A stretch of 63,246 bases of DNA, counting the filler. It is 7 parts of 7 records of this genome, joined end to end, with 100 filler letters (N's around TTAATTAATTAA, not from the genome) between each part and the next. Parts side by side here need not be neighbours in the genome. Positions count along the whole stretch, not along the records: positions 28,506 to 42,693 come from SRR31156797_34077; 6 more parts are not named here. The stretch is one strand, 5' to 3'. Positions within the stretch are counted from its first letter, which is position 1. The number at the start of each line of letters is the position of its first letter. Below the pieces are notes generated by a model. That model did not search any database. It saw only the letters and a list, made by a program, of their open reading frames with translations, and had not been told where the DNA came from. The translations under genes and the position numbers were made by a program. Shown here piece by piece: positions 1 through 63,246 of the stretch.

Positions 1-2
1 AA

Positions 3-137
3 GAGTTTACAATCTCTCAGGACCTGACATTTAATCAACTAAAATCCTTACATACCTTGTTAGACGTTGATTCCACAGAAAGAATCGTAATGTTGGTTGA
101 AATGTGCATGATTTATCTTGCATTTGCATCTAATTAA
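3..137 (+). CDS. 3' end of an unidentified upstream gene (partial, contig edge)
   Basis: Frame is open from base 3 (EFTISQDLTF...YLAFASN) to TAA at 135-137; no recognisable motif. Confidence 0.3.
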   Translation, partial: EFTISQDLTFNQLKSLHTLLDVDSTERIVMLVEMCMIYLAFASN

Positions 138-182
138 AAAATGTTGAGACTTTGAGTGGAAAGTAAAGTATGGTGCAAACGG

Positions 183-220
183 TGTTCGTAAGAACAAATA
201 GAAATGTTCGCAAGAACAAA
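183..220. promoter_or_regulatory. Tandem palindromic operator candidate upstream of dndB
   Basis: TGTTC-GTAA-GAACA at 183-196 and TGTTC-GCAA-GAACA at 205-218; each has palindromic arms and the copies are 22 bp apart. Confidence 0.55.
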
Positions 221-236
221 AAAATCACAAATACAA

Positions 237-1334
237 ATGACCAACATCATCTCGGGTATATCGTTTCCTGCTATTCGTGGAACTCAGGCTGATTCAGAAT
301 TCTATACTGTTATGTGCCCACTAAAACGGCTTTGTAAAATCTTCACATTCGAAGAGCACGCACTTCCTGTGCAAGATAGAGCACAACGTACACTAAACCC
401 AGATAGGATACCCGATATTACTAATTACATACTGTCTGAGAGGAATAATTACGTTTTTTCTTCTATCACAGCTTGTATTGACGGCGACAGCATATTCACT
501 CCAATTAGTACTGGTGGACCTAGTGAAAAAATCGGCACTTTAACAATTGATGAAGATGCAGAAATTTACATAACAGATGGGCAACATCGCAATGCTGCTA
601 TTTTAGAAGCATTAAAGCATGATCCAACATTAGGGGGTGAAACAATTTCGGTTGTTTTTTTTGCAAACAAATCACTAACAGAAAGACAGAAAATATTTAA
701 GGATTTGAATTTATTTCCTGTCAAAACAGACAGTTCATTAAGCATCACATATGATGATAAACCTCACGCTTTGCTTTCTAAAGAGGTCGTTTTTTCAAGT
801 GATATCTTGTCGAAAATAATTCATATGGAGAAGAGCAACTTAGGTAAAAGATCTAAAAAGCTTGTAAGTCATAGTGCGTTAAACAAGGCAACAATCGAAC
901 TATTTGATGAAATCACAGTAGATTCCTATAAAAACCAAATACCAATTGCAATTGAGTACTGGGAAACAATTGTTAATGCTATGCCAGCCTGGCTGCTCGT
1001 ATATAAAGATAAAATTTCAGGAGGGGAGGTACGTGAAGATACAATAAGTGCCTACTCTGTAACCTTTCAAGCACTTGGTATTGTAGGTAATTGGCTTCTG
1101 AAAAATGATTCCAACTGGAAAAAAAGAATCTATAAACTTAAAGAAATAGACTGGGCTCGATCCAATAAAGAAAATTGGGAAGGTCGTTGCGTTATCAATG
1201 GTGCTATGAGGAATTCATCCATTGCCATAAAATTGACAGCAAACAAAATTAAAGAGTTTTTAAAGATCGAACTCAATGACCAAGAACAAGTTGAAGAGCA
1301 AAAGTTCAACAAATTAACTACAAAGACAAGATAA
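237..1334 (+). CDS. dndB: DNA phosphorothioation regulator DndB (DGQHR family)
   Basis: FPAIRG..Q at the N-terminus, RAQR.LN..R, DGQHR motif; first gene of dndBCDE. ATG 237 preferred over ATG 204 because family-like sequence begins just after it. Confidence 0.92.
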   Translation: MTNIISGISFPAIRGTQADSEFYTVMCPLKRLCKIFTFEEHALPVQDRAQRTLNPDRIPDITNYILSERNNYVFSSITACIDGDSIFTPISTGGPSEKIGTLTIDEDAEIYITDGQHRNAAILEALKHDPTLGGETISVVFFANKSLTERQKIFKDLNLFPVKTDSSLSITYDDKPHALLSKEVVFSSDILSKIIHMEKSNLGKRSKKLVSHSALNKATIELFDEITVDSYKNQIPIAIEYWETIVNAMPAWLLVYKDKISGGEVREDTISAYSVTFQALGIVGNWLLKNDSNWKKRIYKLKEIDWARSNKENWEGRCVINGAMRNSSIAIKLTANKIKEFLKIELNDQEQVEEQKFNKLTTKTR

Positions 1335-1356
1335 GTACCGTATAGTTGGGAGCATA

Positions 1357-3321
1357 ATGACAGTTAACTCTGAAATAGAGCAAAACTCTGCGTTCAATGA
1401 GTTTGGCTATAAAAATACAATCCGACAGCTAATTGATCGAACGAAAGATCTGTATTTAAAAGATAATATTCCATGGGTTGTTGGTTACAGTGGAGGAAAA
1501 GACTCTACCGCGACATTACAAATTGTCTGGTCCGCCATAACAGAACTATCTCTAGAACAAAAAGCTGATAAAAAGGTACATGTTATTAGTACTGATACTC
1601 TAGTTGAAAACCCCATTGTTGCATTATGGGTAGAAAAATCCCTTACACAAATGCGCAATGTAATCGACAAACAAGGCTTACCTATTGTCCCTCATCGTCT
1701 AACACCAATTACTGAAGATCGTTTCTGGGTTAACCTAATTGGTAAAGGGTATCCTGCCCCTCGATACAAATTCCGGTGGTGTACGGATAGACTAAAAATC
1801 AATCCTTCAAATACTTTCATTAAAAATGTCGTCGAAAGTAATGGCGAGGCAATCTTGGTCTTGGGTACACGTAAGCTCGAAAGTACAGTACGCGGTGCCA
1901 ATATGGAAAGCATAGAGCAACGAGCTGACAACACAAGGAAAGATGATGGGCTTAATGTCAATAAAAGCTTAGACAGAGTGTGGGTGTACACACCTATAGA
2001 AGATTGGACAAATGAGGATGTATGGGTCTTTCTGACGCAAGAAAATAATCCTTGGGATTATAAGAATGACGATCTGTTAACTATGTACAAAGGGGCTACA
2101 GAAGGTGGCGAATGTCCTCTTGTTGTAGACCAATCAACGCCTAGTTGCGGTGGAAGCCGTTTTGGTTGTTATGTGTGCACCATGGTGAGTGAAGACAAAT
2201 CAATGGGAGCAATGATAGCCAATGATGAAGAGAAAGAATGGATGCAGCCTCTGCTTCAACTTCGTAATGAAATAGACATTAATGATCGAGACCCCAAAAA
2301 AAGATCAGCCAAAATTGCTCGAGATAAAAGCAATAGAGATTTTAAACGGATGACTGGAGACCTTACTCTACACATCAGTATGGAAGGGTTTAGTGATTCA
2401 ACCAACTATAAAGAATATAAAATTTCAGACAGCATTATCTCGAAGCATCTTGTGGCACGAACCCATGATTATGAAAATCTCCCTGCAGATATTGTGCGCG
2501 GACCGTATCTGCAGGAATTTCGCGAACACATGCTGTCTCGTGTTTTGCAAGCACAGGTTTTAGTGCAGAAGGCAGGACCAAAAGAAGTAAAAGGTCTTGA
2601 ATTACTAGATATAGAAGACCTTGAAGCAATACGAAAAATTTGGGTTGAGGAAAAAAAAGAAATAGAGGACAACCTTCCTCAAATATATGAAAAAGTAACA
2701 GGTGAAAGATACAAGGGAGCTAAACGAGCTTACAGCCCTATTGTAAATAACAGTATCCTAGAAAAACTAGAAAAACACTGTCAAACTTATACTGATCCAG
2801 ATCGGCTTAAATATTATCAATTGCGTAGCTTGTTGGCAATTGAAGATAAGTATAAACACCAACTTCGTAGAGCAAAAATTACGGAGGAACTGTCAAAAAG
2901 CATTGATAAAGGTGCTTTTTCTAGCATCGATAATGCTCGCCGTTTTGCATTGGAAAAGGCTCGGAATGAATACGCAATTAAGCTTAACTGTCTTGCAAAT
3001 GAGGGAGAGACAAAAACATTCCTACGTCATATAACAACAAATATTGTGACTCTTAATGCCAAAAAGGATCTTGCAAAAAACAAAAAATATAAGAGATTAC
3101 TTGAAAGGATATTCCAAATAAATCCTGCAAGTAGTGAGTTTTTAGAAACGGCAGAACTAATAACAATATCACTCAAGAAATTATATTCCTTTTATATTCT
3201 ACAAATAGACATCTCTCTGAAGTTGTTAGATCAAAAGCAACAAGAGATTAAAAGCGAATCAAAGAGAAAAAAGAGCTTAACAATTTCTTACCAATCCAAA
3301 GCAGCAGGAATGTCTAAATGA
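1357..3321 (+). CDS. dndC: DNA phosphorothioation sulfurtransferase DndC (PAPS-reductase-like, Fe-S)
   Basis: PWVVGYSGGKDS PP-loop, DTLVENP, GKGYPAP..FRWCTDRLKI, ECPLVVD..TPSCG.SRFGCYVC. Confidence 0.95.
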   Translation: MTVNSEIEQNSAFNEFGYKNTIRQLIDRTKDLYLKDNIPWVVGYSGGKDSTATLQIVWSAITELSLEQKADKKVHVISTDTLVENPIVALWVEKSLTQMRNVIDKQGLPIVPHRLTPITEDRFWVNLIGKGYPAPRYKFRWCTDRLKINPSNTFIKNVVESNGEAILVLGTRKLESTVRGANMESIEQRADNTRKDDGLNVNKSLDRVWVYTPIEDWTNEDVWVFLTQENNPWDYKNDDLLTMYKGATEGGECPLVVDQSTPSCGGSRFGCYVCTMVSEDKSMGAMIANDEEKEWMQPLLQLRNEIDINDRDPKKRSAKIARDKSNRDFKRMTGDLTLHISMEGFSDSTNYKEYKISDSIISKHLVARTHDYENLPADIVRGPYLQEFREHMLSRVLQAQVLVQKAGPKEVKGLELLDIEDLEAIRKIWVEEKKEIEDNLPQIYEKVTGERYKGAKRAYSPIVNNSILEKLEKHCQTYTDPDRLKYYQLRSLLAIEDKYKHQLRRAKITEELSKSIDKGAFSSIDNARRFALEKARNEYAIKLNCLANEGETKTFLRHITTNIVTLNAKKDLAKNKKYKRLLERIFQINPASSEFLETAELITISLKKLYSFYILQIDISLKLLDQKQQEIKSESKRKKSLTISYQSKAAGMSK

Positions 3322-5282
3322 TTTTTGAACAAGTCCAACTATATAATTTTGGAATTTATAAAGGTAAGCACGTTATTGATCTCGATCCTGTAAAAGTGAA
3401 GCAGCCTGTTATATTGCTTGGAGGATTAAATGGTGGAGGAAAAACAACCTTTTTAGATTCTTTACAACTGGCCTTATATGGTAAACACGCTAAATGCTCT
3501 AATCGAGGTCGCTTAGCATATAAAGATTATCTCAAACAAACGATAAATCGCTATGCTAAACAAAAAGAGGCTTCTGTATCATTGACTTTCCGACATGCAA
3601 AGGGGACAGCTGTCAATAGATATGAAATCATTCGATCATGGGACTATGGAGAAGTAAAAGGACTTCAGGAGAAAGTTGAAGTTTTAACTAATGGAAAATT
3701 AGATATTTTTCTTGCAGACCACTGGGATGATTTTGTCTCAGAATTTATCCCACGAAGTATGTCAGAACTATTTTTCTTTGATGGTGAAAAAATTGAAGAG
3801 CTAACAAACCCTACCAGGTCGGCACAGTTTATCAAAACGGGTGTGGAAGCTTTATTAGGGTTAGAACTTCTCTCACAACTGTCTCAAGACTTAAAATCTC
3901 AAAGGAGAAATAGGCAAGAAAAAGACCTCGACAGAAGTACCAGCCAAAAAGTAGAGGAGTTAAAAAATCGCCTACAAGATCAAGAGAGTAGATTGAACGA
4001 TCTTCAGGGTGAAATAGAAAGGATTGGTGTTAACAACCAGAAATTGGTAGATGAATTAAAAAATATAGAGATGGAGATGATTAATTCTGGTGCCCATCTA
4101 GTAGAATCACTAAAAGACCTTAAAAATGAACACAAACTTCTATTGGGTCAACTTGACACAACTGACGGAAACATAATAAAAGTTGCAAGCAACACACTGC
4201 CACTACTTGTAGCGAAAAAGCTCTTTTTGGCGACGCAAACACAAGCAGAATACGAAACAGAGGCTTCGGAATTAAAAAGCGCACAAGTACACATTGACCA
4301 TCAAAATGAAGAAATACTTGATTTATTGAAAAATAGTCAGAGTGAAGAGGTAATTGAATCGATTCAAGATATTATTACTAAGTTGAACAACAAAAGGGAG
4401 AAGCAGATAGACTCTTCCCAAAGTCGGCTCAGTGTGAATCCTGCTCTTTTTGCTATCGCAACTTCTGCTTTAGATAGAGATGTGAAAGAGTGCCAACAAT
4501 TGCTCGAAGATAAAAATAAAATACAAGACAATATTTCTATAGTCTTAAACAAAATTGAAGCTATTCCTGATTCTGAAACTGTAAAAGAGCAAATTGAACA
4601 TAAAAGCAATATTAGCGATGAGATAGAAGAAAACAGAAAGCATCTTGATTCAGTAATAGACGATTACAATCAGTGCAAACTCCAAATTGCAGAAACTGAG
4701 GCTCGACTTGATGCAACTCTAGTCCAAAAAAATGCTGATAATTTTGAACAACAAAGAGACCTTCAAGTAACCGATCATTTAGTGGAAATGAAGTCTATAA
4801 TCGATAGTTTCAAGAGTGAAATGGTAGCCGAGAATATTTGTAATCTTGAACATGAAATTATTAGTAAATTCAAATTACTGGAGCGAAAAAAGCAACTAAT
4901 TTCTAAAGTTAAAATTTGTCCACACACTTTTTCATTGAGTATTTTTGGTGATGCAGAGAAACCACTTAAGCCTAACAGGCTATCCGCTGGTGAACGTCAT
5001 TTATTATCTGTTGCAATACTTTGGGCTCTTGCTGACGAATCAGGTAAGGAAATTCCAACAATCATTGACAGTCCAATGGGCAGATTAGATGGAGAACACA
5101 GGGCGAAGCTTATAACAAACTATTTCCCTCAAGCTGCAAGCCAAGTTATCCTGCTCTCTACAGATGAAGAAATAATAGGTTCATATTACACGCAACTCAA
5201 ACCCGCTGTTGCCCAAGAGTACCATATTCATTATGTCGAAGATCAGCAAACATCCATTATTCAACCCGGTTACTTTAACTAA
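3318..5282 (+). CDS. dndD: DNA sulfur modification SMC-like ATPase DndD
   Basis: Walker A GLNGGGKTT, FFFDGEKI, long coiled coil, LSAGE signature, IIDSPMGRLD, QVILLSTDEEI; ATGA overlap with dndC. Confidence 0.95.
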   Translation: MIFEQVQLYNFGIYKGKHVIDLDPVKVKQPVILLGGLNGGGKTTFLDSLQLALYGKHAKCSNRGRLAYKDYLKQTINRYAKQKEASVSLTFRHAKGTAVNRYEIIRSWDYGEVKGLQEKVEVLTNGKLDIFLADHWDDFVSEFIPRSMSELFFFDGEKIEELTNPTRSAQFIKTGVEALLGLELLSQLSQDLKSQRRNRQEKDLDRSTSQKVEELKNRLQDQESRLNDLQGEIERIGVNNQKLVDELKNIEMEMINSGAHLVESLKDLKNEHKLLLGQLDTTDGNIIKVASNTLPLLVAKKLFLATQTQAEYETEASELKSAQVHIDHQNEEILDLLKNSQSEEVIESIQDIITKLNNKREKQIDSSQSRLSVNPALFAIATSALDRDVKECQQLLEDKNKIQDNISIVLNKIEAIPDSETVKEQIEHKSNISDEIEENRKHLDSVIDDYNQCKLQIAETEARLDATLVQKNADNFEQQRDLQVTDHLVEMKSIIDSFKSEMVAENICNLEHEIISKFKLLERKKQLISKVKICPHTFSLSIFGDAEKPLKPNRLSAGERHLLSVAILWALADESGKEIPTIIDSPMGRLDGEHRAKLITNYFPQAASQVILLSTDEEIIGSYYTQLKPAVAQEYHIHYVEDQQTSIIQPGYFN

Positions 5283-5287
5283 ACAGC

Positions 5288-5656
5288 ATGGCAATAGAAA
5301 CAGTTCGGCTTTCGGAGAAAGCCAAAAATCAACTCATTACTGTTAAGAGAAACACCAAAATTGATAACTGGAATGCACTGTGTCGATGGGCATTAATGTT
5401 ATCATTCGCAGAGGAAAGTATTCCTCCACATGAAGAAATTGTTACAAACAGTAATGTGGAAATGACTTGGAAGGTTTTCGGTGGAGAGTATGCCGATATA
5501 TATATGGCAATGCTCAAACAACGAATTTATATGGACTATAATGAGTCTGGGTATGACAATCTAAATTATTACTTTAAACTTCACCTTCACCGTGGAGTTT
5601 CTTACTTACTCAGCAAATCAAAGAGCATAGATTGTCTGGTAAAAACAGCATTTTGA
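5288..5656 (+). CDS. dndE: DNA sulfur modification protein DndE
   Basis: 122 aa with K.QLI.VKR.T.I.NWN.LCRWA, EMTWKVFGGEY and HLHRGV; directly after dndD. Confidence 0.93.
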   Translation: MAIETVRLSEKAKNQLITVKRNTKIDNWNALCRWALMLSFAEESIPPHEEIVTNSNVEMTWKVFGGEYADIYMAMLKQRIYMDYNESGYDNLNYYFKLHLHRGVSYLLSKSKSIDCLVKTAF

Positions 5657-5689
5657 AGCACATCAGACAGAACGAGCATTCAAGAAAAA

Positions 5690-6214
5690 TCAATCAGCTG
5701 GGAAAAAATTCTTATCAACTTCATATACTATGTAGTTTTTTACTGTTGCGACTCCTAAGCCATGTTGTATCAGTAATTCAGTTAACATTTCTCCATCAAT
5801 TAACGTTATAGTCATATTTTGAGCATCTTTAGCATGCTGCTTAGCCTGCTCTGTGAATGATGATGAGGTAAAAAAAACTCCTTTTCTTGCACCTTTTATC
5901 CCCATGGCTCCAATAAAATCTCTTACATCTGCGGGGTTGATTTTATTTTTTTCGTATCTTTTCGCTTGTATATATATATTCTCTAAACCAAGTTTATCTT
6001 CGTTAATAATGCCATCAATTCCATCATCTCCTTTCCCACCTATTACGTTTCCAGACAATGATTGATCCCAACCATACCCCATTCTTAATAACAATTTCAC
6101 CACAAGTGATTCAAAAAACTCAGGCTCTGATTGTTTTATATTTCCTAGTAACTGTTCTCTGATAGATTTAATATGGTTAGTGTATGCAGAATGAATCTGC
6201 TCTTCTGGTAACAC
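5690..6214 (-). CDS. mrr: Mrr-family (type IV) restriction endonuclease, catalytic domain only
   Basis: FFESLVVKLLLRMGYG, DDGIDGII..D.LGLENIYIQAKRY, KGVFFTSSSFT, LIDG..L..LLI; in-frame TAA at 6251-6253 upstream, so no N-terminal winged-helix domain in this frame. Confidence 0.8.
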   Translation of the reverse strand: MLPEEQIHSAYTNHIKSIREQLLGNIKQSEPEFFESLVVKLLLRMGYGWDQSLSGNVIGGKGDDGIDGIINEDKLGLENIYIQAKRYEKNKINPADVRDFIGAMGIKGARKGVFFTSSSFTEQAKQHAKDAQNMTITLIDGEMLTELLIQHGLGVATVKNYIVYEVDKNFFPAD

Positions 6215-6262
6215 ATCTTTTTTAATCCTTACTTGTAACGTCCCGAGTGATTATCTACCAAA

Positions 6263-6362
6263 NNNNNNNNNNNNNNNNNNNNNNNNNNNNNNNNNNNNNN
6301 NNNNNNTTAATTAATTAANNNNNNNNNNNNNNNNNNNNNNNNNNNNNNNNNNNNNNNNNNNN
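6263..6362. other. Artificial contig spacer 1
   Basis: 44 N + TTAATTAATTAA (stops in all six frames) + 44 N. Confidence 0.99.
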
Positions 6363-6434
6363 TGCAGGCTCTTGCCGATTTGGGTTTTAGTTTATTGAAA
6401 AACTACTAAAAAACAAACTCGGGATGTGCCTGCA
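6363..6434. repeat. Imperfect long palindrome at contig edge
   Basis: Nested arms TGCAGGC...GCCTGCA, CCGATTTG...CAAACTCGG and TTTTAG...CTAAAA. Confidence 0.4.
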
Positions 6435-6608
6435 ATGTGCGATGGCTAGCTACTAACTCAAATGACCGTAGTTTCAATTTGTCGAAGATTATTGTCAATC
6501 ATTTTGTTAGGAATTGTCTAAATATCTGCAATCGGGTCGTCAAGTATTCTATAAATGAAATTGGTATAGTGAACTTCTGGCTAATTTACTATTATATTAG
6601 AGTAGATA

Positions 6609-6670
6609 TGTAAGTCCATCCCGCAAAACCTGAACTTTTATATACATGGCATTTGCGGGATGTACTTACA
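6609..6670 (-). terminator. 19-bp inverted repeat downstream of the efflux operon (terminator or REP-like)
   Basis: TGTAAGTCCATCCCGCAAA (6609-6627) and TTTGCGGGATGTACTTACA (6652-6670), one mismatch, about 25 bp after the czcC-like stop; no clear U-tract. Confidence 0.5.
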
Positions 6671-6694
6671 AATAAAATGAAACAGATGAAAAAA

Positions 6695-7867
6695 TTATTC
6701 AAACATTTTTAATCTGCTTAATAATTCAAAATATTCATATTCATTTTGATAAAACTGATTTTGTGTTTGCCAGATTAGATCGGCATTTACTAAATACTCA
6801 GTAAAAGAAATCTGCCCCGAGTGTAAAAGCTCCAAACTACTTTCAGAAATTTGCTCTTCATCCATTACCGATTTCATCTGCAAATAGTTTTCTCTCATTG
6901 CTTTTGCCTCATAGAACAAGCCCATTACTGTTGTTTTTAGTTGACTTTCTTGCTGTGAAGCATTTGCTTTAAATGCCTCTGTATTCAGTTTTGCATATTT
7001 TACTGTGTTTTTGTTTTGCCATAACGGAATACTTACACTCAAATGAACCCCTTGTAGTTTCTGATCAAGAATTGTTTCCGACATATATCCTACTTGAAAT
7101 GATGGCAAATTATTCATCTTTTGGTTTTTAATCTCCATTTCAGATTGCTCAACAGATAATTTTGCCATAACCATTTTAGGATTGCTTGTTGTAAGGTTTG
7201 CCAAAAGAGAATCAAGCTCAGGAAGTAACCAGTGTACAGGATAATCATAATTCAAACTAGCACTCAAATTACCACCGTTAAATTGCGACAAATATTGTGT
7301 TTGAACTTCTATTTCGGAAAGTACTTTTTGATTCTCGGTTTTAATGCTAATTGCATAGAGCCGCACTTTATCATAAGCAGGCTTTGATATTTCACCCGCT
7401 TTAAACCCATCATTCATCATAACAACCAGATTTTCAGCATCAGCAATTCGTTTTTTCAATAAAGCATCTTTTTTCTGTAGCCAAACCAGGTTAAAATATA
7501 CTTGCCTTGCAGAATGTAATATTTCCTTCTTTTCTTGTTCAACCAGTGCTTGTTTTTGTTGAAAATTGAGTTTCTGAACAGCTGATTTTGAAGTATAATA
7601 ACCGGGTAGTTTGAAAGCCTGTGTTATTTCCAATTCCTGTTGATTTCCAAGTGCTTGCGAGTTTCCAAAAAGGTAATTATAATTTATCTCAGGATTATCG
7701 GGATAAATCCCGGTTTTTACCTTAGTTTCTTCAGCTTCTAGCCATTTTTGCAATGCAATTAATCGTGGATTGTTTTGCTCAATACTTTCTAATAAATGAT
7801 CAAATGCTTGTCCAAATGTAATGACAGAAACAGTAAGTAACATTATCGTATAAAAAAGCTTTCTCAT
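6695..7867 (-). CDS. czcC: TolC/CzcC-family outer membrane efflux protein
   Basis: Signal peptide, NNP.L, P.NPE, LE(I)TQ.F..PG, SIPLW.N; overlaps the end of the RND pump gene. Confidence 0.8.
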   Translation of the reverse strand: MRKLFYTIMLLTVSVITFGQAFDHLLESIEQNNPRLIALQKWLEAEETKVKTGIYPDNPEINYNYLFGNSQALGNQQELEITQAFKLPGYYTSKSAVQKLNFQQKQALVEQEKKEILHSARQVYFNLVWLQKKDALLKKRIADAENLVVMMNDGFKAGEISKPAYDKVRLYAISIKTENQKVLSEIEVQTQYLSQFNGGNLSASLNYDYPVHWLLPELDSLLANLTTSNPKMVMAKLSVEQSEMEIKNQKMNNLPSFQVGYMSETILDQKLQGVHLSVSIPLWQNKNTVKYAKLNTEAFKANASQQESQLKTTVMGLFYEAKAMRENYLQMKSVMDEEQISESSLELLHSGQISFTEYLVNADLIWQTQNQFYQNEYEYFELLSRLKMFE

Positions 7868-10800
7868 TTTGTTGCCTCCTTTCTATTCACTAAATAATAT
7901 ACGGCTGGAACAATAAAAACATTCAGCAGCGTCGAGCTAAACAACCCACCAAGAATAACCACAGCCATCGGGCTTTGAATTTCGTTACCAGGTTGATCTC
8001 CGGCAAATGCTAATGGAATGAGAGCCAAGGCAGCCGTAAGTGCAGTCATTAGAATTGGATTGAGCCTGTCAAGTGAACCATGAATGATCGCTTTATGCAA
8101 AAGCTCACCCTCTTCTTGCAACGTTTGATAACGGGAAACCAGCAAAATTCCATTTCTTGTGGCAATTCCAAACAAAGTTATAAAACCGATTATTGCAGGG
8201 ACGCTTAACATTCCCGATGTACCCCAAATGCTAATAACACCGCCAATTAAGGCAAGTGGCAAATTGACAAGTATAACTGCCGAAACAGTAAGGTTGCGAA
8301 ACTCCATATATAGCAAGAGGAAAATAACCAAAATGGCCAGCATAGATGTATATAAAAGCAGGCTTGATGCTTTCTCTTCACTCTCAAATTGACCACCGTA
8401 ATGGATATAATAGTTTTCCGGTAAATCGATGCTTTCTTTTATTGTATTCTGCACATCGTTTACAACGCTCCTCAAATCGCGTCCTGAAATATTCGCTGAT
8501 ACTACAACTTTACGTTGAACGTTTTCCCTGCTAATGGTATTTGGCCCGGACGCAGAAACAACATCAGCCACTTCTTTCAAGGCTACTTTATTACCATTAT
8601 AAGTGTCGATAAGTGTATTTTTAACATTTTCAATAGATTGACGATACCGACTATTATATCTTAACACCAAATCGAAACTCATATTCCCCTCATAAACTTC
8701 AGAAACTTTTTCGCCGGCAAAAGCCACATCAATGAATTCAGCAAATTCATTTAAAGGTATGCCATATTGTTTCAACATTTCACGTTTGGGTTTAATCTGA
8801 AGCTGCGGAATTTCAACCTGCTGTTCCACATTTACATCTACCAAACCTTCAATTCCTTGAATATTGGATCTGATTTGCGTTGCCAGCGAAAACATTTTGT
8901 GCAAATCTGTTCCAAATACCTTGATGGCAATATTTGCACGTGTACCCGAAAGCATGTGGTCTATACGGTGCGATAAGGGTTGACCGATAGTTATGTTAAT
9001 ACCCCTTATTGACCCTAAACGGCCTCGTAATTCTTCCAAAAAGTCTTCTTTTGAGCGACCATTTAAGGTAAATGGGACATCAACTTCTGATGAAAAAACA
9101 CCCTGCGCATGCTCATCCAGTTCGGCTCGGCCTGTCCGGCGAACAATGGTATTTATCTCGTCCATCTCGAGCATTTCTTTTTCAAGCATAAGGTTCATTT
9201 TATTACTTTCCTCCAAAGAAATGCCAGGTAAACTAACTGTACTAAGCGTTAACATTCCCTCATTAAACTCAGGGAGAAAACTTCGCCCCAAATTGAATAA
9301 TACAAACATTGAGGCAATGAATAGCAAACCTGCAGCGCCAATTGTTGTTTTTTTGAATTTCATTGAACGTTCCAATATTTTGCCATAATGTCGATTTAAC
9401 CAACGTACCCATCTACTGCCCGATTCATGTTTTGCCAGTTGTTTGTTGTTTGTAAGTAAGAAACTACATAATACTGGTGTTAATGTGATAGCAACTACTA
9501 ATGAGGCAAAAAGTGAAACAATAAAAGAAATACCCAGTGGTTGCAACATTCGGCCTTCCATTCCTGAAAGGAAAAACAACGGAATAAATGCCACAATAAT
9601 AATAAGCGTAGCGTTTAAAATAGACGCACGGATTTCTTTAGAAGCATTGTAAATGACTGTTATCTTGTTTTCCTGTTCATCCCTGGGCAAACGGGCATTT
9701 TCCTTAAGTCGTTTCAGCACATTGTCCACATCAATAATGGCATCGTCGACCAGAGACCCAATAGCAATGGCCATACCTCCCAGTGACATCGTGTTAATTG
9801 TAAACCCAAGCCATTTTAAAGCAATTACAGAAACCAATAGAGATAGCGGAATAGCAATTAAAGAAATTACTGTCGTCCTAAAATTAAGCAGGAACATAAA
9901 GAGGATGATGGTAACAAAAAGACCTCCTTCCAGTAAAGCACGGGTAACGTTGTCGACCGCTCTTTCAATAAAATCAGCTTGCCTGAAAATATCTGTACGT
10001 ATGTTGATATGCGATGGAAGATTAGACTTCAAGTCTTCTATTGCAGCATCTATCTTTTCAGTTAGCTGGATAGTATTGGTATTAGGTTGTTTCAATACTG
10101 TCATTACCACAGCAGGTTTACTATTGAGATAGCCTGCTCCAATTTTTTGTGTTGAGCCTATTTTAACCGTTGCTACATCATTAATCGAAATGGGCTGTCC
10201 ATTGTGAATTTTGATAACAGAGTTGCCAATATCCGAAAGGTTATTCGTTCGAATAACTCCACGAATCACATATTCATTCCCGAAATCATTCAAAAAACTT
10301 CCGGTTGCATTTTGGTTGAGGTTTTCGGCTGACTTCAACAATTCCATAAAGCTTACACCGTAATAGTCCATTTTTTCCGGTTCGGCTTCTATCATGTACT
10401 GTTTATATTCGCCACCTATTACAACAACTTGTGATACTCCACCAAGGCTAAGTAAGCGGTTGCGAATTTGCCAGTCGCCAATTGTGCGCAGCTCCATAGG
10501 TGATATGGAATCAGATGACACAGCAATAAGCATTATTTCGCCAATGATAGATGACTGTGGCGCCAGCGTGGGATTCCCTGCGTTTTCAGGCAACCTTTCT
10601 GCTACGGTAGCCATTTTTTCACTAACTATCTGCCTGGCTTTGTAAATGTCGGTATCCCACTCAAAATCTACCCAGACAATTGAAATCCCGGTGGCCGATG
10701 ATGAGCGCACTCTTCGTACATTTGTTGCCCCGTTTACTGCTGTCTCTATAGGAAATGTAACCAAACGTTCTACTTCCTCCGTTGCCATTCCATGTGCTTC

Positions 10801-10953
10801 CGTTAACACTACTACCGATGGAGCTGTAAGATCGGGAAACACATCAATTTCCATTTGTGTTGCTACATAACTTCCTCCGATTAATAGTATGAAAGCCATA
10901 AATAGCACAAGAAGCCTGTTCTTTAATGATATATTTATTATTTTGTTTATCAT
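7864..10953 (-). CDS. czcA: CusA/CzcA-family heavy-metal RND efflux pump
   Basis: 1029 aa; DVFPD, EVERLVTFPIE, INTMSLGGMAIAIGSLVDDAIIDV, FLPEFNEG, RLNPILMTAL. Confidence 0.93.
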   Translation of the reverse strand: MINKIINISLKNRLLVLFMAFILLIGGSYVATQMEIDVFPDLTAPSVVVLTEAHGMATEEVERLVTFPIETAVNGATNVRRVRSSSATGISIVWVDFEWDTDIYKARQIVSEKMATVAERLPENAGNPTLAPQSSIIGEIMLIAVSSDSISPMELRTIGDWQIRNRLLSLGGVSQVVVIGGEYKQYMIEAEPEKMDYYGVSFMELLKSAENLNQNATGSFLNDFGNEYVIRGVIRTNNLSDIGNSVIKIHNGQPISINDVATVKIGSTQKIGAGYLNSKPAVVMTVLKQPNTNTIQLTEKIDAAIEDLKSNLPSHINIRTDIFRQADFIERAVDNVTRALLEGGLFVTIILFMFLLNFRTTVISLIAIPLSLLVSVIALKWLGFTINTMSLGGMAIAIGSLVDDAIIDVDNVLKRLKENARLPRDEQENKITVIYNASKEIRASILNATLIIIVAFIPLFFLSGMEGRMLQPLGISFIVSLFASLVVAITLTPVLCSFLLTNNKQLAKHESGSRWVRWLNRHYGKILERSMKFKKTTIGAAGLLFIASMFVLFNLGRSFLPEFNEGMLTLSTVSLPGISLEESNKMNLMLEKEMLEMDEINTIVRRTGRAELDEHAQGVFSSEVDVPFTLNGRSKEDFLEELRGRLGSIRGINITIGQPLSHRIDHMLSGTRANIAIKVFGTDLHKMFSLATQIRSNIQGIEGLVDVNVEQQVEIPQLQIKPKREMLKQYGIPLNEFAEFIDVAFAGEKVSEVYEGNMSFDLVLRYNSRYRQSIENVKNTLIDTYNGNKVALKEVADVVSASGPNTISRENVQRKVVVSANISGRDLRSVVNDVQNTIKESIDLPENYYIHYGGQFESEEKASSLLLYTSMLAILVIFLLLYMEFRNLTVSAVILVNLPLALIGGVISIWGTSGMLSVPAIIGFITLFGIATRNGILLVSRYQTLQEEGELLHKAIIHGSLDRLNPILMTALTAALALIPLAFAGDQPGNEIQSPMAVVILGGLFSSTLLNVFIVPAVYYLVNRKEATK

Positions 10954-10965
10954 AGCTTCTTATTT

Positions 10966-12486
10966 TTAATGTGTATGACCATGCAATGGCAAATCTCCGG
11001 CCATAGCAGCCAGCTTTATTTGATATGCACCTTTAGTCACTATTCTTTCGCCAACTGATAAACCCGAAACAACTTCTGTTAATTGGCCATCATTGTTTGC
11101 AATAACCACTTGACGCTTTACAAAAGATTCACCACCCGTTTGCACGTAAACAAAATACTGTCCCTGTTCTTCAATTATCGCGGATAAAGGAATTACAAGA
11201 GCGTTCTCTTTCTTTCCGGTTTTTAAATAGGCTTCGAGAAACATTCCCGGCATTAGTTTTCCATTATTCAAACCCGAAAAGCTTACAGGAATACGTGTTA
11301 TGTTTTCATTTACAAAGGCATTGTTGGATGTCACACTTCCTTTTAATTCAGCCAACGAGATGGATTCTCCCTCCTCATTAAAAGTAAAATTAGCATCGAA
11401 TATTCCCGGCACCTTTTGAAAATCAGATTGGTTTACATAAGCCTCGATTAATAATTGGTTTCGGTTGCTAATACGAAATAACGAAGTCCCATTGTTCACA
11501 AATTGACCATTTGCAACATTGACTTTATTTACAAAACCGTCAATAGGTGATGAAATTTTCAATCCGTTTTGAGAAACCTGATTTGCCAATTGATAATATT
11601 GTAAAGAATCTTGCTGGTATTGCGATTCAATTTGCAAAAACTCTTTTTGAGAAATCACTTTTTTAACTACCAAAGGCCTTGTCCGAATAAAGTCAGCTTT
11701 ACTTTTTTCAAATGCTATTTTACTCTCTTTTAGTTTAATACTGATGTTATTCTCAATACCAGAACCGGATACAACAGCTAACAAATCACCCTTTTTTACA
11801 GAACGACCAATCACTGCAAAGAGGTGGATTTGACCTTCTGCCTGTGAATTAACTGTTACAGAGGACTGAGGTTGCCCACTTACTTTTGCAGAAGTATGAA
11901 TAACCGAGTAAAACGGTTTTAAAGAAACATCTTTGGTAGCAAAATCGGTTTTCCATGCCTGCTCTTTTAAATAACTGATTTCATCTCCATCAGCTTCCTC
12001 CTCAGTTGCATTTGCAGCTTCATCTGCATTTTTATATACCTGAATTTGAGGGATTTCAAAAGTCACATTGCCGGCCTCACTAACCAAGTCAAATAACATT
12101 TTGTATGTTCCTGCTTCTTTCGGTTGCAAAGCAGGGCGAAATATTCCGGGAGAACTTGGAGCTTCAACACTATGCCTAATTCCTTTGTCTCCTTTTATAA
12201 TGCTAACAGTTAGCTTACCTTCTGCTGCAGGTTTATAAGTGTTCAATAGTGTAAAATGTGCAGCAAATGTGCTTGTCTGCCCCACGGTTAAAGCCGGGAA
12301 TTCTACAAAAAGTTCATAATTATCTGAAAACAGGGTGTAGCTTAAAGCACCCGTTTCGTGTCCATGGTCGTCATGTGCTGCATGTCCTCCAATGGTATCG
12401 TGTGTATGTCCACCTTTGTTATTGTTTACACAAGAAACCAAAACAGAGGCTATTACTATAATTGTTATATAAAAAATTGTCTTCAT
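10966..12486 (-). CDS. czcB: CzcB-type RND periplasmic adaptor, lipoprotein with His-rich N-terminus
   Basis: Start MKTIFY (ATG 12486), lipobox LVSC, HTHD..H..HDDHGH, SPIDG.V, L.PGM, V.SGL..GE.IV..GA, C-terminal HGHTH. Confidence 0.85.
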   Translation of the reverse strand: MKTIFYITIIVIASVLVSCVNNNKGGHTHDTIGGHAAHDDHGHETGALSYTLFSDNYELFVEFPALTVGQTSTFAAHFTLLNTYKPAAEGKLTVSIIKGDKGIRHSVEAPSSPGIFRPALQPKEAGTYKMLFDLVSEAGNVTFEIPQIQVYKNADEAANATEEEADGDEISYLKEQAWKTDFATKDVSLKPFYSVIHTSAKVSGQPQSSVTVNSQAEGQIHLFAVIGRSVKKGDLLAVVSGSGIENNISIKLKESKIAFEKSKADFIRTRPLVVKKVISQKEFLQIESQYQQDSLQYYQLANQVSQNGLKISSPIDGFVNKVNVANGQFVNNGTSLFRISNRNQLLIEAYVNQSDFQKVPGIFDANFTFNEEGESISLAELKGSVTSNNAFVNENITRIPVSFSGLNNGKLMPGMFLEAYLKTGKKENALVIPLSAIIEEQGQYFVYVQTGGESFVKRQVVIANNDGQLTEVVSGLSVGERIVTKGAYQIKLAAMAGDLPLHGHTH

Positions 12487-12500
12487 ATTTTTATTGTTTA

Positions 12501-12570
12501 CGTCATTGAGAACGTAGCGAAGCAATCTGTTTAAAACAAGATTGCTTAGTACTACGTCCTTGCCATGACG
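12501..12570. repeat. Degenerate REP-like palindrome (GTCATTGCGAG...AAGCAATCT/AGATTGCTT...CGCAATGAC type)
   Basis: CGTCATTGAG-AACGTAG-CG-AAGCAATCT...AGATTGCTT-AGTA-CTACGT-CCTTGCCATGACG; intergenic nested inverted repeat. Confidence 0.55.
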
Positions 12571-12576
12571 AATTAA

Positions 12577-12834
12577 TTAATGCGCGTGACCATGGTCATG
12601 GTCATGATCGTGATCGTGATCGTGATGTTCTTCTTTTGTTGTTGTGCTGCTGCTATCGCTAACAACAAACTCTTCCTGCTCGGTGTGGTCATGTCCGTGA
12701 TCATGGTTATGGTCATGGGTTTCTGCACCATGCTCATGATCGTGGCTTTCTGTTTTTTGAGTACCAGAATTGCAGGAAGCCGCCATAAAAGCTAAATAAA
12801 CTGAGAACATCAATAAATACATGAATCGCTTCAT
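12577..12834 (-). CDS. Small His-rich lipoprotein (putative metal-binding)
   Basis: MKRFMYLLMFSVYLAFMAASC lipobox followed by HDHEH, HDHNHDHGHDH and HHDHDHDHDHDHGHAH tracts. Confidence 0.75.
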   Translation of the reverse strand: MKRFMYLLMFSVYLAFMAASCNSGTQKTESHDHEHGAETHDHNHDHGHDHTEQEEFVVSDSSSTTTKEEHHDHDHDHDHDHGHAH

Positions 12835-12900
12835 AATAACTGACATTTATATTCGCAAAAGCGAATGGGTTAAAAAAAATAACTATTGTTTTCCTAATGT

Positions 12901-13353
12901 TTAGGCAATAGAGGGAGGAGCCCGCAGGCCTGTAGCCCCGGGTTCAAATATAATTGGGATTTGAAATGGTAAATCCGCAAATCGAATTAAATCCAGATCG
13001 GGTGATTCTGGTATTGATGTATTGGATATTGAATATAAAACCGTTATTAAAGGAATGTTTACCGACAAATTTTTATTCAATTCAATTCTTAAATAATCGA
13101 AATCATTTGCTGATGATATATGCTGATGAAAAGGGAATGAATGATTATGTGCCTTTTTTGAGTCACTAGTATGTTTGTGTTGATGATGATCAGCGTCATG
13201 GTGTTGATGGGAATCTTTGTCTTGATGTGAATGATGCGTTGCTGGATTGATATAATCTACATCATAGTCGTGATGATGATGTGGTATCATCTCATGACTT
13301 AGAACAACCATAAACGATAGTAATAATGATATGATGTAAATATTATTTTTCAC
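12901..13353 (-). CDS. His-rich leader protein with N-terminal hydrophobic segment and C-terminal LRAPP motif
   Basis: GTG start, hydrophobic stretch then PHHHH, His-rich middle, ends GATGLRAPPSIA*; first gene of the efflux cluster. Confidence 0.75.
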   Translation of the reverse strand: MKNNIYIISLLLSFMVVLSHEMIPHHHHDYDVDYINPATHHSHQDKDSHQHHDADHHQHKHTSDSKKAHNHSFPFHQHISSANDFDYLRIELNKNLSVNIPLITVLYSISNTSIPESPDLDLIRFADLPFQIPIIFEPGATGLRAPPSIA

Positions 13354-13358
13354 AAGGG

Positions 13359-13366
13359 CAAAAATA
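13359..13366 (-). promoter_or_regulatory. Bacteroidota -7 promoter element (TAnnTTTG)
   Basis: TATTTTTG on the minus strand 5 nt upstream of the GTG at 13353, suggesting a leaderless or near-leaderless transcript. Confidence 0.5.
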
Positions 13367-13568
13367 TAAATTAATCTTGTTTAGTAAAACAATTTATTCT
13401 ATAGATAGTTCCGCCTAGAGAAACAAAAATATTCGCCGATTTCGATTTGTTTAATAGGTCACTGACTAAAATCTATCCGCAAATAGGTGAAATTGCTTAT
13501 TTAAATCAAATGAAATATTCACACTCGATTGGTTTATTTAACCGACAGACGCTGGTATCACCGGGAAT

Positions 13569-13633
13569 ATTACACTTATTTGCAAAAAATGTCATTGAAC
13601 GATGGCAAGCGGGTTTTTGCAAATGGGTGTAAT
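13569..13633 (+). repeat. 65-nt extended hairpin (attC-like/REP-like or structured RNA)
   Basis: ATTACAC-TT-ATTTGCAAAAA pairs with TTTTTGCAAAT-GG-GTGTAAT; inner stem TGTCATT/GATGGCA; the stem mismatches are G.T on the + strand. Confidence 0.45.
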
Positions 13634-13720
13634 GCGAGGTGGGTTTTTTAAAGTTTAGCAGTATCGGATGTGTTTAGATCGCCTTGCCTGTAACGTCTCC
13701 TGCTAGTTAGCGAAAGGCTT

Positions 13721-13820
13721 NNNNNNNNNNNNNNNNNNNNNNNNNNNNNNNNNNNNNNNNNNNNTTAATTAATTAANNNNNNNNNNNNNNNNNNNNNNNN
13801 NNNNNNNNNNNNNNNNNNNN
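13721..13820. other. Artificial contig spacer 2
   Basis: N-run with TTAATTAATTAA. Confidence 0.99.
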
Positions 13821-14201
13821 GGGCAGGAAAACACCTGGTCGAACATCTATTCGAAGAAATTCTTCGAGGTTCAAGACTACATCACCGAATCAAATCACGG
13901 CTTGATCGACTATCTTGTCGTAACCAGCACTGCCTTTTGGAAAGGCCTGCCGGACGACATTCGTCCGGTTGTCAAGAAGTCCTTGGACGAAGCCATCGCG
14001 TTCGGCAACAAGGTTGCCCTCGACAAGGCCACCGGCGATCGCAAACTGATCATGGATTCAGGGCGCTCGAAGATATTGGAACTGTCGGCTTCCGAACGGC
14101 AGCAATGGGTCGAAGTCATGAAGCCGGTTTGGAAAAAATTCGAAGACCAGATCGGAAAAGACCTGATCGACGCCGCGGTTGCGTCGAATGCCGGCAGCTG
14201 A
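13821..14201 (+). CDS. dctP: TRAP transporter solute-binding protein DctP (5' partial)
   Basis: Open from the contig edge: GQENTWSNIYSKKFFEVQDYITESNHG; upstream of dctQM. Confidence 0.9.
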   Translation, partial: GQENTWSNIYSKKFFEVQDYITESNHGLIDYLVVTSTAFWKGLPDDIRPVVKKSLDEAIAFGNKVALDKATGDRKLIMDSGRSKILELSASERQQWVEVMKPVWKKFEDQIGKDLIDAAVASNAGS

Positions 14202-14240
14202 TCGTGTGAAAAACCAAACCAGTATTAGGTTCGATAGCTG

Positions 14241-14798
14241 ATGCTTGCACGCATCGTTAATCGGCTGGAGGAGGGAGTAATTTCCCTCCTCCTGGTCGGC
14301 ATGACTTTGCTCGTATTCGTCGAGGTCGTGCTTCGATTCGGTTTCAACATGGGTTTCCTGTGGATGCAGGAAGTGACCCTGCATCTCTCCGCTTGGATGG
14401 TGTTGATTGGCGCCTCCTATTGCCTCAAGGTCGGGGCCCATATCGGTGTCGATGCGGTGATTCGCCTGGTTCCGCCGACGCCGCGCCGTTGGATCAGCAT
14501 GTTTGCCGGAATGCTCTGCCTATTTTATTGCTGCCTGTTTATTTACGGCGGATGGATTTACGAAACAAAGATGCACATGATCGGCATCGAACTGGAAGAT
14601 GTCACGATCGAACGTTGGGTTGTCCACTCGATCATACTCATTGGTTTTGCTCTTCTATTTGTGCGTTTTTCCCAATTGATCTGGGCTTTTGCGACCGGCA
14701 AGGCGACCGGATTCCGTCTCGCCGATGAAGCGGCGGAGGCCTTGAAGGAAGTCGAAAAGGCCGAAACGCCCGAATCGACCGAGGGCGCGAAGTCATGA
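14241..14798 (+). CDS. dctQ: TRAP transporter small permease DctQ
   Basis: Four hydrophobic segments; V.LRF, W..E, GAS...K.G.HI.VD. Confidence 0.9.
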   Translation: MLARIVNRLEEGVISLLLVGMTLLVFVEVVLRFGFNMGFLWMQEVTLHLSAWMVLIGASYCLKVGAHIGVDAVIRLVPPTPRRWISMFAGMLCLFYCCLFIYGGWIYETKMHMIGIELEDVTIERWVVHSIILIGFALLFVRFSQLIWAFATGKATGFRLADEAAEALKEVEKAETPESTEGAKS

Positions 14799-16195
14799 CG
14801 ACCGCCCTCCTCTTCCTTACGCTGTTTGGCTGCATGATCCTTGGCATGCCGATTGCCATTGCGCTGGGACTGTCCAGCGTTACGACGATCCTGTTATTTT
14901 CAAACGATTCATTGGCCTCCGTCTCGCTGAAACTGATCGAGGCGTTGACCGAACACTACACCTTGCTGGCCATTCCCTTTTTCATCCTGTCATCGGCCTT
15001 CCTGTCTACCGGCGGTGTCGCACGCCGGTTGATCCGTTTCGCGGTTTCCATCGTCGGCCATATCCGAGGAGGCTTGGCGATGGCCTCGGTTCTGGCCTGC
15101 ATGCTTTTCGCAGCGGTGTCGGGTTCGTCGCCGGCGACGGTGGCGGCGATCGGTTCCATCGTCATCGTCGGCATGGTCAAGACCGGCTATCCGCAAAGTT
15201 TTGCCGCCGGCGTCATCTGCAATGCCGGAACGCTGGGTATTTTGATTCCGCCATCCATCGTCATGCTGGTCTACGCGGCCGCCACCGAAGTTTCGGCGGC
15301 GCGTATGTTTATGGCCGGGTTTATCCCGGGAATCATGATGGGCGGTATGCTGATGGTGGCGATTTACATTGCCGCCTGCATCAAGGGACTGCCGGCCCAG
15401 AAATGGGCCGGTTTCCGGGAAATATTTGCCTCCGCCTTCAGCGCATCGGGCGGCATTTTTCTGATCATCATCGTGCTGGGATCGATCTATGGCGGCATTG
15501 CCAGCCCGACCGAAGCGGCCGCCGTATCGGCCGTTTACGCCTTTTTCGTCGCCGTCATCGGCTATCGCGACATGGGGCCGCTGAAGGGTATCGCTTGGCG
15601 CAATGATGGAGAATCGCTTGGCGTTGCGACCGCGCGCAATTTCCTGCAATGCACCTGGGCGATCCCGCAATCGGTCTTCCACCCCGAGGTCCGGCGGGTA
15701 GTCATGGACGGCGCCAAGGTCAGCATCATGCTGCTGTTTATCATCGCCAACGCCATGCTGTTCGCCCATGTTCTGACGACAGAGCGCATCCCCCACGCCA
15801 TCGCCGAACTGATCACGACCTGGGGCTTGCCGGCCTGGGGTTTCCTGATCGTCGTCAATATTCTTCTGCTGATTGCCGGGAATTTCATGGAACCCTCGGC
15901 GATCCTTTTGATCATGGCGCCGATCCTGTTTCCCATTGCCCTGCAATTGGGCATCGATCCGATCCACCTGGGCATCATCATGGTGGTGAACATGGAAATC
16001 GGGATGATCACGCCGCCGGTCGGTTTGAACCTTTTCGTGACCGCCGGCATCACCGGCCAGAACATCCTGTGGGTCGTGCGTGCCGCCCTGCCGTGGTTGG
16101 GAATTCTGTTGATTTTCCTGGTCATTATCACCTATGTGCCGCAGGTATCGTTGTTCCTGCCGGAATACATCGATCACCTGAAAGGGTACAAATAG
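14795..16195 (+). CDS. dctM: TRAP transporter large permease DctM
   Basis: G.PIA.ALG, LLAIPFFIL, SGSSPAT, GILIPPSI, PTEAA, EIGMITPPVGLNLFV. Confidence 0.95.
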   Translation: MTTALLFLTLFGCMILGMPIAIALGLSSVTTILLFSNDSLASVSLKLIEALTEHYTLLAIPFFILSSAFLSTGGVARRLIRFAVSIVGHIRGGLAMASVLACMLFAAVSGSSPATVAAIGSIVIVGMVKTGYPQSFAAGVICNAGTLGILIPPSIVMLVYAAATEVSAARMFMAGFIPGIMMGGMLMVAIYIAACIKGLPAQKWAGFREIFASAFSASGGIFLIIIVLGSIYGGIASPTEAAAVSAVYAFFVAVIGYRDMGPLKGIAWRNDGESLGVATARNFLQCTWAIPQSVFHPEVRRVVMDGAKVSIMLLFIIANAMLFAHVLTTERIPHAIAELITTWGLPAWGFLIVVNILLLIAGNFMEPSAILLIMAPILFPIALQLGIDPIHLGIIMVVNMEIGMITPPVGLNLFVTAGITGQNILWVVRAALPWLGILLIFLVIITYVPQVSLFLPEYIDHLKGYK

Positions 16196-16289
16196 ACCCG
16201 TCCCGGGCCGCCACCGTTTAGGCACCGTGCCGCCGGTTGGCGGATCGTCGGGGCTTTGCTTTCCTGATTGGAGCCAGGTTTAAAGAACA

Positions 16290-17078
16290 ATGACGAATAC
16301 GATCCAGGCCAACGGCCACAAAATTAGCTATCGCCTTGACGGTCCCGAAGATGGCCCCGTGGTGATGTTGAGCAACAGCCTGATGTCCAACTACACCATG
16401 TGGGATCCGCAGATTGCGGCTCTGATGGCAAGGTATCGCGTCCTTCGCTATGACCAACGCGGTCATGGCGGCACCGAGACGACGCCGGGCCCCTATTCCA
16501 TCGAACTTCTGGCCGATGATTGTGCGGCGCTTCTGGACGCGCTGGGTATCGATCGGGTCCATTTCCTGGGACTTTCCATGGGCGGGTTCTCGGCCCAGAT
16601 GCTCAGCCATCGACATCCGGACAGGGTCCGATCGCTGATCCTGTGCGATACGGCCTGCGTCATGCCGCCGGAATCGCTTTGGAACGAGCGCATCGGGATT
16701 GCCGAAACCGAAGGCATCGCCGGCCTTGTCGACGGAACGCTGGGCCGTTGGTTCACGGCACCGTTTCACGAGACCGGCAAGGAAGCCCTGGCACTGGTTC
16801 GCGAAATGGTTATGGGCACCGGTGTTGAAGGCTATGTCGCCTGTTGCCGGGCGATCCGCGACATGCGCCTGTGCGACCGCCTGAACGAAATCAAGGTGCC
16901 GACGATTGTCATCGTCGGTGCGGACGATCCTGCCTGTACCGTCGAATCCGCCGAAGTGCTGCACGAGGGGATTGCCGGATCCGAACTTGTCGTCATCGAC
17001 AACGCGGCACATCTGCCGAATATCGAACAGGCCGACAGGTTCAACGAGGTCGTGCTCGGTTTCCTGAACCGGCAATAG
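16290..17078 (+). CDS. pcaD: Alpha/beta hydrolase, 3-oxoadipate enol-lactonase (PcaD)-like
   Basis: LSNSL...MWDPQ, RYDQRGHG, GLSMGG nucleophile elbow, RWFT, AAHLPNIEQ. Confidence 0.8.
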   Translation: MTNTIQANGHKISYRLDGPEDGPVVMLSNSLMSNYTMWDPQIAALMARYRVLRYDQRGHGGTETTPGPYSIELLADDCAALLDALGIDRVHFLGLSMGGFSAQMLSHRHPDRVRSLILCDTACVMPPESLWNERIGIAETEGIAGLVDGTLGRWFTAPFHETGKEALALVREMVMGTGVEGYVACCRAIRDMRLCDRLNEIKVPTIVIVGADDPACTVESAEVLHEGIAGSELVVIDNAAHLPNIEQADRFNEVVLGFLNRQ

Positions 17079-17135
17079 GATCGCAAACCGCCTTTCCCGG
17101 CCTTGCGCGACCATAAACGGGGACTTTGACAGATC

Positions 17136-17564
17136 ATGTACAAGAAAATACTTTTCAGCGTCGATCTCAACGACGAGGCGTCCTGGGTTCGGGCCCTGCC
17201 GACGGCCCTGGAGCACTGTCAGGCCTTCGGTGCCGAACTTCACATATTGACCGTGGTTCCCGACCTGCCGATGGGTGTGATCAACCTGTATTTCACCAGC
17301 GATGTCGGCGTACAGCTTCTTTCGGCGGCCAGGGACGGCCTGACGAAGTTCATCGACGAAAAAATCCCGGCCGGTTTCAAGGTGTACCCGCATATCGGAA
17401 ACGGGTCGGTCTATATCGGCATCATCGAAACGGCCGAGAAGGTCGGCGCCGACCTCATCGTCATGGCGTCGCACCGGCCGGACATGAGCGACTATCTTCT
17501 GGGGCCGAACGCGGCTCGGGTCGTGCGCCACGCGCCCCAATCGGTATTGGTGGTGCGCGGCTGA
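17136..17564 (+). CDS. Universal stress protein (UspA family)
   Basis: YKKIL..VD, ADLIVMASH, LLGPNAARVVRHA..SVLVVR. Confidence 0.9.
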   Translation: MYKKILFSVDLNDEASWVRALPTALEHCQAFGAELHILTVVPDLPMGVINLYFTSDVGVQLLSAARDGLTKFIDEKIPAGFKVYPHIGNGSVYIGIIETAEKVGADLIVMASHRPDMSDYLLGPNAARVVRHAPQSVLVVRG

Positions 17565-17635
17565 TGACAGTGCGATGGAATATCCGGCAAAGGCGAGGCG
17601 GTTCTGAACGGTTCGATTGACGGGAGGTTGGCAAG

Positions 17636-17953
17636 GTGAGTGCCCGAAAGGCGTTGTTCGCCGTCGGCCAGATCATCCATCACAAGATGTTCGACTACCG
17701 GGGCGTCGTCATCGATGTCGATCCGACATTTCAGGGGACCGACGAATGGTACGACCAGGTCGCTCTCAGCCGTCCGCCTAAGGACCATCCCTGGTATCAC
17801 GTGCTGGTCGACGGGTTCGGGCACCGCACATATGTTGCCGAGCGCAATCTCGAACCGGACCCTTCGCCGGGCCCCATAAATCATCCGGATTTGGAGGAAT
17901 TTTTCGAATCATTTGACGGGGCCGTCTACCGCCGTCGCCGCAAATCGAACTGA
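17636..17953 (+). CDS. hspQ: Heat shock protein HspQ (YccV family)
   Basis: F.VGQII.H..FDYRGVVIDVDP.F, PWYHVLVD, YVAERNL. Confidence 0.9.
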   Translation: MSARKALFAVGQIIHHKMFDYRGVVIDVDPTFQGTDEWYDQVALSRPPKDHPWYHVLVDGFGHRTYVAERNLEPDPSPGPINHPDLEEFFESFDGAVYRRRRKSN

Positions 17954-18038
17954 TCCACGCTTCCGCCTGTTGTGCCTTCGTGCATCAGCCACTAAACATG
18001 GGTCAGCCATCGAACCGAGGGGAATTTCCGGGGGAAAA

Positions 18039-18716
18039 ATGCCAAACGAAATCATCAACCCATATGGGCGCGAAACCGCCCGTATCCTGCTGGATATCAA
18101 GGCCGTCAACTTCCGCCCGGAAGAGCCATATCGGTTGACGTCCGGCTGGGCCAGCCCGGTTTACATCGATTGTCGGAAGATCATTTCGTTCACCCAGCAG
18201 CGGCGGCGAATCATCGAAATGGCCGTTGAAGGTCTTGGAAAATCGGTCGGATGGGACGGTTTTGACGCCGTCGCTGGGGGCGAGACGGCCGGCATTCCCT
18301 ACGCCGCCTGGATTTCCGAATCGGTTTCACTGCCGATGCTCTATGTACGGAAAAAACCGAAAGGTTTCGGACGCGATGCCCAGATCGAAGGCGAATTCGC
18401 CGAAAACAGCCGCGTCCTGCTTGTCGAGGACCTGGCGACGGACGGCGCCAGCAAGCTCAATTTCGTCAATGCATTACGCGCGGCCGGGGCCGATGTTGCC
18501 CATACCTTCGTCGTGTTTTTCTATGGCGTATTCGCCGGCGCCGAAGACGATCTGGCGCGTGAAGGCGTCAAAATGCACTATCTGGCAACCTGGAAAGACG
18601 TTCTCGCCGAGGCCGAGGCCGGCGGGGATTTTCCGAAAGCATCCATCGACGGGGTGCGCGAATTTCTGGCCGATCCCATCGCCTGGTCGGCGGCAAGGGG
18701 CGGCCGGGACGGCTGA
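18039..18716 (+). CDS. pyrE: Orotate phosphoribosyltransferase
   Basis: TSGWASPVYIDCR, GGETAGIP, YVRKKPKGFG, PRPP motif LLVEDLATDG; ATG 18039 preferred. Confidence 0.93.
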   Translation: MPNEIINPYGRETARILLDIKAVNFRPEEPYRLTSGWASPVYIDCRKIISFTQQRRRIIEMAVEGLGKSVGWDGFDAVAGGETAGIPYAAWISESVSLPMLYVRKKPKGFGRDAQIEGEFAENSRVLLVEDLATDGASKLNFVNALRAAGADVAHTFVVFFYGVFAGAEDDLAREGVKMHYLATWKDVLAEAEAGGDFPKASIDGVREFLADPIAWSAARGGRDG

Positions 18717-18720
18717 CAAG

Positions 18721-20211
18721 CTAGGTTTTTCTACCGGCCTTATGGTCGGTCGGTAGGGTTACGGTCGCAATCAATCCGCCGTCGGGCCGGTTGGCAAGCG
18801 TAACCTCGCCGCCGTGGGCCCGAATGACCGAGCGCACCACCGCCAGTCCCAATCCGACGCCCCCCGTTTCGCGGCTGCGCGATCCCTCCTCCCGATAAAA
18901 GGCGGTGAAAACCTTTTCCAACTGGTCTTCCGAAATACCGGGGCCGTCGTCAGAAACGCTCACCACAACGTCCTTTGTATCGGCGACCAGTTTGATCCGG
19001 GCAACACCGCCGTACTTGATGGCATTGTCGATCAGGTTGGAAAACGCGCGCTTCAAGGCGACGGGTGCACCGTCGAAAACAAGATGCGGTACACCGTCAT
19101 ATTCGACCCGGTTTCCGGTATCGGTGTTTTCATCGCACAGGCTTTGTAAAAGATCGGCCAGATCCAGGCGGACGCGTTCTTCGCGGGCGACATCGTCCCG
19201 GGCGAAGGAAAGCGTCGCCGCGATCATTGCTTCCATGTCTTCCAGGTCGTTCAACATCTTGCGCCGTTGTTCCTCGTCTTCGACGAACTCGGCGCGCAGG
19301 CGCATGCGGGTGATGGGGGTGCGAAGGTCGTGGGATATGGCGGCCAGCATTTGCGTTCGATCGTCGATGAAACTGCGGACCCGTGTCTGCATTTCGTTGA
19401 AGGCCCGGGCCGCGCGGCCGACCTCGATCGGTCCCTTTTCGTTCATCGGCGGCGCATTGACGTCGCGGCCCAGTCGTTCCGCGGCGCGTGCGAACATGGC
19501 CAGGGGGGCCGTCGCCCGCCAGACGGCGAAAACGGAAATCGAAATGACCAGCAACGCGGCAATCAAAACCGGCGGAAAGACGGCTGCCGTCCAGAACGGC
19601 CTGATTTCCCAAGCCGGCCGAATGAAGTTGAGCCAACTTCCGTCCTCGATCCGAAGGGAAATGACGGCAATCCGATCCGGTAAATGAAATTCCTGTATGT
19701 CGCGGCTTCGGCCCATTCCCATTGTGTTTCCGAACGGCCTTTCACCGAAGGATCTCTCGCCGCGCCGCATGCCGGGCCCCATTCGTCCCTGCCTGTCTCC
19801 CGATGTTGGCACCGGCAACCTCTCAAGATCCTTCGGGCCGATGATGTTGACCTCCAAACGATCTTCGGCCGCCTCGCCCAGCTCTTCGATTAAAGCCGCT
19901 CGCAGGGTGTCGGCCCAGGGGGCGATGCCGACGGATTCCGGGAAAACAACGCGCTCCGGCGTCCAGATCACCCGCATGCCCCGGCTTTGCAGTTGACGGG
20001 ACAATGCCGGGCGGCCCGATGGCGGTGTGTTTTCCAGTACCGGGGCGAGCGAAGCGATTCCCTGTGCGGCCTGCCTGGCCACTGTGTTGGAAAGCGCCTG
20101 CGATCTCTCGTTCCAATGAACGGCGAAACCGATCAGGTTGGATATCAGAAGGCCGGCAAGCAGTACGAATACCGTCCGACCGATCAGGCTGCGCGGCCAG
20201 ATGCGGGTCAT
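18721..20211 (-). CDS. Membrane sensor histidine kinase (HAMP-HisKA-HATPase)
   Basis: Two TM segments, HAMP, AISHDLRTPITR H-box, NLIDNAIKYG, DDGPGI, GGVGLGLA. Confidence 0.93.
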   Translation of the reverse strand: MTRIWPRSLIGRTVFVLLAGLLISNLIGFAVHWNERSQALSNTVARQAAQGIASLAPVLENTPPSGRPALSRQLQSRGMRVIWTPERVVFPESVGIAPWADTLRAALIEELGEAAEDRLEVNIIGPKDLERLPVPTSGDRQGRMGPGMRRGERSFGERPFGNTMGMGRSRDIQEFHLPDRIAVISLRIEDGSWLNFIRPAWEIRPFWTAAVFPPVLIAALLVISISVFAVWRATAPLAMFARAAERLGRDVNAPPMNEKGPIEVGRAARAFNEMQTRVRSFIDDRTQMLAAISHDLRTPITRMRLRAEFVEDEEQRRKMLNDLEDMEAMIAATLSFARDDVAREERVRLDLADLLQSLCDENTDTGNRVEYDGVPHLVFDGAPVALKRAFSNLIDNAIKYGGVARIKLVADTKDVVVSVSDDGPGISEDQLEKVFTAFYREEGSRSRETGGVGLGLAVVRSVIRAHGGEVTLANRPDGGLIATVTLPTDHKAGRKT

Positions 20212-20945
20212 TTCCGCTCTACGGCCGGGGTGAACATATAGCCGCCGCCCCTGATCGTTTTGATGAACGTCGGTTTGGCCGGGTCCGGTTCGATTTTGCG
20301 GCGAAGCCGGCTGACCTGGACGTCGATGGCGCGATCGAACGGCTGCGAATCGCGTCCGCGCGCCAGATCGAGGAGCTGTTCCCGGGTCAGCACCCGCTGC
20401 GGTCTAGACACGAAAGCGGCCAGAAGCTCGTATTCGCCGCCGCTCAATTGCACCAGGACGCCGTCGGGCGATGTCAGTTCCCGCCGGTCCAGGTTGAGCT
20501 TCCATTCGGCGAAGACCATAATCGTTTCGCCGTCGGCTTCCTCGATGTCGCGAACCGCCCGCCGGCCCGGCTGTTGGTCCGACCGGCGAAGCACCGCTTT
20601 GATCCGCGCCAACAGCTCACGTGGATTGAACGGTTTCGCCAGATAATCGTCGGCGCCCATTTCCAGACCGATGATGCGATCGGTTTCCTCGCCCATGGCG
20701 GTCAGCATGATGACCGGCAAATTAGACTCGGCCCGTAGGTTGCGGCAAAGCGTCAGGCCGTCCTCCCCGGGGAGCATCAGGTCGAGCACGATCAGATCGA
20801 TCGCCCAGTCCTTCGTGGCCTTGGCCATTTCGCGGCCATCGGCGGCGGTCGACACCCGGTAGCCGTGCTTGGTCAGGAACCGCGCCAAAAGGTCGCGGAT
20901 TTCACGGTCGTCATCGACGACGAGGATATGCGGTGTGCTTTCCAT
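20208..20945 (-). CDS. OmpR-family response regulator
   Basis: Probable start MESTPHILVVDDD (ATG 20945); LDLMLPGEDG, GADDYLAKPF, DRAIDVQVSRLRRK, IKTIRGGGY. Confidence 0.93.
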   Translation of the reverse strand: MESTPHILVVDDDREIRDLLARFLTKHGYRVSTAADGREMAKATKDWAIDLIVLDLMLPGEDGLTLCRNLRAESNLPVIMLTAMGEETDRIIGLEMGADDYLAKPFNPRELLARIKAVLRRSDQQPGRRAVRDIEEADGETIMVFAEWKLNLDRRELTSPDGVLVQLSGGEYELLAAFVSRPQRVLTREQLLDLARGRDSQPFDRAIDVQVSRLRRKIEPDPAKPTFIKTIRGGGYMFTPAVERK

Positions 20946-21019
20946 GGTTCGAATATACCCAAGTTGGCGCTTTTGGCCGTGAAAAATGCGTAACCCGTTG
21001 TTGCCGGCAGAGTGTCGGA

Positions 21020-21033
21020 AACATTCGGTTACA
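21020..21033. promoter_or_regulatory. OmpR-family (RstA-box-like) direct repeat
   Basis: AACATTCGGTTACA versus the RstA consensus TACATNTNGTTACA, in the divergent intergenic region. Confidence 0.45.
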
Positions 21034-21119
21034 AAAAACCGGGCGCACAGCAATCCGCGGGAAACAGTCATCGGTTTCAATGGGGTCATTCGAATTTGAT
21101 CCCGTGAACGGAGAAAACC

Positions 21120-21920
21120 ATGAAACGCTCGACCTTCGCATTTGCCGCAATCATCGCTCCGGCCGCGATTGGATTGACGATTGCCTTCAGCCCGGCCGTT
21201 TCGGCCGATGGAACCCAACTTGCATTCGGTGGTCCCGGATACGGCATGGGGCCCGGCGCCGCCATGGGCCGCGGCGGCATGATGGGCGGCCGTACCGGAA
21301 CCTGGCCTGGCGCCTATATGGTCGATGCCGACCGCGACGGCACCGTGACCGTCGACGAAGTGAAGAATTTCATCGATTCTCGCCACGCCATGCGCGGCTT
21401 CGAGGACTTCAAGGTCGGCGAAATCAAAGAGGCCGACGAAAACAGCATCACCGCCAAGATCCTTGATGCCAAGGGGGCCGAGGTCCGCACCCTTACCTTC
21501 CCGCGCAAGATCAGTGCCGCCGGCGTCGCAAATCCCGCCTATCCCGGCCAGGGATACGGCATGCGCGGCGGTCGCGGTGGAGGCTATGCCGCTCGCGGTG
21601 GCAGAGGCGGTTACAACATGTCGGGCCGCATGGGTGGTGGCCGCATGGGCAACTACGGTGCCGGCAGCCCGGATTTCCGCGCCGGCATGGGTTACGGCAT
21701 GACCGGTGGCCTGCAGGCCGACGGCGAAGTGACGGTCGATGAAATCCGCGGCCTTCTCGAACAACGCCTGACCATGTGGAAAAATCCGAACCTCAAGATC
21801 GGCGAGATCACCGACAAGGACGAATACACCATCGCGGCACAGATCGTGACGAAGGACGGCTCACTCGTGCAAACCCTGGAATTCAACAAAAAGACAGGCA
21901 GACCTGTGTGGAATCGCTAA
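21120..21920 (+). CDS. Secreted Gly/Met-rich protein with an internally duplicated ~60-aa domain
   Basis: GGAG RBS, signal peptide (AVSA-D), GYGMG/RGG linkers, two copies of DG.VTVDE....K(V/I)GEI...DE..I.A.I....G..V.TL.F. Confidence 0.8.
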   Translation: MKRSTFAFAAIIAPAAIGLTIAFSPAVSADGTQLAFGGPGYGMGPGAAMGRGGMMGGRTGTWPGAYMVDADRDGTVTVDEVKNFIDSRHAMRGFEDFKVGEIKEADENSITAKILDAKGAEVRTLTFPRKISAAGVANPAYPGQGYGMRGGRGGGYAARGGRGGYNMSGRMGGGRMGNYGAGSPDFRAGMGYGMTGGLQADGEVTVDEIRGLLEQRLTMWKNPNLKIGEITDKDEYTIAAQIVTKDGSLVQTLEFNKKTGRPVWNR

Positions 21921-21945
21921 CCCCGCATTGCGGTTCCGCATCGAC

Positions 21946-21977
21946 GGCCGGCCCCGGCAAGGGGCCGGCCTTTTTTT
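21946..21977 (+). terminator. Intrinsic terminator
   Basis: GGCCGGCCCC-GGCAA-GGGGCCGGCC followed by T7. Confidence 0.9.
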
Positions 21978-22100
21978 CGTCTCAAGCATCGATAAACCCG
22001 CCTTTCGAATTTCCTTGCTATGGTCAACCCATTGCCAAACCGACAAACATCCCAAATGTTAAGGGGTGGTTTCACCGGTGTTGCCGCGATGGAGTATGGA

Positions 22101-23762
22101 ATGCTTTTGCGAAAATGGGTTTCGGCGTTGTTCGGGATTGGCTTGCTGGCGTTCGGCGGTGCCGCCCATGCGGCCAAGGACGAATTGGTCATCGGCATCA
22201 CCCAGTTCCCGTCGTCGTTCCACCCCAGCATCGATTCGATGATGGCAAAAAGCTATGTGCTGGCCATGACTCGGCGGCCCTTCACCACCTTCGACAAGGA
22301 CTGGAACCTGATCTGCATGCTGTGCACACGCCTGCCCAGCATCGAAAACGGCTTGGCGGTACCGGAAAAGACGCCCGACGGCAAGCAGGGCATCGCCGTT
22401 ACATTCTCGATCCATCCGAATGCCGTATGGGGTGACGGTGCCGCCATCACCACCAAGGACGTGCTGTTCACCTGGAAGGTCGGCAAGCATGAAAAATCCG
22501 GCGTCTCAAATCTCGAGCTCTATCGCAGTCTCTATAAGATCGACGTCAAGAACGACAAGACCTTCACCCTGCATTTCGACAAGCTGGATTTCAATTACGC
22601 CGCCATCAACGATTTCCTGCTGCTTCCGGCCCATCTCGAAACCGTTCCCTTCGCCGAACCGGCCGAATACAAGCACCGCACGGCCTTCGACACCGACACG
22701 CTCAACGAAGGCCTTTATTTCGGGCCCTACCTGATCGCCGAGGTGAAATCCGGCTCTTACGTTGTGCTCGAACCCAATCCCAAATGGTGGGGCGACAAGC
22801 CCGCATTCAGGCGCATAATCGTCAAGGTGGTCGAAAATACGGCGGCGCTGGAAGCCAACCTGCTGTCCGGCGGTATCGACATGATCGCCGGCGAATTGGG
22901 ACTGACCATCGATCAGGCGTTGGCGCTCGAAAAGCGCCACGGTCGGCGCTTTACCTTCAATTACCGGGCGGGCCTGATCTACGAGCATGTCGACCTCAAC
23001 CTGGAGAACCCGATCCTGGCCGACATCCGGGTTCGCCGGGCGCTGATCCATGCCATCGACCGCGATGCCATCAGCCAACAGCTGTTCGAAGGCCGCCAGC
23101 CGGTCGCCCACACCAGCGTCAGTCCGCTCGATTGGGTCTATGCCGACGATATCCCCCACTATGCCCATGATTCGAAAAAGGCGGCAAAACTGTTGGCCGA
23201 GGCCGGATGGGGGCGCATGCAGCGTGGTGTCCGGGTCAATGATCGTGGCGAGCCCCTGACCATCGAAATCATGACGACGGCGGGAAACCGCACCCGCGAA
23301 CTGGTCGAACAGGTCCTGCAAAGCCAGTGGCGAAAGCTCGGCATCGACGTGCGGATCCGTAACCAGCCGGCCCGCGTGCTTTTCGGCCAGACCCTGACCG
23401 AACGTCGGTTTACGGGAATGAGCATGTACGCCTGGATGTCCTCGCCCGAGAACGTGCCGCGCACGACCCTGCATTCATCCCACATCCCGACGCCGCAAAA
23501 CAACTTCGCTGGCCAGAACTATATGGCTTACCGCAACGCCGAAATGGACGACCTGATCGACAGGATCGAGGTCGAACTGGATCGCGAGAAAAGGCGCATC
23601 ATGTGGCGCCGCATCCAGGAGATCTATGCCGAGGAACTTCCCGTTATTCCGCTCTATTTCCGGGCCAACGCCTTCGTGCTTCCGAAATGGCTGAAGGGTG
23701 TGGAACCCACTGGCCACCAGTACCCGACCAGCCTGTGGGTGGAGCACTGGCGGGCGGAGTAA
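22101..23762 (+). CDS. Peptide/nickel ABC transporter substrate-binding protein (family 5)
   Basis: Signal peptide AHA-A, WGDG..IT..DV.FT, GPY, VRRAL..AIDR, PVIPLY; GGAG before ATG 22101. Confidence 0.9.
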   Translation: MLLRKWVSALFGIGLLAFGGAAHAAKDELVIGITQFPSSFHPSIDSMMAKSYVLAMTRRPFTTFDKDWNLICMLCTRLPSIENGLAVPEKTPDGKQGIAVTFSIHPNAVWGDGAAITTKDVLFTWKVGKHEKSGVSNLELYRSLYKIDVKNDKTFTLHFDKLDFNYAAINDFLLLPAHLETVPFAEPAEYKHRTAFDTDTLNEGLYFGPYLIAEVKSGSYVVLEPNPKWWGDKPAFRRIIVKVVENTAALEANLLSGGIDMIAGELGLTIDQALALEKRHGRRFTFNYRAGLIYEHVDLNLENPILADIRVRRALIHAIDRDAISQQLFEGRQPVAHTSVSPLDWVYADDIPHYAHDSKKAAKLLAEAGWGRMQRGVRVNDRGEPLTIEIMTTAGNRTRELVEQVLQSQWRKLGIDVRIRNQPARVLFGQTLTERRFTGMSMYAWMSSPENVPRTTLHSSHIPTPQNNFAGQNYMAYRNAEMDDLIDRIEVELDREKRRIMWRRIQEIYAEELPVIPLYFRANAFVLPKWLKGVEPTGHQYPTSLWVEHWRAE

Positions 23763-23860
23763 TGAACCCACAAGGAGCTTAACAACCTATTTTTGGTATT
23801 GAACCCCAAATCGATCAATCATAACGTGAAATTGGTGGTGATTGAAATGGGGGAAGGGTC

Positions 23861-24568
23861 ATGAGGGCATGGTTTTACGTGGCCGTTTTGGTTTTTACGG
23901 TTGGGGATACCGCGTCGGCCGAAACGGTGTTATCTGCCGCTGACGCCCAGCCGGGATCTAGGTTTTACAACTATTCTTTTTCCCAGGGGTTTCACCCAAC
24001 GCTGGAATATTTTGCCAAAGATTTCGATAGAAGAACCGGATTTCGATGTGAATCGAAATACAAAATCAAAACGATCAACTTGTTTATCAATACCAATGCT
24101 CCGATCAACTTTCCCGAAAACGCAGATCATCCGACACAAGGCTCCTGGATGATTCGTTATCAGGCAGATCGCTGCGGGCAAGATAGCATTTTGAGCGCTC
24201 TGTTTTGGGCCAAACCGAATGGACCGATGGACAAAGCGCCTGGAATTCCAGGTACAACCAAAGGCGATCTCTTTCTTCAATTGGATACCTACAAAAGCGC
24301 ATCCGTTATTGCGGCGGCTTATCTGAAAGTGGCCGATATCAAATGCGGTTCACTCGAGCTTCTCAATACCGAACCTTCGGGCAATGTCGAAACAGCGATA
24401 GTCAACGGTGTTAAAGTTCCAGTTAAGTGGAACGAAACGTGGACCTTCGTTCGGTGCGGCTATGAAGTCTTGGTGCCCGTTTACTTCGAAGCGAGCCCGC
24501 AAGGTGGCACGGATTTTTCGATCGAAAGCAAGAATGTAAAGCTGGTTAAATCGAAAACACATAGATGA
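23861..24568 (+). CDS. Hypothetical secreted protein, lower GC than flanks
   Basis: Signal peptide (ASA-E), four Cys, WNETWTFVRCG; purine-rich RBS. Confidence 0.65.
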   Translation: MRAWFYVAVLVFTVGDTASAETVLSAADAQPGSRFYNYSFSQGFHPTLEYFAKDFDRRTGFRCESKYKIKTINLFINTNAPINFPENADHPTQGSWMIRYQADRCGQDSILSALFWAKPNGPMDKAPGIPGTTKGDLFLQLDTYKSASVIAAAYLKVADIKCGSLELLNTEPSGNVETAIVNGVKVPVKWNETWTFVRCGYEVLVPVYFEASPQGGTDFSIESKNVKLVKSKTHR

Positions 24569-24649
24569 GTGTTTTCAAGTGTGCCTTCCCATTTGTCAAA
24601 TCATTGAAAAACGTGCAGATTTCGGTTCGGGAGCAACCGCGCGGGTTAC

Positions 24650-25620
24650 GTGATGGCGGCCGAACCGGTTCTGCAGGTCGATGATCTGAAGGTGGCCTTC
24701 GCCACCGATCGCGGCACCGTGCGTGCCGCCGATGGCGTTTCCTTTGCGCTTGTACCCGGCAAAACCCTCGGCTTGGTCGGCGAAAGCGGCTGCGGCAAAT
24801 CGATGACGGCGCTATCCATCCTCGGGCTGTTGCCGCCGCCGGGGCGCATCGAGGGCGGCGAAATCCGGTTTTCGGGCCGCAATCTGGTCGGCATGCCGGA
24901 ATCCGAGCTCGATGCCGTTCGCGGCCGGCGCATTTCGATGATCTTCCAGGAACCGATGACGGCGCTGAACCCGGTATTCAGTGTCGGTGAACAGATTGCC
25001 GAAATGCTGCGTGTTCACCTGTCTGCCCCGAAAAAGGAAGCCTGGGACGCGGCCGTAGACATGATGCGCCGTGTCGGCATCCCGGATGCGGCGGCGCGGG
25101 CGGGCAACTTTCCGCACCAGTTGTCCGGCGGCATGCGGCAGCGCGCCATGATCGCCATGGCGATGGTTTGCAAGCCCGACGTGCTGATCGCCGACGAACC
25201 GACAACGGCGCTGGATGTCACGGTACAGGCACAGATCCTCGATCTGATGCTGGAAATGCAGGCCGAAATGAAAACCGCCATCCTGTTTATCAGCCACGAC
25301 CTCGGCGTCGTTTCGGAAATCGCCGACGACGTCATGGTGATGTATGCCGGCCGCATCGTCGAACGATCGCCGGCCGACATGCTGTTCGGCGCGCCGTTGC
25401 ATCCCTATACGCTCGGGCTGATGAAGACGCTGCCGCGGTTCGGCCGACGCTTGGGCCGTCTGCCCTCGATGCCGGGAAACGTGCCGGATCTGACCGATCT
25501 GCCGCCGGGATGCCGCTATTCGAGCCGCTGCGAATGGGCCGATGATGCTTGCAGTGCCACCGTGCCCGAATTGAAGCGGGCTGGCGCCGGGCGTTCGGTC
25601 GCCTGCCTGAAGGTGGCGCC

Positions 25621-25624
<4 letters not shown>
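24650..25624 (+). CDS. Oligopeptide ABC ATPase (OppD/DppD-like)
   Basis: [41 protein letters not shown]-terminal Cys cluster. Confidence 0.93.
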
Positions 25625-26609
<985 letters not shown>

Positions 26610-26613
<4 letters not shown>

Positions 26614-27563
26614 CCCGGTTTCTGTTGCAAAGGTTCTGGCAGGCGGTGCTGGTCCTGGCGCTGATGTCGTTTGTCATCTATGGGCTGATGGGCTTGATGC
26701 CGGGCGACCCGATCGACCTGATGATCAGTTCCGACCCGAATATCACGTCCGACGACGCGGCCCGCCTGCGTACCCTGTACGGCCTCGACAAGCCGATCGT
26801 CGAGCGCTACGGCAACTGGGCGACCGCCGCGCTGAGCGGCGATTTCGGCTATTCGCGGGTGCATTCGCGCCCGGTGCCGGAAGTCCTGATACCGGCGCTG
26901 TCAAACACGCTCAAGCTTTTGGGCCTGGCGCTATTCATTTCCATCGCCATAAGCATTCCGTTGGGCGTTCTTGCCGCCGCGAAGCCCTATTCCCGGATCG
27001 ATTACGCGGTCAATCTGTTGGCCTTCGCCGGAATATCGGTGCCGGTTTTCTGGCTCGGCCTGCTGCTGATCATCGTTTTTTCGGTGATGCTCGGAATTCT
27101 GCCGGCGGGCGGCACGGCGACCATCGGCGAGACCGGGTTCTGGGATCAATTGCGCCATCTGATTCTGCCCGCCGCGACCCTGATTATCGCCAGCGTCGGC
27201 GGTCATACGCGTTATGTGCGTTCGGCCATGATCGAGGTCATGCGCGCCGATTATATCCGTACCGCCAGGGCCAAGGGCCTGGGGCGGCGGCGGGTTCTGC
27301 TGAAACACGCGCTTCGCAACGCCATGATCCCGGTCACGACCATCGTCGCGCTTGACCTGGGATTCCTGTTTTCCGGCGCCCTGGTGACCGAAACCATCTT
27401 TGCCTATCCGGGCATGGGCAAGATGATCTTCGATGCGATCATGGGCAACGATTTCAATCTGGCGCTGATCGCCCTGATGTTCGCGACGCTTCTGACCGTC
27501 ATCGGCAATCTGCTGGCCGATTTGGCCTATGCCTGGCTCGATCCAAGGATTTCGTTCAAATGA
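26610..27563 (+). CDS. Oligopeptide ABC permease (OppB/DppB-like)
   Basis: MPGDP, YGLDKP, GDFGYS, DYIRTARAKGL, ETIFAYPGMG. Confidence 0.93.
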
Positions 27564-28405
27564 GCGCGGCACCGAAAGCCGAGGGAACGCTGGTCCTGGC
27601 AGCCAGACGGTTCAGCCGGCATCGCCTGGCGATGGCCAGCCTGGTGATGCTGATCATCCTTGCCGTCGCCTCGCTGGCGGCGCCACTGGTGGCGGCAATC
27701 CTGGGCATCGATGCCGAATCGGTCGACCTGCTCAACCGCTTTTCCGGTCCAAGTGCGGTCCATCCCCTGGGAACCGACGAACTGGGCCGGGATCTGCTGG
27801 TCCGCCTGTTGTACGGCGGGCAGGTTTCCCTAATGGTCGGCCTGACGGCGGCGCTGGCCGCAGCCGTTATCGGGACAGCCGTTGGTTTGTTTTCGGGATA
27901 CATCGGCGGTCGTTTGGATGCGTTCCTGATGCGTCTGACCGACGGCGTCATATCGTTGCCCCTGCTGCCGCTGCTTATCGTGTTGGCCGCCATCGACCTG
28001 CAGAAGGTCGGGTTGCCCGCTGCCATCACCGATTCCGAACAGGTCAGCCTGTATCGCATCGTTGCCATCGTTGCCATCGTCGGCTGGACGACGGTGGCCC
28101 GTCTGGTGCGGGCGGCGGCGCTCAGCATCCGCGAGCGAGATTTCGTCCAGGCGGCGCAGGCCCAGGGCGCGGGCGCGTTGCGGGTGATGGCGATCCACAT
28201 CCTGCCGAACCTGATCTCGCCGATCATCGTCGCAACCACCCTGTCGGTCGGCAACGTCATCCTTTTGGAATCCGTGCTCAGCTTCCTCGGGCTCGGCATT
28301 CAACCGCCCATACCCAGCTGGGGAAACCTGCTGACCAACGCCCAGGAACTGATCTGGTCGGCGCCGGGTCTCGCTTTCTATCCGGGCATTCTGATTTTCG
28401 TTACC
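27560..28405 (+). CDS. Oligopeptide ABC permease (OppC/DppC-like), 3' partial
   Basis: HPLGTDELGRD, HILPN, LSFLGLG..PP.PSWG; runs into the spacer. Confidence 0.92.
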
Positions 28406-28505
28406 NNNNNNNNNNNNNNNNNNNNNNNNNNNNNNNNNNNNNNNNNNNNTTAATTAATTAANNNNNNNNNNNNNNNNNNNNNNNNNNNNNNNNNNNNNNN
28501 NNNNN
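28406..28505. other. Artificial contig spacer 3
   Basis: N-run with TTAATTAATTAA. Confidence 0.99.
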
Positions 28506-28728
28506 CGTCGCCGTGGAAACCGGTCTTGTGGGAGCAAGCTTCTCTACCAACCTACTGGCGTCCAGAAGCTATGTGGAGATGGTGGGGCAGGCGCCCTGAA
28601 CGTACTGGCAAAAGTCTAGAAACCGGCTGCCGCCAGGGAAAAGATTCCATCGGCGGCAATCGATCATCCGCTATACAGGAGATTGGAGATTCCTTTAATA
28701 AAAAACATCCCTGGAGTATAATTCCGTC

Positions 28729-29769
28729 ATGAGTAAAAGAGTCTCTCTCCAGGAGATAGCCGATTCGTTAGGAATATCGCGGGGAACCGTCGACAGGGCC
28801 ATCCATAACAGAGGAAGGATTAATCCCGACACCAGGAACAGGGTCCTGGAAGAGGCCAGACGGCTGGGGTATATAGACAGAAAGATTGAATCCTTTCTGC
28901 CTCTGCAGCAGAAAAAAACGATTGAAGTTCTGATGCCCGGAGACGATCCCTTCTTCAATAAAATTGAGGAGGGACTCCGAAGGGCCGTCGATAGCGGACC
29001 TTCCGGTTTTTCCATAAGGATCAGTCATATAGCCCTGGAGGAACCGGGTGCCGAAAAAGAAAGACTGGAAGAAATTCTGAAGGCTCCCGGTGAAGTCAAC
29101 GCCGTCATCATCGTTCCCTCCGACAGAGACCGCCTCAACTCATCCATTTCCAGACTCGAGCGGAAGGGGATTCCCGTGGTCACGGTCAACACGGATGCCC
29201 CACGGAGCGGCCGCTCCGTTTTTATAGGCCAGGATCTTTATGCCTCCGGACGGGTTGCCGGTGAAATACTCCTGCAGATAAGCCATGGTCCGATTCTTGT
29301 GCTGAGCGGTTTTGAAAGGATCTGGGCTCATGAAGAGAGACTCAGGGGATTTTTCGATATCTGCAGGGAAAAGGGCCGGGACACAGAGCTTCTGGGCCCC
29401 TACTTTATGCATGACAAGATCGCACGCGCCTATTCGATTCTATCCGAGAACATTGGAAAGTACAGCGCGGTTTACTCTGTCAGCGGTCAGGCCACAGAGG
29501 GTGCCGGAAGCTTTCTTGCCGCAAACAAACTGGATATCCCCCTTGTCGGCTATGACTGCAGTGAAACGAACAGAAAACTCCTCAAGGCCGGGGCCGTGAG
29601 ATCTCTCATATTTCAGTCTCCCGAACTACAGGGGTATCTGGCAGTCAGATGGCTGATCAGATATCTGAGCGACGGCACTCCTCCTGGAAATGAGGGTATC
29701 CAGGCTCCCATCGATGTCTACTTTCGGGAGAATATCGACTTCTTCAGAAATCGTACAGAACTTTTTTAA
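28729..29769 (+). CDS. LacI-family transcriptional regulator
   Basis: SLQEIADSLGISRGTVDRAIHNR HTH plus periplasmic-binding-fold sugar domain (FIGQD.Y.SG..AG). Confidence 0.9.
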   Translation: MSKRVSLQEIADSLGISRGTVDRAIHNRGRINPDTRNRVLEEARRLGYIDRKIESFLPLQQKKTIEVLMPGDDPFFNKIEEGLRRAVDSGPSGFSIRISHIALEEPGAEKERLEEILKAPGEVNAVIIVPSDRDRLNSSISRLERKGIPVVTVNTDAPRSGRSVFIGQDLYASGRVAGEILLQISHGPILVLSGFERIWAHEERLRGFFDICREKGRDTELLGPYFMHDKIARAYSILSENIGKYSAVYSVSGQATEGAGSFLAANKLDIPLVGYDCSETNRKLLKAGAVRSLIFQSPELQGYLAVRWLIRYLSDGTPPGNEGIQAPIDVYFRENIDFFRNRTELF

Positions 29770-29817
29770 TCTGATTTGCGCAAGCAGCCCTCCGTAATGG
29801 ACATTTTGAATTCCAGA

Positions 29818-29883
29818 TGCGTGCAAAAGAACGCTTGACAAGCCGAAAACTGGGCTGATATCATATTGCGTGCATTTGAACGC
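29818..29883 (+). promoter_or_regulatory. Sigma70 promoter bracketed by two operator copies
   Basis: TGCGTGCAAAAGAACGC (29818-29834), TTGACA (29835-29840), TG-n-TATCAT (29856-29864), TGCGTGCATTTGAACGC (29867-29883). Confidence 0.7.
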
Positions 29884-29901
29884 AAACAGATAGGAGATCA
29901 T

Positions 29902-31077
29902 ATGACCGGAAGAGAGCGAATGCTAAGCGTTTTGAACGGAAAGCGAGCGGACCGGGTTCCTGTCACCCTGTTTATTCAGGGCCAGGGCCACTTTATTACC
30001 CAGGTCAATCCCGACACGGATCCCTGGGATTTTATCAGCATTCAGAAAAACGTCATCGACTATCAGAAAAGCCTTGGACTGGACGTCCATGCGCGCATGC
30101 TTTTTTTTAATCCCCGCAAGCCCGTATTCGCCCATCTTGGGCAGTTGAACGTGGATGTTCAGACTGAGAACTGGGAAGTGAAACACCGGGAGGAGAAGAA
30201 CGGAAACACAACCCTCCATAAATATGAGATAAAGACACCCGACGGTATCCTGAAGCAGACCTTTTCCATCAATGAGCTCAGACCCAAAACCTATATGTAC
30301 GCATGCACGGAGAAACCGATAAACGGCCCCGAAGATCTGAAGATCGCCATGAAGTACGAACCGGACTATTCGGATGAGACCAAGAATGAGATGAAGAAGA
30401 ACGTGGCTGCGGTGAAGGCCGAGGTTGGAGATTCGGGCGTCCTGTCCGCATGGACCAACGGCGGACTGTTCAACAATATTTCCGGATTCATCGATCATGA
30501 AACCCTGTACTCCATCTTTCTCCTTGATCCGGAATACTACAGCGATCTGATGGCCTTTGCAAAAAAGAGGGTCTTTGATTTCACAGACGCCATCATCCAG
30601 ACAGGCATAGACGCACTGTGCGTTGGAGGAAATGTTGCGGGAGGCTTCCTGGGAGAGAACTGCTTTGCCGAGTATGTCCGTCCCTATGAAATGGAGTACA
30701 TATCCCATATCCAGGACCAGGGAAAGCCGGTGATCTACCACAACTGCGGCGACGTTATGAATCTTGTGGAGCCCTACAAGAAAATGGGGATCAAGAATAT
30801 TGAGCCCTTCAGCCCGCCCCCCCTCGGCGACGGAGACCTTGATCTGCTGGCGTCCAGGATGCATGACGAATTCACGGTTACCGGCGGCGTGGATCAGGTC
30901 AATGTGATTCAGAAGGGAACGGTTAAGGATGTTGAGAGGATAACTCTCGAGACCTTGAACAAGGGTAAGAAACTGGACCGCTATATACTGCAGAGCGCAG
31001 ACTTTCTCGAGTACGATACGCCTCTGGAAAACGTTGAGGCCTTTGCCCGGACAGGATTGGCGAACGCCGAATACTAA
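29902..31077 (+). CDS. Uroporphyrinogen decarboxylase / MtaA-CmuA methyltransferase superfamily protein
   Basis: MTGRER...L.GK..DRVPV, TPDG.L, YHNCG, GGVDQ; AGGAG RBS. Confidence 0.82.
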   Translation: MTGRERMLSVLNGKRADRVPVTLFIQGQGHFITQVNPDTDPWDFISIQKNVIDYQKSLGLDVHARMLFFNPRKPVFAHLGQLNVDVQTENWEVKHREEKNGNTTLHKYEIKTPDGILKQTFSINELRPKTYMYACTEKPINGPEDLKIAMKYEPDYSDETKNEMKKNVAAVKAEVGDSGVLSAWTNGGLFNNISGFIDHETLYSIFLLDPEYYSDLMAFAKKRVFDFTDAIIQTGIDALCVGGNVAGGFLGENCFAEYVRPYEMEYISHIQDQGKPVIYHNCGDVMNLVEPYKKMGIKNIEPFSPPPLGDGDLDLLASRMHDEFTVTGGVDQVNVIQKGTVKDVERITLETLNKGKKLDRYILQSADFLEYDTPLENVEAFARTGLANAEY

Positions 31078-31135
31078 AAGTGCAAAAAACAAGGACCGGC
31101 AGCCAGCCGGTCCGAAGGTCGGGATCGCCCCGCGT

Positions 31136-32326
31136 TCAGCCTGGACATGATTCGGTATCGAGGCCGTAATCCTTCCTGAACTCCCGTCTGCCAGCTATTT
31201 CATACCGTCTGCGTTTTATCCGTTCCAGATCCAGAGGATAGGAGCCGTAGTCATGCACTGTGGCGTACATGGTCTCTATATTCAACAGAGGAATCTTGTC
31301 ATGAACTTCGCTGGAAGATCCGATGAACAGTTTTCCTGAGGGTCCTATCCTCTCAATCAGTTCCAGCGTTTCATCCTCCACATCAAAGCGGTTGCCGAAT
31401 GGAAGGGTCTCTTCACAGCATACGTTACCGAAAAGGTACTTGTCCGGCCAGTCATTGTGAATCTCAAAGATATCGTTACAGCCGCAGCGCTCTATCGGAT
31501 TGAGTCCTTCCGCATTAAACTTTCCCTTCTCCAGAATGAGATCCAGCAGAGGCCCGTATCGCCCGTCGGTATGAAACAGGAAAGCCCCGCCCTTTGCCCT
31601 TATGGGCTCAGCGATTCTCATCCAGCGGTTAAGACAGTTCCCTTCAATCCATTGCGGCGAGAATATAGGGCCGTTGGAACCGGCCATATCCTCTCCCATA
31701 AACTGCAGAGGCGGCGTATCGCTATCTGCATAGATATTTGTGAGCGCCGCCGAATAGGCTGTCGTACAGTCCAGAATATGGTCTATCAGTTCCGGTGCAT
31801 CATAGAGGATCAAAGAGAAGAGCTCCAGGTCGACGTAGGTGTAGGCATCGCACAGCGGTCCTTCGACACAGCCGATATAAACGCGGTCATGGGCAGCGAA
31901 TCTGGACGTCACATTCTGCAGATGGGGAGTGAACCACTCCCTGATCTCATCTTCTTTCGGAACAGAGGGCATATTCTTCTCTAATCCAGGCAGATCGGCA
32001 AAAGGACGCTTCGAAATCCAGGCGGTGTCGCCTCCCTGCTCCACCTCCCAGCAGGAGGGATCCACTCCCATAAATCGAATCCAGTTATCAACCTTGTGTC
32101 TCATCCAGTGATCCACCGGATCATGAGTGAAGCGGGTTATATCCACCCCTATTCCCTTCAGAGCCCTGGCATTGATATCCAGTAGCTCATCGGGGGAGTA
32201 GTTCTGATCGTCCCTGTATCCGCCGTATGCGCGAAGCACTTCCGTATTATCAATAAGGTCATAGGTCATGATACGATCAACGGCCTGTCCCTTCAGGGTT
32301 CTGGTCATACGTTCGAGATTTGTCAT
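31136..32326 (-). CDS. URO-D / methyltransferase superfamily protein
   Basis: MTNLER.....G..VDR, LYDAPEL, GEDMAGSNGPIFSP, FHTDG, LNPIE, LFGNV. Confidence 0.78.
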   Translation of the reverse strand: MTNLERMTRTLKGQAVDRIMTYDLIDNTEVLRAYGGYRDDQNYSPDELLDINARALKGIGVDITRFTHDPVDHWMRHKVDNWIRFMGVDPSCWEVEQGGDTAWISKRPFADLPGLEKNMPSVPKEDEIREWFTPHLQNVTSRFAAHDRVYIGCVEGPLCDAYTYVDLELFSLILYDAPELIDHILDCTTAYSAALTNIYADSDTPPLQFMGEDMAGSNGPIFSPQWIEGNCLNRWMRIAEPIRAKGGAFLFHTDGRYGPLLDLILEKGKFNAEGLNPIERCGCNDIFEIHNDWPDKYLFGNVCCEETLPFGNRFDVEDETLELIERIGPSGKLFIGSSSEVHDKIPLLNIETMYATVHDYGSYPLDLERIKRRRYEIAGRREFRKDYGLDTESCPG

Positions 32327-32396
32327 AATTTTGTTCCTGTCAATTACTGGGATGGAAGAATTTGCCGGGTTCGGACGATCCCGGCAAAAGGAAGAT

Positions 32397-33377
32397 CTAG
32401 TTTTTAGTATTCACCTGTTTGAAACGGTCTATCAGAACGGCGATCAGAAGAATGAGTCCGCGAACGACATACTGGTAGAAGGTGGGTATGTTCATCAGGT
32501 TCATGGCATTCTGTACGGTACCCATGATCAGAACCCCCACGATGGCGCCCTGTATCGGAGCGACACCGCCGGACAGAGACACTCCGCCCAATACACAGGC
32601 AGAGATAACGTCCAAAGAGAAACCAACCGAGGTATTGGGCTGCCCGCTGGTCATTCTGGATGCCAGGACGACGCCGGCGAAACCGGCCATCATTCCCTGG
32701 AGCGTGAAAATCAGGATCTTGATTTTATCCACCGCCACGCCGGCGAGACGGGTCGCCTCCATATTTCCGCCCATGGCCAGAGTGTTCTTACCGTAGGAAG
32801 TATTGTTCAGCAGAACTCCGAAGACGACGAAGCAGACGATCGTAATCCAGATGGGATTGGGAATTCCCAGAAGCTGTCCGTTGCCCAGAGAAAAGAAGCG
32901 CATATCTGACACCCCGACAGCACTGCCGCCCGAAACGATAAAAGCCAGCCCCCTGACGATCTGAGCCGACGCCAGGGTCGTGATCAGAGCGTTGATTCCT
33001 GCTTTGGCAATTATGATACCATTGACAAGGCCGATAAATCCGCCGCCCAGGATACCCATGACGATTCCGAAAACGATGCTTCCCGTCGCATTGATTACCA
33101 CAGCCGCCGTTACACCGGCAAAGGCGACGATGTTTTCAACGGACAGATCGAAGTCTCCGGATGCGAGACAGAAGAGCATGGTACAGGCCACCATGCCCAC
33201 CATTGATACGGACAGCCCCAGACCTATCATATTTCTCCAGGTAAAGAAGTAAGGAACAAAGATTGAAAGGGCTATAAATAGCAGGATAAAGATCAGCAGC
33301 ATCCCGGAGTTGTCCCACAGGTGCCGAATCCCCTTCAAAATCTGATTCTCCGGTTTCAATGTTTTTGTATTCTCCAT
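32397..33377 (-). CDS. araH: L-arabinose-type ABC permease AraH
   Basis: ACTMLFCLASGDFDLSV, INALITTLA, SRMTSGQP, VISACVLGGVSL.GG closely follow AraH. Confidence 0.85.
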   Translation of the reverse strand: MENTKTLKPENQILKGIRHLWDNSGMLLIFILLFIALSIFVPYFFTWRNMIGLGLSVSMVGMVACTMLFCLASGDFDLSVENIVAFAGVTAAVVINATGSIVFGIVMGILGGGFIGLVNGIIIAKAGINALITTLASAQIVRGLAFIVSGGSAVGVSDMRFFSLGNGQLLGIPNPIWITIVCFVVFGVLLNNTSYGKNTLAMGGNMEATRLAGVAVDKIKILIFTLQGMMAGFAGVVLASRMTSGQPNTSVGFSLDVISACVLGGVSLSGGVAPIQGAIVGVLIMGTVQNAMNLMNIPTFYQYVVRGLILLIAVLIDRFKQVNTKN

Positions 33378-34910
33378 TTATTTTTCCTTTCCTTTTTCAG
33401 CCGATGTTTCCTCACCGGCTTTGTCCGGTAGAGCTTTGCCTAAAATGGCTTCTTCCGAATAGTCGTTTTTATCGAAAGAGCCGACGATCTCCCCTTCTCT
33501 CATAATGATCATACGGTCGGAAACCCCCATGACCTCGGGCAGGTCGCTGGAAATGCAAATTATCGATTTGCCCTCTTCGGCGAGCTTATACATCAACTGA
33601 TAGATCTCGTTTTTCGTTCCCACATCGATTCCTCTGGTCGGCTCATCCATGATGAGGACATTTACGTCTTCAGCCAGCCAGCGGGCGAGGATTACTTTCT
33701 GCTGATTCCCACCAGAAAGGCTTCCCACCCGGTTCTCCCTGCTGGGGGTCTTGATCTGAAGGGTGTCGATAAAGGAGTCTGTCGTTTTCTGCTCCGTTTT
33801 TTTATCAAGAAAGAAACCGGCCTTCATGCTGTGCCTTCTGACACTGATATTGATGTTCTCATCAACGCTTCTGATGGGAATGATTCCGTCATCCTTCCTG
33901 TCTTCGGGGCAGAAGAAGATTCCATTGTCAATGGCATCCCGGGGCGACTGGATACGGACTTCCCTTCCGTCCAGCAAGATACTCCCCTCGCTATGCTTCT
34001 CTGCGCCGTAGAGCAGCCTCATCAGTTCGGAGCGCCCTGCTCCCACCAGTCCGAAGAATCCCAGGATCTCCCCCTTTCTCAATTCGAAGCTGGCCGGCTT
34101 TCTCAAGCCCGGACCGGCGATCTCTCTAGCGTTCAGAACCGTACAGCCCAGATCACGCTTCCTATAGGAGTAAACGTCCCTGATATCCCTACCCACCATG
34201 CGACTGACCAAAAGATCATGGCTGACATTCTTCATTTCCTGAAATGTCTCGATTTTTCGTCCGTCCCGAAATACAGTCACCGAATCGCAGATTTTGAAGA
34301 TCTCTTCCATTCTATGGGATACATAGATTACAGATTTCCCATTGGCTTTCAGGTTATTGATGATATCAAACAGACGGATTGTCTCCTTATCCGAGAGGGA
34401 GCTGGTCGGTTCATCAAAAGCAATAATATCCGCATTATGGAGCAGCGCCTTTGCGATTTCGATCATCTGTCTTTGGCCGATAGGAAGCTCTTTGATCTTC
34501 CTGTGTGGATCTATTTCTTCCAGTATATAGCTGAGTTCTTCACTGGCTATTGAGTTCATTTCTTTAAAGTCAATCAAGCCGGACTTTTTCAAAGGAAAAT
34601 GCCCCAGCAGCAGATTCTCCGCAACAGTCATCTCAGGGACGAGATTGAGTTCCTGGTAAATAATGGCCACACCTGCATCAAGGGCGTCTCTGGTTCCCTG
34701 AAAATCGTGGGGAATCCCGTCGATGATGACTTTTCCTTCGGACGGAAAGTAAGCTCCGCTGAGGATTTTCAGCAGAGTCGACTTTCCGGCACCGTTCTCG
34801 CCTATCAGGCCCCGCACTTCTCCGCGCTTCACTTCGAAAGAGACTTCGTCCAGGGCTTTCACACCGGGAAAGCTTTTTGAAACAGACTGAAATTGTAAAT
34901 AAGGTGTCAT
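33378..34910 (-). CDS. araG: L-arabinose-type ABC ATPase AraG (two fused NBDs)
   Basis: FPGVKAL, GENGAGKSTL, IIYQEL..VPEMTVAEN, AFDEPTSSLS, LSGGNQQK, DEPTRGIDVG. Confidence 0.88.
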   Translation of the reverse strand: MTPYLQFQSVSKSFPGVKALDEVSFEVKRGEVRGLIGENGAGKSTLLKILSGAYFPSEGKVIIDGIPHDFQGTRDALDAGVAIIYQELNLVPEMTVAENLLLGHFPLKKSGLIDFKEMNSIASEELSYILEEIDPHRKIKELPIGQRQMIEIAKALLHNADIIAFDEPTSSLSDKETIRLFDIINNLKANGKSVIYVSHRMEEIFKICDSVTVFRDGRKIETFQEMKNVSHDLLVSRMVGRDIRDVYSYRKRDLGCTVLNAREIAGPGLRKPASFELRKGEILGFFGLVGAGRSELMRLLYGAEKHSEGSILLDGREVRIQSPRDAIDNGIFFCPEDRKDDGIIPIRSVDENINISVRRHSMKAGFFLDKKTEQKTTDSFIDTLQIKTPSRENRVGSLSGGNQQKVILARWLAEDVNVLIMDEPTRGIDVGTKNEIYQLMYKLAEEGKSIICISSDLPEVMGVSDRMIIMREGEIVGSFDKNDYSEEAILGKALPDKAGEETSAEKGKEK

Positions 34911-34943
34911 GTTAAAACTCTTTACATTCTATTGATTTGAGAA

Positions 34944-34965
34944 GCGGGAGAATGACTTCTCCCGC
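34944..34965 (-). other. Stem-loop after the binding-protein gene (mRNA stabiliser or partial terminator)
   Basis: GCGGGAGAA-TGAC-TTCTCCCGC between araF and araG. Confidence 0.5.
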
Positions 34966-34996
34966 ATCCTGATTCCAGCGGATCCAGGATTGAAGA

Positions 34997-35992
34997 TTAG
35001 CCGTTTTCTTTGAGCTTCTGCTCGTAGTTCTCCCGGTTCATCATAACGGCGGTTGTCCATGTGGTTGCAGGAGGAGCGACACCTTCGGTTATCCATTTAT
35101 AGACATATTCGCTGGTCTCATATCCATGTCTTCTGGGAGAGATCAGCGCTGTCGCATAGAAACCGGTTACTTCGGATTTGGCGAATTCGGCAGTAGCGGT
35201 TCCGCTTCCCCCGATTCCGACCGCGCAGATATCCGCTGCGGCAAAGCCGTTCCCTTCGCAAGCTCTTGTTCCGCCCATGGCCGCCTCATCATTCAGACCA
35301 CCGATCAGCCAGTGTTTGATCTGCGGATTCTTGGTGATGGTGATATTGGCAGCGTTGAATCCGCCTTCGGTGTCAGTCGTTTTTTCAGGAGACTCGAAGA
35401 TATAGGCTTCCGCAAATCCCTTTTCAAGAAGGGCATCGGTCATTCCGTTAGTTCTGTCCACGGCCGTGGGCAATTCGTTGAAACTGATTCTCATGAAACC
35501 AGTCTCTTCCTGCTTCCAGCCTCTGGCGTCCATCTGCTCTTTCATTGTGTAGCCGACCTGCTTGCCGATTTCATATGCGGAAATACCCATATGAGGAACC
35601 TCTTCCATGGGATTGCCGTCGGCGCCCACGAAGCGGTCATCCACGCTCATAACCTTAAGTCCGTTGGCTTTCGCCTTGGCCATGATGGCAGGGCCAAGTT
35701 TAACATCGGGTGTGCAGATCACGAATCCCTGCGCTCCCTGCGCCGCGATATTGTCTATGGCGGAGAGAACCTTCTCACCGTCGGGCGTTCCGATTTCCAG
35801 AACCTTGAAACCGTACTTTTCACCGGCTTCCTGAGCGAATTTCCACTCGTTCTGGAACCAGGGCTCTTCCGGCATTTTGACTAGGAATCCGACTTTAACA
35901 TCTTTGGCGTTACCGCCCTCCTGAGCTCCGTTTGCAAACAGCATCCCCGTGAAAAGCGAAAGACAGATTGCAAGGATTAATCCTTTTTTCAT
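34997..35992 (-). CDS. araF: L-arabinose-type ABC substrate-binding protein AraF
   Basis: GFLVK.PEEPWFQ.EW.FA, PDGEKVL.AID, GA.GFVICTPD.KLG, NEL.TA..RT.G; LFANG.QE N-terminus is spirochaete-like. Confidence 0.88.
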   Translation of the reverse strand: MKKGLILAICLSLFTGMLFANGAQEGGNAKDVKVGFLVKMPEEPWFQNEWKFAQEAGEKYGFKVLEIGTPDGEKVLSAIDNIAAQGAQGFVICTPDVKLGPAIMAKAKANGLKVMSVDDRFVGADGNPMEEVPHMGISAYEIGKQVGYTMKEQMDARGWKQEETGFMRISFNELPTAVDRTNGMTDALLEKGFAEAYIFESPEKTTDTEGGFNAANITITKNPQIKHWLIGGLNDEAAMGGTRACEGNGFAAADICAVGIGGSGTATAEFAKSEVTGFYATALISPRRHGYETSEYVYKWITEGVAPPATTWTTAVMMNRENYEQKLKENG

Positions 35993-36035
35993 AAATAACT
36001 CCTTTAGATCTTATAGATCGATTTCCTCCTATAGA

Positions 36036-36051
36036 TACAAATAACATGCCA
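36036..36051 (-). promoter_or_regulatory. Sigma54 (-24/-12) promoter for araFGH
   Basis: Minus strand TGGCAT-GTTAT-TTGTA versus consensus TGGCAC-N5-TTGCW, about 45 bp upstream of araF; divergent sigma54 activator adjacent. Confidence 0.65.
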
Positions 36052-36147
36052 TCTCATGGTAAAAATCGCAACAATTTTGTAATTTTTTGCATAGAATAAA
36101 GATAAGGATGATCATGTTCTGAGATCATAGTTCTCTCCCACGGAAAA

Positions 36148-36198
36148 TGGGAAACAGGCATTTCTCCTTTCCCATTGGATTGGGAAAAAAGTTTCTCA
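36148..36198. promoter_or_regulatory. Candidate enhancer (UAS) sites for the NtrC-type activator
   Basis: TGGGAAA-caggca-TTTCTCC and TGGGAAA-aaag-TTTCTCA imperfect palindromes 100-150 bp upstream of the sigma54 site. Confidence 0.4.
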
Positions 36199-36259
36199 CC
36201 TTTTTCTGATAGATCGTATTTTCTTGTCAAAAAATAAAAAAACCCATTATTATCCTTTT

Positions 36260-37579
36260 ATGAGAAAACGAATTCTGATTGTGGATGATGAAGAGCAGCT
36301 TTGCATCAGCCTTTCCCGCCTGCTGGAAGCCAATGGCTACGAGCCTTTTTACACGACACAAGCGGAAATGGCCGTAACTCTTCTGAAAGAGCACCCGTCA
36401 GATCTTGTGATAACGGATCTGAAGATGCCGGGACTCTCCGGAATCGACTTGATCCGTGAGATTCGCATCCGCTTCAGAGATATTCCGATTCTGATGGTTT
36501 CCGGATATGCGTCTGTAGACAATGTCGTACGGGCCATGCGTTACGGAGCCTTGAACTTCTTTGAAAAGCCTGTCCGCTTTGCAGAACTCTTAAAGGATAT
36601 CGATGCCCTGTTCCCGGAGGAGGAGCGGGAAACAGCGCTGGCATCGCCCCGGAGGAGACTTGTATCATTCAATAAAAAAATGCAGGAGAAGATCGGCATG
36701 CTGAATAAGGCGGCGCCGACGGACGCCCCTGTGCTCATTACCGGAGAGTCGGGAACGGGCAAGGAACTGGCCGCATCCATTATTCATTCCCAGAGCGTCC
36801 TGAAGGACGGTCCTTTTATAAAGCTGAACTGTGCGGCGATTCCCGACACTCTATTGGAAAGTGAACTCTTCGGTCATGAGAAGGGAGCCTTTACAGATGC
36901 GTTGGATTCACGGCCCGGGAAATTTGAGATTGCGGAAGGCGGAACCATCTTCCTTGATGAGATAGGGGACATGAGCATTAAAACCCAGGCGAAGCTGCTG
37001 AGAGTACTGCAGGAAAAAGAGTTTGAACGGGTTGGCTCCCACACGATACGCAAGATGAATGCCCGGGTAGTAGCCGCCACAAACAGAGAGCTTCAGGAGC
37101 AGATCCGGAAAGGGCTTTTCCGAGAGGATCTGTACTACAGGCTCTCGGTGATTCAGATAGAACTCCCGGCCCTAAGAGAGAGGCGAGAAGACATACTCCC
37201 TCTCTTTCGCTTATTCCTGGATGAGTTCTGCTCAAAATACAGTAAATCAATCGCAGGCATGGACCTGGAGACAGAGACTCTGTTTCTGACTCACGACTGG
37301 CCAGGGAACATACGGGAACTGAGAAACACGATTGAGCGTATGGTGATATTCTGCGATCACAATAAACTGACGGTAGACCTCCTTCCCGAGCAGTACAAGC
37401 GCTATCCGGCAGATGGTAACCATACTCCCCTCAGACAGGCTTCCGACAGTATTACGAGAGAGCTGATTCTGGAATCCTTAGAAAAAACAGGCGGCAGCAG
37501 AAGCAAAACAGCAGAACTTCTCGGAGTGACCAGAAGAACGCTGTATAACAAGATAAAGAAACTGAATATTGAGATTTGA
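36260..37579 (+). CDS. NtrC-family sigma54-dependent response regulator
   Basis: Receiver (ILIVDDE, TDLKMPG), AAA+ (GESGTGKE, ELFGHEKGAFTDA, FLDEIG, FREDLYYRL, WPGNIREL), Fis-type HTH; ATG 36260. Confidence 0.95.
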   Translation: MRKRILIVDDEEQLCISLSRLLEANGYEPFYTTQAEMAVTLLKEHPSDLVITDLKMPGLSGIDLIREIRIRFRDIPILMVSGYASVDNVVRAMRYGALNFFEKPVRFAELLKDIDALFPEEERETALASPRRRLVSFNKKMQEKIGMLNKAAPTDAPVLITGESGTGKELAASIIHSQSVLKDGPFIKLNCAAIPDTLLESELFGHEKGAFTDALDSRPGKFEIAEGGTIFLDEIGDMSIKTQAKLLRVLQEKEFERVGSHTIRKMNARVVAATNRELQEQIRKGLFREDLYYRLSVIQIELPALRERREDILPLFRLFLDEFCSKYSKSIAGMDLETETLFLTHDWPGNIRELRNTIERMVIFCDHNKLTVDLLPEQYKRYPADGNHTPLRQASDSITRELILESLEKTGGSRSKTAELLGVTRRTLYNKIKKLNIEI

Positions 37580-39400
37580 ATGGACTTTAAAAAACGGCAA
37601 CCTTTGCTTCAGATGCAGAATATCCGCTACTCCTATGGCTCTTTGAAGGCGCTGACAGGGATTGATTTTGATCTGTATCCTGCGGAAATCCATGCCGTAT
37701 CAGGAGACCACGGCTCAGGTAAGTCATCTCTGATCAAACTGCTCAGCGGATCACTGAGCAATCAGAACGGGATCATCAGAATAAAGGGCAGGCAGATCGG
37801 ATCCCTGACCCCTTCCCTTGCGGTACAGCTGGGTATCGGTTTCGTTTCCCAGGATGAGGAAATAATCCCAAACGGGACGCTGCTGGATAATGTGTACCTC
37901 GGACAGTTTCCGCCGATCCTAATGGGGAAGAAAAAAGCGGCGATGCTGCAGCACTGCCGTGATCTTTTTCAATACTACGGCTTTGAAGAGGATCCGATGA
38001 TGAGGACTTCCGATCTCACTCCCACCAGACGGCAAATGCTCCCCTTCCTGAGGGCCCTTTCTCAGGGGACGGACATTCTGATTCTGGATGAGATGTCCCA
38101 GAGAACGACCCCGGAAGAGCAGGAACATGTATACAGGATCCTGCAGAAATGCCGGGATTCCGGAATGGGGATTATTTACGTTACATCCAATATTGACGAG
38201 ATATTCAGGATTGCCGACAGGGTGACTATTCTTCACAAGGGAGTTCGCCGCAGCACGGAAGAGGTCGGCAGAGTAGACAGAGCCCGTCTGGTCAATCTGG
38301 CCTTTAACTTTGCCATGGACAGAAACGATGGCGATTCTCCCGTTAATCATGAGGTTCTTCTCCTCAATCGCTATGATAAGAGAATCATCAATGACATGCC
38401 CCAGGGGATCATGATCATTTCTCCAGGGAACGAGATACAGGACATCAATACGGCCGCCGCCAGGATACTGGAGTGCCGTGTAGAGGACATGTCCGGAGCC
38501 GATATGTGGGAATACCTGATGGCTCTACCCATTGAGAAGAAAGAGGAAATTCAAAGTGCCATACTGGAAAGGCGAAAAGGTCTGTGGCAGAGTCTGAAAT
38601 TTGTCCGTAACAAAAGATTGAAAATACGAGTGTCTCCCTTGGGAGAGGAAGGGGATTTGAGGCAGGGCGTTCTTCTTTTCCTTGAGGACTTCTCATCAGA
38701 CTATGAAACGCAGGAGTATCTCCAGCAGGCGGAGAAATTCGTTTCCACAGCAGAGATGGCTGCGGGTGTGGCTCATGAAGTGAACAACCCTCTGGGAATC
38801 ATTCAAAACTACCTGGATCTGCTCCAGCTGGAATCTTTGAACGAAAATGCAATAGAGTGTGTAAACCGGATTCAATCAGAGCTGAGTCGTATTGTAGAGA
38901 TCATAAGCAGTCTCCTCTCCTTTTCAAGGGCAGGAGTAAGCCCTCTGAAAGCCCTGAGCATTCACGATTTGCTGGATGAGATCGTGATTCTGATGGGCCA
39001 TAAGCTGAAACACAGGGAGATCCGCCTTCATAAGCAGTATATGGGAGAGAGTGTTTTCGTCGAGGGACATGAAAACAAACTGAAGCAACTCTTTCTCAAT
39101 CTCTTAAACAATGCCGTAGAGGCGGTCCTGAACAAAGGAGAGATCAGTCTCTCAACCGAAGCCGGCAGAGATTACGTAGACATTCATATAAAGGATAACG
39201 GAAACGGAATACCCGAAGATGTAAAGGAGCAGATTTTTTCTCCCTTTTTCACAACAAAGGTAACAAAGACCAATACGGGTCTGGGACTCTCGATATGCCA
39301 GCATATAGTAGAATCCTACAACGGAAGTATCTCGGTGCAGAGCGCCCCGGGTGAGACGACGACCTTCACCGTAAGGCTTCCAAGGCCATCCTCTTCCTAG
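37580..39400 (+). CDS. Soluble histidine kinase with N-terminal sugar-ABC ATPase-like domain and PAS domain
   Basis: N-terminus: KAL.GIDF.L..EIHAV.GDHGSGKSSL, FVSQ, ILILDE, IIYVTSN.DEIFRIADRVTIL. Then PAS (IINDMPQGI..INTAA..IL), AHEVNNPL H-box, QLFLNLLNNA, DNGNGI, FSPFFTTK, GLGLSI. No TM segment visible. Confidence 0.88.
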   Translation: MDFKKRQPLLQMQNIRYSYGSLKALTGIDFDLYPAEIHAVSGDHGSGKSSLIKLLSGSLSNQNGIIRIKGRQIGSLTPSLAVQLGIGFVSQDEEIIPNGTLLDNVYLGQFPPILMGKKKAAMLQHCRDLFQYYGFEEDPMMRTSDLTPTRRQMLPFLRALSQGTDILILDEMSQRTTPEEQEHVYRILQKCRDSGMGIIYVTSNIDEIFRIADRVTILHKGVRRSTEEVGRVDRARLVNLAFNFAMDRNDGDSPVNHEVLLLNRYDKRIINDMPQGIMIISPGNEIQDINTAAARILECRVEDMSGADMWEYLMALPIEKKEEIQSAILERRKGLWQSLKFVRNKRLKIRVSPLGEEGDLRQGVLLFLEDFSSDYETQEYLQQAEKFVSTAEMAAGVAHEVNNPLGIIQNYLDLLQLESLNENAIECVNRIQSELSRIVEIISSLLSFSRAGVSPLKALSIHDLLDEIVILMGHKLKHREIRLHKQYMGESVFVEGHENKLKQLFLNLLNNAVEAVLNKGEISLSTEAGRDYVDIHIKDNGNGIPEDVKEQIFSPFFTTKVTKTNTGLGLSICQHIVESYNGSISVQSAPGETTTFTVRLPRPSSS

Positions 39401-40335
39401 ATCCGGAGCACATCCATATCGATCCGCCACTCCATCTCTGAATCTGCTTCTATCAGCGATCTATGTCCCCAGCGTTCGGCCGCAACCGGATCATCCATGG
39501 GAGCGCTTGCCGGTTCGAGAGCCAGATTATACTGATCCCCCCAGCCCCCTTCATTGATCCAGATCCCCAGACAGGGAAGGATATCCTGCGAATAGTCCAT
39601 GCGGATCTCCAGACCCGCCTTTTTCCGGCAGAGAGAGCACCAGCCTTCTTCATTCGTTTCTGAGAAATAGTACTTCTTATAGCCGTCGTTTTTGGGTTCC
39701 ACCGTAGAGAGGTCGATCAGGGCATCCCCTCCGGCCGGGATTTCAGAGAAGGCATATTCCTTTCCGTATTCAGGAAGCCTCTTCGAGGGAACGGCATTCA
39801 CCACTCGTCTCATCCCGCCGGGAACCCGGATATAATCGCCCGGATCGACATTGAACAAGGGATGGGTCGCATAGACGAATGCCATGGGAAAGGGCGTCGG
39901 ATTTTCAAGCCGGTAACCGAGGCGGACCGTCGAGTCTCTGAGGGAGACGTTTTTTTTCAGCCTATAGGGCAGACGGACGCCCGAAACCTCAAGCTCGACA
40001 CAATCATCTCGCATCAGGACATCCCAGGGAAGGGACCAGAGCTCTCCGTGATCGGGAAGCAGAGCCCCCTTCCAGGGCTCATCGGGGTAGTGGCACTCAT
40101 TGATATTCGGAAACATATCATCAAAACCCGCGGCCTCTCCCTTGGAAAAGGGCTGTCCGTACTCTGCGGCCTGAAACCTCTCGCCCGGATTCTGCCACAG
40201 CAGCTCCCTCCCATCGGGCAGAAAAATCAATGAGGCGATCTTCCCACCCGATTCGGGAACCAGCGTCAGGCGGAGCTTTTCATTCTCCAGCAAGACCGCA
40301 GCTTTATCCTTGTATCGGTCTGTATAGATCTTCAT
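39397..40335 (-). CDS. Aldose 1-epimerase / galactose-mutarotase-fold protein
   Basis: LENE.L....P..GGKI.SL, G.DDMFP, LPDHGELW..PW, HPLF, GIW.N.GGW..YNLALEP. Confidence 0.75.
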   Translation of the reverse strand: MKIYTDRYKDKAAVLLENEKLRLTLVPESGGKIASLIFLPDGRELLWQNPGERFQAAEYGQPFSKGEAAGFDDMFPNINECHYPDEPWKGALLPDHGELWSLPWDVLMRDDCVELEVSGVRLPYRLKKNVSLRDSTVRLGYRLENPTPFPMAFVYATHPLFNVDPGDYIRVPGGMRRVVNAVPSKRLPEYGKEYAFSEIPAGGDALIDLSTVEPKNDGYKKYYFSETNEEGWCSLCRKKAGLEIRMDYSQDILPCLGIWINEGGWGDQYNLALEPASAPMDDPVAAERWGHRSLIEADSEMEWRIDMDVLRI

Positions 40336-41624
40336 TCTCGATCCCCGGTCCGCTTGAGATTATACTCACGAACCTCATCAAACATGGCGATCACATTCTC
40401 GACAGGTGTATTGCCCAGGATGTTGTGAATGGTGTTGAAGATAAATCCGCCCCGTCCGGAGAAGAGCTCCAGACGGCTCCTTACCTCTTGTCGCACCTCA
40501 TCGACCGTTCCGAAGGGAAGGGTTTTCTGGGTATCCACACCCCCTCCCCAGAAGCTCAGGCGGTCTCCGAATTTATCGACCAGGCCCTCTCCTTCCATGC
40601 CGGCCGCGCTCAGCTGTACGGGATTGAAAACATCGAATCCGCACTCCGCAAACTCGGGGAGAAAATTGGCGATAGAGCCGCAGCAGTGGAAGTGGGTAAA
40701 CCAGTTCGTATGCTTATGCACCCAGTCGTTCAACCGGACGTAATGATCCTTATAGAACTCGCGGAAGTGGTCAAGAGAGATCATCTCTCCCGTCTGACTG
40801 CCGAAATCCGTGCAGCTCAGGTTGATGGTGGTGATCCTGTCTCCCACAGCCTGCCTGATGATCTCCAGGTTCTTCAGGGCCAACTCGGTCTGCCAGGAGA
40901 ACAGCTCCTTCAAATAATCAGGATAGAGGTAGTGGGCCATATACCAATCATCCAGTTTCCGGATTCCCCGGGGATTCTTCTCATAGGGACCGGGAATGAT
41001 TGCCGCGTCCCCGAAACCGCCTCCGTTGAAATTGAAGTGAATCGCGCAGTCCGTCTCTTCATACAGCTTCCGGCAGTTTCTTCCGATCTCCTGTGCATCC
41101 TCATCCGAGAAAACCCCGTACAGATTCCGGAAGTCACGCAGGGCGTCCATATCATCCTCATCCACAGCGGGAGCCCGGTCGATATTGTCGAAGAAAGATC
41201 CCCCCGCCGGAAGCTGCACGCTGGGCTCTGCCGTACGGTCTCCCTGGGGATAGACTGCGATACTGCCATCCGCTCTTCGGTCGAACTGGAAATCACCGGG
41301 CATCCTGACGGGAATTCCCGTCCCGTCTATCCCGGGAAAAGTCCAGTCCGTCCAGCTCCCGAAGCGGGTGCCGAACAGGGTGACAGGGCACCATAAGGGT
41401 ACGACGTCGACGCCCAGAGCCTTTCTCAGGTCTTCATCCACAGAGCCCAGCATCTGAAAGGGCTCACAGATGTCGATCGCCTTCTCCTTCAGCCCGAGCT
41501 CCCGTCGGAGCCCGTAAAGCACCAGCGCGCTGATCCCTGTCTGCCCCGATCCTCCCAGATCCACCGGAACCCGATCCGGCTGCCGATGGTTCAGAGCTGT
41601 TTCAACCCGTTCTCTTGATGTCAT
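40332..41624 (-). CDS. URO-D / methyltransferase superfamily protein
   Basis: MTSRERV..ALNHRQPDRVPVDLGG, DFGSQ, HCCGS, NPVQ.SA.GM, FWGGGVDTQ.TLPFGT, GGFIFN.IHNI. Confidence 0.85.
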   Translation of the reverse strand: MTSRERVETALNHRQPDRVPVDLGGSGQTGISALVLYGLRRELGLKEKAIDICEPFQMLGSVDEDLRKALGVDVVPLWCPVTLFGTRFGSWTDWTFPGIDGTGIPVRMPGDFQFDRRADGSIAVYPQGDRTAEPSVQLPAGGSFFDNIDRAPAVDEDDMDALRDFRNLYGVFSDEDAQEIGRNCRKLYEETDCAIHFNFNGGGFGDAAIIPGPYEKNPRGIRKLDDWYMAHYLYPDYLKELFSWQTELALKNLEIIRQAVGDRITTINLSCTDFGSQTGEMISLDHFREFYKDHYVRLNDWVHKHTNWFTHFHCCGSIANFLPEFAECGFDVFNPVQLSAAGMEGEGLVDKFGDRLSFWGGGVDTQKTLPFGTVDEVRQEVRSRLELFSGRGGFIFNTIHNILGNTPVENVIAMFDEVREYNLKRTGDRE

Positions 41625-41767
41625 CTGTTTCCCTTCCTATACAAAATTATCTTCCAGAGGAATACCCAGCCATAGTATTTAACTTGCTGTATCCATGCTA
41701 AAAGACAGAGAACCTGAAGTAAATGCCATCATTTGCACTATTTGATGGATTATCTTATCCTTTGTAT

Positions 41768-42625
41768 ATGAAAAAAAGAGAAGGGTTTCGGAATCAGACG
41801 CTTATCGTTGTACCTCCCCACTTTTACAAAACGGAAGACCCCTTGATCAGCTCACTCTATTTAACGGACATCGGCTACTTCCCCCGAGCCGAGGATCATC
41901 TGGTCTCCCGCAATCGGGGTAGCGACAGTATCATCCTCCTCATATGCACAGACGGCTCGGGCTGGGCGGAATTAGACGGCTCTTATATTGAGTTGAATGA
42001 GGGGCAGGCCGTCCTTGTCCCCCGCGGCTGTCCCCATCGCTACGGCAGCAGCGAGAAGGGCTTCTGGAAGCTCTTCTGGATTCACTTCCAGGGAGAGCTG
42101 GCCGATGAGATCGCCTCAAGGCTCAATGAGAACGGAGACCGGGAGCCAGGCTTTTCTCTTCGGATGGGCGATGAAAGCCGGCGGCTCTTTAATTCGATTT
42201 GCACGGATCTTCTGAGGGGAATCAACAGTGGAAACTACGAGCTGGCCTGCGGGAGGCTCAGGCACCTCTTCGGCTCTCTGATAGAGGACGGCAGATCCGG
42301 CTCCCTGACGATTAACCGTATCATTCGCGAGTGCATCAGCATCATGGAGAACCACCTGGACTCATCCCTCACCCTGGGCCGGCTGAGCCGTGAGACATCC
42401 CTTACCCCTCCCTACCTGTGCAGGGTATTCAAGCAAAAGACGGGCCGCTCTCCCATAGACCACTACAACAGGATGAAGGTCCAGCGGGCATGTTTTCTTC
42501 TGGACATGACAACTCTGCAGATCGGTGAAATCAGCAGGAGTCTGGGGATCGGGGATCCCTACTATTTCTCACGCATGTTCAAGAGTATTATGGGCCGCTC
42601 TCCAAGGGATTACCGCAACAGATAG
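41768..42625 (+). CDS. AraC-family transcriptional regulator
   Basis: K.EGF, LYLTDIGYFP.A..H cupin domain, WIHF.G, DPYYFSRMFK..MG.SP..YR. Confidence 0.92.
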   Translation: MKKREGFRNQTLIVVPPHFYKTEDPLISSLYLTDIGYFPRAEDHLVSRNRGSDSIILLICTDGSGWAELDGSYIELNEGQAVLVPRGCPHRYGSSEKGFWKLFWIHFQGELADEIASRLNENGDREPGFSLRMGDESRRLFNSICTDLLRGINSGNYELACGRLRHLFGSLIEDGRSGSLTINRIIRECISIMENHLDSSLTLGRLSRETSLTPPYLCRVFKQKTGRSPIDHYNRMKVQRACFLLDMTTLQIGEISRSLGIGDPYYFSRMFKSIMGRSPRDYRNR

Positions 42626-42693
42626 GTCCGGCTCATTCCCTTTTCAATCCCAGTTTCCTGATTCGGCTCTGCAGGGTCGTCGGCTTCATATCC

Positions 42694-42793
42694 NNNNNNN
42701 NNNNNNNNNNNNNNNNNNNNNNNNNNNNNNNNNNNNNTTAATTAATTAANNNNNNNNNNNNNNNNNNNNNNNNNNNNNNNNNNNNNNNNNNNN
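42694..42793. other. Artificial contig spacer 4
   Basis: N-run with TTAATTAATTAA. Confidence 0.99.
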
Positions 42794-43333
42794 AATAATA
42801 TCCAGAGCGTTTAACAACCACTGATCCGGTTCTCTTTTACAGGTTTTTAATAAGTCTAATAAGATAGCATTGGCAATTTTGATTCTGTCATTTACCGATT
42901 CTGTTAGTCTTAACCGGTCTTCAAATGACTGAAATCTATTGCCAAAAATTTCTTCGCATGGGATCGCTTGATTGGCAATTTCTTTTGCTGATATCTGAAA
43001 GAAGTGATGAATACAACCAGGGAAAAATCGAATTCCAAAATATTCAGTATTTTCATTGATTGATACGGCATTCGCTTTTTCTACCAATCCGGCAACTGTC
43101 AGCGGTTCTTCATTTGAACAATTTAAAATCAAATCAACACAGCCATCAGCCATAATTTGATATAGAAAAGGCTTGGATAGTGTCTTTGTCTGAACCATAT
43201 AATAGCAATATACATAATTCTGTAAAGCCTGTGTTGGTGAATATTCGCTGTAAAGGACTTCTGAATAATCGCTGGGCCTGATTACTATTTGCAATGGTCG
43301 ATACAATTTATGTGTTAGCAATTGATCAGTCAT
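42794..43333 (-). CDS. AraC-family regulator, N-terminal part (3' partial)
   Basis: Y.EY.P...L..YV.CY, ADGCVDLI, FGIRF.PG; truncated by the contig end before the HTH. Confidence 0.75.
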
Positions 43334-43441
43334 AATTTCTAAGATTTTTTACAATTGTAATCATTGTAATATATTCATATAAGGTTGAATGTGTATCAGA
43401 TTTCAGCTGCTGGTAAGTTTATGGTTTGATTTAGTTCTTTG

Positions 43442-43687
43442 TCAATTATTATTCTGGTGAATTATTTCAGGCATGGCGTTGCTGTACTTGGTTTGATCAA
43501 CGTTGAAAGCTTCTGGGAAGGACTGAAGAGATAGATCCACTTTTTCCATTCCTTCTTTAAACGCATAACTTTCTTTATCACCATATTTCGCATATATTAT
43601 TTTATAAACTTCGTGTACTGATTTTAAATATTCTTTTTTAGTCATTTTATCTCTAATATCCAAAATCACCGGTGGAATCCGGTGCAT
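43442..43687 (-). CDS. Small hypothetical ORF or gene remnant
   Basis: 81-aa ORF in an AT-rich segment; no motif recognised. Confidence 0.25.
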   Translation of the reverse strand: MHRIPPVILDIRDKMTKKEYLKSVHEVYKIIYAKYGDKESYAFKEGMEKVDLSLQSFPEAFNVDQTKYSNAMPEIIHQNNN

Positions 43688-43892
43688 TTTGATGGTTGAA
43701 AATCAAGAATTCCCTTAAAAGACCCATTTGGGGGCCACAATAGGGCCGCCAAGATCTGTTATTGAAGGCATTTAAAAAATCTCTTTTCTTAACAGCGGGT
43801 TATACAATTCTGTTTAACCCGACTCCATTTTTTTTAGTTGCCTAATGAACTATCAAGGGGCAAACGAAGACGCCCCCCCTTTTCTTTCCGTT

Positions 43893-44906
43893 TTATTCAG
43901 CCCGGGTGCGGAATTTCCCTGGGCTTGAACCGATCCATCGTTTAAAGGCCCTGTTAAACACGCTTTGTTCGGAATACCCCAGTAAAAAACTGATTTCACT
44001 GATGGCGATATTGGTTCTTTTCAACAAATACACGGCCTGTTCCTTTCTGACTTGGTCCAACAGTTTCTGATAGGTGACGCCCTCTTTTTTTAATATCCTT
44101 TGCAGGTTTCGCCTGCTCACAGCAAGTTTTCGGGCAATAGATTCGATTTCCGGTTTTTCCCTCTTGAGCATATTCATCATGATCCGGCTCACCTTATCAC
44201 TCCAGGGGCCATAGGCGCACAGTCTCAGCTGGAGTTTTTGCGCTAATTGCTCCATGGTCTCCAGGACCTCCTGGTTTGAAAGCTGCAGGGGCATATCCAG
44301 GAATTTTGTATTGAAAAGCAGTTTGTTTTCCGGCTGGTCAAAGAACAGGGGGGCGCTGAAAATGCGCTGGTGTTCAGCGATGTTTTCTGGCTGAGAATGG
44401 GTAAAACAGACCCCGTCCAATCGGATGTTTCCTTCGGAGATTCGTTTGAGAATCGCGGTATATACGGACAGCAGCCCTTCAAAAACCTGTCTTGACGGCT
44501 GGAAGTCTTCTGCCTGGAAACGAATCGACAATGTGGCCAGATCATCATCTATTGAAAAAACCGGCGTGGTAATATCATTCAGCAAATTAAAGTACTGGCT
44601 GAATTTTTCAATGGCATCTTTTATGGTGGATGCGTTAAGGGTGAGCACCAGTAAAATATGGCCAGGAAAGGCAAAGACCTTTTCGCCTAAATGCAATCCA
44701 AGATCCGGGTCACGGTTTTTTTCTTCCAGTGTCTGCCAGATCCTGACAAATTGGCTGGAGGGTATTCTCTCCCCGGTTGAGTTGAGGATGGCCGGATCAA
44801 ATTGAACTTGGGCATAGACCTCATCAGGATCGATTCCGCATTGCGAAGCAAGTTTCATGACAAAACTGACATATTCTACTGAAGCACTGGTATGAATAAT
44901 TTTCAT
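43893..44906 (-). CDS. AraC-family regulator (OruR/ArgR-like N-terminal domain)
   Basis: DPDLGL.LG, F.H..P....EH..IF.APL.F, S.R.LQR.L..EG.TY, LGYSEQS.F.RAFKRW.G.SP. Confidence 0.9.
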   Translation of the reverse strand: MKIIHTSASVEYVSFVMKLASQCGIDPDEVYAQVQFDPAILNSTGERIPSSQFVRIWQTLEEKNRDPDLGLHLGEKVFAFPGHILLVLTLNASTIKDAIEKFSQYFNLLNDITTPVFSIDDDLATLSIRFQAEDFQPSRQVFEGLLSVYTAILKRISEGNIRLDGVCFTHSQPENIAEHQRIFSAPLFFDQPENKLLFNTKFLDMPLQLSNQEVLETMEQLAQKLQLRLCAYGPWSDKVSRIMMNMLKREKPEIESIARKLAVSRRNLQRILKKEGVTYQKLLDQVRKEQAVYLLKRTNIAISEISFLLGYSEQSVFNRAFKRWIGSSPGKFRTRAE

Positions 44907-45088
44907 TTTCTTTCCACTCTATGCCGTGTTGATGCTTTTTTGTCACATAATGTCAAAAGATAGTCGTGCTTTGCCGATACGGTTCGAACTTAGACCGTGT
45001 AATTTCTAAAGTCAACGTACTGGTGTTCTATGTTTGCTGTTTTTGGACATATTTACCCCCGGACAAACTTAAATTAAGGAGGTGTTTA

Positions 45089-46186
45089 ATGAACCGATCT
45101 GAAAAGAAAAATCCTGGATTAAGTTGTGAATCCTACATAGGGGTTGCCCTGCAGCCACGGGTGTACGGGTGCCGGAACAAGGACGATATCAAAATGAATA
45201 TGGACAACCTGCTGCGCCTGATAGATGACTCCATGTATACCAGTTGGCTTGTCGGCGGGGGGCCGGTCAAGCTGCTCACATTGCCTGAGGGCTCCATCCA
45301 GGGCATGTGGGATGAAATGTCTCATATGGAACAGGCCACCTATTGCAAGGATGTGGCCATAACCATTCCCGGAAGGGAGACCGATCTGCTGGCTGAAAAG
45401 GCCAGGCAGTACAATGTATATATCGCTGCACAGGCAAAGGTTATTGATCCCGACATCATGCCTGACCGCTACTTCAATATGGGATTTATCATCTCCCCTG
45501 AAGGAGAGATCATTCTCAAGCATACGAAAAATATCATCAGCCTCATTGAAGGGTCAACCAGCCCCTATGATATCTGGGATAAATGGATTGAAAAAAAGGG
45601 AGATGACCTGGAAGCCTTTTACCCGGTTGTTAAAACCGATATTGGAAACCTGGCCGTCTCGATTTGTGCGGAAAATGTTTTCCCCGAGACGTTCAGGGCT
45701 TTTTCTCTCATGGGCGCAGAGGTCATCGTGAAAATGACCATGGTGGAACCGGCTGTCATGAACGGATGGTGGGAATACACAAACCGGTCCCGTGCGGCTG
45801 ATAATGCCTGCTACGTTGTTGCCCCCAACTTCGGGCCCTATTATACAAACCCTGAACTGGGAGCGACCTATGCAATCCTCGGCGGGCACTCCATGGTTGT
45901 GGATTACCGAGGGGATATTTTAATGAAGGCGGATCATGGGAACGAGGCTTCTGTCCCCGCGGAGATCAACATCAACAGGCTTAGAAAATACCGGGCGGAA
46001 TCCGCCCTTGGACTCACCTTGACACAGATGCGGTCTGGATTGTGGAAACAGATTTATGAAAGGTGGCCGGACTACCCCAAAAACCTGTACATGGAAAAAA
46101 CATATGCGACAACCGAAACCCGGACCGCTCTGCACAAGCAGCTCGGACAACTGGTCGCCTCGGGGATCCATGAAGCCCCTGATTAA
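45089..46186 (+). CDS. Nitrilase / carbon-nitrogen hydrolase superfamily protein
   Basis: AAGGAGG RBS before ATG 45089; triad-like LPE, K (LKHTK) and ICAE; FPET.R, RA.DN..YVV..N, GG.SMVVDYRG. Confidence 0.85.
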   Translation: MNRSEKKNPGLSCESYIGVALQPRVYGCRNKDDIKMNMDNLLRLIDDSMYTSWLVGGGPVKLLTLPEGSIQGMWDEMSHMEQATYCKDVAITIPGRETDLLAEKARQYNVYIAAQAKVIDPDIMPDRYFNMGFIISPEGEIILKHTKNIISLIEGSTSPYDIWDKWIEKKGDDLEAFYPVVKTDIGNLAVSICAENVFPETFRAFSLMGAEVIVKMTMVEPAVMNGWWEYTNRSRAADNACYVVAPNFGPYYTNPELGATYAILGGHSMVVDYRGDILMKADHGNEASVPAEININRLRKYRAESALGLTLTQMRSGLWKQIYERWPDYPKNLYMEKTYATTETRTALHKQLGQLVASGIHEAPD

Positions 46187-46461
46187 TTATTACCCGAAAA
46201 ATCATATGGGCGGAACCGGATTTGGCCGATTTGATTTAATGAAAACTGCGGGCATCGTGTCCGCAGTTTTCAGCGTCTGGAAAAGGAAGCGGGTTGTTTA
46301 GGGACAGGTGAAGCCGGTGCAAAAGGGACTGCTCCCTGATGGGGCATACCTCAACCCATATTAATTCTTAGAATGCTGTTTTTTGAGGTCGAAAACGTTT
46401 ACCTAAGACCATTCCCAGGGTGTTTTATTCGGGATTTGTTCAAAATATTCACCCCGTTGAC

Positions 46462-46665
46462 TTAGTCCGACCCTTTGCCGTCAACGACATGAATCATGCT
46501 TCTTTGTTCTGCATAATCGCGAAGGGAGGTCTTTATGAATTCCCTCGTATCATCAAGGGTTTTATTGTGATCAAGCCAGGGAAGCCATCTTCTCAAGTAG
46601 GCACGGTTTTGGTCCACGAGTTTAAATAGTTCCTCGGCATCTATATGTGAAATTAGCCTTATCAT
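46462..46665 (-). pseudogene. Truncated RimL/RimJ-type GNAT acetyltransferase (N-terminal fragment)
   Basis: DAEELF.LVD.NR.YLR.WLPWLD....DT..FI is a RimL-like N-terminus; the frame stops after about 67 codons at a small palindrome. Confidence 0.55.
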
Positions 46666-47055
46666 ATTATATGCTACTATCTTACGGGTATATGTGTATG
46701 CCAGCCAATGATTCCAAATAAGCGGTATCATCCGCTTTATTTGGCTTGTATCTCTGTTCTGATTAACTATATCGCTCTTTTGGGCCCCGAAAAGTGGAGT
46801 ACAAACCGAAAAACGAGGTGTTGTTAAGGGTTATTTATTGTTATTTCAATAAAGTTGTGTAACACGTCCCCTTCAAAGCGTAAATCCGGATTCCATCTGT
46901 CCCCGGGAAAAAGAATACATTTGGAAAAAAGAGTATTGATCCGGGACCGAAAAAGATTGTGAACATCCTGTGTTTTGTGTATGACAATATATCGGTTCAC
47001 GAAACTGATGGGCAATTGTCGGATTGCACCGTAACTTGAAAAATACAGGACACGC

Positions 47056-47958
47056 ATGCTTGATTTTTTACCCGCCCGGTTAAAGGGTTCACTTTCGTTG
47101 CTTTTGATTGTCGCCAATACCGTCATCATTTTTATACCATTGATGCTTATTGCTTTTGTAAAACTTATCATTCCGCTGGAGCGTGTGAGAAGTCTGCTCA
47201 GCAAACTTCTTATTCTTGTTGCAAATCAATGGGTAAGGATGAATGCTTGGAATTTCCGTTTATTTAACCGGACAAACTGGAAGGTGACAGGCCTTGATAA
47301 ACTAAAACGAAACGAATGGTGCCTGGTGATCTCAAACCACCAATCCTGGGTGGACATCTTCGTCCTTCAGACAAATCTTTTATCCAGGGTACCGTATATT
47401 AAATTTTTCTTAAAAAAAGAGCTTATCTGGGTACCGCTTATGGGGCTTGCCTGGTGGGCACTTGACTTCCCCTTTATGAAACGATACTCCAAAGCTTTCC
47501 TAAAGAAGAACCCTCATCTAAAGGGCCAGGATCTGGAAATTACAAGACGAGCCTGTCAGAAATTTAAGAACAGTCCCATTGCAATCATGAACTTTGTAGA
47601 GGGCACCAGGTTTACTTCCGGCAAGCACGCAAAACAGGGGTCCTCGTTTGATCATTTGCTGCAACCCAAAGCCGGGGGCATAGCCTTTGTCTTAAGCGTT
47701 ATGGGAGATTATTTTGACAGTATCGTTAATGTCACCATTGCCTATCCCGGTGGCGTTCCGAATTTCTGGGATTTTCTTTGTGGAAGGGCACCCCATATAA
47801 AAATGTCCGTTGAGAAAATGGCAGTCACTCCAGAGATCCTCGGCGACTACGACAATGATCCGGAGTTCAGGAAATGGTTCCAGGCCTGGGTCAACAAATT
47901 GTGGGAACAAAAAGACAAGCAGATCGGTTTCATGCTGGATGCCGGGAAGAAGAACTGA
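47056..47958 (+). CDS. PlsC-family acyltransferase (YihG-like)
   Basis: NHQSWVDI, FFLKKEL.WVP..G.AWWALDFPFMKR, NFVEGTRF, LL.PKAGG. Confidence 0.9.
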   Translation: MLDFLPARLKGSLSLLLIVANTVIIFIPLMLIAFVKLIIPLERVRSLLSKLLILVANQWVRMNAWNFRLFNRTNWKVTGLDKLKRNEWCLVISNHQSWVDIFVLQTNLLSRVPYIKFFLKKELIWVPLMGLAWWALDFPFMKRYSKAFLKKNPHLKGQDLEITRRACQKFKNSPIAIMNFVEGTRFTSGKHAKQGSSFDHLLQPKAGGIAFVLSVMGDYFDSIVNVTIAYPGGVPNFWDFLCGRAPHIKMSVEKMAVTPEILGDYDNDPEFRKWFQAWVNKLWEQKDKQIGFMLDAGKKN

Positions 47959-48072
47959 TAGTCGCCTCAGACATCTTAATTAAGTCCCGTAACAGTTGTT
48001 ATTGTTTTGCATTAATATTCTGATCTCCTTCCGAATGCACTGTATAACCCTGTTACCATTACCGATTTACCC

Positions 48073-48489
48073 ATGGTCCAAACAGCAACACATAATTTTG
48101 ATGTTTACAAGCCCCGTAGTCCCAAAACAAGTGCATACTAAAAATGTGTTGAAAATCACTTTGAAGATCTGGAACGGGCTTGGGATGACATGTACGCATC
48201 CCGGTATGGATTCTGGCGGACATATGTCATGACTGTGATCTATAAATATATGGATTGCGGTGATCTTCATATGGGATTCGCCCGGGTCCGATGTGAAGAA
48301 TGCGGCCAGTAGTATCTCCTTGCATTTTCTTGTAAGCGGCGTCAATTCTGTCCATCTTGTCATGAGAAAAGAGTAATTGAGTATGGAGAATGGCAGCTCA
48401 CAAACGTATTGAAAGATGTTCCTCACCGCTAGTGAGGTATTCAGCATCCCCAAACGGTTGCGGATCTATTTTCTCTTTGACCGGAAACT
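48073..48489 (+). pseudogene. Decayed IS91-family (Y2) transposase, zinc-binding N-terminal part
   Basis: Translates CGDLHMGFARVRCEECGQ*YLLAFSCKRRQFCPSCHEKR...VPHR*, then FSIPKRLR in another frame; stops at 48139, 48310 and 48430 plus a frameshift. Confidence 0.88.
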
Positions 48490-48589
48490 NNNNNNNNNNN
48501 NNNNNNNNNNNNNNNNNNNNNNNNNNNNNNNNNTTAATTAATTAANNNNNNNNNNNNNNNNNNNNNNNNNNNNNNNNNNNNNNNNNNNN
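48490..48589. other. Artificial contig spacer 5
   Basis: N-run with TTAATTAATTAA. Confidence 0.99.
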
Positions 48590-48746
48590 GATAGATTGAT
48601 TTAATTCGCCCCAAGGGGCCGAGAATTAAACTCAATCACGATTAAAAAATGTTGTTTATGTATTTTCAATTTAGGGGTCAAGCGTCACGCCTGTGCGATG
48701 CAACTGCATAAGTTGCGATTTTGACTCAATACTTTGACTTTCATTT

Positions 48747-49565
48747 CTAGCCTTTTACTGCTCCGTCCATCATACCTTTTTTAATTCTCTTTTGCAGAAT
48801 TAAGAATATGATAACAACAGGTAAAATACTCAGTACATTTCCTGCCATTACCGCCGGCCACTCTATCTCTACTTTATTCTGAGTCATAAGCCCTAATCTA
48901 AGTGGCAGAGTGAATATATTAGGTGATTTAAGCAGAACTAAAGGCATTGTAAATGAGTTCCAGTTATTTACAAATTCAATTGTTCCAAGTGTTATTATCC
49001 CAGGTTTTATTAAAGGAACTACAACTTTAGTAAATATTTGCAGCTCACTGGCTCCATCTATTCTGGCTGCTTCAATAAGTGAATCAGGTACATCTGCTAT
49101 ATATTGCTGCATGAAAAATATCCCAAATATTGTTACACTAAAGGGAACTATTAAGCCAAACAGATTATTGTATAAACCTATGCTTTTTATAGTAAAAAAC
49201 AAAGGTAGTAAAAGTACTGTAGCTGGAATAGTCATTATTCCTACTAAAATAACCATAATTATATTTTTACCGATAAACTCTTTTTTTGCAAAGGCGTAAC
49301 CTGCCATTGTAGAGTTAATCACTATCAATATAGTAGTAACTGTAGATACAAATAGCGAGTTCCTAAATGTTTGTGCAAATTTCAATGCTTTCCATACTTT
49401 AGGATATGCTGACAAAGTAAATATCTTTGGAAAAAAAGTTGCAGGTACTTGAGATATCTCTATATTTGTTTTGAAACTAGACATAGCAAGCCAGTAGATT
49501 GGTACTAAAAACAGCATTGCTGTCATTACAAGAAGTATAGGCATTAATTTATTATTTTTATTCAT
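48747..49565 (-). CDS. Carbohydrate ABC permease (MalG-like)
   Basis: P.YW....SFK, AGYAFAK, EAARIDGASE, WNSF..PL. Confidence 0.92.
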   Translation of the reverse strand: MNKNNKLMPILLVMTAMLFLVPIYWLAMSSFKTNIEISQVPATFFPKIFTLSAYPKVWKALKFAQTFRNSLFVSTVTTILIVINSTMAGYAFAKKEFIGKNIIMVILVGIMTIPATVLLLPLFFTIKSIGLYNNLFGLIVPFSVTIFGIFFMQQYIADVPDSLIEAARIDGASELQIFTKVVVPLIKPGIITLGTIEFVNNWNSFTMPLVLLKSPNIFTLPLRLGLMTQNKVEIEWPAVMAGNVLSILPVVIIFLILQKRIKKGMMDGAVKG

Positions 49566-49580
49566 CTTTTGATTTCACCT

Positions 49581-50468
49581 CTACTCTTTTGCACTTAATT
49601 TTTTCTGTATTAAAGTCACAACTACAACTATTAAAAACAGAATATATGACATCGCTGACGCTGAACCGATATTAAAGTATTTAAATGCCTGATTATATAT
49701 CAGGAATGGAACTGTTGTGGTTGAATCAGCCGGTCCTCCACCTGTCATTACAAACACTTCTTGGAATACATTAAAACATTGAATAAGTAATAATAAAAAG
49801 GCAACTGTATTGATTTTTCCCAGCAGAGGCCATGTAATTTCTCTAAACTTTGCCCAAGGCCCTGCTCCCTCTATATCTGCTGCTTCGTACAAAGTATCCG
49901 GTATATTCTGCAATCCGGCCATATAGATAAGCATGAAATAACCTATCCTTCTCCATGATGACATTATTGCGATTACAGGCATTGCCAGTTTTGTACTTCC
50001 CAGCCAATCTGCGTTTCCAAGTCCCACAATAGAAAGTACCGAGTTAACCAAACCTGATTGTGAGTTAAACAGTAGTGTGAAGATAAGACCTGCACTGATT
50101 ATCGATATCACATAGGGAATGAAAACTATACTTTGTACAATATTTCCACCCTTGATTCTCTTATTCATGAGTACTGCCAGAGCAAGTGCTATTCCCATAG
50201 TCAGCGGAATGAATATTGCTCCGAAATATATAGTATTTTTCAAAGCCTTTAGGAACAGATCATCACTTAGAACTTTTGCAAAGTTTTCCAAACCAACCCA
50301 TCTTCCGGCTTCAAAAATTGTTTTCGATTTTAGTTGAAGTATCTTAATCCTCTTCATACTCGCTACTAATGACCACAATGTAGGATATAGTATAAACATT
50401 GATATTATAATCATTGACGGAAGTATAAAGAGATAAGCACTTATATCGTGTTTCTTTTTAGGTTTCAC
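49581..50468 (-). CDS. Carbohydrate ABC permease (MalF/UgpA-like)
   Basis: YLFILP, VGLENF, GLQNIP..LYEAA.IEGA, MTGGGP. Confidence 0.92.
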   Translation of the reverse strand: MKPKKKHDISAYLFILPSMIIISMFILYPTLWSLVASMKRIKILQLKSKTIFEAGRWVGLENFAKVLSDDLFLKALKNTIYFGAIFIPLTMGIALALAVLMNKRIKGGNIVQSIVFIPYVISIISAGLIFTLLFNSQSGLVNSVLSIVGLGNADWLGSTKLAMPVIAIMSSWRRIGYFMLIYMAGLQNIPDTLYEAADIEGAGPWAKFREITWPLLGKINTVAFLLLLIQCFNVFQEVFVMTGGGPADSTTTVPFLIYNQAFKYFNIGSASAMSYILFLIVVVVTLIQKKLSAKE

Positions 50469-50566
50469 AGCGAATCCCCCTATAATTGTTTTTCTAAATA
50501 TCTATTTTTTTCTGTTTAAAGAAAAGCTGGCCAAAAACACTTATCATCCTCAGCCAGCTCAATATT

Positions 50567-51889
50567 TTAGAAGTTTGCTAATATTTGATTTCCTGTATCT
50601 TCTATTTCCTCCAGTGCTTCTTCCGGTGTAATGATTCCAGAGAAGGCTCTGTTTAATGCTGAAATATAAACTTCATCTTCTACTTTTTGCCAAGCAGGAA
50701 GCGGAGTTCTGATACTTGCTTCTGCCATTCCTTCAATAAATGGTAAAAATTCCGCATGCTCTTTGAAGTATGGTAAATCCTGCATATCTTTTCTAATAGG
50801 TACTCTGAATGGATATTTATTTCCATCTGATGCAATCTCTCCACCCATGATCATCTCTTGAGCTTCTTTTGATATTAAATAATCAACCAATTTAAGTGCT
50901 GCTGTTTCTTTATTTTTCTTTAATCCTTCAGGAATAGTCAGCATATATGGCCCTACATCAGCATTTCTTCCTGATTTTCCGGCTGGTACTCTTGCTGCTG
51001 ATACTTTGAATGGATTTCCGTTTTTCCATATATCCGTAACTCCCCATGGTCCCTGGAACTCCATAACTGTTACTTGCGATCTGAAATCACTCATTACATC
51101 TCCACCATCTTTGGTTAAAGTATCAGGTGGTGTTACATCTTTAATTAATTGCATGTAGAAATTAAGCGCTTCTAAACCTTCAGGTGAATTAATTGCAACT
51201 TTTGGTTCGCCATTCACATATTTAATCAATTTTCCGCCAGCCTGCTCAAGGAACATAGTAAATAACCAAGCTAAATCAGGATGCTGTTTTCCTACTAAAC
51301 TTAAACCATATTGGTCAATTTTACCGTCACCATCTTTATCAATTGTTAATGCTTTTGCCGTTGAGTATAACTCTTCCCAAGTCTCAGGTGCTTTTGATAT
51401 TCCTGCTGCTTCAAATGCAGTTTCGTTATACACTAACTGTATCGAGTGACCTATCCAAGGCATTCCATATAGAGTATCCTCTACAGAGCCCATATTCCAC
51501 AGTAGTTCTGTATAGTTATTCTCATATTTACCAAACTCTTTATCAAGTTCTATAAATGCTCCCTGATCTCCCAGAGCCTGAACCTGTCTGTTTGGTACTT
51601 GGATTACTTCTGCTGCGTCTCCACCTAAAATTGAAGTAAGTAAACTCTGACTGTTTTGAGTTCCTCCTATTAATTTTATATCTATATTTGGATTTTTTTC
51701 TTCAAAATCATCTACTAATTCCTGAATTGCTTTTCCTCTACCGGATTCTTCCCCCCACACAATTTGGAAATTAATCTCTGTTTTTTCAGCTTTTTTCTTT
51801 TTACCAAAGCCGAATAGTGCATATGACTCCTGACTTGCACATAATAATATTCCTGCTGCCAATAATGACGTTAATAAACTTTTTTTCAT
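50567..51889 (-). CDS. Carbohydrate ABC substrate-binding protein
   Basis: Signal peptide, FE..NPNI.I, YGMP, YN...F..AG...P.TWEEL, DKDGDGKIDQYG, GPW. Confidence 0.9.
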   Translation of the reverse strand: MKKSLLTSLLAAGILLCASQESYALFGFGKKKKAEKTEINFQIVWGEESGRGKAIQELVDDFEEKNPNIDIKLIGGTQNSQSLLTSILGGDAAEVIQVPNRQVQALGDQGAFIELDKEFGKYENNYTELLWNMGSVEDTLYGMPWIGHSIQLVYNETAFEAAGISKAPETWEELYSTAKALTIDKDGDGKIDQYGLSLVGKQHPDLAWLFTMFLEQAGGKLIKYVNGEPKVAINSPEGLEALNFYMQLIKDVTPPDTLTKDGGDVMSDFRSQVTVMEFQGPWGVTDIWKNGNPFKVSAARVPAGKSGRNADVGPYMLTIPEGLKKNKETAALKLVDYLISKEAQEMIMGGEIASDGNKYPFRVPIRKDMQDLPYFKEHAEFLPFIEGMAEASIRTPLPAWQKVEDEVYISALNRAFSGIITPEEALEEIEDTGNQILANF

Positions 51890-51926
51890 TTAAATTTACC
51901 TCCTCAGGCATTAACTATAATTAACA

Positions 51927-52910
51927 CTACTTTTCGTCTCGATTGTTACACGAGTCTCTAATTACCAATTCCGGTTTGACTAATACCTTCATTCCTTTTT
52001 TTTCGCCTAATATAAGTTTTACTGCTTCTTCACCTTTTTTAAAATCATTTTGATATACTGTTGTTAAATTAGGAACCATGTACTTACTTACATTTGTATC
52101 ATTAAAGCCCATTACCGATACTTTTTCAGGTACTTTAATCCCCTTACTTTTGAAGCATTGTACTATCCCATATGCAACCATATCCTGAATTGCGAATACT
52201 GCCGTTGGGAAATTATCCATTACCAACATCTCCAGCGCGCATTTATATCCTGATTCTTCATCAAAATTACTATAGAAAACATTTTCTTCTTTGAATTTAT
52301 CTCCGAGATATTTTCTACTAAACTCCACAAACTCTTCACTTACCTGTGCTTCTTTATGCCCCGTAACTATTGCAATATTTTCATGATTTAGAACTTTTAG
52401 GAAATTCAAACCTTTTTTAACAGCTTCGTCATTATCCATACTGATAATATTTGCATTTCCTCCTATATCTCTATCTAATATCACTACTGGAATATCAGAA
52501 TTTTTAAGCTCTTCAATATGCGGGTCATCACTACGAAGTCCCATAAATATAGCTCCGTCTACCATTCTCTGTCTACATAGATCAACATACGAAGTTTCAT
52601 CACCCAGATCATCATTTAGAGTAAATAAAACTATATCATTATTATGTTTTTTTGCTTCTTCGATTATTCCCTGCAGTATGTTATATCTGGTTTCAAAACT
52701 TCTACCCAGTAGAAATATTCCGATGGTATTACTCTTCTTAGTTACCAGACTTGAAGCTATCTGATTTTTTTGATACCCTAACTCTTTAGCTTTTAAGATA
52801 ACTTTTTGTCTCAATGCTTCACTAATTTTGCCTCGGTTATTCAGAGCTCTAGAAACTGCTGTTGCCGAGACATTTAATTCTTTTGCGATATCCTTAATGG
52901 TTACTCTCAC
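51927..52910 (-). CDS. LacI-family transcriptional regulator
   Basis: VTIKDIAKELNVSATAVSRALN, PTAVF...D..A.G, VPE.VSVMGFND, P.LTTV.Q. Confidence 0.94.
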   Translation of the reverse strand: MRVTIKDIAKELNVSATAVSRALNNRGKISEALRQKVILKAKELGYQKNQIASSLVTKKSNTIGIFLLGRSFETRYNILQGIIEEAKKHNNDIVLFTLNDDLGDETSYVDLCRQRMVDGAIFMGLRSDDPHIEELKNSDIPVVILDRDIGGNANIISMDNDEAVKKGLNFLKVLNHENIAIVTGHKEAQVSEEFVEFSRKYLGDKFKEENVFYSNFDEESGYKCALEMLVMDNFPTAVFAIQDMVAYGIVQCFKSKGIKVPEKVSVMGFNDTNVSKYMVPNLTTVYQNDFKKGEEAVKLILGEKKGMKVLVKPELVIRDSCNNRDEK

Positions 52911-52932
52911 AAAATCATCTCCTTACGACGAG

Positions 52933-53248
52933 GTTTAACGCTAAACTCAATTCTAAATTACCACATTCATTTTTCATCGTCAAGGTTTATTTTTTAAACC
53001 TAAATAGAACAAAAAAGTCGTAAAATCAACACTTATTCTTATTTTTCACGGGTTTAATAATGGTTTATTTTTTGACCCAAAATCTCTAAATTTTCTAACC
53101 CTAACCCTATACTCCAGCAAAAACAATAGTTTAACGCAAAACTCTTATTTTTCTCAAAAAAACTAATTTTTTTTGAATTTTTTTCAAAATTTAATAAAAT
53201 TATATTTTTTTACAAATCACAATCCCACAAAAAAGTTTAGCGTTAAAC
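52933..53248. promoter_or_regulatory. Three LacI-type operators and the sigma70 promoter of the sugar operon
   Basis: GTTTAACGCTAAAC (52933-52946), GTTTAACGCAAAAC (53129-53142), GTTTAGCGTTAAAC (53235-53248); minus-strand TTGACG-N17-TAATTT at 52983-52955. Confidence 0.75.
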
Positions 53249-53260
53249 CTAATAAGTTTT

Positions 53261-53320
53261 AAATCAAAAACACTAAAAATAGACAGCGAAATCTGCTGTC
53301 TATTTTTAATGTTTTTGATT
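53261..53320. terminator. Long inverted repeat / bidirectional intrinsic terminator
   Basis: AAATCAAAAACACTAAAAATAGACAGC-loop-GCTGTCTATTTTTAATGTTTTTGATTT just after the 53337 stop. Confidence 0.75.
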
Positions 53321-53336
53321 TTATAAGTAACTTTTT

Positions 53337-53750
53337 CTATCTATATCTACCATTCCAGCTGATAATCTCATTATTCTCAACTAAAAACCTATACTCAATA
53401 GGAGGTTCAGGTGATGACCAGTTTTTGGGTTTAAACAAGCAGTGAACTACTATCTCGTCATTCTCTAAAAATACTTTTTCAACTGTATAAACTCCCCCAT
53501 ATACATCCCTTTCACAAAATCTAACAACAGCTTTTCGTCCGTTGAATTTCATTCCGGCTATATTTACTTTTATTCTTCTGCTAAAAATACCGTTTAAATT
53601 TTTATACACTCTCGAATTAATAGAATCAAAATAGTTTTGAACTACTTTAATTTTTATTGATTCATCCTGTTTATTAGATTTATTTGCTGCTACAGTTCTT
53701 ATACTAAATATACAAATCAACAACAATAGCAAAATCAGTTTTATTTTCAT
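53337..53750 (-). CDS. Secreted NTF2/SnoaL-like protein
   Basis: Signal peptide; VVQNYFDSIN...L..IF, F.GR.AV..F, YRF.V.N..I pattern. Confidence 0.6.
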   Translation of the reverse strand: MKIKLILLLLLICIFSIRTVAANKSNKQDESIKIKVVQNYFDSINSRVYKNLNGIFSRRIKVNIAGMKFNGRKAVVRFCERDVYGGVYTVEKVFLENDEIVVHCLFKPKNWSSPEPPIEYRFLVENNEIISWNGRYR

Positions 53751-53769
53751 TTTTTATTCATCTCTCATA

Positions 53770-54384
53770 TTACTTAGTCAATACTTCATTAAAAAATTTA
53801 TCCGATGTATAAGTATCACCTGAGAAGTTTTGTACTCTCTTTATTTTCCCATCTTCAATTTGATAAATAAGTATCCAGTTAAGGTCTACGCCCTCTCCTG
53901 CTTCACTCCAACCTCTATGTGCGTCAATTACATAATCTTCATTAGCTGCAAAGATCATTGGTTGTGCGCTGAATTTAAGATCTCCTAATGCTGCGAAGAA
54001 CTCTAGCACTTCATCTATCCCTCTTTTAGTTCCTGATAGTGGATGTCTTCCGGGAATATACCATTCTACATCTTCTGCCATCACTGCTTTGATTCCTTCC
54101 ATTCTTGCTTCTGCATCACTATTTCCATACGCTGCAAAAAATCCCGTTACTACTTTGATATTTTCATTGTCCTCTAATCCCGGTGCTACAGGATTACCTG
54201 GTTTTGGCCATAAAGACTCATTATTTATTAATTTTGAATCTTGTTCTGCTTTCACATTTACTAACATTTGATCTCCTCCATCTTTTTTGTTTTCAAATAA
54301 TGATGAACACCCTACTTGAAATAATAGTGCTGCTGAACATAATAAAAATAACGCTTTTTTTAGTTTAATCATTCTTTCCTCCAT
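53770..54384 (-). CDS. NTF2/SnoaL-like lipoprotein
   Basis: Lipobox QVGC; N..VV..FFAAY, MAEDVEWYIPGRHPLSG..RG..EV..FF, I.DGKI..V. Confidence 0.8.
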   Translation of the reverse strand: MEERMIKLKKALFLLCSAALLFQVGCSSLFENKKDGGDQMLVNVKAEQDSKLINNESLWPKPGNPVAPGLEDNENIKVVTGFFAAYGNSDAEARMEGIKAVMAEDVEWYIPGRHPLSGTKRGIDEVLEFFAALGDLKFSAQPMIFAANEDYVIDAHRGWSEAGEGVDLNWILIYQIEDGKIKRVQNFSGDTYTSDKFFNEVLTK

Positions 54385-54580
54385 TCAATTTTTATTAATC
54401 TTATATAGTTATTCCAAACCGAAAAACATTTGCATATGCAAGTTTTTCTATAACATGATTTTATCACCTATTTGAAATTTAATATTGTAGATTATTGCAT
54501 TAATTTTTGTAAATTATTGTAGTTTATAAATTTTCATCAATAGTTTAATGAGTAAATATTATTTAATTTTTTACATAAAA

Positions 54581-54621
54581 AGTTGCAGATTTATACTTTC
54601 CCATAGTATAAATCTGCAACT
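54581..54621 (-). terminator. Intrinsic terminator, perfect 17-bp stem
   Basis: AGTTGCAGATTTATACT-TTCCCAT-AGTATAAATCTGCAACT, followed by a T-run on the minus strand. Confidence 0.75.
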
Positions 54622-54656
54622 ATAATAAATGCTGTAAATTTTTAATTATTCAAATA

Positions 54657-54764
54657 TTATCCAGCCATCATCTCAACAAGAAAATAAGAAAACAGTAGAT
54701 ATATCACCTGTAAAAATACCATAAATAACGCTAAAACTTTTAAATCTAATTTATCAGTAAACAT
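54657..54764 (-). CDS. 35-aa single-pass membrane peptide (absent from the ORF track)
   Basis: AGGGGG RBS 6 nt before ATG; MFTDKLDLKVLALFMVFLQVIYLLFSYFLVEMMAG*; terminator 35 nt downstream. Confidence 0.55.
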   Translation of the reverse strand: MFTDKLDLKVLALFMVFLQVIYLLFSYFLVEMMAG

Positions 54765-54829
54765 ATTCTTCCCCCTATAATTCAATATGAATTTTATAAA
54801 CTATATAAATTTTAGTTTCTTTTTAATAC

Positions 54830-54929
54830 NNNNNNNNNNNNNNNNNNNNNNNNNNNNNNNNNNNNNNNNNNNNTTAATTAATTAANNNNNNNNNNNNNNN
54901 NNNNNNNNNNNNNNNNNNNNNNNNNNNNN
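54830..54929. other. Artificial contig spacer 6
   Basis: N-run with TTAATTAATTAA. Confidence 0.99.
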
Positions 54930-55676
54930 AGCGATGACAAGAAGATCGGGATAATTGACCAGTATCTTCGAAATGGCGCGGTTTTCCAGGCTGTTACTCA
55001 TCTTCATGAACTCAAGTCAAAGGAGCCTTACAGAAAGCAGCTCAATACTCTCTACAACAGATACATGCTTTTTGATGAAGCTGATGAAGTTCTTGCAAAT
55101 GGTGAGCTGAACGACCCTATGTGGATGTTCTTTAGAAAACAGGTGAAACTAAGCAAACAGAAAGAATACCAGCTTGTAGCAAAGAATATAGACAAAAGAA
55201 TGCAGACGCTTGATAAATGTGAGCCCGCCTTTCTTTATCTGCTTGCTGAAAGTTATAGGAATCTGGGAGATAAGCAAAGGACTTTTGGAATGATCGACTC
55301 CATTTTGGAGTGTAATCAGTACTATCTTCCCGGATTGGTCTTTGCTGCGGAGATCACCTACTATCAGGGAGATCTTACAAAAGCAACGGAAGGGATATCC
55401 TACATTATTGAAAACGAAAATTTTCTTTCTCCCGGCAAAACCTATTTTCATAATTATCTCATTCTTTTAAATGCTGAAATCATGGTTAATTTCGGTAAAG
55501 AGAATCAGATCATGGGGTACTTGAGGAAAAATCTTAAAAAAGAATTTAAGTTTACCGACAGAGAGCATGAAAAGACAAGAGATATCCTTGAAAAGCTAAA
55601 GGAAACCAAGGCTTCAATTCTTGAAAAATATCTAAGAAAAAATTTCAAATTCATAAAACCTGAAACAAAAGACTGA
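54930..55676 (+). CDS. Helical-repeat (TPR-like) hypothetical protein, 5' partial
   Basis: Frame open from the contig edge; YLLAESYRNLGD and AEITYYQGDL..A are TPR-like. Confidence 0.6.
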   Translation, partial: SDDKKIGIIDQYLRNGAVFQAVTHLHELKSKEPYRKQLNTLYNRYMLFDEADEVLANGELNDPMWMFFRKQVKLSKQKEYQLVAKNIDKRMQTLDKCEPAFLYLLAESYRNLGDKQRTFGMIDSILECNQYYLPGLVFAAEITYYQGDLTKATEGISYIIENENFLSPGKTYFHNYLILLNAEIMVNFGKENQIMGYLRKNLKKEFKFTDREHEKTRDILEKLKETKASILEKYLRKNFKFIKPETKD

Positions 55677-55696
55677 ATACTCTTTTTGGAGGAAAA

Positions 55697-58243
55697 ATGC
55701 ACTACAATCATTTACAGATCGAATCAAAATGGCAGAAAAAATGGCTTGATGAAAAATGTTTTACATACAAAGGCGGAAAAAGTGATAGCAAAAAATATTA
55801 CATGCTTGAAATGTTCCCTTATCCATCAGGAAAACTACATATGGGACATGTCAGGAACTATTCGATCGGTGATGTAGTCTCAAGATACTATTTCCGTCGT
55901 GGCTATGATGTTCTTCATCCGATGGGTTGGGATGCATTTGGTCTTCCTGCTGAAAATGCTGCAATTGAAAACAATATCCCTCCTGCAAAGTGGACATACA
56001 GCAATATTGAAGCAATGAGAGAGCGTTTTCACCAGCTTGGTTTCAGCTATGACTGGGATCGTGAGATCGCAACTTGTTCGCCTGATTATTACAGATGGGA
56101 ACAGTTGTTTTTTATTGAAATGTTCGAAAAAGGACTGGTCTATAAGAAAAAGAGTGAAGTTAACTGGTGTCCTCAATGCAATACTGTTCTTGCAAATGAG
56201 CAGGTTGAGGATGGTACTTGCTGGCGTCATGGAACTCCTGTTGAAAAGAAAAAGATAGAACAGTGGTATTTTAAAACTACGGACTATGCTCAGGAGCTTC
56301 TTGATTGTCTTGATGATCTTAAAGACTGGCCGGATCATGTAAAAGAGATGCAGAGAAACTGGATCGGAAGAAGTGAAGGCACTTTCATTGATTTTAAGAT
56401 CAAAGGAACCGATCAGGCTCTTACAGTTTTTACAACTAGACCTGATACTCTTATGGGCGTTACCTTTGCCAGCATGTCAGTTGATCATGAAATGGCATCT
56501 GAAATTCTTGAACAGGCACAAGATCAAAAAACAATGGAAGCATTTTTCAAAGAAGTTAAAGAGCTTCATGAAACAACAAAAGATGATTCTTACGAGAAAA
56601 AGGGACTTTTTACAGGAAAATATCTTATTCATCCTGTAACTGGAGAAGAAGTTCCACTCTATTTTGGAAATTTTGTCCTTGCTGACTATGGAACCGGTGT
56701 AGTTATGGCTGTTCCTGCTCATGATCAGAGAGATTTTGAATTTGCAAAGAAATATGACCTGCCTATAAAAGCTGTTATCAAACCTTTTGACGAGGATCTG
56801 GAGCTGCCGTTAAAGGAAGCTTTTACAGACCCTGGAGTAATGTTTAACAGCGGTGAATTTGATGGTCTACCTTCAAAGAAAGGGAAAAAAGAAGTTGCAA
56901 AATATGTTACTGAAAAAGGTTGTGGAAAGGTTGGGATAAATTACAGACTTCGTGACTGGGGAATAAGTCGTCAGCGTTTTTGGGGAACTCCTGTTCCGAT
57001 GATAAATTGTGAAAAATGCGGCACTGTTCCTGAAAAGAAGGAAAATCTTCCTGTAAGGTTGCCTGAAGACGTTGAATTCACAGGTTCTCAGAGTCCATTA
57101 AAGGATATGAAAGAGTTCTATGAGACAACTTGCCCGGTTTGTGGCGGAATTGCAAGACGTGAAACAGACACGATGGATACCTTTGTAGAAAGTTCATGGT
57201 ATCATATGAAATACTGTGATCCAAAGTCTGAAAATGAGCCTTTTTCAAAAGATGAAGTAAATAGAGCGATGCCGGTAGATCAATATATCGGCGGAGTTGA
57301 GCATGCTGTTATGCATCTTCTTTACACCCGTTTCTTTACAAAAGTTCTTGCCGATCTGGGTTATGTAAATTTTAGAGAACCGGTTAAGAGACTTTTAACT
57401 CAGGGAATGGTATGTATGGAGACTTATTCAGCAAATGGTGAATATGTCTATCCTGAAGAAGTTGATATAAAAGATGGAAAAAGTTTCAGAATATCTGATG
57501 GTGCTCCAGTTTCTGTCGGTCGTGTTGAAAAAATGAGCAAATCAAAGAAGAACGTTGTAGATCCAGTTAAACTGATCGAGAAATACGGCGCTGATACTGC
57601 AAGACTTTTTGTGCTTTTTGCCGCTCCTCCTGAAAAGGACCTCGAATGGTCTGAAGATGGAGTTGAAGGTTGTGCAAGGTTTCTTCACAGAGCTTGGAAT
57701 ATTGTGTCAGATAACGTTGATCTTGTTAAGAGTGCGCCACAGATCGGCTCGGAAGTGAAAGATGGAAAGGATCTTTGGGCAAAGACCAATGAAACTATCA
57801 AAAAGGTAAGTGAAGAGATCGAAAGGTTTCACTTTAATACAGCAATAAGTGCAGTAATGGAGCTTGTTAACGCATCTTATAAATTCAAGGCTGATAACGA
57901 TGATAAAAAAGCTGTTTTTGCAGATGCACTCAGAAATATTGTTATGCTTATCAATCCTTTTGCTCCACACGTCTCAGAAGAGCTTGCCGAACTTTGCGGA
58001 TTTGAATCTTTAGCTAAAGCTGAGTTTCCAAAGGTCAATGAAAAGGCGCTTGTTAAAGACGAGCTTCTCATAGTTGTTCAGGTTAATGGAAAACTTAGAG
58101 ACAGACTGACTCTCAAAGCTGATATCACAAGAGAAGAGGTTGAAGCGATCATCAAAGAAAAAGACTATTCTAAGTTTTTAAAAAGCGGTGAGGTCAGAAA
58201 AGTGATCTATGTTCCCGGCAAACTTGTAAATGTTGTAGGCTAA
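55697..58243 (+). CDS. leuS: Leucine--tRNA ligase
   Basis: MFPYPSGKLHMGH (HIGH), GWDAFGLPAENAA, FTTRPDT editing domain, KMSKS, VQVNGKLR. Confidence 0.98.
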   Translation: MHYNHLQIESKWQKKWLDEKCFTYKGGKSDSKKYYMLEMFPYPSGKLHMGHVRNYSIGDVVSRYYFRRGYDVLHPMGWDAFGLPAENAAIENNIPPAKWTYSNIEAMRERFHQLGFSYDWDREIATCSPDYYRWEQLFFIEMFEKGLVYKKKSEVNWCPQCNTVLANEQVEDGTCWRHGTPVEKKKIEQWYFKTTDYAQELLDCLDDLKDWPDHVKEMQRNWIGRSEGTFIDFKIKGTDQALTVFTTRPDTLMGVTFASMSVDHEMASEILEQAQDQKTMEAFFKEVKELHETTKDDSYEKKGLFTGKYLIHPVTGEEVPLYFGNFVLADYGTGVVMAVPAHDQRDFEFAKKYDLPIKAVIKPFDEDLELPLKEAFTDPGVMFNSGEFDGLPSKKGKKEVAKYVTEKGCGKVGINYRLRDWGISRQRFWGTPVPMINCEKCGTVPEKKENLPVRLPEDVEFTGSQSPLKDMKEFYETTCPVCGGIARRETDTMDTFVESSWYHMKYCDPKSENEPFSKDEVNRAMPVDQYIGGVEHAVMHLLYTRFFTKVLADLGYVNFREPVKRLLTQGMVCMETYSANGEYVYPEEVDIKDGKSFRISDGAPVSVGRVEKMSKSKKNVVDPVKLIEKYGADTARLFVLFAAPPEKDLEWSEDGVEGCARFLHRAWNIVSDNVDLVKSAPQIGSEVKDGKDLWAKTNETIKKVSEEIERFHFNTAISAVMELVNASYKFKADNDDKKAVFADALRNIVMLINPFAPHVSEELAELCGFESLAKAEFPKVNEKALVKDELLIVVQVNGKLRDRLTLKADITREEVEAIIKEKDYSKFLKSGEVRKVIYVPGKLVNVVG

Positions 58244-58244
58244 G

Positions 58245-59261
58245 ATGTCCTATCCTCCTTCAATAAAGAATTACATTAATTTTGATGGATTCGGCGGAAT
58301 TTTTTTCGTAAATTCTCCTGAACGTTTTGTAATAGTCAAAATGAAGGAAGAACTTCGAGAATTTGTGAAAGATAAAGGCGAAAAAGAGATCATTTCTTAT
58401 GACATGAACGAAGATAAAAAGGTTATAGCTGAAGCTATCAGTACTGCTCGTGAGATCGGGTTTTTCAGTTCTCAGAAAATTATTGTTCTTGAACTTACGG
58501 CGAAACTGACGGACAAGGATCGCAAGATGCTTCAGGAGTACATGGATACATCTGAACAGAATAATTTTCTTATAGTCCTTATCAGTGAAGTTGATAAGAG
58601 GACGAAGTTCTTTAAAGCACTCCGACAGATGAAAAAGATCTATTTTGAGGTTCACGAACCGGGCCCTGGAGATATCAGACAGTTTGTAAGAAACGAGTTC
58701 TCTCCATTTAAAGCTGATAGCAGGATCGAGGACTTCTTTGTCAATTCACCTGATAGAGATCTGTTCTATTTCCATAATGAAATTGAGAAGATAAAGCTTT
58801 TTGCTGAAAGTAGGGGAATGGCCGATATCACTCTTGAAAATGTCGATTCAGTTCTGTACGGACTAAGTGAACAGGTCATCTTTAAGATCATGGATATGCT
58901 TAGCGCAGGTAAAAGACCGGATGCCTTAAAACTTTACCGTGAAACAATGATCTCAGAGGGCGAATACAAGGTTAATCCTCTCATTGTTTCAATGTTCTTC
59001 AGACATTTTAGAGGCATCATGAAGGCGAGAATTCTTCTTCGTGACGGAAAAAACTCAGAGCTTCAGTCATTTCTAAATAGAAGCAGACTTTTCTACATGA
59101 AACGATCCGTTGAAAGACTTGCCGGAAAGTATAAGAATCTCACGCTTCTTCAAGCGCTAAGACAACTTTCAAAAATTGAGCTTGGGATGAAAGGCGCATA
59201 CGGTGTCGGAGCCAGTTCAACGTCTATTGAACTTGAACAGTTCATGGCTCAGTATTTCTGA
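58245..59261 (+). CDS. holA: DNA polymerase III delta subunit
   Basis: Follows leuS; GFFS..KII, DKRTKFFK, NEIEKI.LF, IT..V, IF..MD; 338 aa. Confidence 0.75.
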   Translation: MSYPPSIKNYINFDGFGGIFFVNSPERFVIVKMKEELREFVKDKGEKEIISYDMNEDKKVIAEAISTAREIGFFSSQKIIVLELTAKLTDKDRKMLQEYMDTSEQNNFLIVLISEVDKRTKFFKALRQMKKIYFEVHEPGPGDIRQFVRNEFSPFKADSRIEDFFVNSPDRDLFYFHNEIEKIKLFAESRGMADITLENVDSVLYGLSEQVIFKIMDMLSAGKRPDALKLYRETMISEGEYKVNPLIVSMFFRHFRGIMKARILLRDGKNSELQSFLNRSRLFYMKRSVERLAGKYKNLTLLQALRQLSKIELGMKGAYGVGASSTSIELEQFMAQYF

Positions 59262-59297
59262 TAAAACCTACTATTATTAAAACTTAATAAAAACCTC

Positions 59298-59325
59298 TTG
59301 ACATAGATTTCCCGTATGATATTTT
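59298..59325 (+). promoter_or_regulatory. Sigma70 promoter candidate for the arcE-like gene
   Basis: TTGACA (59298-59303), 16-bp spacer, TG-n-TATTTT. Confidence 0.5.
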
Positions 59326-59330
59326 TATCA

Positions 59331-59370
59331 GCCGTCGACATTGTCCGGCGGCCGTTGACCTTGTCCGGCC
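59331..59370 (+). promoter_or_regulatory. Tandem 20-nt bulged-hairpin repeat in the 5' leader
   Basis: GCCG-TC-GAC-ATT-GTC-CGGC, G, GCCG-TT-GAC-CTT-GTC-CGGC; GC-rich island in an AT-rich intergenic region. Confidence 0.6.
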
Positions 59371-59404
59371 AAAAGCTTTATTTACATATTTTTTGGAGAC
59401 AGAA

Positions 59405-60739
59405 ATGACAAAAAGAAAAGTTCTCATTATGGGTGCTGCTGGTAGAGATTTCCACAATTTTAACACTTTTTTCAGAACAAACAAAGAGTGTGAAGTTGTT
59501 GCATTTACAGCAACACAGATTCCTGATATCGACGGAAGAAAATACCCCGCCGAACTTTCAGGCGAACTTTACCCACAAGGTATTCCGATTTATGATGAGT
59601 CAGAACTTCCAAAGCTTATCAAAGATCTCAACGTTGAAGAAGTAGTTTTTGCTTACAGCGATGTTCCTTACCAGTACGTAATGAATAAGTCTGCTCTTGT
59701 TAATGCTCTGGGCGCTGATTTCACACTTCTTGGCTATGACAAGACTAAGGTTAAGTCAACAAAACCTGTTATTTCTATTTGTGCTGCCAGAACTGGTTGC
59801 GGAAAAAGCCAGACAACAAGATTCATCTATGATATTTTCAAAAAGATGGGTAAAAAAGTTGTTGCTATTCGTCATCCAATGCCTTATGGCGATCTCGTTG
59901 CTCAGAAAGTTCAGAGATTTGCTGAGATCAAAGATCTTGAGTTCCATAAATGTACAATTGAAGAAATGGAAGAATATGAGCCACATATTGCTGCCGGAAA
60001 CGTAATTTATTCCGGTGTTGACTACGAAGCTATCGTAAGAAGCGCAGAAAAAGATGTTGCCGGTGAGCCTGATGCTATCCTCTGGGACGGCGGAAATAAT
60101 GATTTCCCTTTCTATGATGCAGATCTTAAGATCGTTGTAGTTGATCCTCTTCGTCCGGGACACGAAGTTAATTACTATCCTGGTGAAGTTAACGTATGCA
60201 TGGCTGATGTTATTGTTATCAATAAAATGGACAGCGCAACTCCTGAAGATATCGAAACAGTTAAAGCAAATTGTAAAAGACTTGCTCCTAATGCTGTTGT
60301 TATTGAAGCTGACAGTGCACTTTCAGTTAGTGCTGACATTAAAGGAAAGAATGTTCTCGTTGTTGAAGATGGCCCAACTCTTACACATGGCGAAATGAAG
60401 ATCGGTGCTGCTGCTGTTGCTGCAAAGAGAGCCGGTGTTGCTAAGATGGTCGATCCTAGACCTTTCGCTGTTGGTAAAATTGCCTACACATATGAAAAAT
60501 ATCCTAATATCGGTGAAGGGATCCTTCCTGCTATGGGTTATGGTGACGAGCAGAAAAAGGACCTCGAAGCGACAATTAATGCTATTGAAGCTGATGTTGT
60601 TCTTAGTGGTACTCCAATTGATCTTGGCAGAGTTGTTAAATCAAATAAGCCTATTGTAAAGGTTGGTTATGAGCTCAGTCCTAGAGGAAATGGTGCTACA
60701 GAACTTGAAAAGATCATAGTGAATAAGCTTTTCAAATAA
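59405..60739 (+). CDS. arcE: ArcE-like arginine synthetase / cyclic 2,3-diphosphoglycerate synthetase family P-loop protein
   Basis: IMGAAGRDFHNFN, AFTATQIP.I.GR.YP..L.G.LYP.GIPI, RTGCGKSQ, RHPMPYG, CTIEEMEEYEPH, WDGGNND, VEDGPTLTHG, LPAMGY; next to carbamate kinase. Confidence 0.75.
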   Translation: MTKRKVLIMGAAGRDFHNFNTFFRTNKECEVVAFTATQIPDIDGRKYPAELSGELYPQGIPIYDESELPKLIKDLNVEEVVFAYSDVPYQYVMNKSALVNALGADFTLLGYDKTKVKSTKPVISICAARTGCGKSQTTRFIYDIFKKMGKKVVAIRHPMPYGDLVAQKVQRFAEIKDLEFHKCTIEEMEEYEPHIAAGNVIYSGVDYEAIVRSAEKDVAGEPDAILWDGGNNDFPFYDADLKIVVVDPLRPGHEVNYYPGEVNVCMADVIVINKMDSATPEDIETVKANCKRLAPNAVVIEADSALSVSADIKGKNVLVVEDGPTLTHGEMKIGAAAVAAKRAGVAKMVDPRPFAVGKIAYTYEKYPNIGEGILPAMGYGDEQKKDLEATINAIEADVVLSGTPIDLGRVVKSNKPIVKVGYELSPRGNGATELEKIIVNKLFK

Positions 60740-60760
60740 GTTTTTAAAGTTTTGAAGTTT

Positions 60761-60793
60761 AAGGAGGCTCTTTTTGAGCCTCCTTTCTTTTTT
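60761..60793 (+). terminator. Intrinsic terminator between the arcE-like gene and arcC
   Basis: AAGGAGGCTC-TTTTT-GAGCCTCCTT followed by TCTTTTTT. Confidence 0.75.
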
Positions 60794-60806
60794 GAATGGA
60801 GTTTGC

Positions 60807-61745
60807 ATGAAAATAGTAGTTGCTCTTGGCGGAAATGCTCTAATTAAACCGGGAGATAAAGGGACAGTTGAAGATCAGGAAAGAAACATTAGAGCTTCTG
60901 TAGGCGGTATAGTTGAACTTATAAAAGATGGTCACGAAGTTATTGTCACTCATGGAAACGGACCTCAAGCAGGGTCAAGACTTATCAGAAATGAAATGGC
61001 AGAAACTGAAGTATATCCTGACCCGCTCGTAGTTTGCGTTGCAGACACGCAGGGCAGTATGGGTTATATGATCGAGCAAGGTCTAATGAACAGCCTTTCT
61101 AAAGCTGGCAAAAGACCTAAGATCGCAACACTTGTTACTCAGATAGAAGTGAACCCTAATGATTCAGCTTTTAGAAAACCTTCAAAACCTGTAGGACCTT
61201 TCTACAATCAGCAGAAAGCGCTTACAAAGATGAAAAATGGCTGGAAGATGGTTGAAGATAGTGGAAGAGGATATAGGCGTGTTGTTCCTTCTCCGATGCC
61301 TCTTCGCGTTTTAAACCCTAATGCTTTGACAACTCTTCTTGATGCCGGATTCACGGTTATCACGGGTGGTGGTGGCGGAATTCCTGTTTATCGCAAGGAG
61401 TCTGCGGGTTTTGTCGGTATCGACGCTGTTATTGATAAGGATCTTGCAAGCGTTATGATCGCGAAAACGATAAATGCTGATATGGTTGCAATTCTTACAG
61501 GTGTTGAGAAAGTTGCGATCGACTTTAAATCAGATGAACCTAAATGGATCGACAAAATGACTGCAAGAGAAGCTGAGAGCTATATGGCTCAGGGCGAATT
61601 TCCTGCAGGAAGTATGGGGCCGAAAATAAAGGCTGCAGTTGATTTTGTTAAGACTAATCCGGGGAAGAAAGTTCTAATCACTTCTGAAGATAAACTTCTA
61701 GATGCTATGAACGGAAAAACAGGCACCTTGATAGTTCACGGTTAA
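60807..61745 (+). CDS. arcC: Carbamate kinase
   Basis: VVALGGNAL, THGNGPQ.G, KPVGPFY, RRVVPSP.P, GGGGIPV, AVIDKD, GSMGPKI; GGAG before ATG 60807. Confidence 0.95.
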   Translation: MKIVVALGGNALIKPGDKGTVEDQERNIRASVGGIVELIKDGHEVIVTHGNGPQAGSRLIRNEMAETEVYPDPLVVCVADTQGSMGYMIEQGLMNSLSKAGKRPKIATLVTQIEVNPNDSAFRKPSKPVGPFYNQQKALTKMKNGWKMVEDSGRGYRRVVPSPMPLRVLNPNALTTLLDAGFTVITGGGGGIPVYRKESAGFVGIDAVIDKDLASVMIAKTINADMVAILTGVEKVAIDFKSDEPKWIDKMTAREAESYMAQGEFPAGSMGPKIKAAVDFVKTNPGKKVLITSEDKLLDAMNGKTGTLIVHG

Positions 61746-61811
61746 GAAAAGTTTCTGAAAGAATGTTTTTAAGATTTTATTATTTTTTGATTTGAAAGAT
61801 ATCTATAGTTC

Positions 61812-63245
61812 TTATAGACCACATTTTCCTTTAAAGCAGTTGCCGGAAGTACATTGACCACCAATAGTACATGTAGAGCCATATCCAAGACCATCTTTAA
61901 GACAAACACCAATTGGTCTTCCCTTCATTGTTGCGCTAAAGCATCCATAAGAGGCAGCAGTTTGGCCGCAGTAGGAATCAACTGGAGTTCCCGTTTTACC
62001 AAGACATGTTGCAAAACATGACGTTGTACTGAACTTATAAGTAGTTGTTACACTTGTAGTCGAAAAAGCACCAGGAAATGTAACAGAATAAGTTTCTCTG
62101 CAATAGGTTAATGTTGTGTCTGTGTTACAAACTGCGCCACTTGCTTCATCAGAACATGAGTCCGCATCATAGTAAGCCACATCGTTTGTATATGGAGAAG
62201 GACTTGCGCCTCTTTTCGAGGTATTTGTACAGTTGATAGTGTCTCCCCATGAATCAGGAACACATTTCTTGTATTTAGAGCTTCCGGCAGGAGCACAGAA
62301 AGTCTTGTCTGCTACATACCATGAGCTTTCTTTTGCACAATGTGCTGGAGCGTTTGGTACACAGTAGCTTATTCCGTCAGAACCGAAATCGTCAAGAGTA
62401 CAGTCATCTGAAATACACTGGTCGTTATTTTCACAGACATTGCCGTTTATTAACTGTGCTTTACATGTATCGTCTGTGTCACAGTAATAACCATTTGCAC
62501 AAGGATTTATGGAGCAGTCTCCACCAGCACACAGGCCAGTTGACCCGTCACAAGTATAAGGGCTGCAGTTTGTTGTTCCAAGAGAGCTTATATCACAAGT
62601 TCCGGCACCGTCACAGAATGCTGCTTCAGTAGAAATTGTATTTGCGCCGTTACATGATGGATCCTGACACTGAGTAGTATCCGGTAATAACTGACATGCG
62701 CCAGCACCATCACATTCGCCATTTCTTCCACATGTAGAAGGCTCTTCTTTGTCACATTCGTCATCAGGATCAGTTCCTGCAAGGATCGCTGTACAAGTTC
62801 CTTTAAATGTTTCGTTTATATTACAGCTTTCACAAAGACTATCGCAAACTTCGTTACAGCATACACCGTCAACACAGTTTCCGCTAACACAGTCATCTCC
62901 GGCATACTCGCCAAGATCACAAACTCCGCCATTTTCAACTAAAGGAAGGCAAAGGCTGTCCTTATCTTCATAAAAATCATCTTTACAACCTGTACACATC
63001 CATGTTCCACCATTGTCAACACATTTTCTGTTGCTCAAGTCACAAGGAGCGCATGGGTCAGGAGCGTCATCAACATCAGGAGTTTCTGTGTCATCATCAG
63101 CAACAACGGTGTCTTCATCAGCAACTATATCGTCATCGCCGGTATTTCCTGTGTCACCAGTATTTCCAGTGTCACCGGTATTTCCTGTGTTACCAGTATT
63201 TCCAGTGTCACCAGTGTTTCCTGTGTCACCGGTATTTCCTGTGTC
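61812..63245 (-). CDS. Cys-rich extracellular protein with GDT/GNT repeat stalk (5' partial)
   Basis: Frame open to the window edge; (G-D/N-T)n, acidic linker, then CVSGNCVDGVCCNEVCDSLCESC, GTDPDDEC and CDGAG.C modules. Confidence 0.8.
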   Translation of the reverse strand, partial: DTGNTGDTGNTGDTGNTGNTGNTGDTGNTGDTGNTGDDDIVADEDTVVADDDTETPDVDDAPDPCAPCDLSNRKCVDNGGTWMCTGCKDDFYEDKDSLCLPLVENGGVCDLGEYAGDDCVSGNCVDGVCCNEVCDSLCESCNINETFKGTCTAILAGTDPDDECDKEEPSTCGRNGECDGAGACQLLPDTTQCQDPSCNGANTISTEAAFCDGAGTCDISSLGTTNCSPYTCDGSTGLCAGGDCSINPCANGYYCDTDDTCKAQLINGNVCENNDQCISDDCTLDDFGSDGISYCVPNAPAHCAKESSWYVADKTFCAPAGSSKYKKCVPDSWGDTINCTNTSKRGASPSPYTNDVAYYDADSCSDEASGAVCNTDTTLTYCRETYSVTFPGAFSTTSVTTTYKFSTTSCFATCLGKTGTPVDSYCGQTAASYGCFSATMKGRPIGVCLKDGLGYGSTCTIGGQCTSGNCFKGKCGL

Positions 63246-63246
63246 A
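63139..63246 (-). repeat. Coding 9/18-bp tandem repeat (Gly-Asp/Asn-Thr)
   Basis: GGTATTTCCTGTGTCACC / AGTATTTCCAGTGTCACC units varying mostly at synonymous positions. Confidence 0.9.

Follow-up and report, generated by a model that had tools for sequence, protein, structure and literature searches.

The gene at 37580-39400 on the + strand encodes a predicted soluble histidine kinase of 606 aa whose input domain is related to the first nucleotide-binding domain (NBD1) of the ATPases of CUT2-type sugar ABC importers. It lies directly behind the gene of an NtrC-type regulator, which itself faces the sigma-54-type promoter of an araFGH operon. The first-pass annotation had noticed this fusion and had proposed that the kinase takes the place of a motor NBD on an AraH-type permease and turns the importer into a receptor; the observation was confirmed, and the interpretation was partly supported. 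The reading that we favour, plausible if tentative, is that the kinase belongs to a two-component system which controls the neighbouring araFGH importer and senses via its N-domain, docked on the AraH permease dimer. The features of the locus are as follows (coordinates count along the window, i.e. the whole stretch of 63 246 nt that was analysed).

32397..33377, - strand: AraH permease, BPD_transp_2, the proposed docking partner (NCBIfam AraH equivalog, 493.4 bits versus a cut-off of 378)
33378..34910, - strand: AraG, complete tandem-NBD ATPase (NCBIfam AraG equivalog, 775.9 bits versus a cut-off of 689)
34997..35992, - strand: AraF-like periplasmic sugar-binding protein, Peripla_BP_1, first gene of the operon (Pfam)
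36036..36051, - strand: sigma-54-type -24/-12 element TGGCATGTTATTTGTA (TGGCAT-N5-TTGTA), 44 nt upstream of the araF start codon
36135..36186, - strand: two dyads, TTCCCA-N6-TGGGAA (36169-36186) and TTCCCA-N7-TGGGAG (36135-36153), ~85-135 nt upstream of the -24 element
36224..37579, + strand: NtrC-type response regulator, REC + sigma-54 AAA+ + HTH_8 (Pfam, NCBIfam)
37580..39400, + strand: soluble NBD-PAS-HisKA-HATPase_c sensor kinase, 606 aa (ORF, Pfam, NCBIfam)
37580..38284, + strand: NBD-like input domain, aa 1-235, derived from a CUT2 NBD1 (Pfam, NCBIfam, BLASTP, Foldseek, motif tables)
38285..38377, + strand: NBD-PAS linker, aa 236-266, of low model confidence (AlphaFold2 pLDDT)
38378..38689, + strand: PAS domain, aa 267-370 (Pfam PAS, E 2.1e-7; also PAS_8 and PAS_4)
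38753..39388, + strand: kinase core, HisKA aa 392-451 (phospho-acceptor H399) and HATPase_c aa 497-603 (Pfam)

Domain organization of the kinase

Pfam matched residues 25-172 of the 606-aa protein to ABC_tran (E 1.1e-19), and the PAS match is followed by HisKA (E 1.3e-13) and HATPase_c (E 5.2e-27). With NCBIfam, residues ~4-247 resembled the first half of the CUT2 ATPases YtfR, MglA, AlsA and AraG (E ~1e-42 to 1e-44), and the rest resembled AtoS-like kinases, AtoS being the best model for residues 262-603. The highest 19-residue Kyte-Doolittle mean was 1.26, versus 2.81 for AraH: the kinase has no TM helix and, on this criterion, is a soluble protein. These searches bear out the claim of an NBD fused in one frame to PAS-HisKA-HATPase without a TM helix. 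H399 and the residues of the N, G1, F and G2 boxes are invariant in 45/45 aligned family members, the invariant HATPase_c positions being N507, N511, D539, G541, G543, F553, F556, G567 and G569; carrying every catalytic box, the protein classifies by sequence as a HisKA-type sensor histidine kinase.

The AlphaFold2 model of the kinase had a mean pLDDT of 78, with values of ~80-94 for the NBD fold (residues 10-235) and below 50 for linker residues 240-264; this low confidence of the linker hardly favours a rigid mechanical coupling. Two residues around the linker, D233 and Y242, are conserved within the kinase family, not in CUT2 NBD1. Foldseek aligned the N-domain with LptB, the MacB NBD, MJ1267 and TM1139-type NBDs (TM(target) 0.78-0.86), and the C-terminal half with LOV-histidine kinases and ThkA; among solved chains, none covered NBD and kinase together. 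A sequence search of the PDB with the N-domain returned generic NBDs only.

Integrity of the locus and extent of the family

The window is made of seven contigs joined, with six N44-TTAATTAATTAA-N44 spacers between them, and is not contiguous DNA. GC islands or horizontal transfer were considered as the source of its steps in GC content (36/60/51%) and rejected, the steps coinciding exactly with the spacers. Scans of the window for tRNAs and Rfam families found none. As the window concatenates contigs from a compositionally mixed assembly, the fusion could in principle be an artefact of assembly or gene calling, a fragment of an ABC ATPase having been joined to a kinase gene; we give this explanation virtually no credence. 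The locus lies entirely on the contig piece 28506-42693, with the kinase gene well inside it, and the gene is covered at ≥99% likeness by contigs of other studies. Among these, a 4428-nt contig (run X2) covers 36579-41006, free of indels and differing at 15 bases, and records X3 (37763-38646) and X4 (38297-38530), also from other studies, bridge the NBD-PAS junction, which is spanned in contigs of three other studies. The same architecture (ABC_tran + HisKA + HATPase_c) was found in 119 of the 120 best homologues listed, which come from many assemblies. The independent contigs and the architecture of the homologues refute the artefact: the fusion is real, and is not a singleton.

The search patterns used for related loci fell in the kinase core, and 7 of the 80 loci retrieved hold full-length family members (L001-L006 and L069); L055 and L056 turned out on inspection to be ordinary kinases and were set aside, and the other 71 were unused. 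Each of 5 genomes carries one to three full-length copies, and two KSB3/Moduliflexus genomes have three copies each. A full-length match was obtained in 14 of 401 sampled Spirochaetota genomes (the phylum of G002); for the Chloroflexota (the phylum of G407), no profile match at E ≤ 1e-75 was obtained in 301 genomes, with 4 candidates scored in each. The PAS domain is present in all family members, and the N-domain stays full-length across 38% to 79% identity and two phyla.

The neighbourhood proved to be conserved as well, which agrees with the expectation of an association with CUT2 sugar ABC genes. An NtrC-type regulator gene abuts the kinase gene in 27 of 28 modules, the remaining one being truncated where its contig stops. 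A tandem-NBD CUT2 ATPase gene lies within 6 kb of the kinase in 23/28 modules and a BPD_transp_2 permease gene within 8 kb in 26/28; binding proteins of the Peripla_BP_4/1 type occur in the modules too. Taken together, the association with a CUT2-type importer holds for 27/28 modules, and the importers are of very different sugar specificity. A few oddities were revealed. Modules L117 and L130 have single-NBD ATPases without a separate NBD2. Module L129, which lies beside LacI-araB-araD-araA, has no ABC importer within 20 kb; this is an observation against docking.

Origin and conservation of the input domain

The claim that residues ~1-245 parallel the first NBD of AraG, with the motifs quoted for it, held in BLASTP, NCBIfam and the motif tables. 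The neighbouring AraG was matched at 28% identity over 225 aa for NBD1 (E 8e-29) and at 26% for NBD2 (E 2e-15). The domain displays a Walker A (GDHGSGKS, K48), a Q-loop Gln (Q91), the signature LTPTRRQ and a Walker B (ILILDE, D170 and E171); at the H-loop position it reads TSN, without His (IIYVTSN versus VIYVSHR in AraG). It has the Walker A, Q-loop, Walker B and fold of an ABC NBD, but neither the signature nor the H-loop. Scored against curated equivalogs it is a single NBD (AraG model, 142.7 bits versus a cut-off of 689) and no tandem CUT2 ATPase.

The degenerate signature is present as described, but not as a novel loss. LSGGQ is absent from the input domain and the motif is variable across the family; CUT2 NBD1s are also without it (LSVGKQQ, LPIGQRQ), the canonical LSGGNQQ being found in NBD2 of 25/25 neighbouring ATPases. 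In the AraG encoded next to the kinase, NBD1 has GENGAGKST, LPIGQRQ and an H-loop His, and NBD2 has GLVGAGRSE, LSGGNQQ and no H-loop His. Since the NBD1 of AraG is already degenerate, the odd signature of the N-domain reflects ancestry. The replaced H-switch is likewise true of this copy but not of the family: the H-loop His is kept in 15/28 N-domains and lost in 13/28 (it is kept in 12/45 rows of alignment A1). Because the H-switch is lost in only part of the family, the term 'degenerate ATPase' fits this copy and not the family as a whole. The Walker B Glu is lost in 4/28 N-domains, DE being kept in the other 24.

The residues expected to bind nucleotide behave differently from those of hydrolysis. 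The Walker A Lys is present in all 26 N-domain rows that hold this region (set of 28), and the Q-loop Gln in 27/28; in the 45 rows of alignment A1, K48, D170-E171 and H399 were found 45 times and Q91 44 times. Walker A reads GDH or GEH in N-domains versus GEN in CUT2 NBD1s (N in 25/25 NBD1 rows), and the family-specific His, H44, is conserved. In a quick tree, from which one truncated N-domain row (<180 aa) was omitted, the N-domains formed one group (27 rows, SH-aLRT 98) apart from both NBD1 and NBD2 of the neighbouring ATPases. Judged from these alignments, the input domain has a single origin, in the NBD1 of CUT2 ATPases, and the nucleotide-binding residues were kept while those predicted to be needed for fast hydrolysis (the H-loop His and sometimes the Walker B Glu) were lost repeatedly. 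The N-domains evolve faster than the neighbouring motor NBD1s (mean pairwise identity 0.36 versus 0.45, 23 pairs), with regional means of 0.63 for Walker A, 0.50 for Walker B and 0.18-0.34 for the helical subdomain and Q-loop region.

Regulator, promoter and importer operon

The regulator gene ends one base before the start of the kinase gene. The listed start is a TTG; translation probably begins at the ATG at 36260. The protein has Response_reg, Sigma54_activat (E 4.5e-70) and HTH_8 matches (Pfam), its best NCBIfam model is AtoC, and it is on this basis an NtrC-family sigma-54 activator. Its sigma-54 contact loop reads GAFTDA, versus GAFTGA, a variant common to 8/28 family regulators. At the listed TTG start there is an overlapping sigma-70-like hexamer pair (36224-36253); the sigma-70 promoter and terminator scan around the locus was not above chance (11 versus 7.5 ± 2.5 in shuffled sequences).

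The araF-araG-araH operon (35992-32397, - strand) is divergent and is faced by the regulator gene. The -12 part of the sigma-54-like element upstream of araF reads GT, where the consensus is GC. The claim that an NtrC activator beside the kinase faces the sigma-54 promoter of araFGH thus stood (36224-37579, +, and 36036-36051, -). The two TTCCCA dyads are candidate binding sites for the activator; the other family loci have different dyads at the same relative place. In 27/28 modules, the first gene of an adjacent ABC importer operon is immediately preceded by a -24/-12 element in the same orientation (score ≥9 of 11), and ~21 of the 29 sigma-54 matches scoring ≥10 in 505 kb are at such importer-operon sites. 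rpoN was present in 5/5 related genomes searched.

AraH has an EAA-like loop, GGNMEATRLAG, at aa 203-213, of which G203 and G213 are invariant in the permease alignment. This loop is nearly invariant among CUT2 permeases, an observation against docking in that the choice of its own permease among many is left unexplained. With phmmer, no AraH homologue with a solved structure was found; the general mode of NBD-permease docking is well represented in the PDB.

Contact between the input domain and the transporter

Prediction of a complex of two AraH copies with N-domain residues 1-250, a check proposed in the first-pass annotation, came out above the controls but within an error-prone range: the ipSAE was 0.57 (runs 0.56-0.58) versus 0.00 for the best of 3 controls, which rates as 'weak support'; scores of 0.60 or less are more often wrong than right unless the complex is likely beforehand. 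Of 157 solved complexes, 116 attained the mark used, as did 2 of 215 mismatched pairs; 18 of the 157 solved complexes and both passing mismatches fell at 0.60 or below. The runs agreed in ≥84% of contacts, with a partner pLDDT of ≥77. This modelled score could reflect a generic NBD-TMD likeness.

Distance matrices were compared for 22 of the 28 modules, L069 (whose kinase gene is frameshifted) and the modules without both a tandem ATPase and a permease being omitted. The N-domain correlated with the permease, NBD1 and NBD2 with r values of 0.55-0.57, versus 0.40-0.46 for the rest of the kinase; the kinase core and the regulator correlated with an r of 0.92. Given the kinase core, the partial r between N-domain and permease was 0.35, a value reached in 0/2000 permutations, and the reverse partial was -0.01; the partial r was 0.44 with NBD1 and 0.41 with NBD2. 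The link is suggestive only, as the shared saturation of homologous domains can produce it and relatedness was uncorrected. The region facing the coupling helices (Q-loop to the start of the helical subdomain) had a mean pairwise identity of 0.34 in N-domains versus 0.48 in neighbouring NBD1s, and the LxPxxTVAEN pattern of NBD1 is not maintained throughout the N-domain family; this conservation is equivocal and speaks neither for nor against docking.

The mechanism that we put forward would operate as follows. The N-domain would bind ATP and hydrolyse it poorly. The two N-domains of a kinase dimer would dock on the coupling loops of AraH2 like a motor NBD, where they would compete with AraG or stand in for it. 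That the transporter has a complete AraG of its own counts against docking, since the kinase would have to vie with AraG for AraH2 or be confined to a sub-pool. Engagement of the permease by sugar-loaded AraF would then close the N-domains, and the closure would be passed through the linker and the PAS to the DHp helices, leading the kinase to phosphorylate the regulator. The latter would activate the sigma-54 promoter of araFGH, which would amount to a positive feedback. A more specific version, possible but on the unlikely side, is that on a fraction of the AraH2 permeases AraG gives way to the kinase dimer. The resulting AraF-AraH2-(NBD-kinase)2 complex would be a dedicated, non-transporting receptor which senses extracellular sugar without uptake, its transmembrane signal being the ATP-dependent closing of two NBDs impaired in hydrolysis. 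If that were true, the repeated loss of the H-loop His and Walker B Glu would reflect selection for a long-lived 'closed' signalling state.

Three other explanations of the N-domain were weighed against the docking of the kinase on AraH. The N-domain might be an autonomous nucleotide switch without permease contact, sensing the energy state through ATP/ADP or just dimerizing with ATP, with any sugar signal entering via the PAS or a soluble partner and the importer being a target only. We consider this rather unlikely, even if much is in line with it: the nucleotide-binding regions are the best kept, relaxation relative to NBD1 is strongest in the permease-facing and signature regions, all members have a PAS, L129 has no importer nearby, and the neighbourhood needs no contact at all when a regulator simply sits beside its target. 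What it leaves unexplained is the recruitment from a CUT2 NBD1 specifically, the nearly constant CUT2-type association across such different sugar specificities and the covariation with the transporter in the N-domain but not in the kinase core; the AraH complex prediction, which passed its controls weakly, also goes against it. Contact with the motor is a further option, and an improbable one: an ATP-bound NBD1 mimic would pair with the LSGGNQQ of the AraG NBD2 when AraG is open, making the kinase a flux sensor of transporter activity. The asymmetry is complementary, the N-domain having good Walker A and B motifs with a degenerate signature and NBD2 a degenerate Walker A (GxxGxGR[ST]E), no H-loop His and a canonical signature in 25/25, and the correlations of the N-domain with NBD1 and NBD2 are no weaker than that with the permease. 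Nevertheless, within AraG the two NBDs are tethered to each other and are both seated on the permease, and an NBD from outside would probably face strong intramolecular competition and steric limits; besides, L117 and L130 offer no separate NBD2 to pair with.

The faster evolution of the N-domains and their repeated catalytic losses would suit a decaying remnant, now a dimerization or stability module only, with signalling constitutive or set by the expression level of kinase and regulator. This is very improbable: as the Walker A Lys, the Q-loop Gln, H44 and the full length of the domain, the latter over the whole identity range and both phyla, are all kept, purifying selection on nucleotide binding is indicated, and not decay.

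Relation to known systems and significance

The signal input of soluble kinases without an obvious ligand-binding domain is often obscure. In Pst/PhoR, MalK-MalT and UhpC-UhpB, it is the state of the transporter, and not the free ligand alone, that sets the activity of a regulator or kinase. To our knowledge, PstSCAB-PhoU-PhoR, DctA-DcuS, MalK-MalT and UhpC-UhpB all work by complete transporters contacting separate regulators non-covalently, none having an NBD inside the kinase, and we know of transporter-coupled sensing so far from non-covalent pairs only (Bce, Pst/PhoR, DctA/DcuS). In keeping with the claim that no example had been characterized, our search of the open-access literature found no description of an NBD-histidine-kinase fusion, a description in a subscription journal being possible.

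A natural covalent fusion of a motor domain with a kinase would provide a clean, genetically tractable case of signalling via the ABC conformational cycle, and would explain the sigma-54 switching of sugar importers in many uncultured Spirochaetota and KSB3 bacteria. That hydrolysis residues were lost repeatedly while ATP-binding residues were kept amounts to a natural experiment on NBD signalling versus pumping, and the set of binding protein, permease and NBD-kinase would provide a modular design for sugar biosensors.

The BceAB-BceS/BceR systems of the Bacillota are alike in that a transporter-coupled kinase induces the transporter operon, as we propose for the NBD-kinase: the ABC transporter is reported to sense for a kinase without a ligand-binding domain, its operon being induced and signalling following transporter activity (PMC4513084, PMC10314905). 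BceS is there described as a membrane kinase touching the permease BceB via TM helices (PMC10314905), whereas our kinase has no TM helix and the permease is BPD_transp_2/AraH. BceA, moreover, is a separate ATPase of a MacB-like peptide-antibiotic exporter; here a soluble kinase with a covalent NBD goes with a binding-protein-dependent sugar importer and a sigma-54 regulator. CbrA and CrbS (Pseudomonas, Vibrio) are described as SLC5-fused kinases controlling carbon-source use (PMC7096432, PMC5715377). They share with our kinase a transporter-derived module covalently fused to a histidine kinase; their module is a secondary transporter's permease domain, located in the membrane, whereas here it is the cytoplasmic motor domain of an ABC (primary) transporter, in a protein without membrane segment. 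For DctA-DcuS, a contact through the cytoplasmic PAS domain is described (PMC3892338), and PMC12976172 deals with PstSCAB.

The closest relatives of each half are more ordinary proteins. The N-domain is homologous to the NBD1 of the CUT2 (TC 3.A.1.2) ATPases AraG, RbsA, XylG, MglA and YtfR, has the same fold and shares with them the Walker A Lys, Q-loop Gln, Walker B and a naturally degenerate NBD1 signature; it differs in being a single NBD, far below every equivalog cut-off, with GDH/GEH and not GEN, and in its fusion to a PAS and a kinase core. AtoS, the best model for that part, is a membrane protein with a different N-terminus. The combination of a PAS-HisKA-HATPase_c kinase with a REC-AAA+-HTH_8 sigma-54 activator is that of AtoS/AtoC and NtrB/NtrC, but the kinase scores 221 bits versus the AtoS cut-off of 646, the regulator 393 versus 714 for AtoC, and the input domain here is an NBD.

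The kinase gene and its fused domains

Since six N44-TTAATTAATTAA-N44 spacers are found in it (6263-6362, 13721-13820, 28406-28505, 42694-42793, 48490-48589 and 54830-54929), the window is seven contigs placed end to end. Its GC content changes in steps (about 36%, 60%, 51% and 35-45%) that fall exactly on the joins; their interpretation as islands was rejected for that reason, and, given these jumps, more than one organism may be present in the assembly. Neighbourhood cannot be read across pieces, and the context of the kinase locus was taken from piece 28506-42693 only.

Kinase gene and encoded domains
37580-39400, +, kinase ORF of 606 residues (ORF call)
Kinase residues 25-172, ABC_tran (Pfam, E 1.1e-19)
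Kinase residues 267-370, PAS (Pfam)
Kinase residues 392-451, HisKA (Pfam)
Kinase residues 497-603, HATPase_c (Pfam)

In NCBIfam, residues ~4-247 match the first half of the CUT2 ATPases YtfR, MglA, AlsA and AraG (E ~1e-42 to 1e-44) and residues 262-603 match AtoS-like kinases, both far under the equivalog cut-offs. By BLASTP, the kinase is 28% identical to NBD1 of AraG (E 8e-29) and 26% identical to NBD2 (E 2e-15). The first-pass annotation had described a kinase devoid of TM helix, which was borne out: none was detected by hydrophobicity (maximum 1.26 versus 2.81 for AraH). The AlphaFold2 model (mean pLDDT 78) is confident over the NBD (10-235), of low confidence over the linker (240-264), and continues as a PAS-DHp-CA body. 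Its front resembles the LptB, MacB-NBD and MJ1267-type NBDs (Foldseek, TM on target 0.78-0.86) and its back the LOV-histidine kinases and ThkA; no solved chain spanning both parts was found by Foldseek.

That the fusion is real was judged on contigs from public sequencing runs aligned to 28506-42693, run X1 being left out of the count as the possible source sample. In X2, from another study, one record spans 31469-36608 and a second 36579-41006, each at least 99% alike, and records of X3 (37763-38646) and X4 (38297-38530) cross the NBD-PAS junction; no insertion or deletion was listed on this piece. The ABC_tran, HisKA and HATPase_c combination is present in 119 of the 120 best homologues listed (38-79% identical, ~600 aa), the lone exception being a truncated 494-aa entry; in the sources, they are named just 'ATP-binding cassette domain-containing protein' or 'AtoS'. 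The fusion is thus neither a misassembly nor a singleton, and the probability that it is an artefact is negligible.

Full-length copies number one to three per genome in the five genomes behind the first loci. At least 14 of 401 sampled Spirochaetota genomes have a full-length match at E <= 1e-90, a lower bound because scoring was limited to three candidates in each genome. Copies number three apiece in two KSB3/Moduliflexus genomes, and the family profile gave no match at E <= 1e-75 in the 301 Chloroflexota genomes sampled, with four candidates scored in each.

Association with CUT2 importers and sigma-54 promoters

We compared 28 modules (regulator-kinase pairs with their surroundings), i.e. 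that of the window and 27 from 26 related loci. The NtrC-type regulator lies directly upstream of the kinase, on the same strand, in 27 of them, a contig end truncating the remaining one. In 23/28 modules, a tandem-NBD CUT2 ATPase is found within 6 kb, and in 26/28 a BPD_transp_2 permease within 8 kb. The conservation of CUT2 sugar importer genes next to the kinase, proposed as a check in the first-pass annotation, was observed; the accompanying binding proteins are of the Peripla_BP_4/1 type. In L117 (5703-8784) and L130 (2623-8901), the importers have single-NBD ATPases (262-281 aa) and BPD_transp_2 permeases, not a tandem-NBD CUT2 ATPase, and contig ends cut L001 and L116 after an ATPase fragment or the permease. 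The transporters are diverse (AraG-query scores from 334 to 760), which implies different sugars. Locus L112 (G002:C2:243500-263400; 6506-13356) carries two regulator-kinase pairs, back to back and pointing apart, each facing its own binding protein-ATPase-permease operon with its own sigma-54 element: a natural pair for specificity tests. L129 (G148:C31, 7662-16130) alone has no ABC importer within 20 kb; after its pair come LacI, araB-like (FGGY), araD-like (Aldolase_II) and araA genes.

Sigma-54 elements were scanned for as TGGCAC-N5-TTGCW; GG was obligatory at -24, as was TG within the -12 box, and the score had to be at least 9/11. In 27/28 modules, one lies immediately 5' of the first gene of the adjoining ABC importer operon, in the same orientation. 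By our own enumeration, about 21 of the 29 elements scoring at least 10 in 505 kb (both strands) fall at importer-operon intergenic sites. The element of L129 (7299-7314, minus strand) faces a Big_5/ice-binding-like gene 735 nt off.

Sigma-54 element of the window
36036-36051, -, TGGCATGTTATTTGTA, 44 nt before the araF ATG

This element, like that of L114, has GT in place of GC at -12. Upstream of it, at a distance of 85-135 nt, come the dyads TTCCCA-N6-TGGGAA and TTCCCA-N7-TGGGAG, and other loci have different dyads in the same relative place; they are candidate activator sites. The sigma-54 contact loop of the window regulator is GAFTDA, common to 8/28 regulators, and rpoN was present in the five related genomes searched. 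The NtrC activator and araFGH sigma-54 promoter of the first-pass annotation stand, and the wiring, in which the kinase acts through the NtrC-type activator on the sigma-54 promoter of the adjoining CUT2 importer, is well supported.

The input domain

The N-terminal input domains (N-domains) of 28 kinases were aligned with both NBDs of the tandem ATPases beside them, 25 in number. CUT2 ATPases turn out to be asymmetric by nature: NBD1 combines a canonical Walker A (GENGAGKST) and the H-loop His with a degenerate signature (LSVGKQQ; LPIGQRQ in the window AraG), NBD2 a degenerate Walker A (GxxGxGR[ST]E), no H-loop His and a canonical LSGGNQQ in 25/25. The LTPTRRQ-type signature of the kinase, although degenerate as first annotated, is therefore not a new loss, being inherited from NBD1.

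Key residues of the N-domains (wider set; 45-row kinase-family alignment A1)
Walker A Lys: 26/26 rows holding the region; 45/45
Q-loop Gln: 27/28; 44/45
Walker B DE: 24/28; 45/45
H-loop His: 15/28; 12/45

The replaced H-switch was likewise correct for the window kinase (TSN) but not family-wide; the His is also lost on several separate branches, with SQN, TPH/TPN, SSR, TNR, TYR or TSR there. Four modules (L001, L124, L128 and L129) have lost the Walker B Glu, L129 lacking the H-loop His as well. With Lys, Gln and DE kept and the His variable, nucleotide binding appears to be under selection, fast hydrolysis being apparently dispensable and repeatedly lost. Specific to the family is a His just after the opening residues of Walker A (GDH/GEH, versus GEN in 25/25 NBD1 rows). 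The N-domains group together (27 rows, SH-aLRT 98), separate from NBD1 and NBD2, in a quick maximum-likelihood tree, consistent with a fusion that arose once and then diversified.

Does the input domain contact the transporter?

Two AraH chains (alignment A2, 59 rows) and N-domain 1-250 (alignment A1) gave a predicted complex scoring 0.57 (runs 0.56, 0.57 and 0.58; 'weak support'), against 0.00 for the best of three controls. Agreement between runs covers at least 84% of contacts, and partner pLDDT is at least 77. The mark is passed by 116/157 solved complexes and 2/215 mismatches; the multimer check thus separates the pair from its controls but leaves it in the band up to 0.60, which holds just 18/157 solved complexes and both passing mismatches, and where the tool itself rates a pass as wrong in most cases for any pair not already likely on other grounds. 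The generic NBD-permease docking mode is familiar to such models; no solved structure of an AraH homologue was found.

Conservation across paired modules is lower for the N-domains than for the NBD1s beside them (0.36 versus 0.45). The ratio is lowest at the signature (0.61), moderate at the Q-loop and the start of the helical subdomain (0.71), and nearest parity in the two Walker motifs (A, 0.89; B, 0.85) and along the H-loop strand (0.92); these rates would favour neither docking nor its absence. Distances were also compared across 22 modules, ignoring relatedness and bearing in mind that saturation may be similar in homologous domains. Covariation is strong within the block of kinase core, regulator and N-domain (r 0.84-0.92) and within that of the transporter parts (r 0.86-0.90); across the two blocks, the highest values are those of N-domain and transporter (0.55-0.57), kinase core and regulator being at 0.40-0.47. 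Given the kinase core, the partial r of the N-domain with permease, NBD1 or NBD2 is 0.35-0.44, reached by 0/2000 permutations; given the N-domain, none is left between kinase core and transporter parts (-0.01 to -0.15). On these sequence distances, a tie between N-domain and transporter is suggested.

On the input side, the N-domain would dock on the permease of the adjoining CUT2 importer, as first proposed. We rank this first because it alone covers together the recruitment of a CUT2 NBD1, the stay with CUT2 importers of many specificities and the covariation; it is the likeliest mechanism, at somewhat under an even chance. The retained nucleotide-binding residues are also what an autonomous nucleotide switch would have, the sugar signal entering elsewhere, a reading which we consider rather doubtful. 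A flux sensor in which the N-domain mimics NBD1 and pairs with NBD2 of AraG is unlikely; the covariation with NBD2 is in the same range as that with the permease. A vestigial dimerisation module is very improbable, the Walker A Lys being kept in every row that covers its region.

Docking would place the kinase among transporter-coupled sensors. Related logic is described for Pst/PhoR, MalK/MalT and UhpC/UhpB. In the literature consulted, the nearest is that of Bce-type flux sensing (PMC4513084, PMC10314905), the SLC5-fused kinases CbrA and CrbS (PMC7096432, PMC5715377) and DctA-DcuS co-sensing (PMC3892338). Transporter-coupled two-component signalling is known, and the window kinase would be a variant of it in which a transporter motor domain forms part of the kinase itself. 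In agreement with the first-pass annotation, no description of an NBD-histidine kinase fusion was found in the open-access full-text literature.

Other features of the loci

On its contig, the araFGH/regulator/kinase cluster has three genes of the URO-D family (PF01208) on its flanks (29866-31077, +; 31136-32326, -; 40332-41624, -). URO-D-like genes also occur by two related modules (L113:2257-3336 and L006:7212-8468), that of L006 coming first after the sigma-54 promoter. A 312-aa ORF (39397-40335, -) is convergent with the kinase gene, overlaps its stop by 4 nt and has no Pfam match at 1e-5; by Atlas features its closest clusters are aldose-1-epimerase-like (score 0.98), a lead only. At L069:2646-4453, on a low-coverage contig of a Spirochaetaceae MAG, a family member is split into two overlapping ORFs (2646-4142 and 4091-4453), through a frameshift or else a sequencing error. 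A separate contig piece of the window (204-6214) carries a DNA phosphorothioation set (dndB, PAPS-reductase-like dndC, SMC-like dndD and dndE) and, after it, a Mrr-type restriction endonuclease gene.
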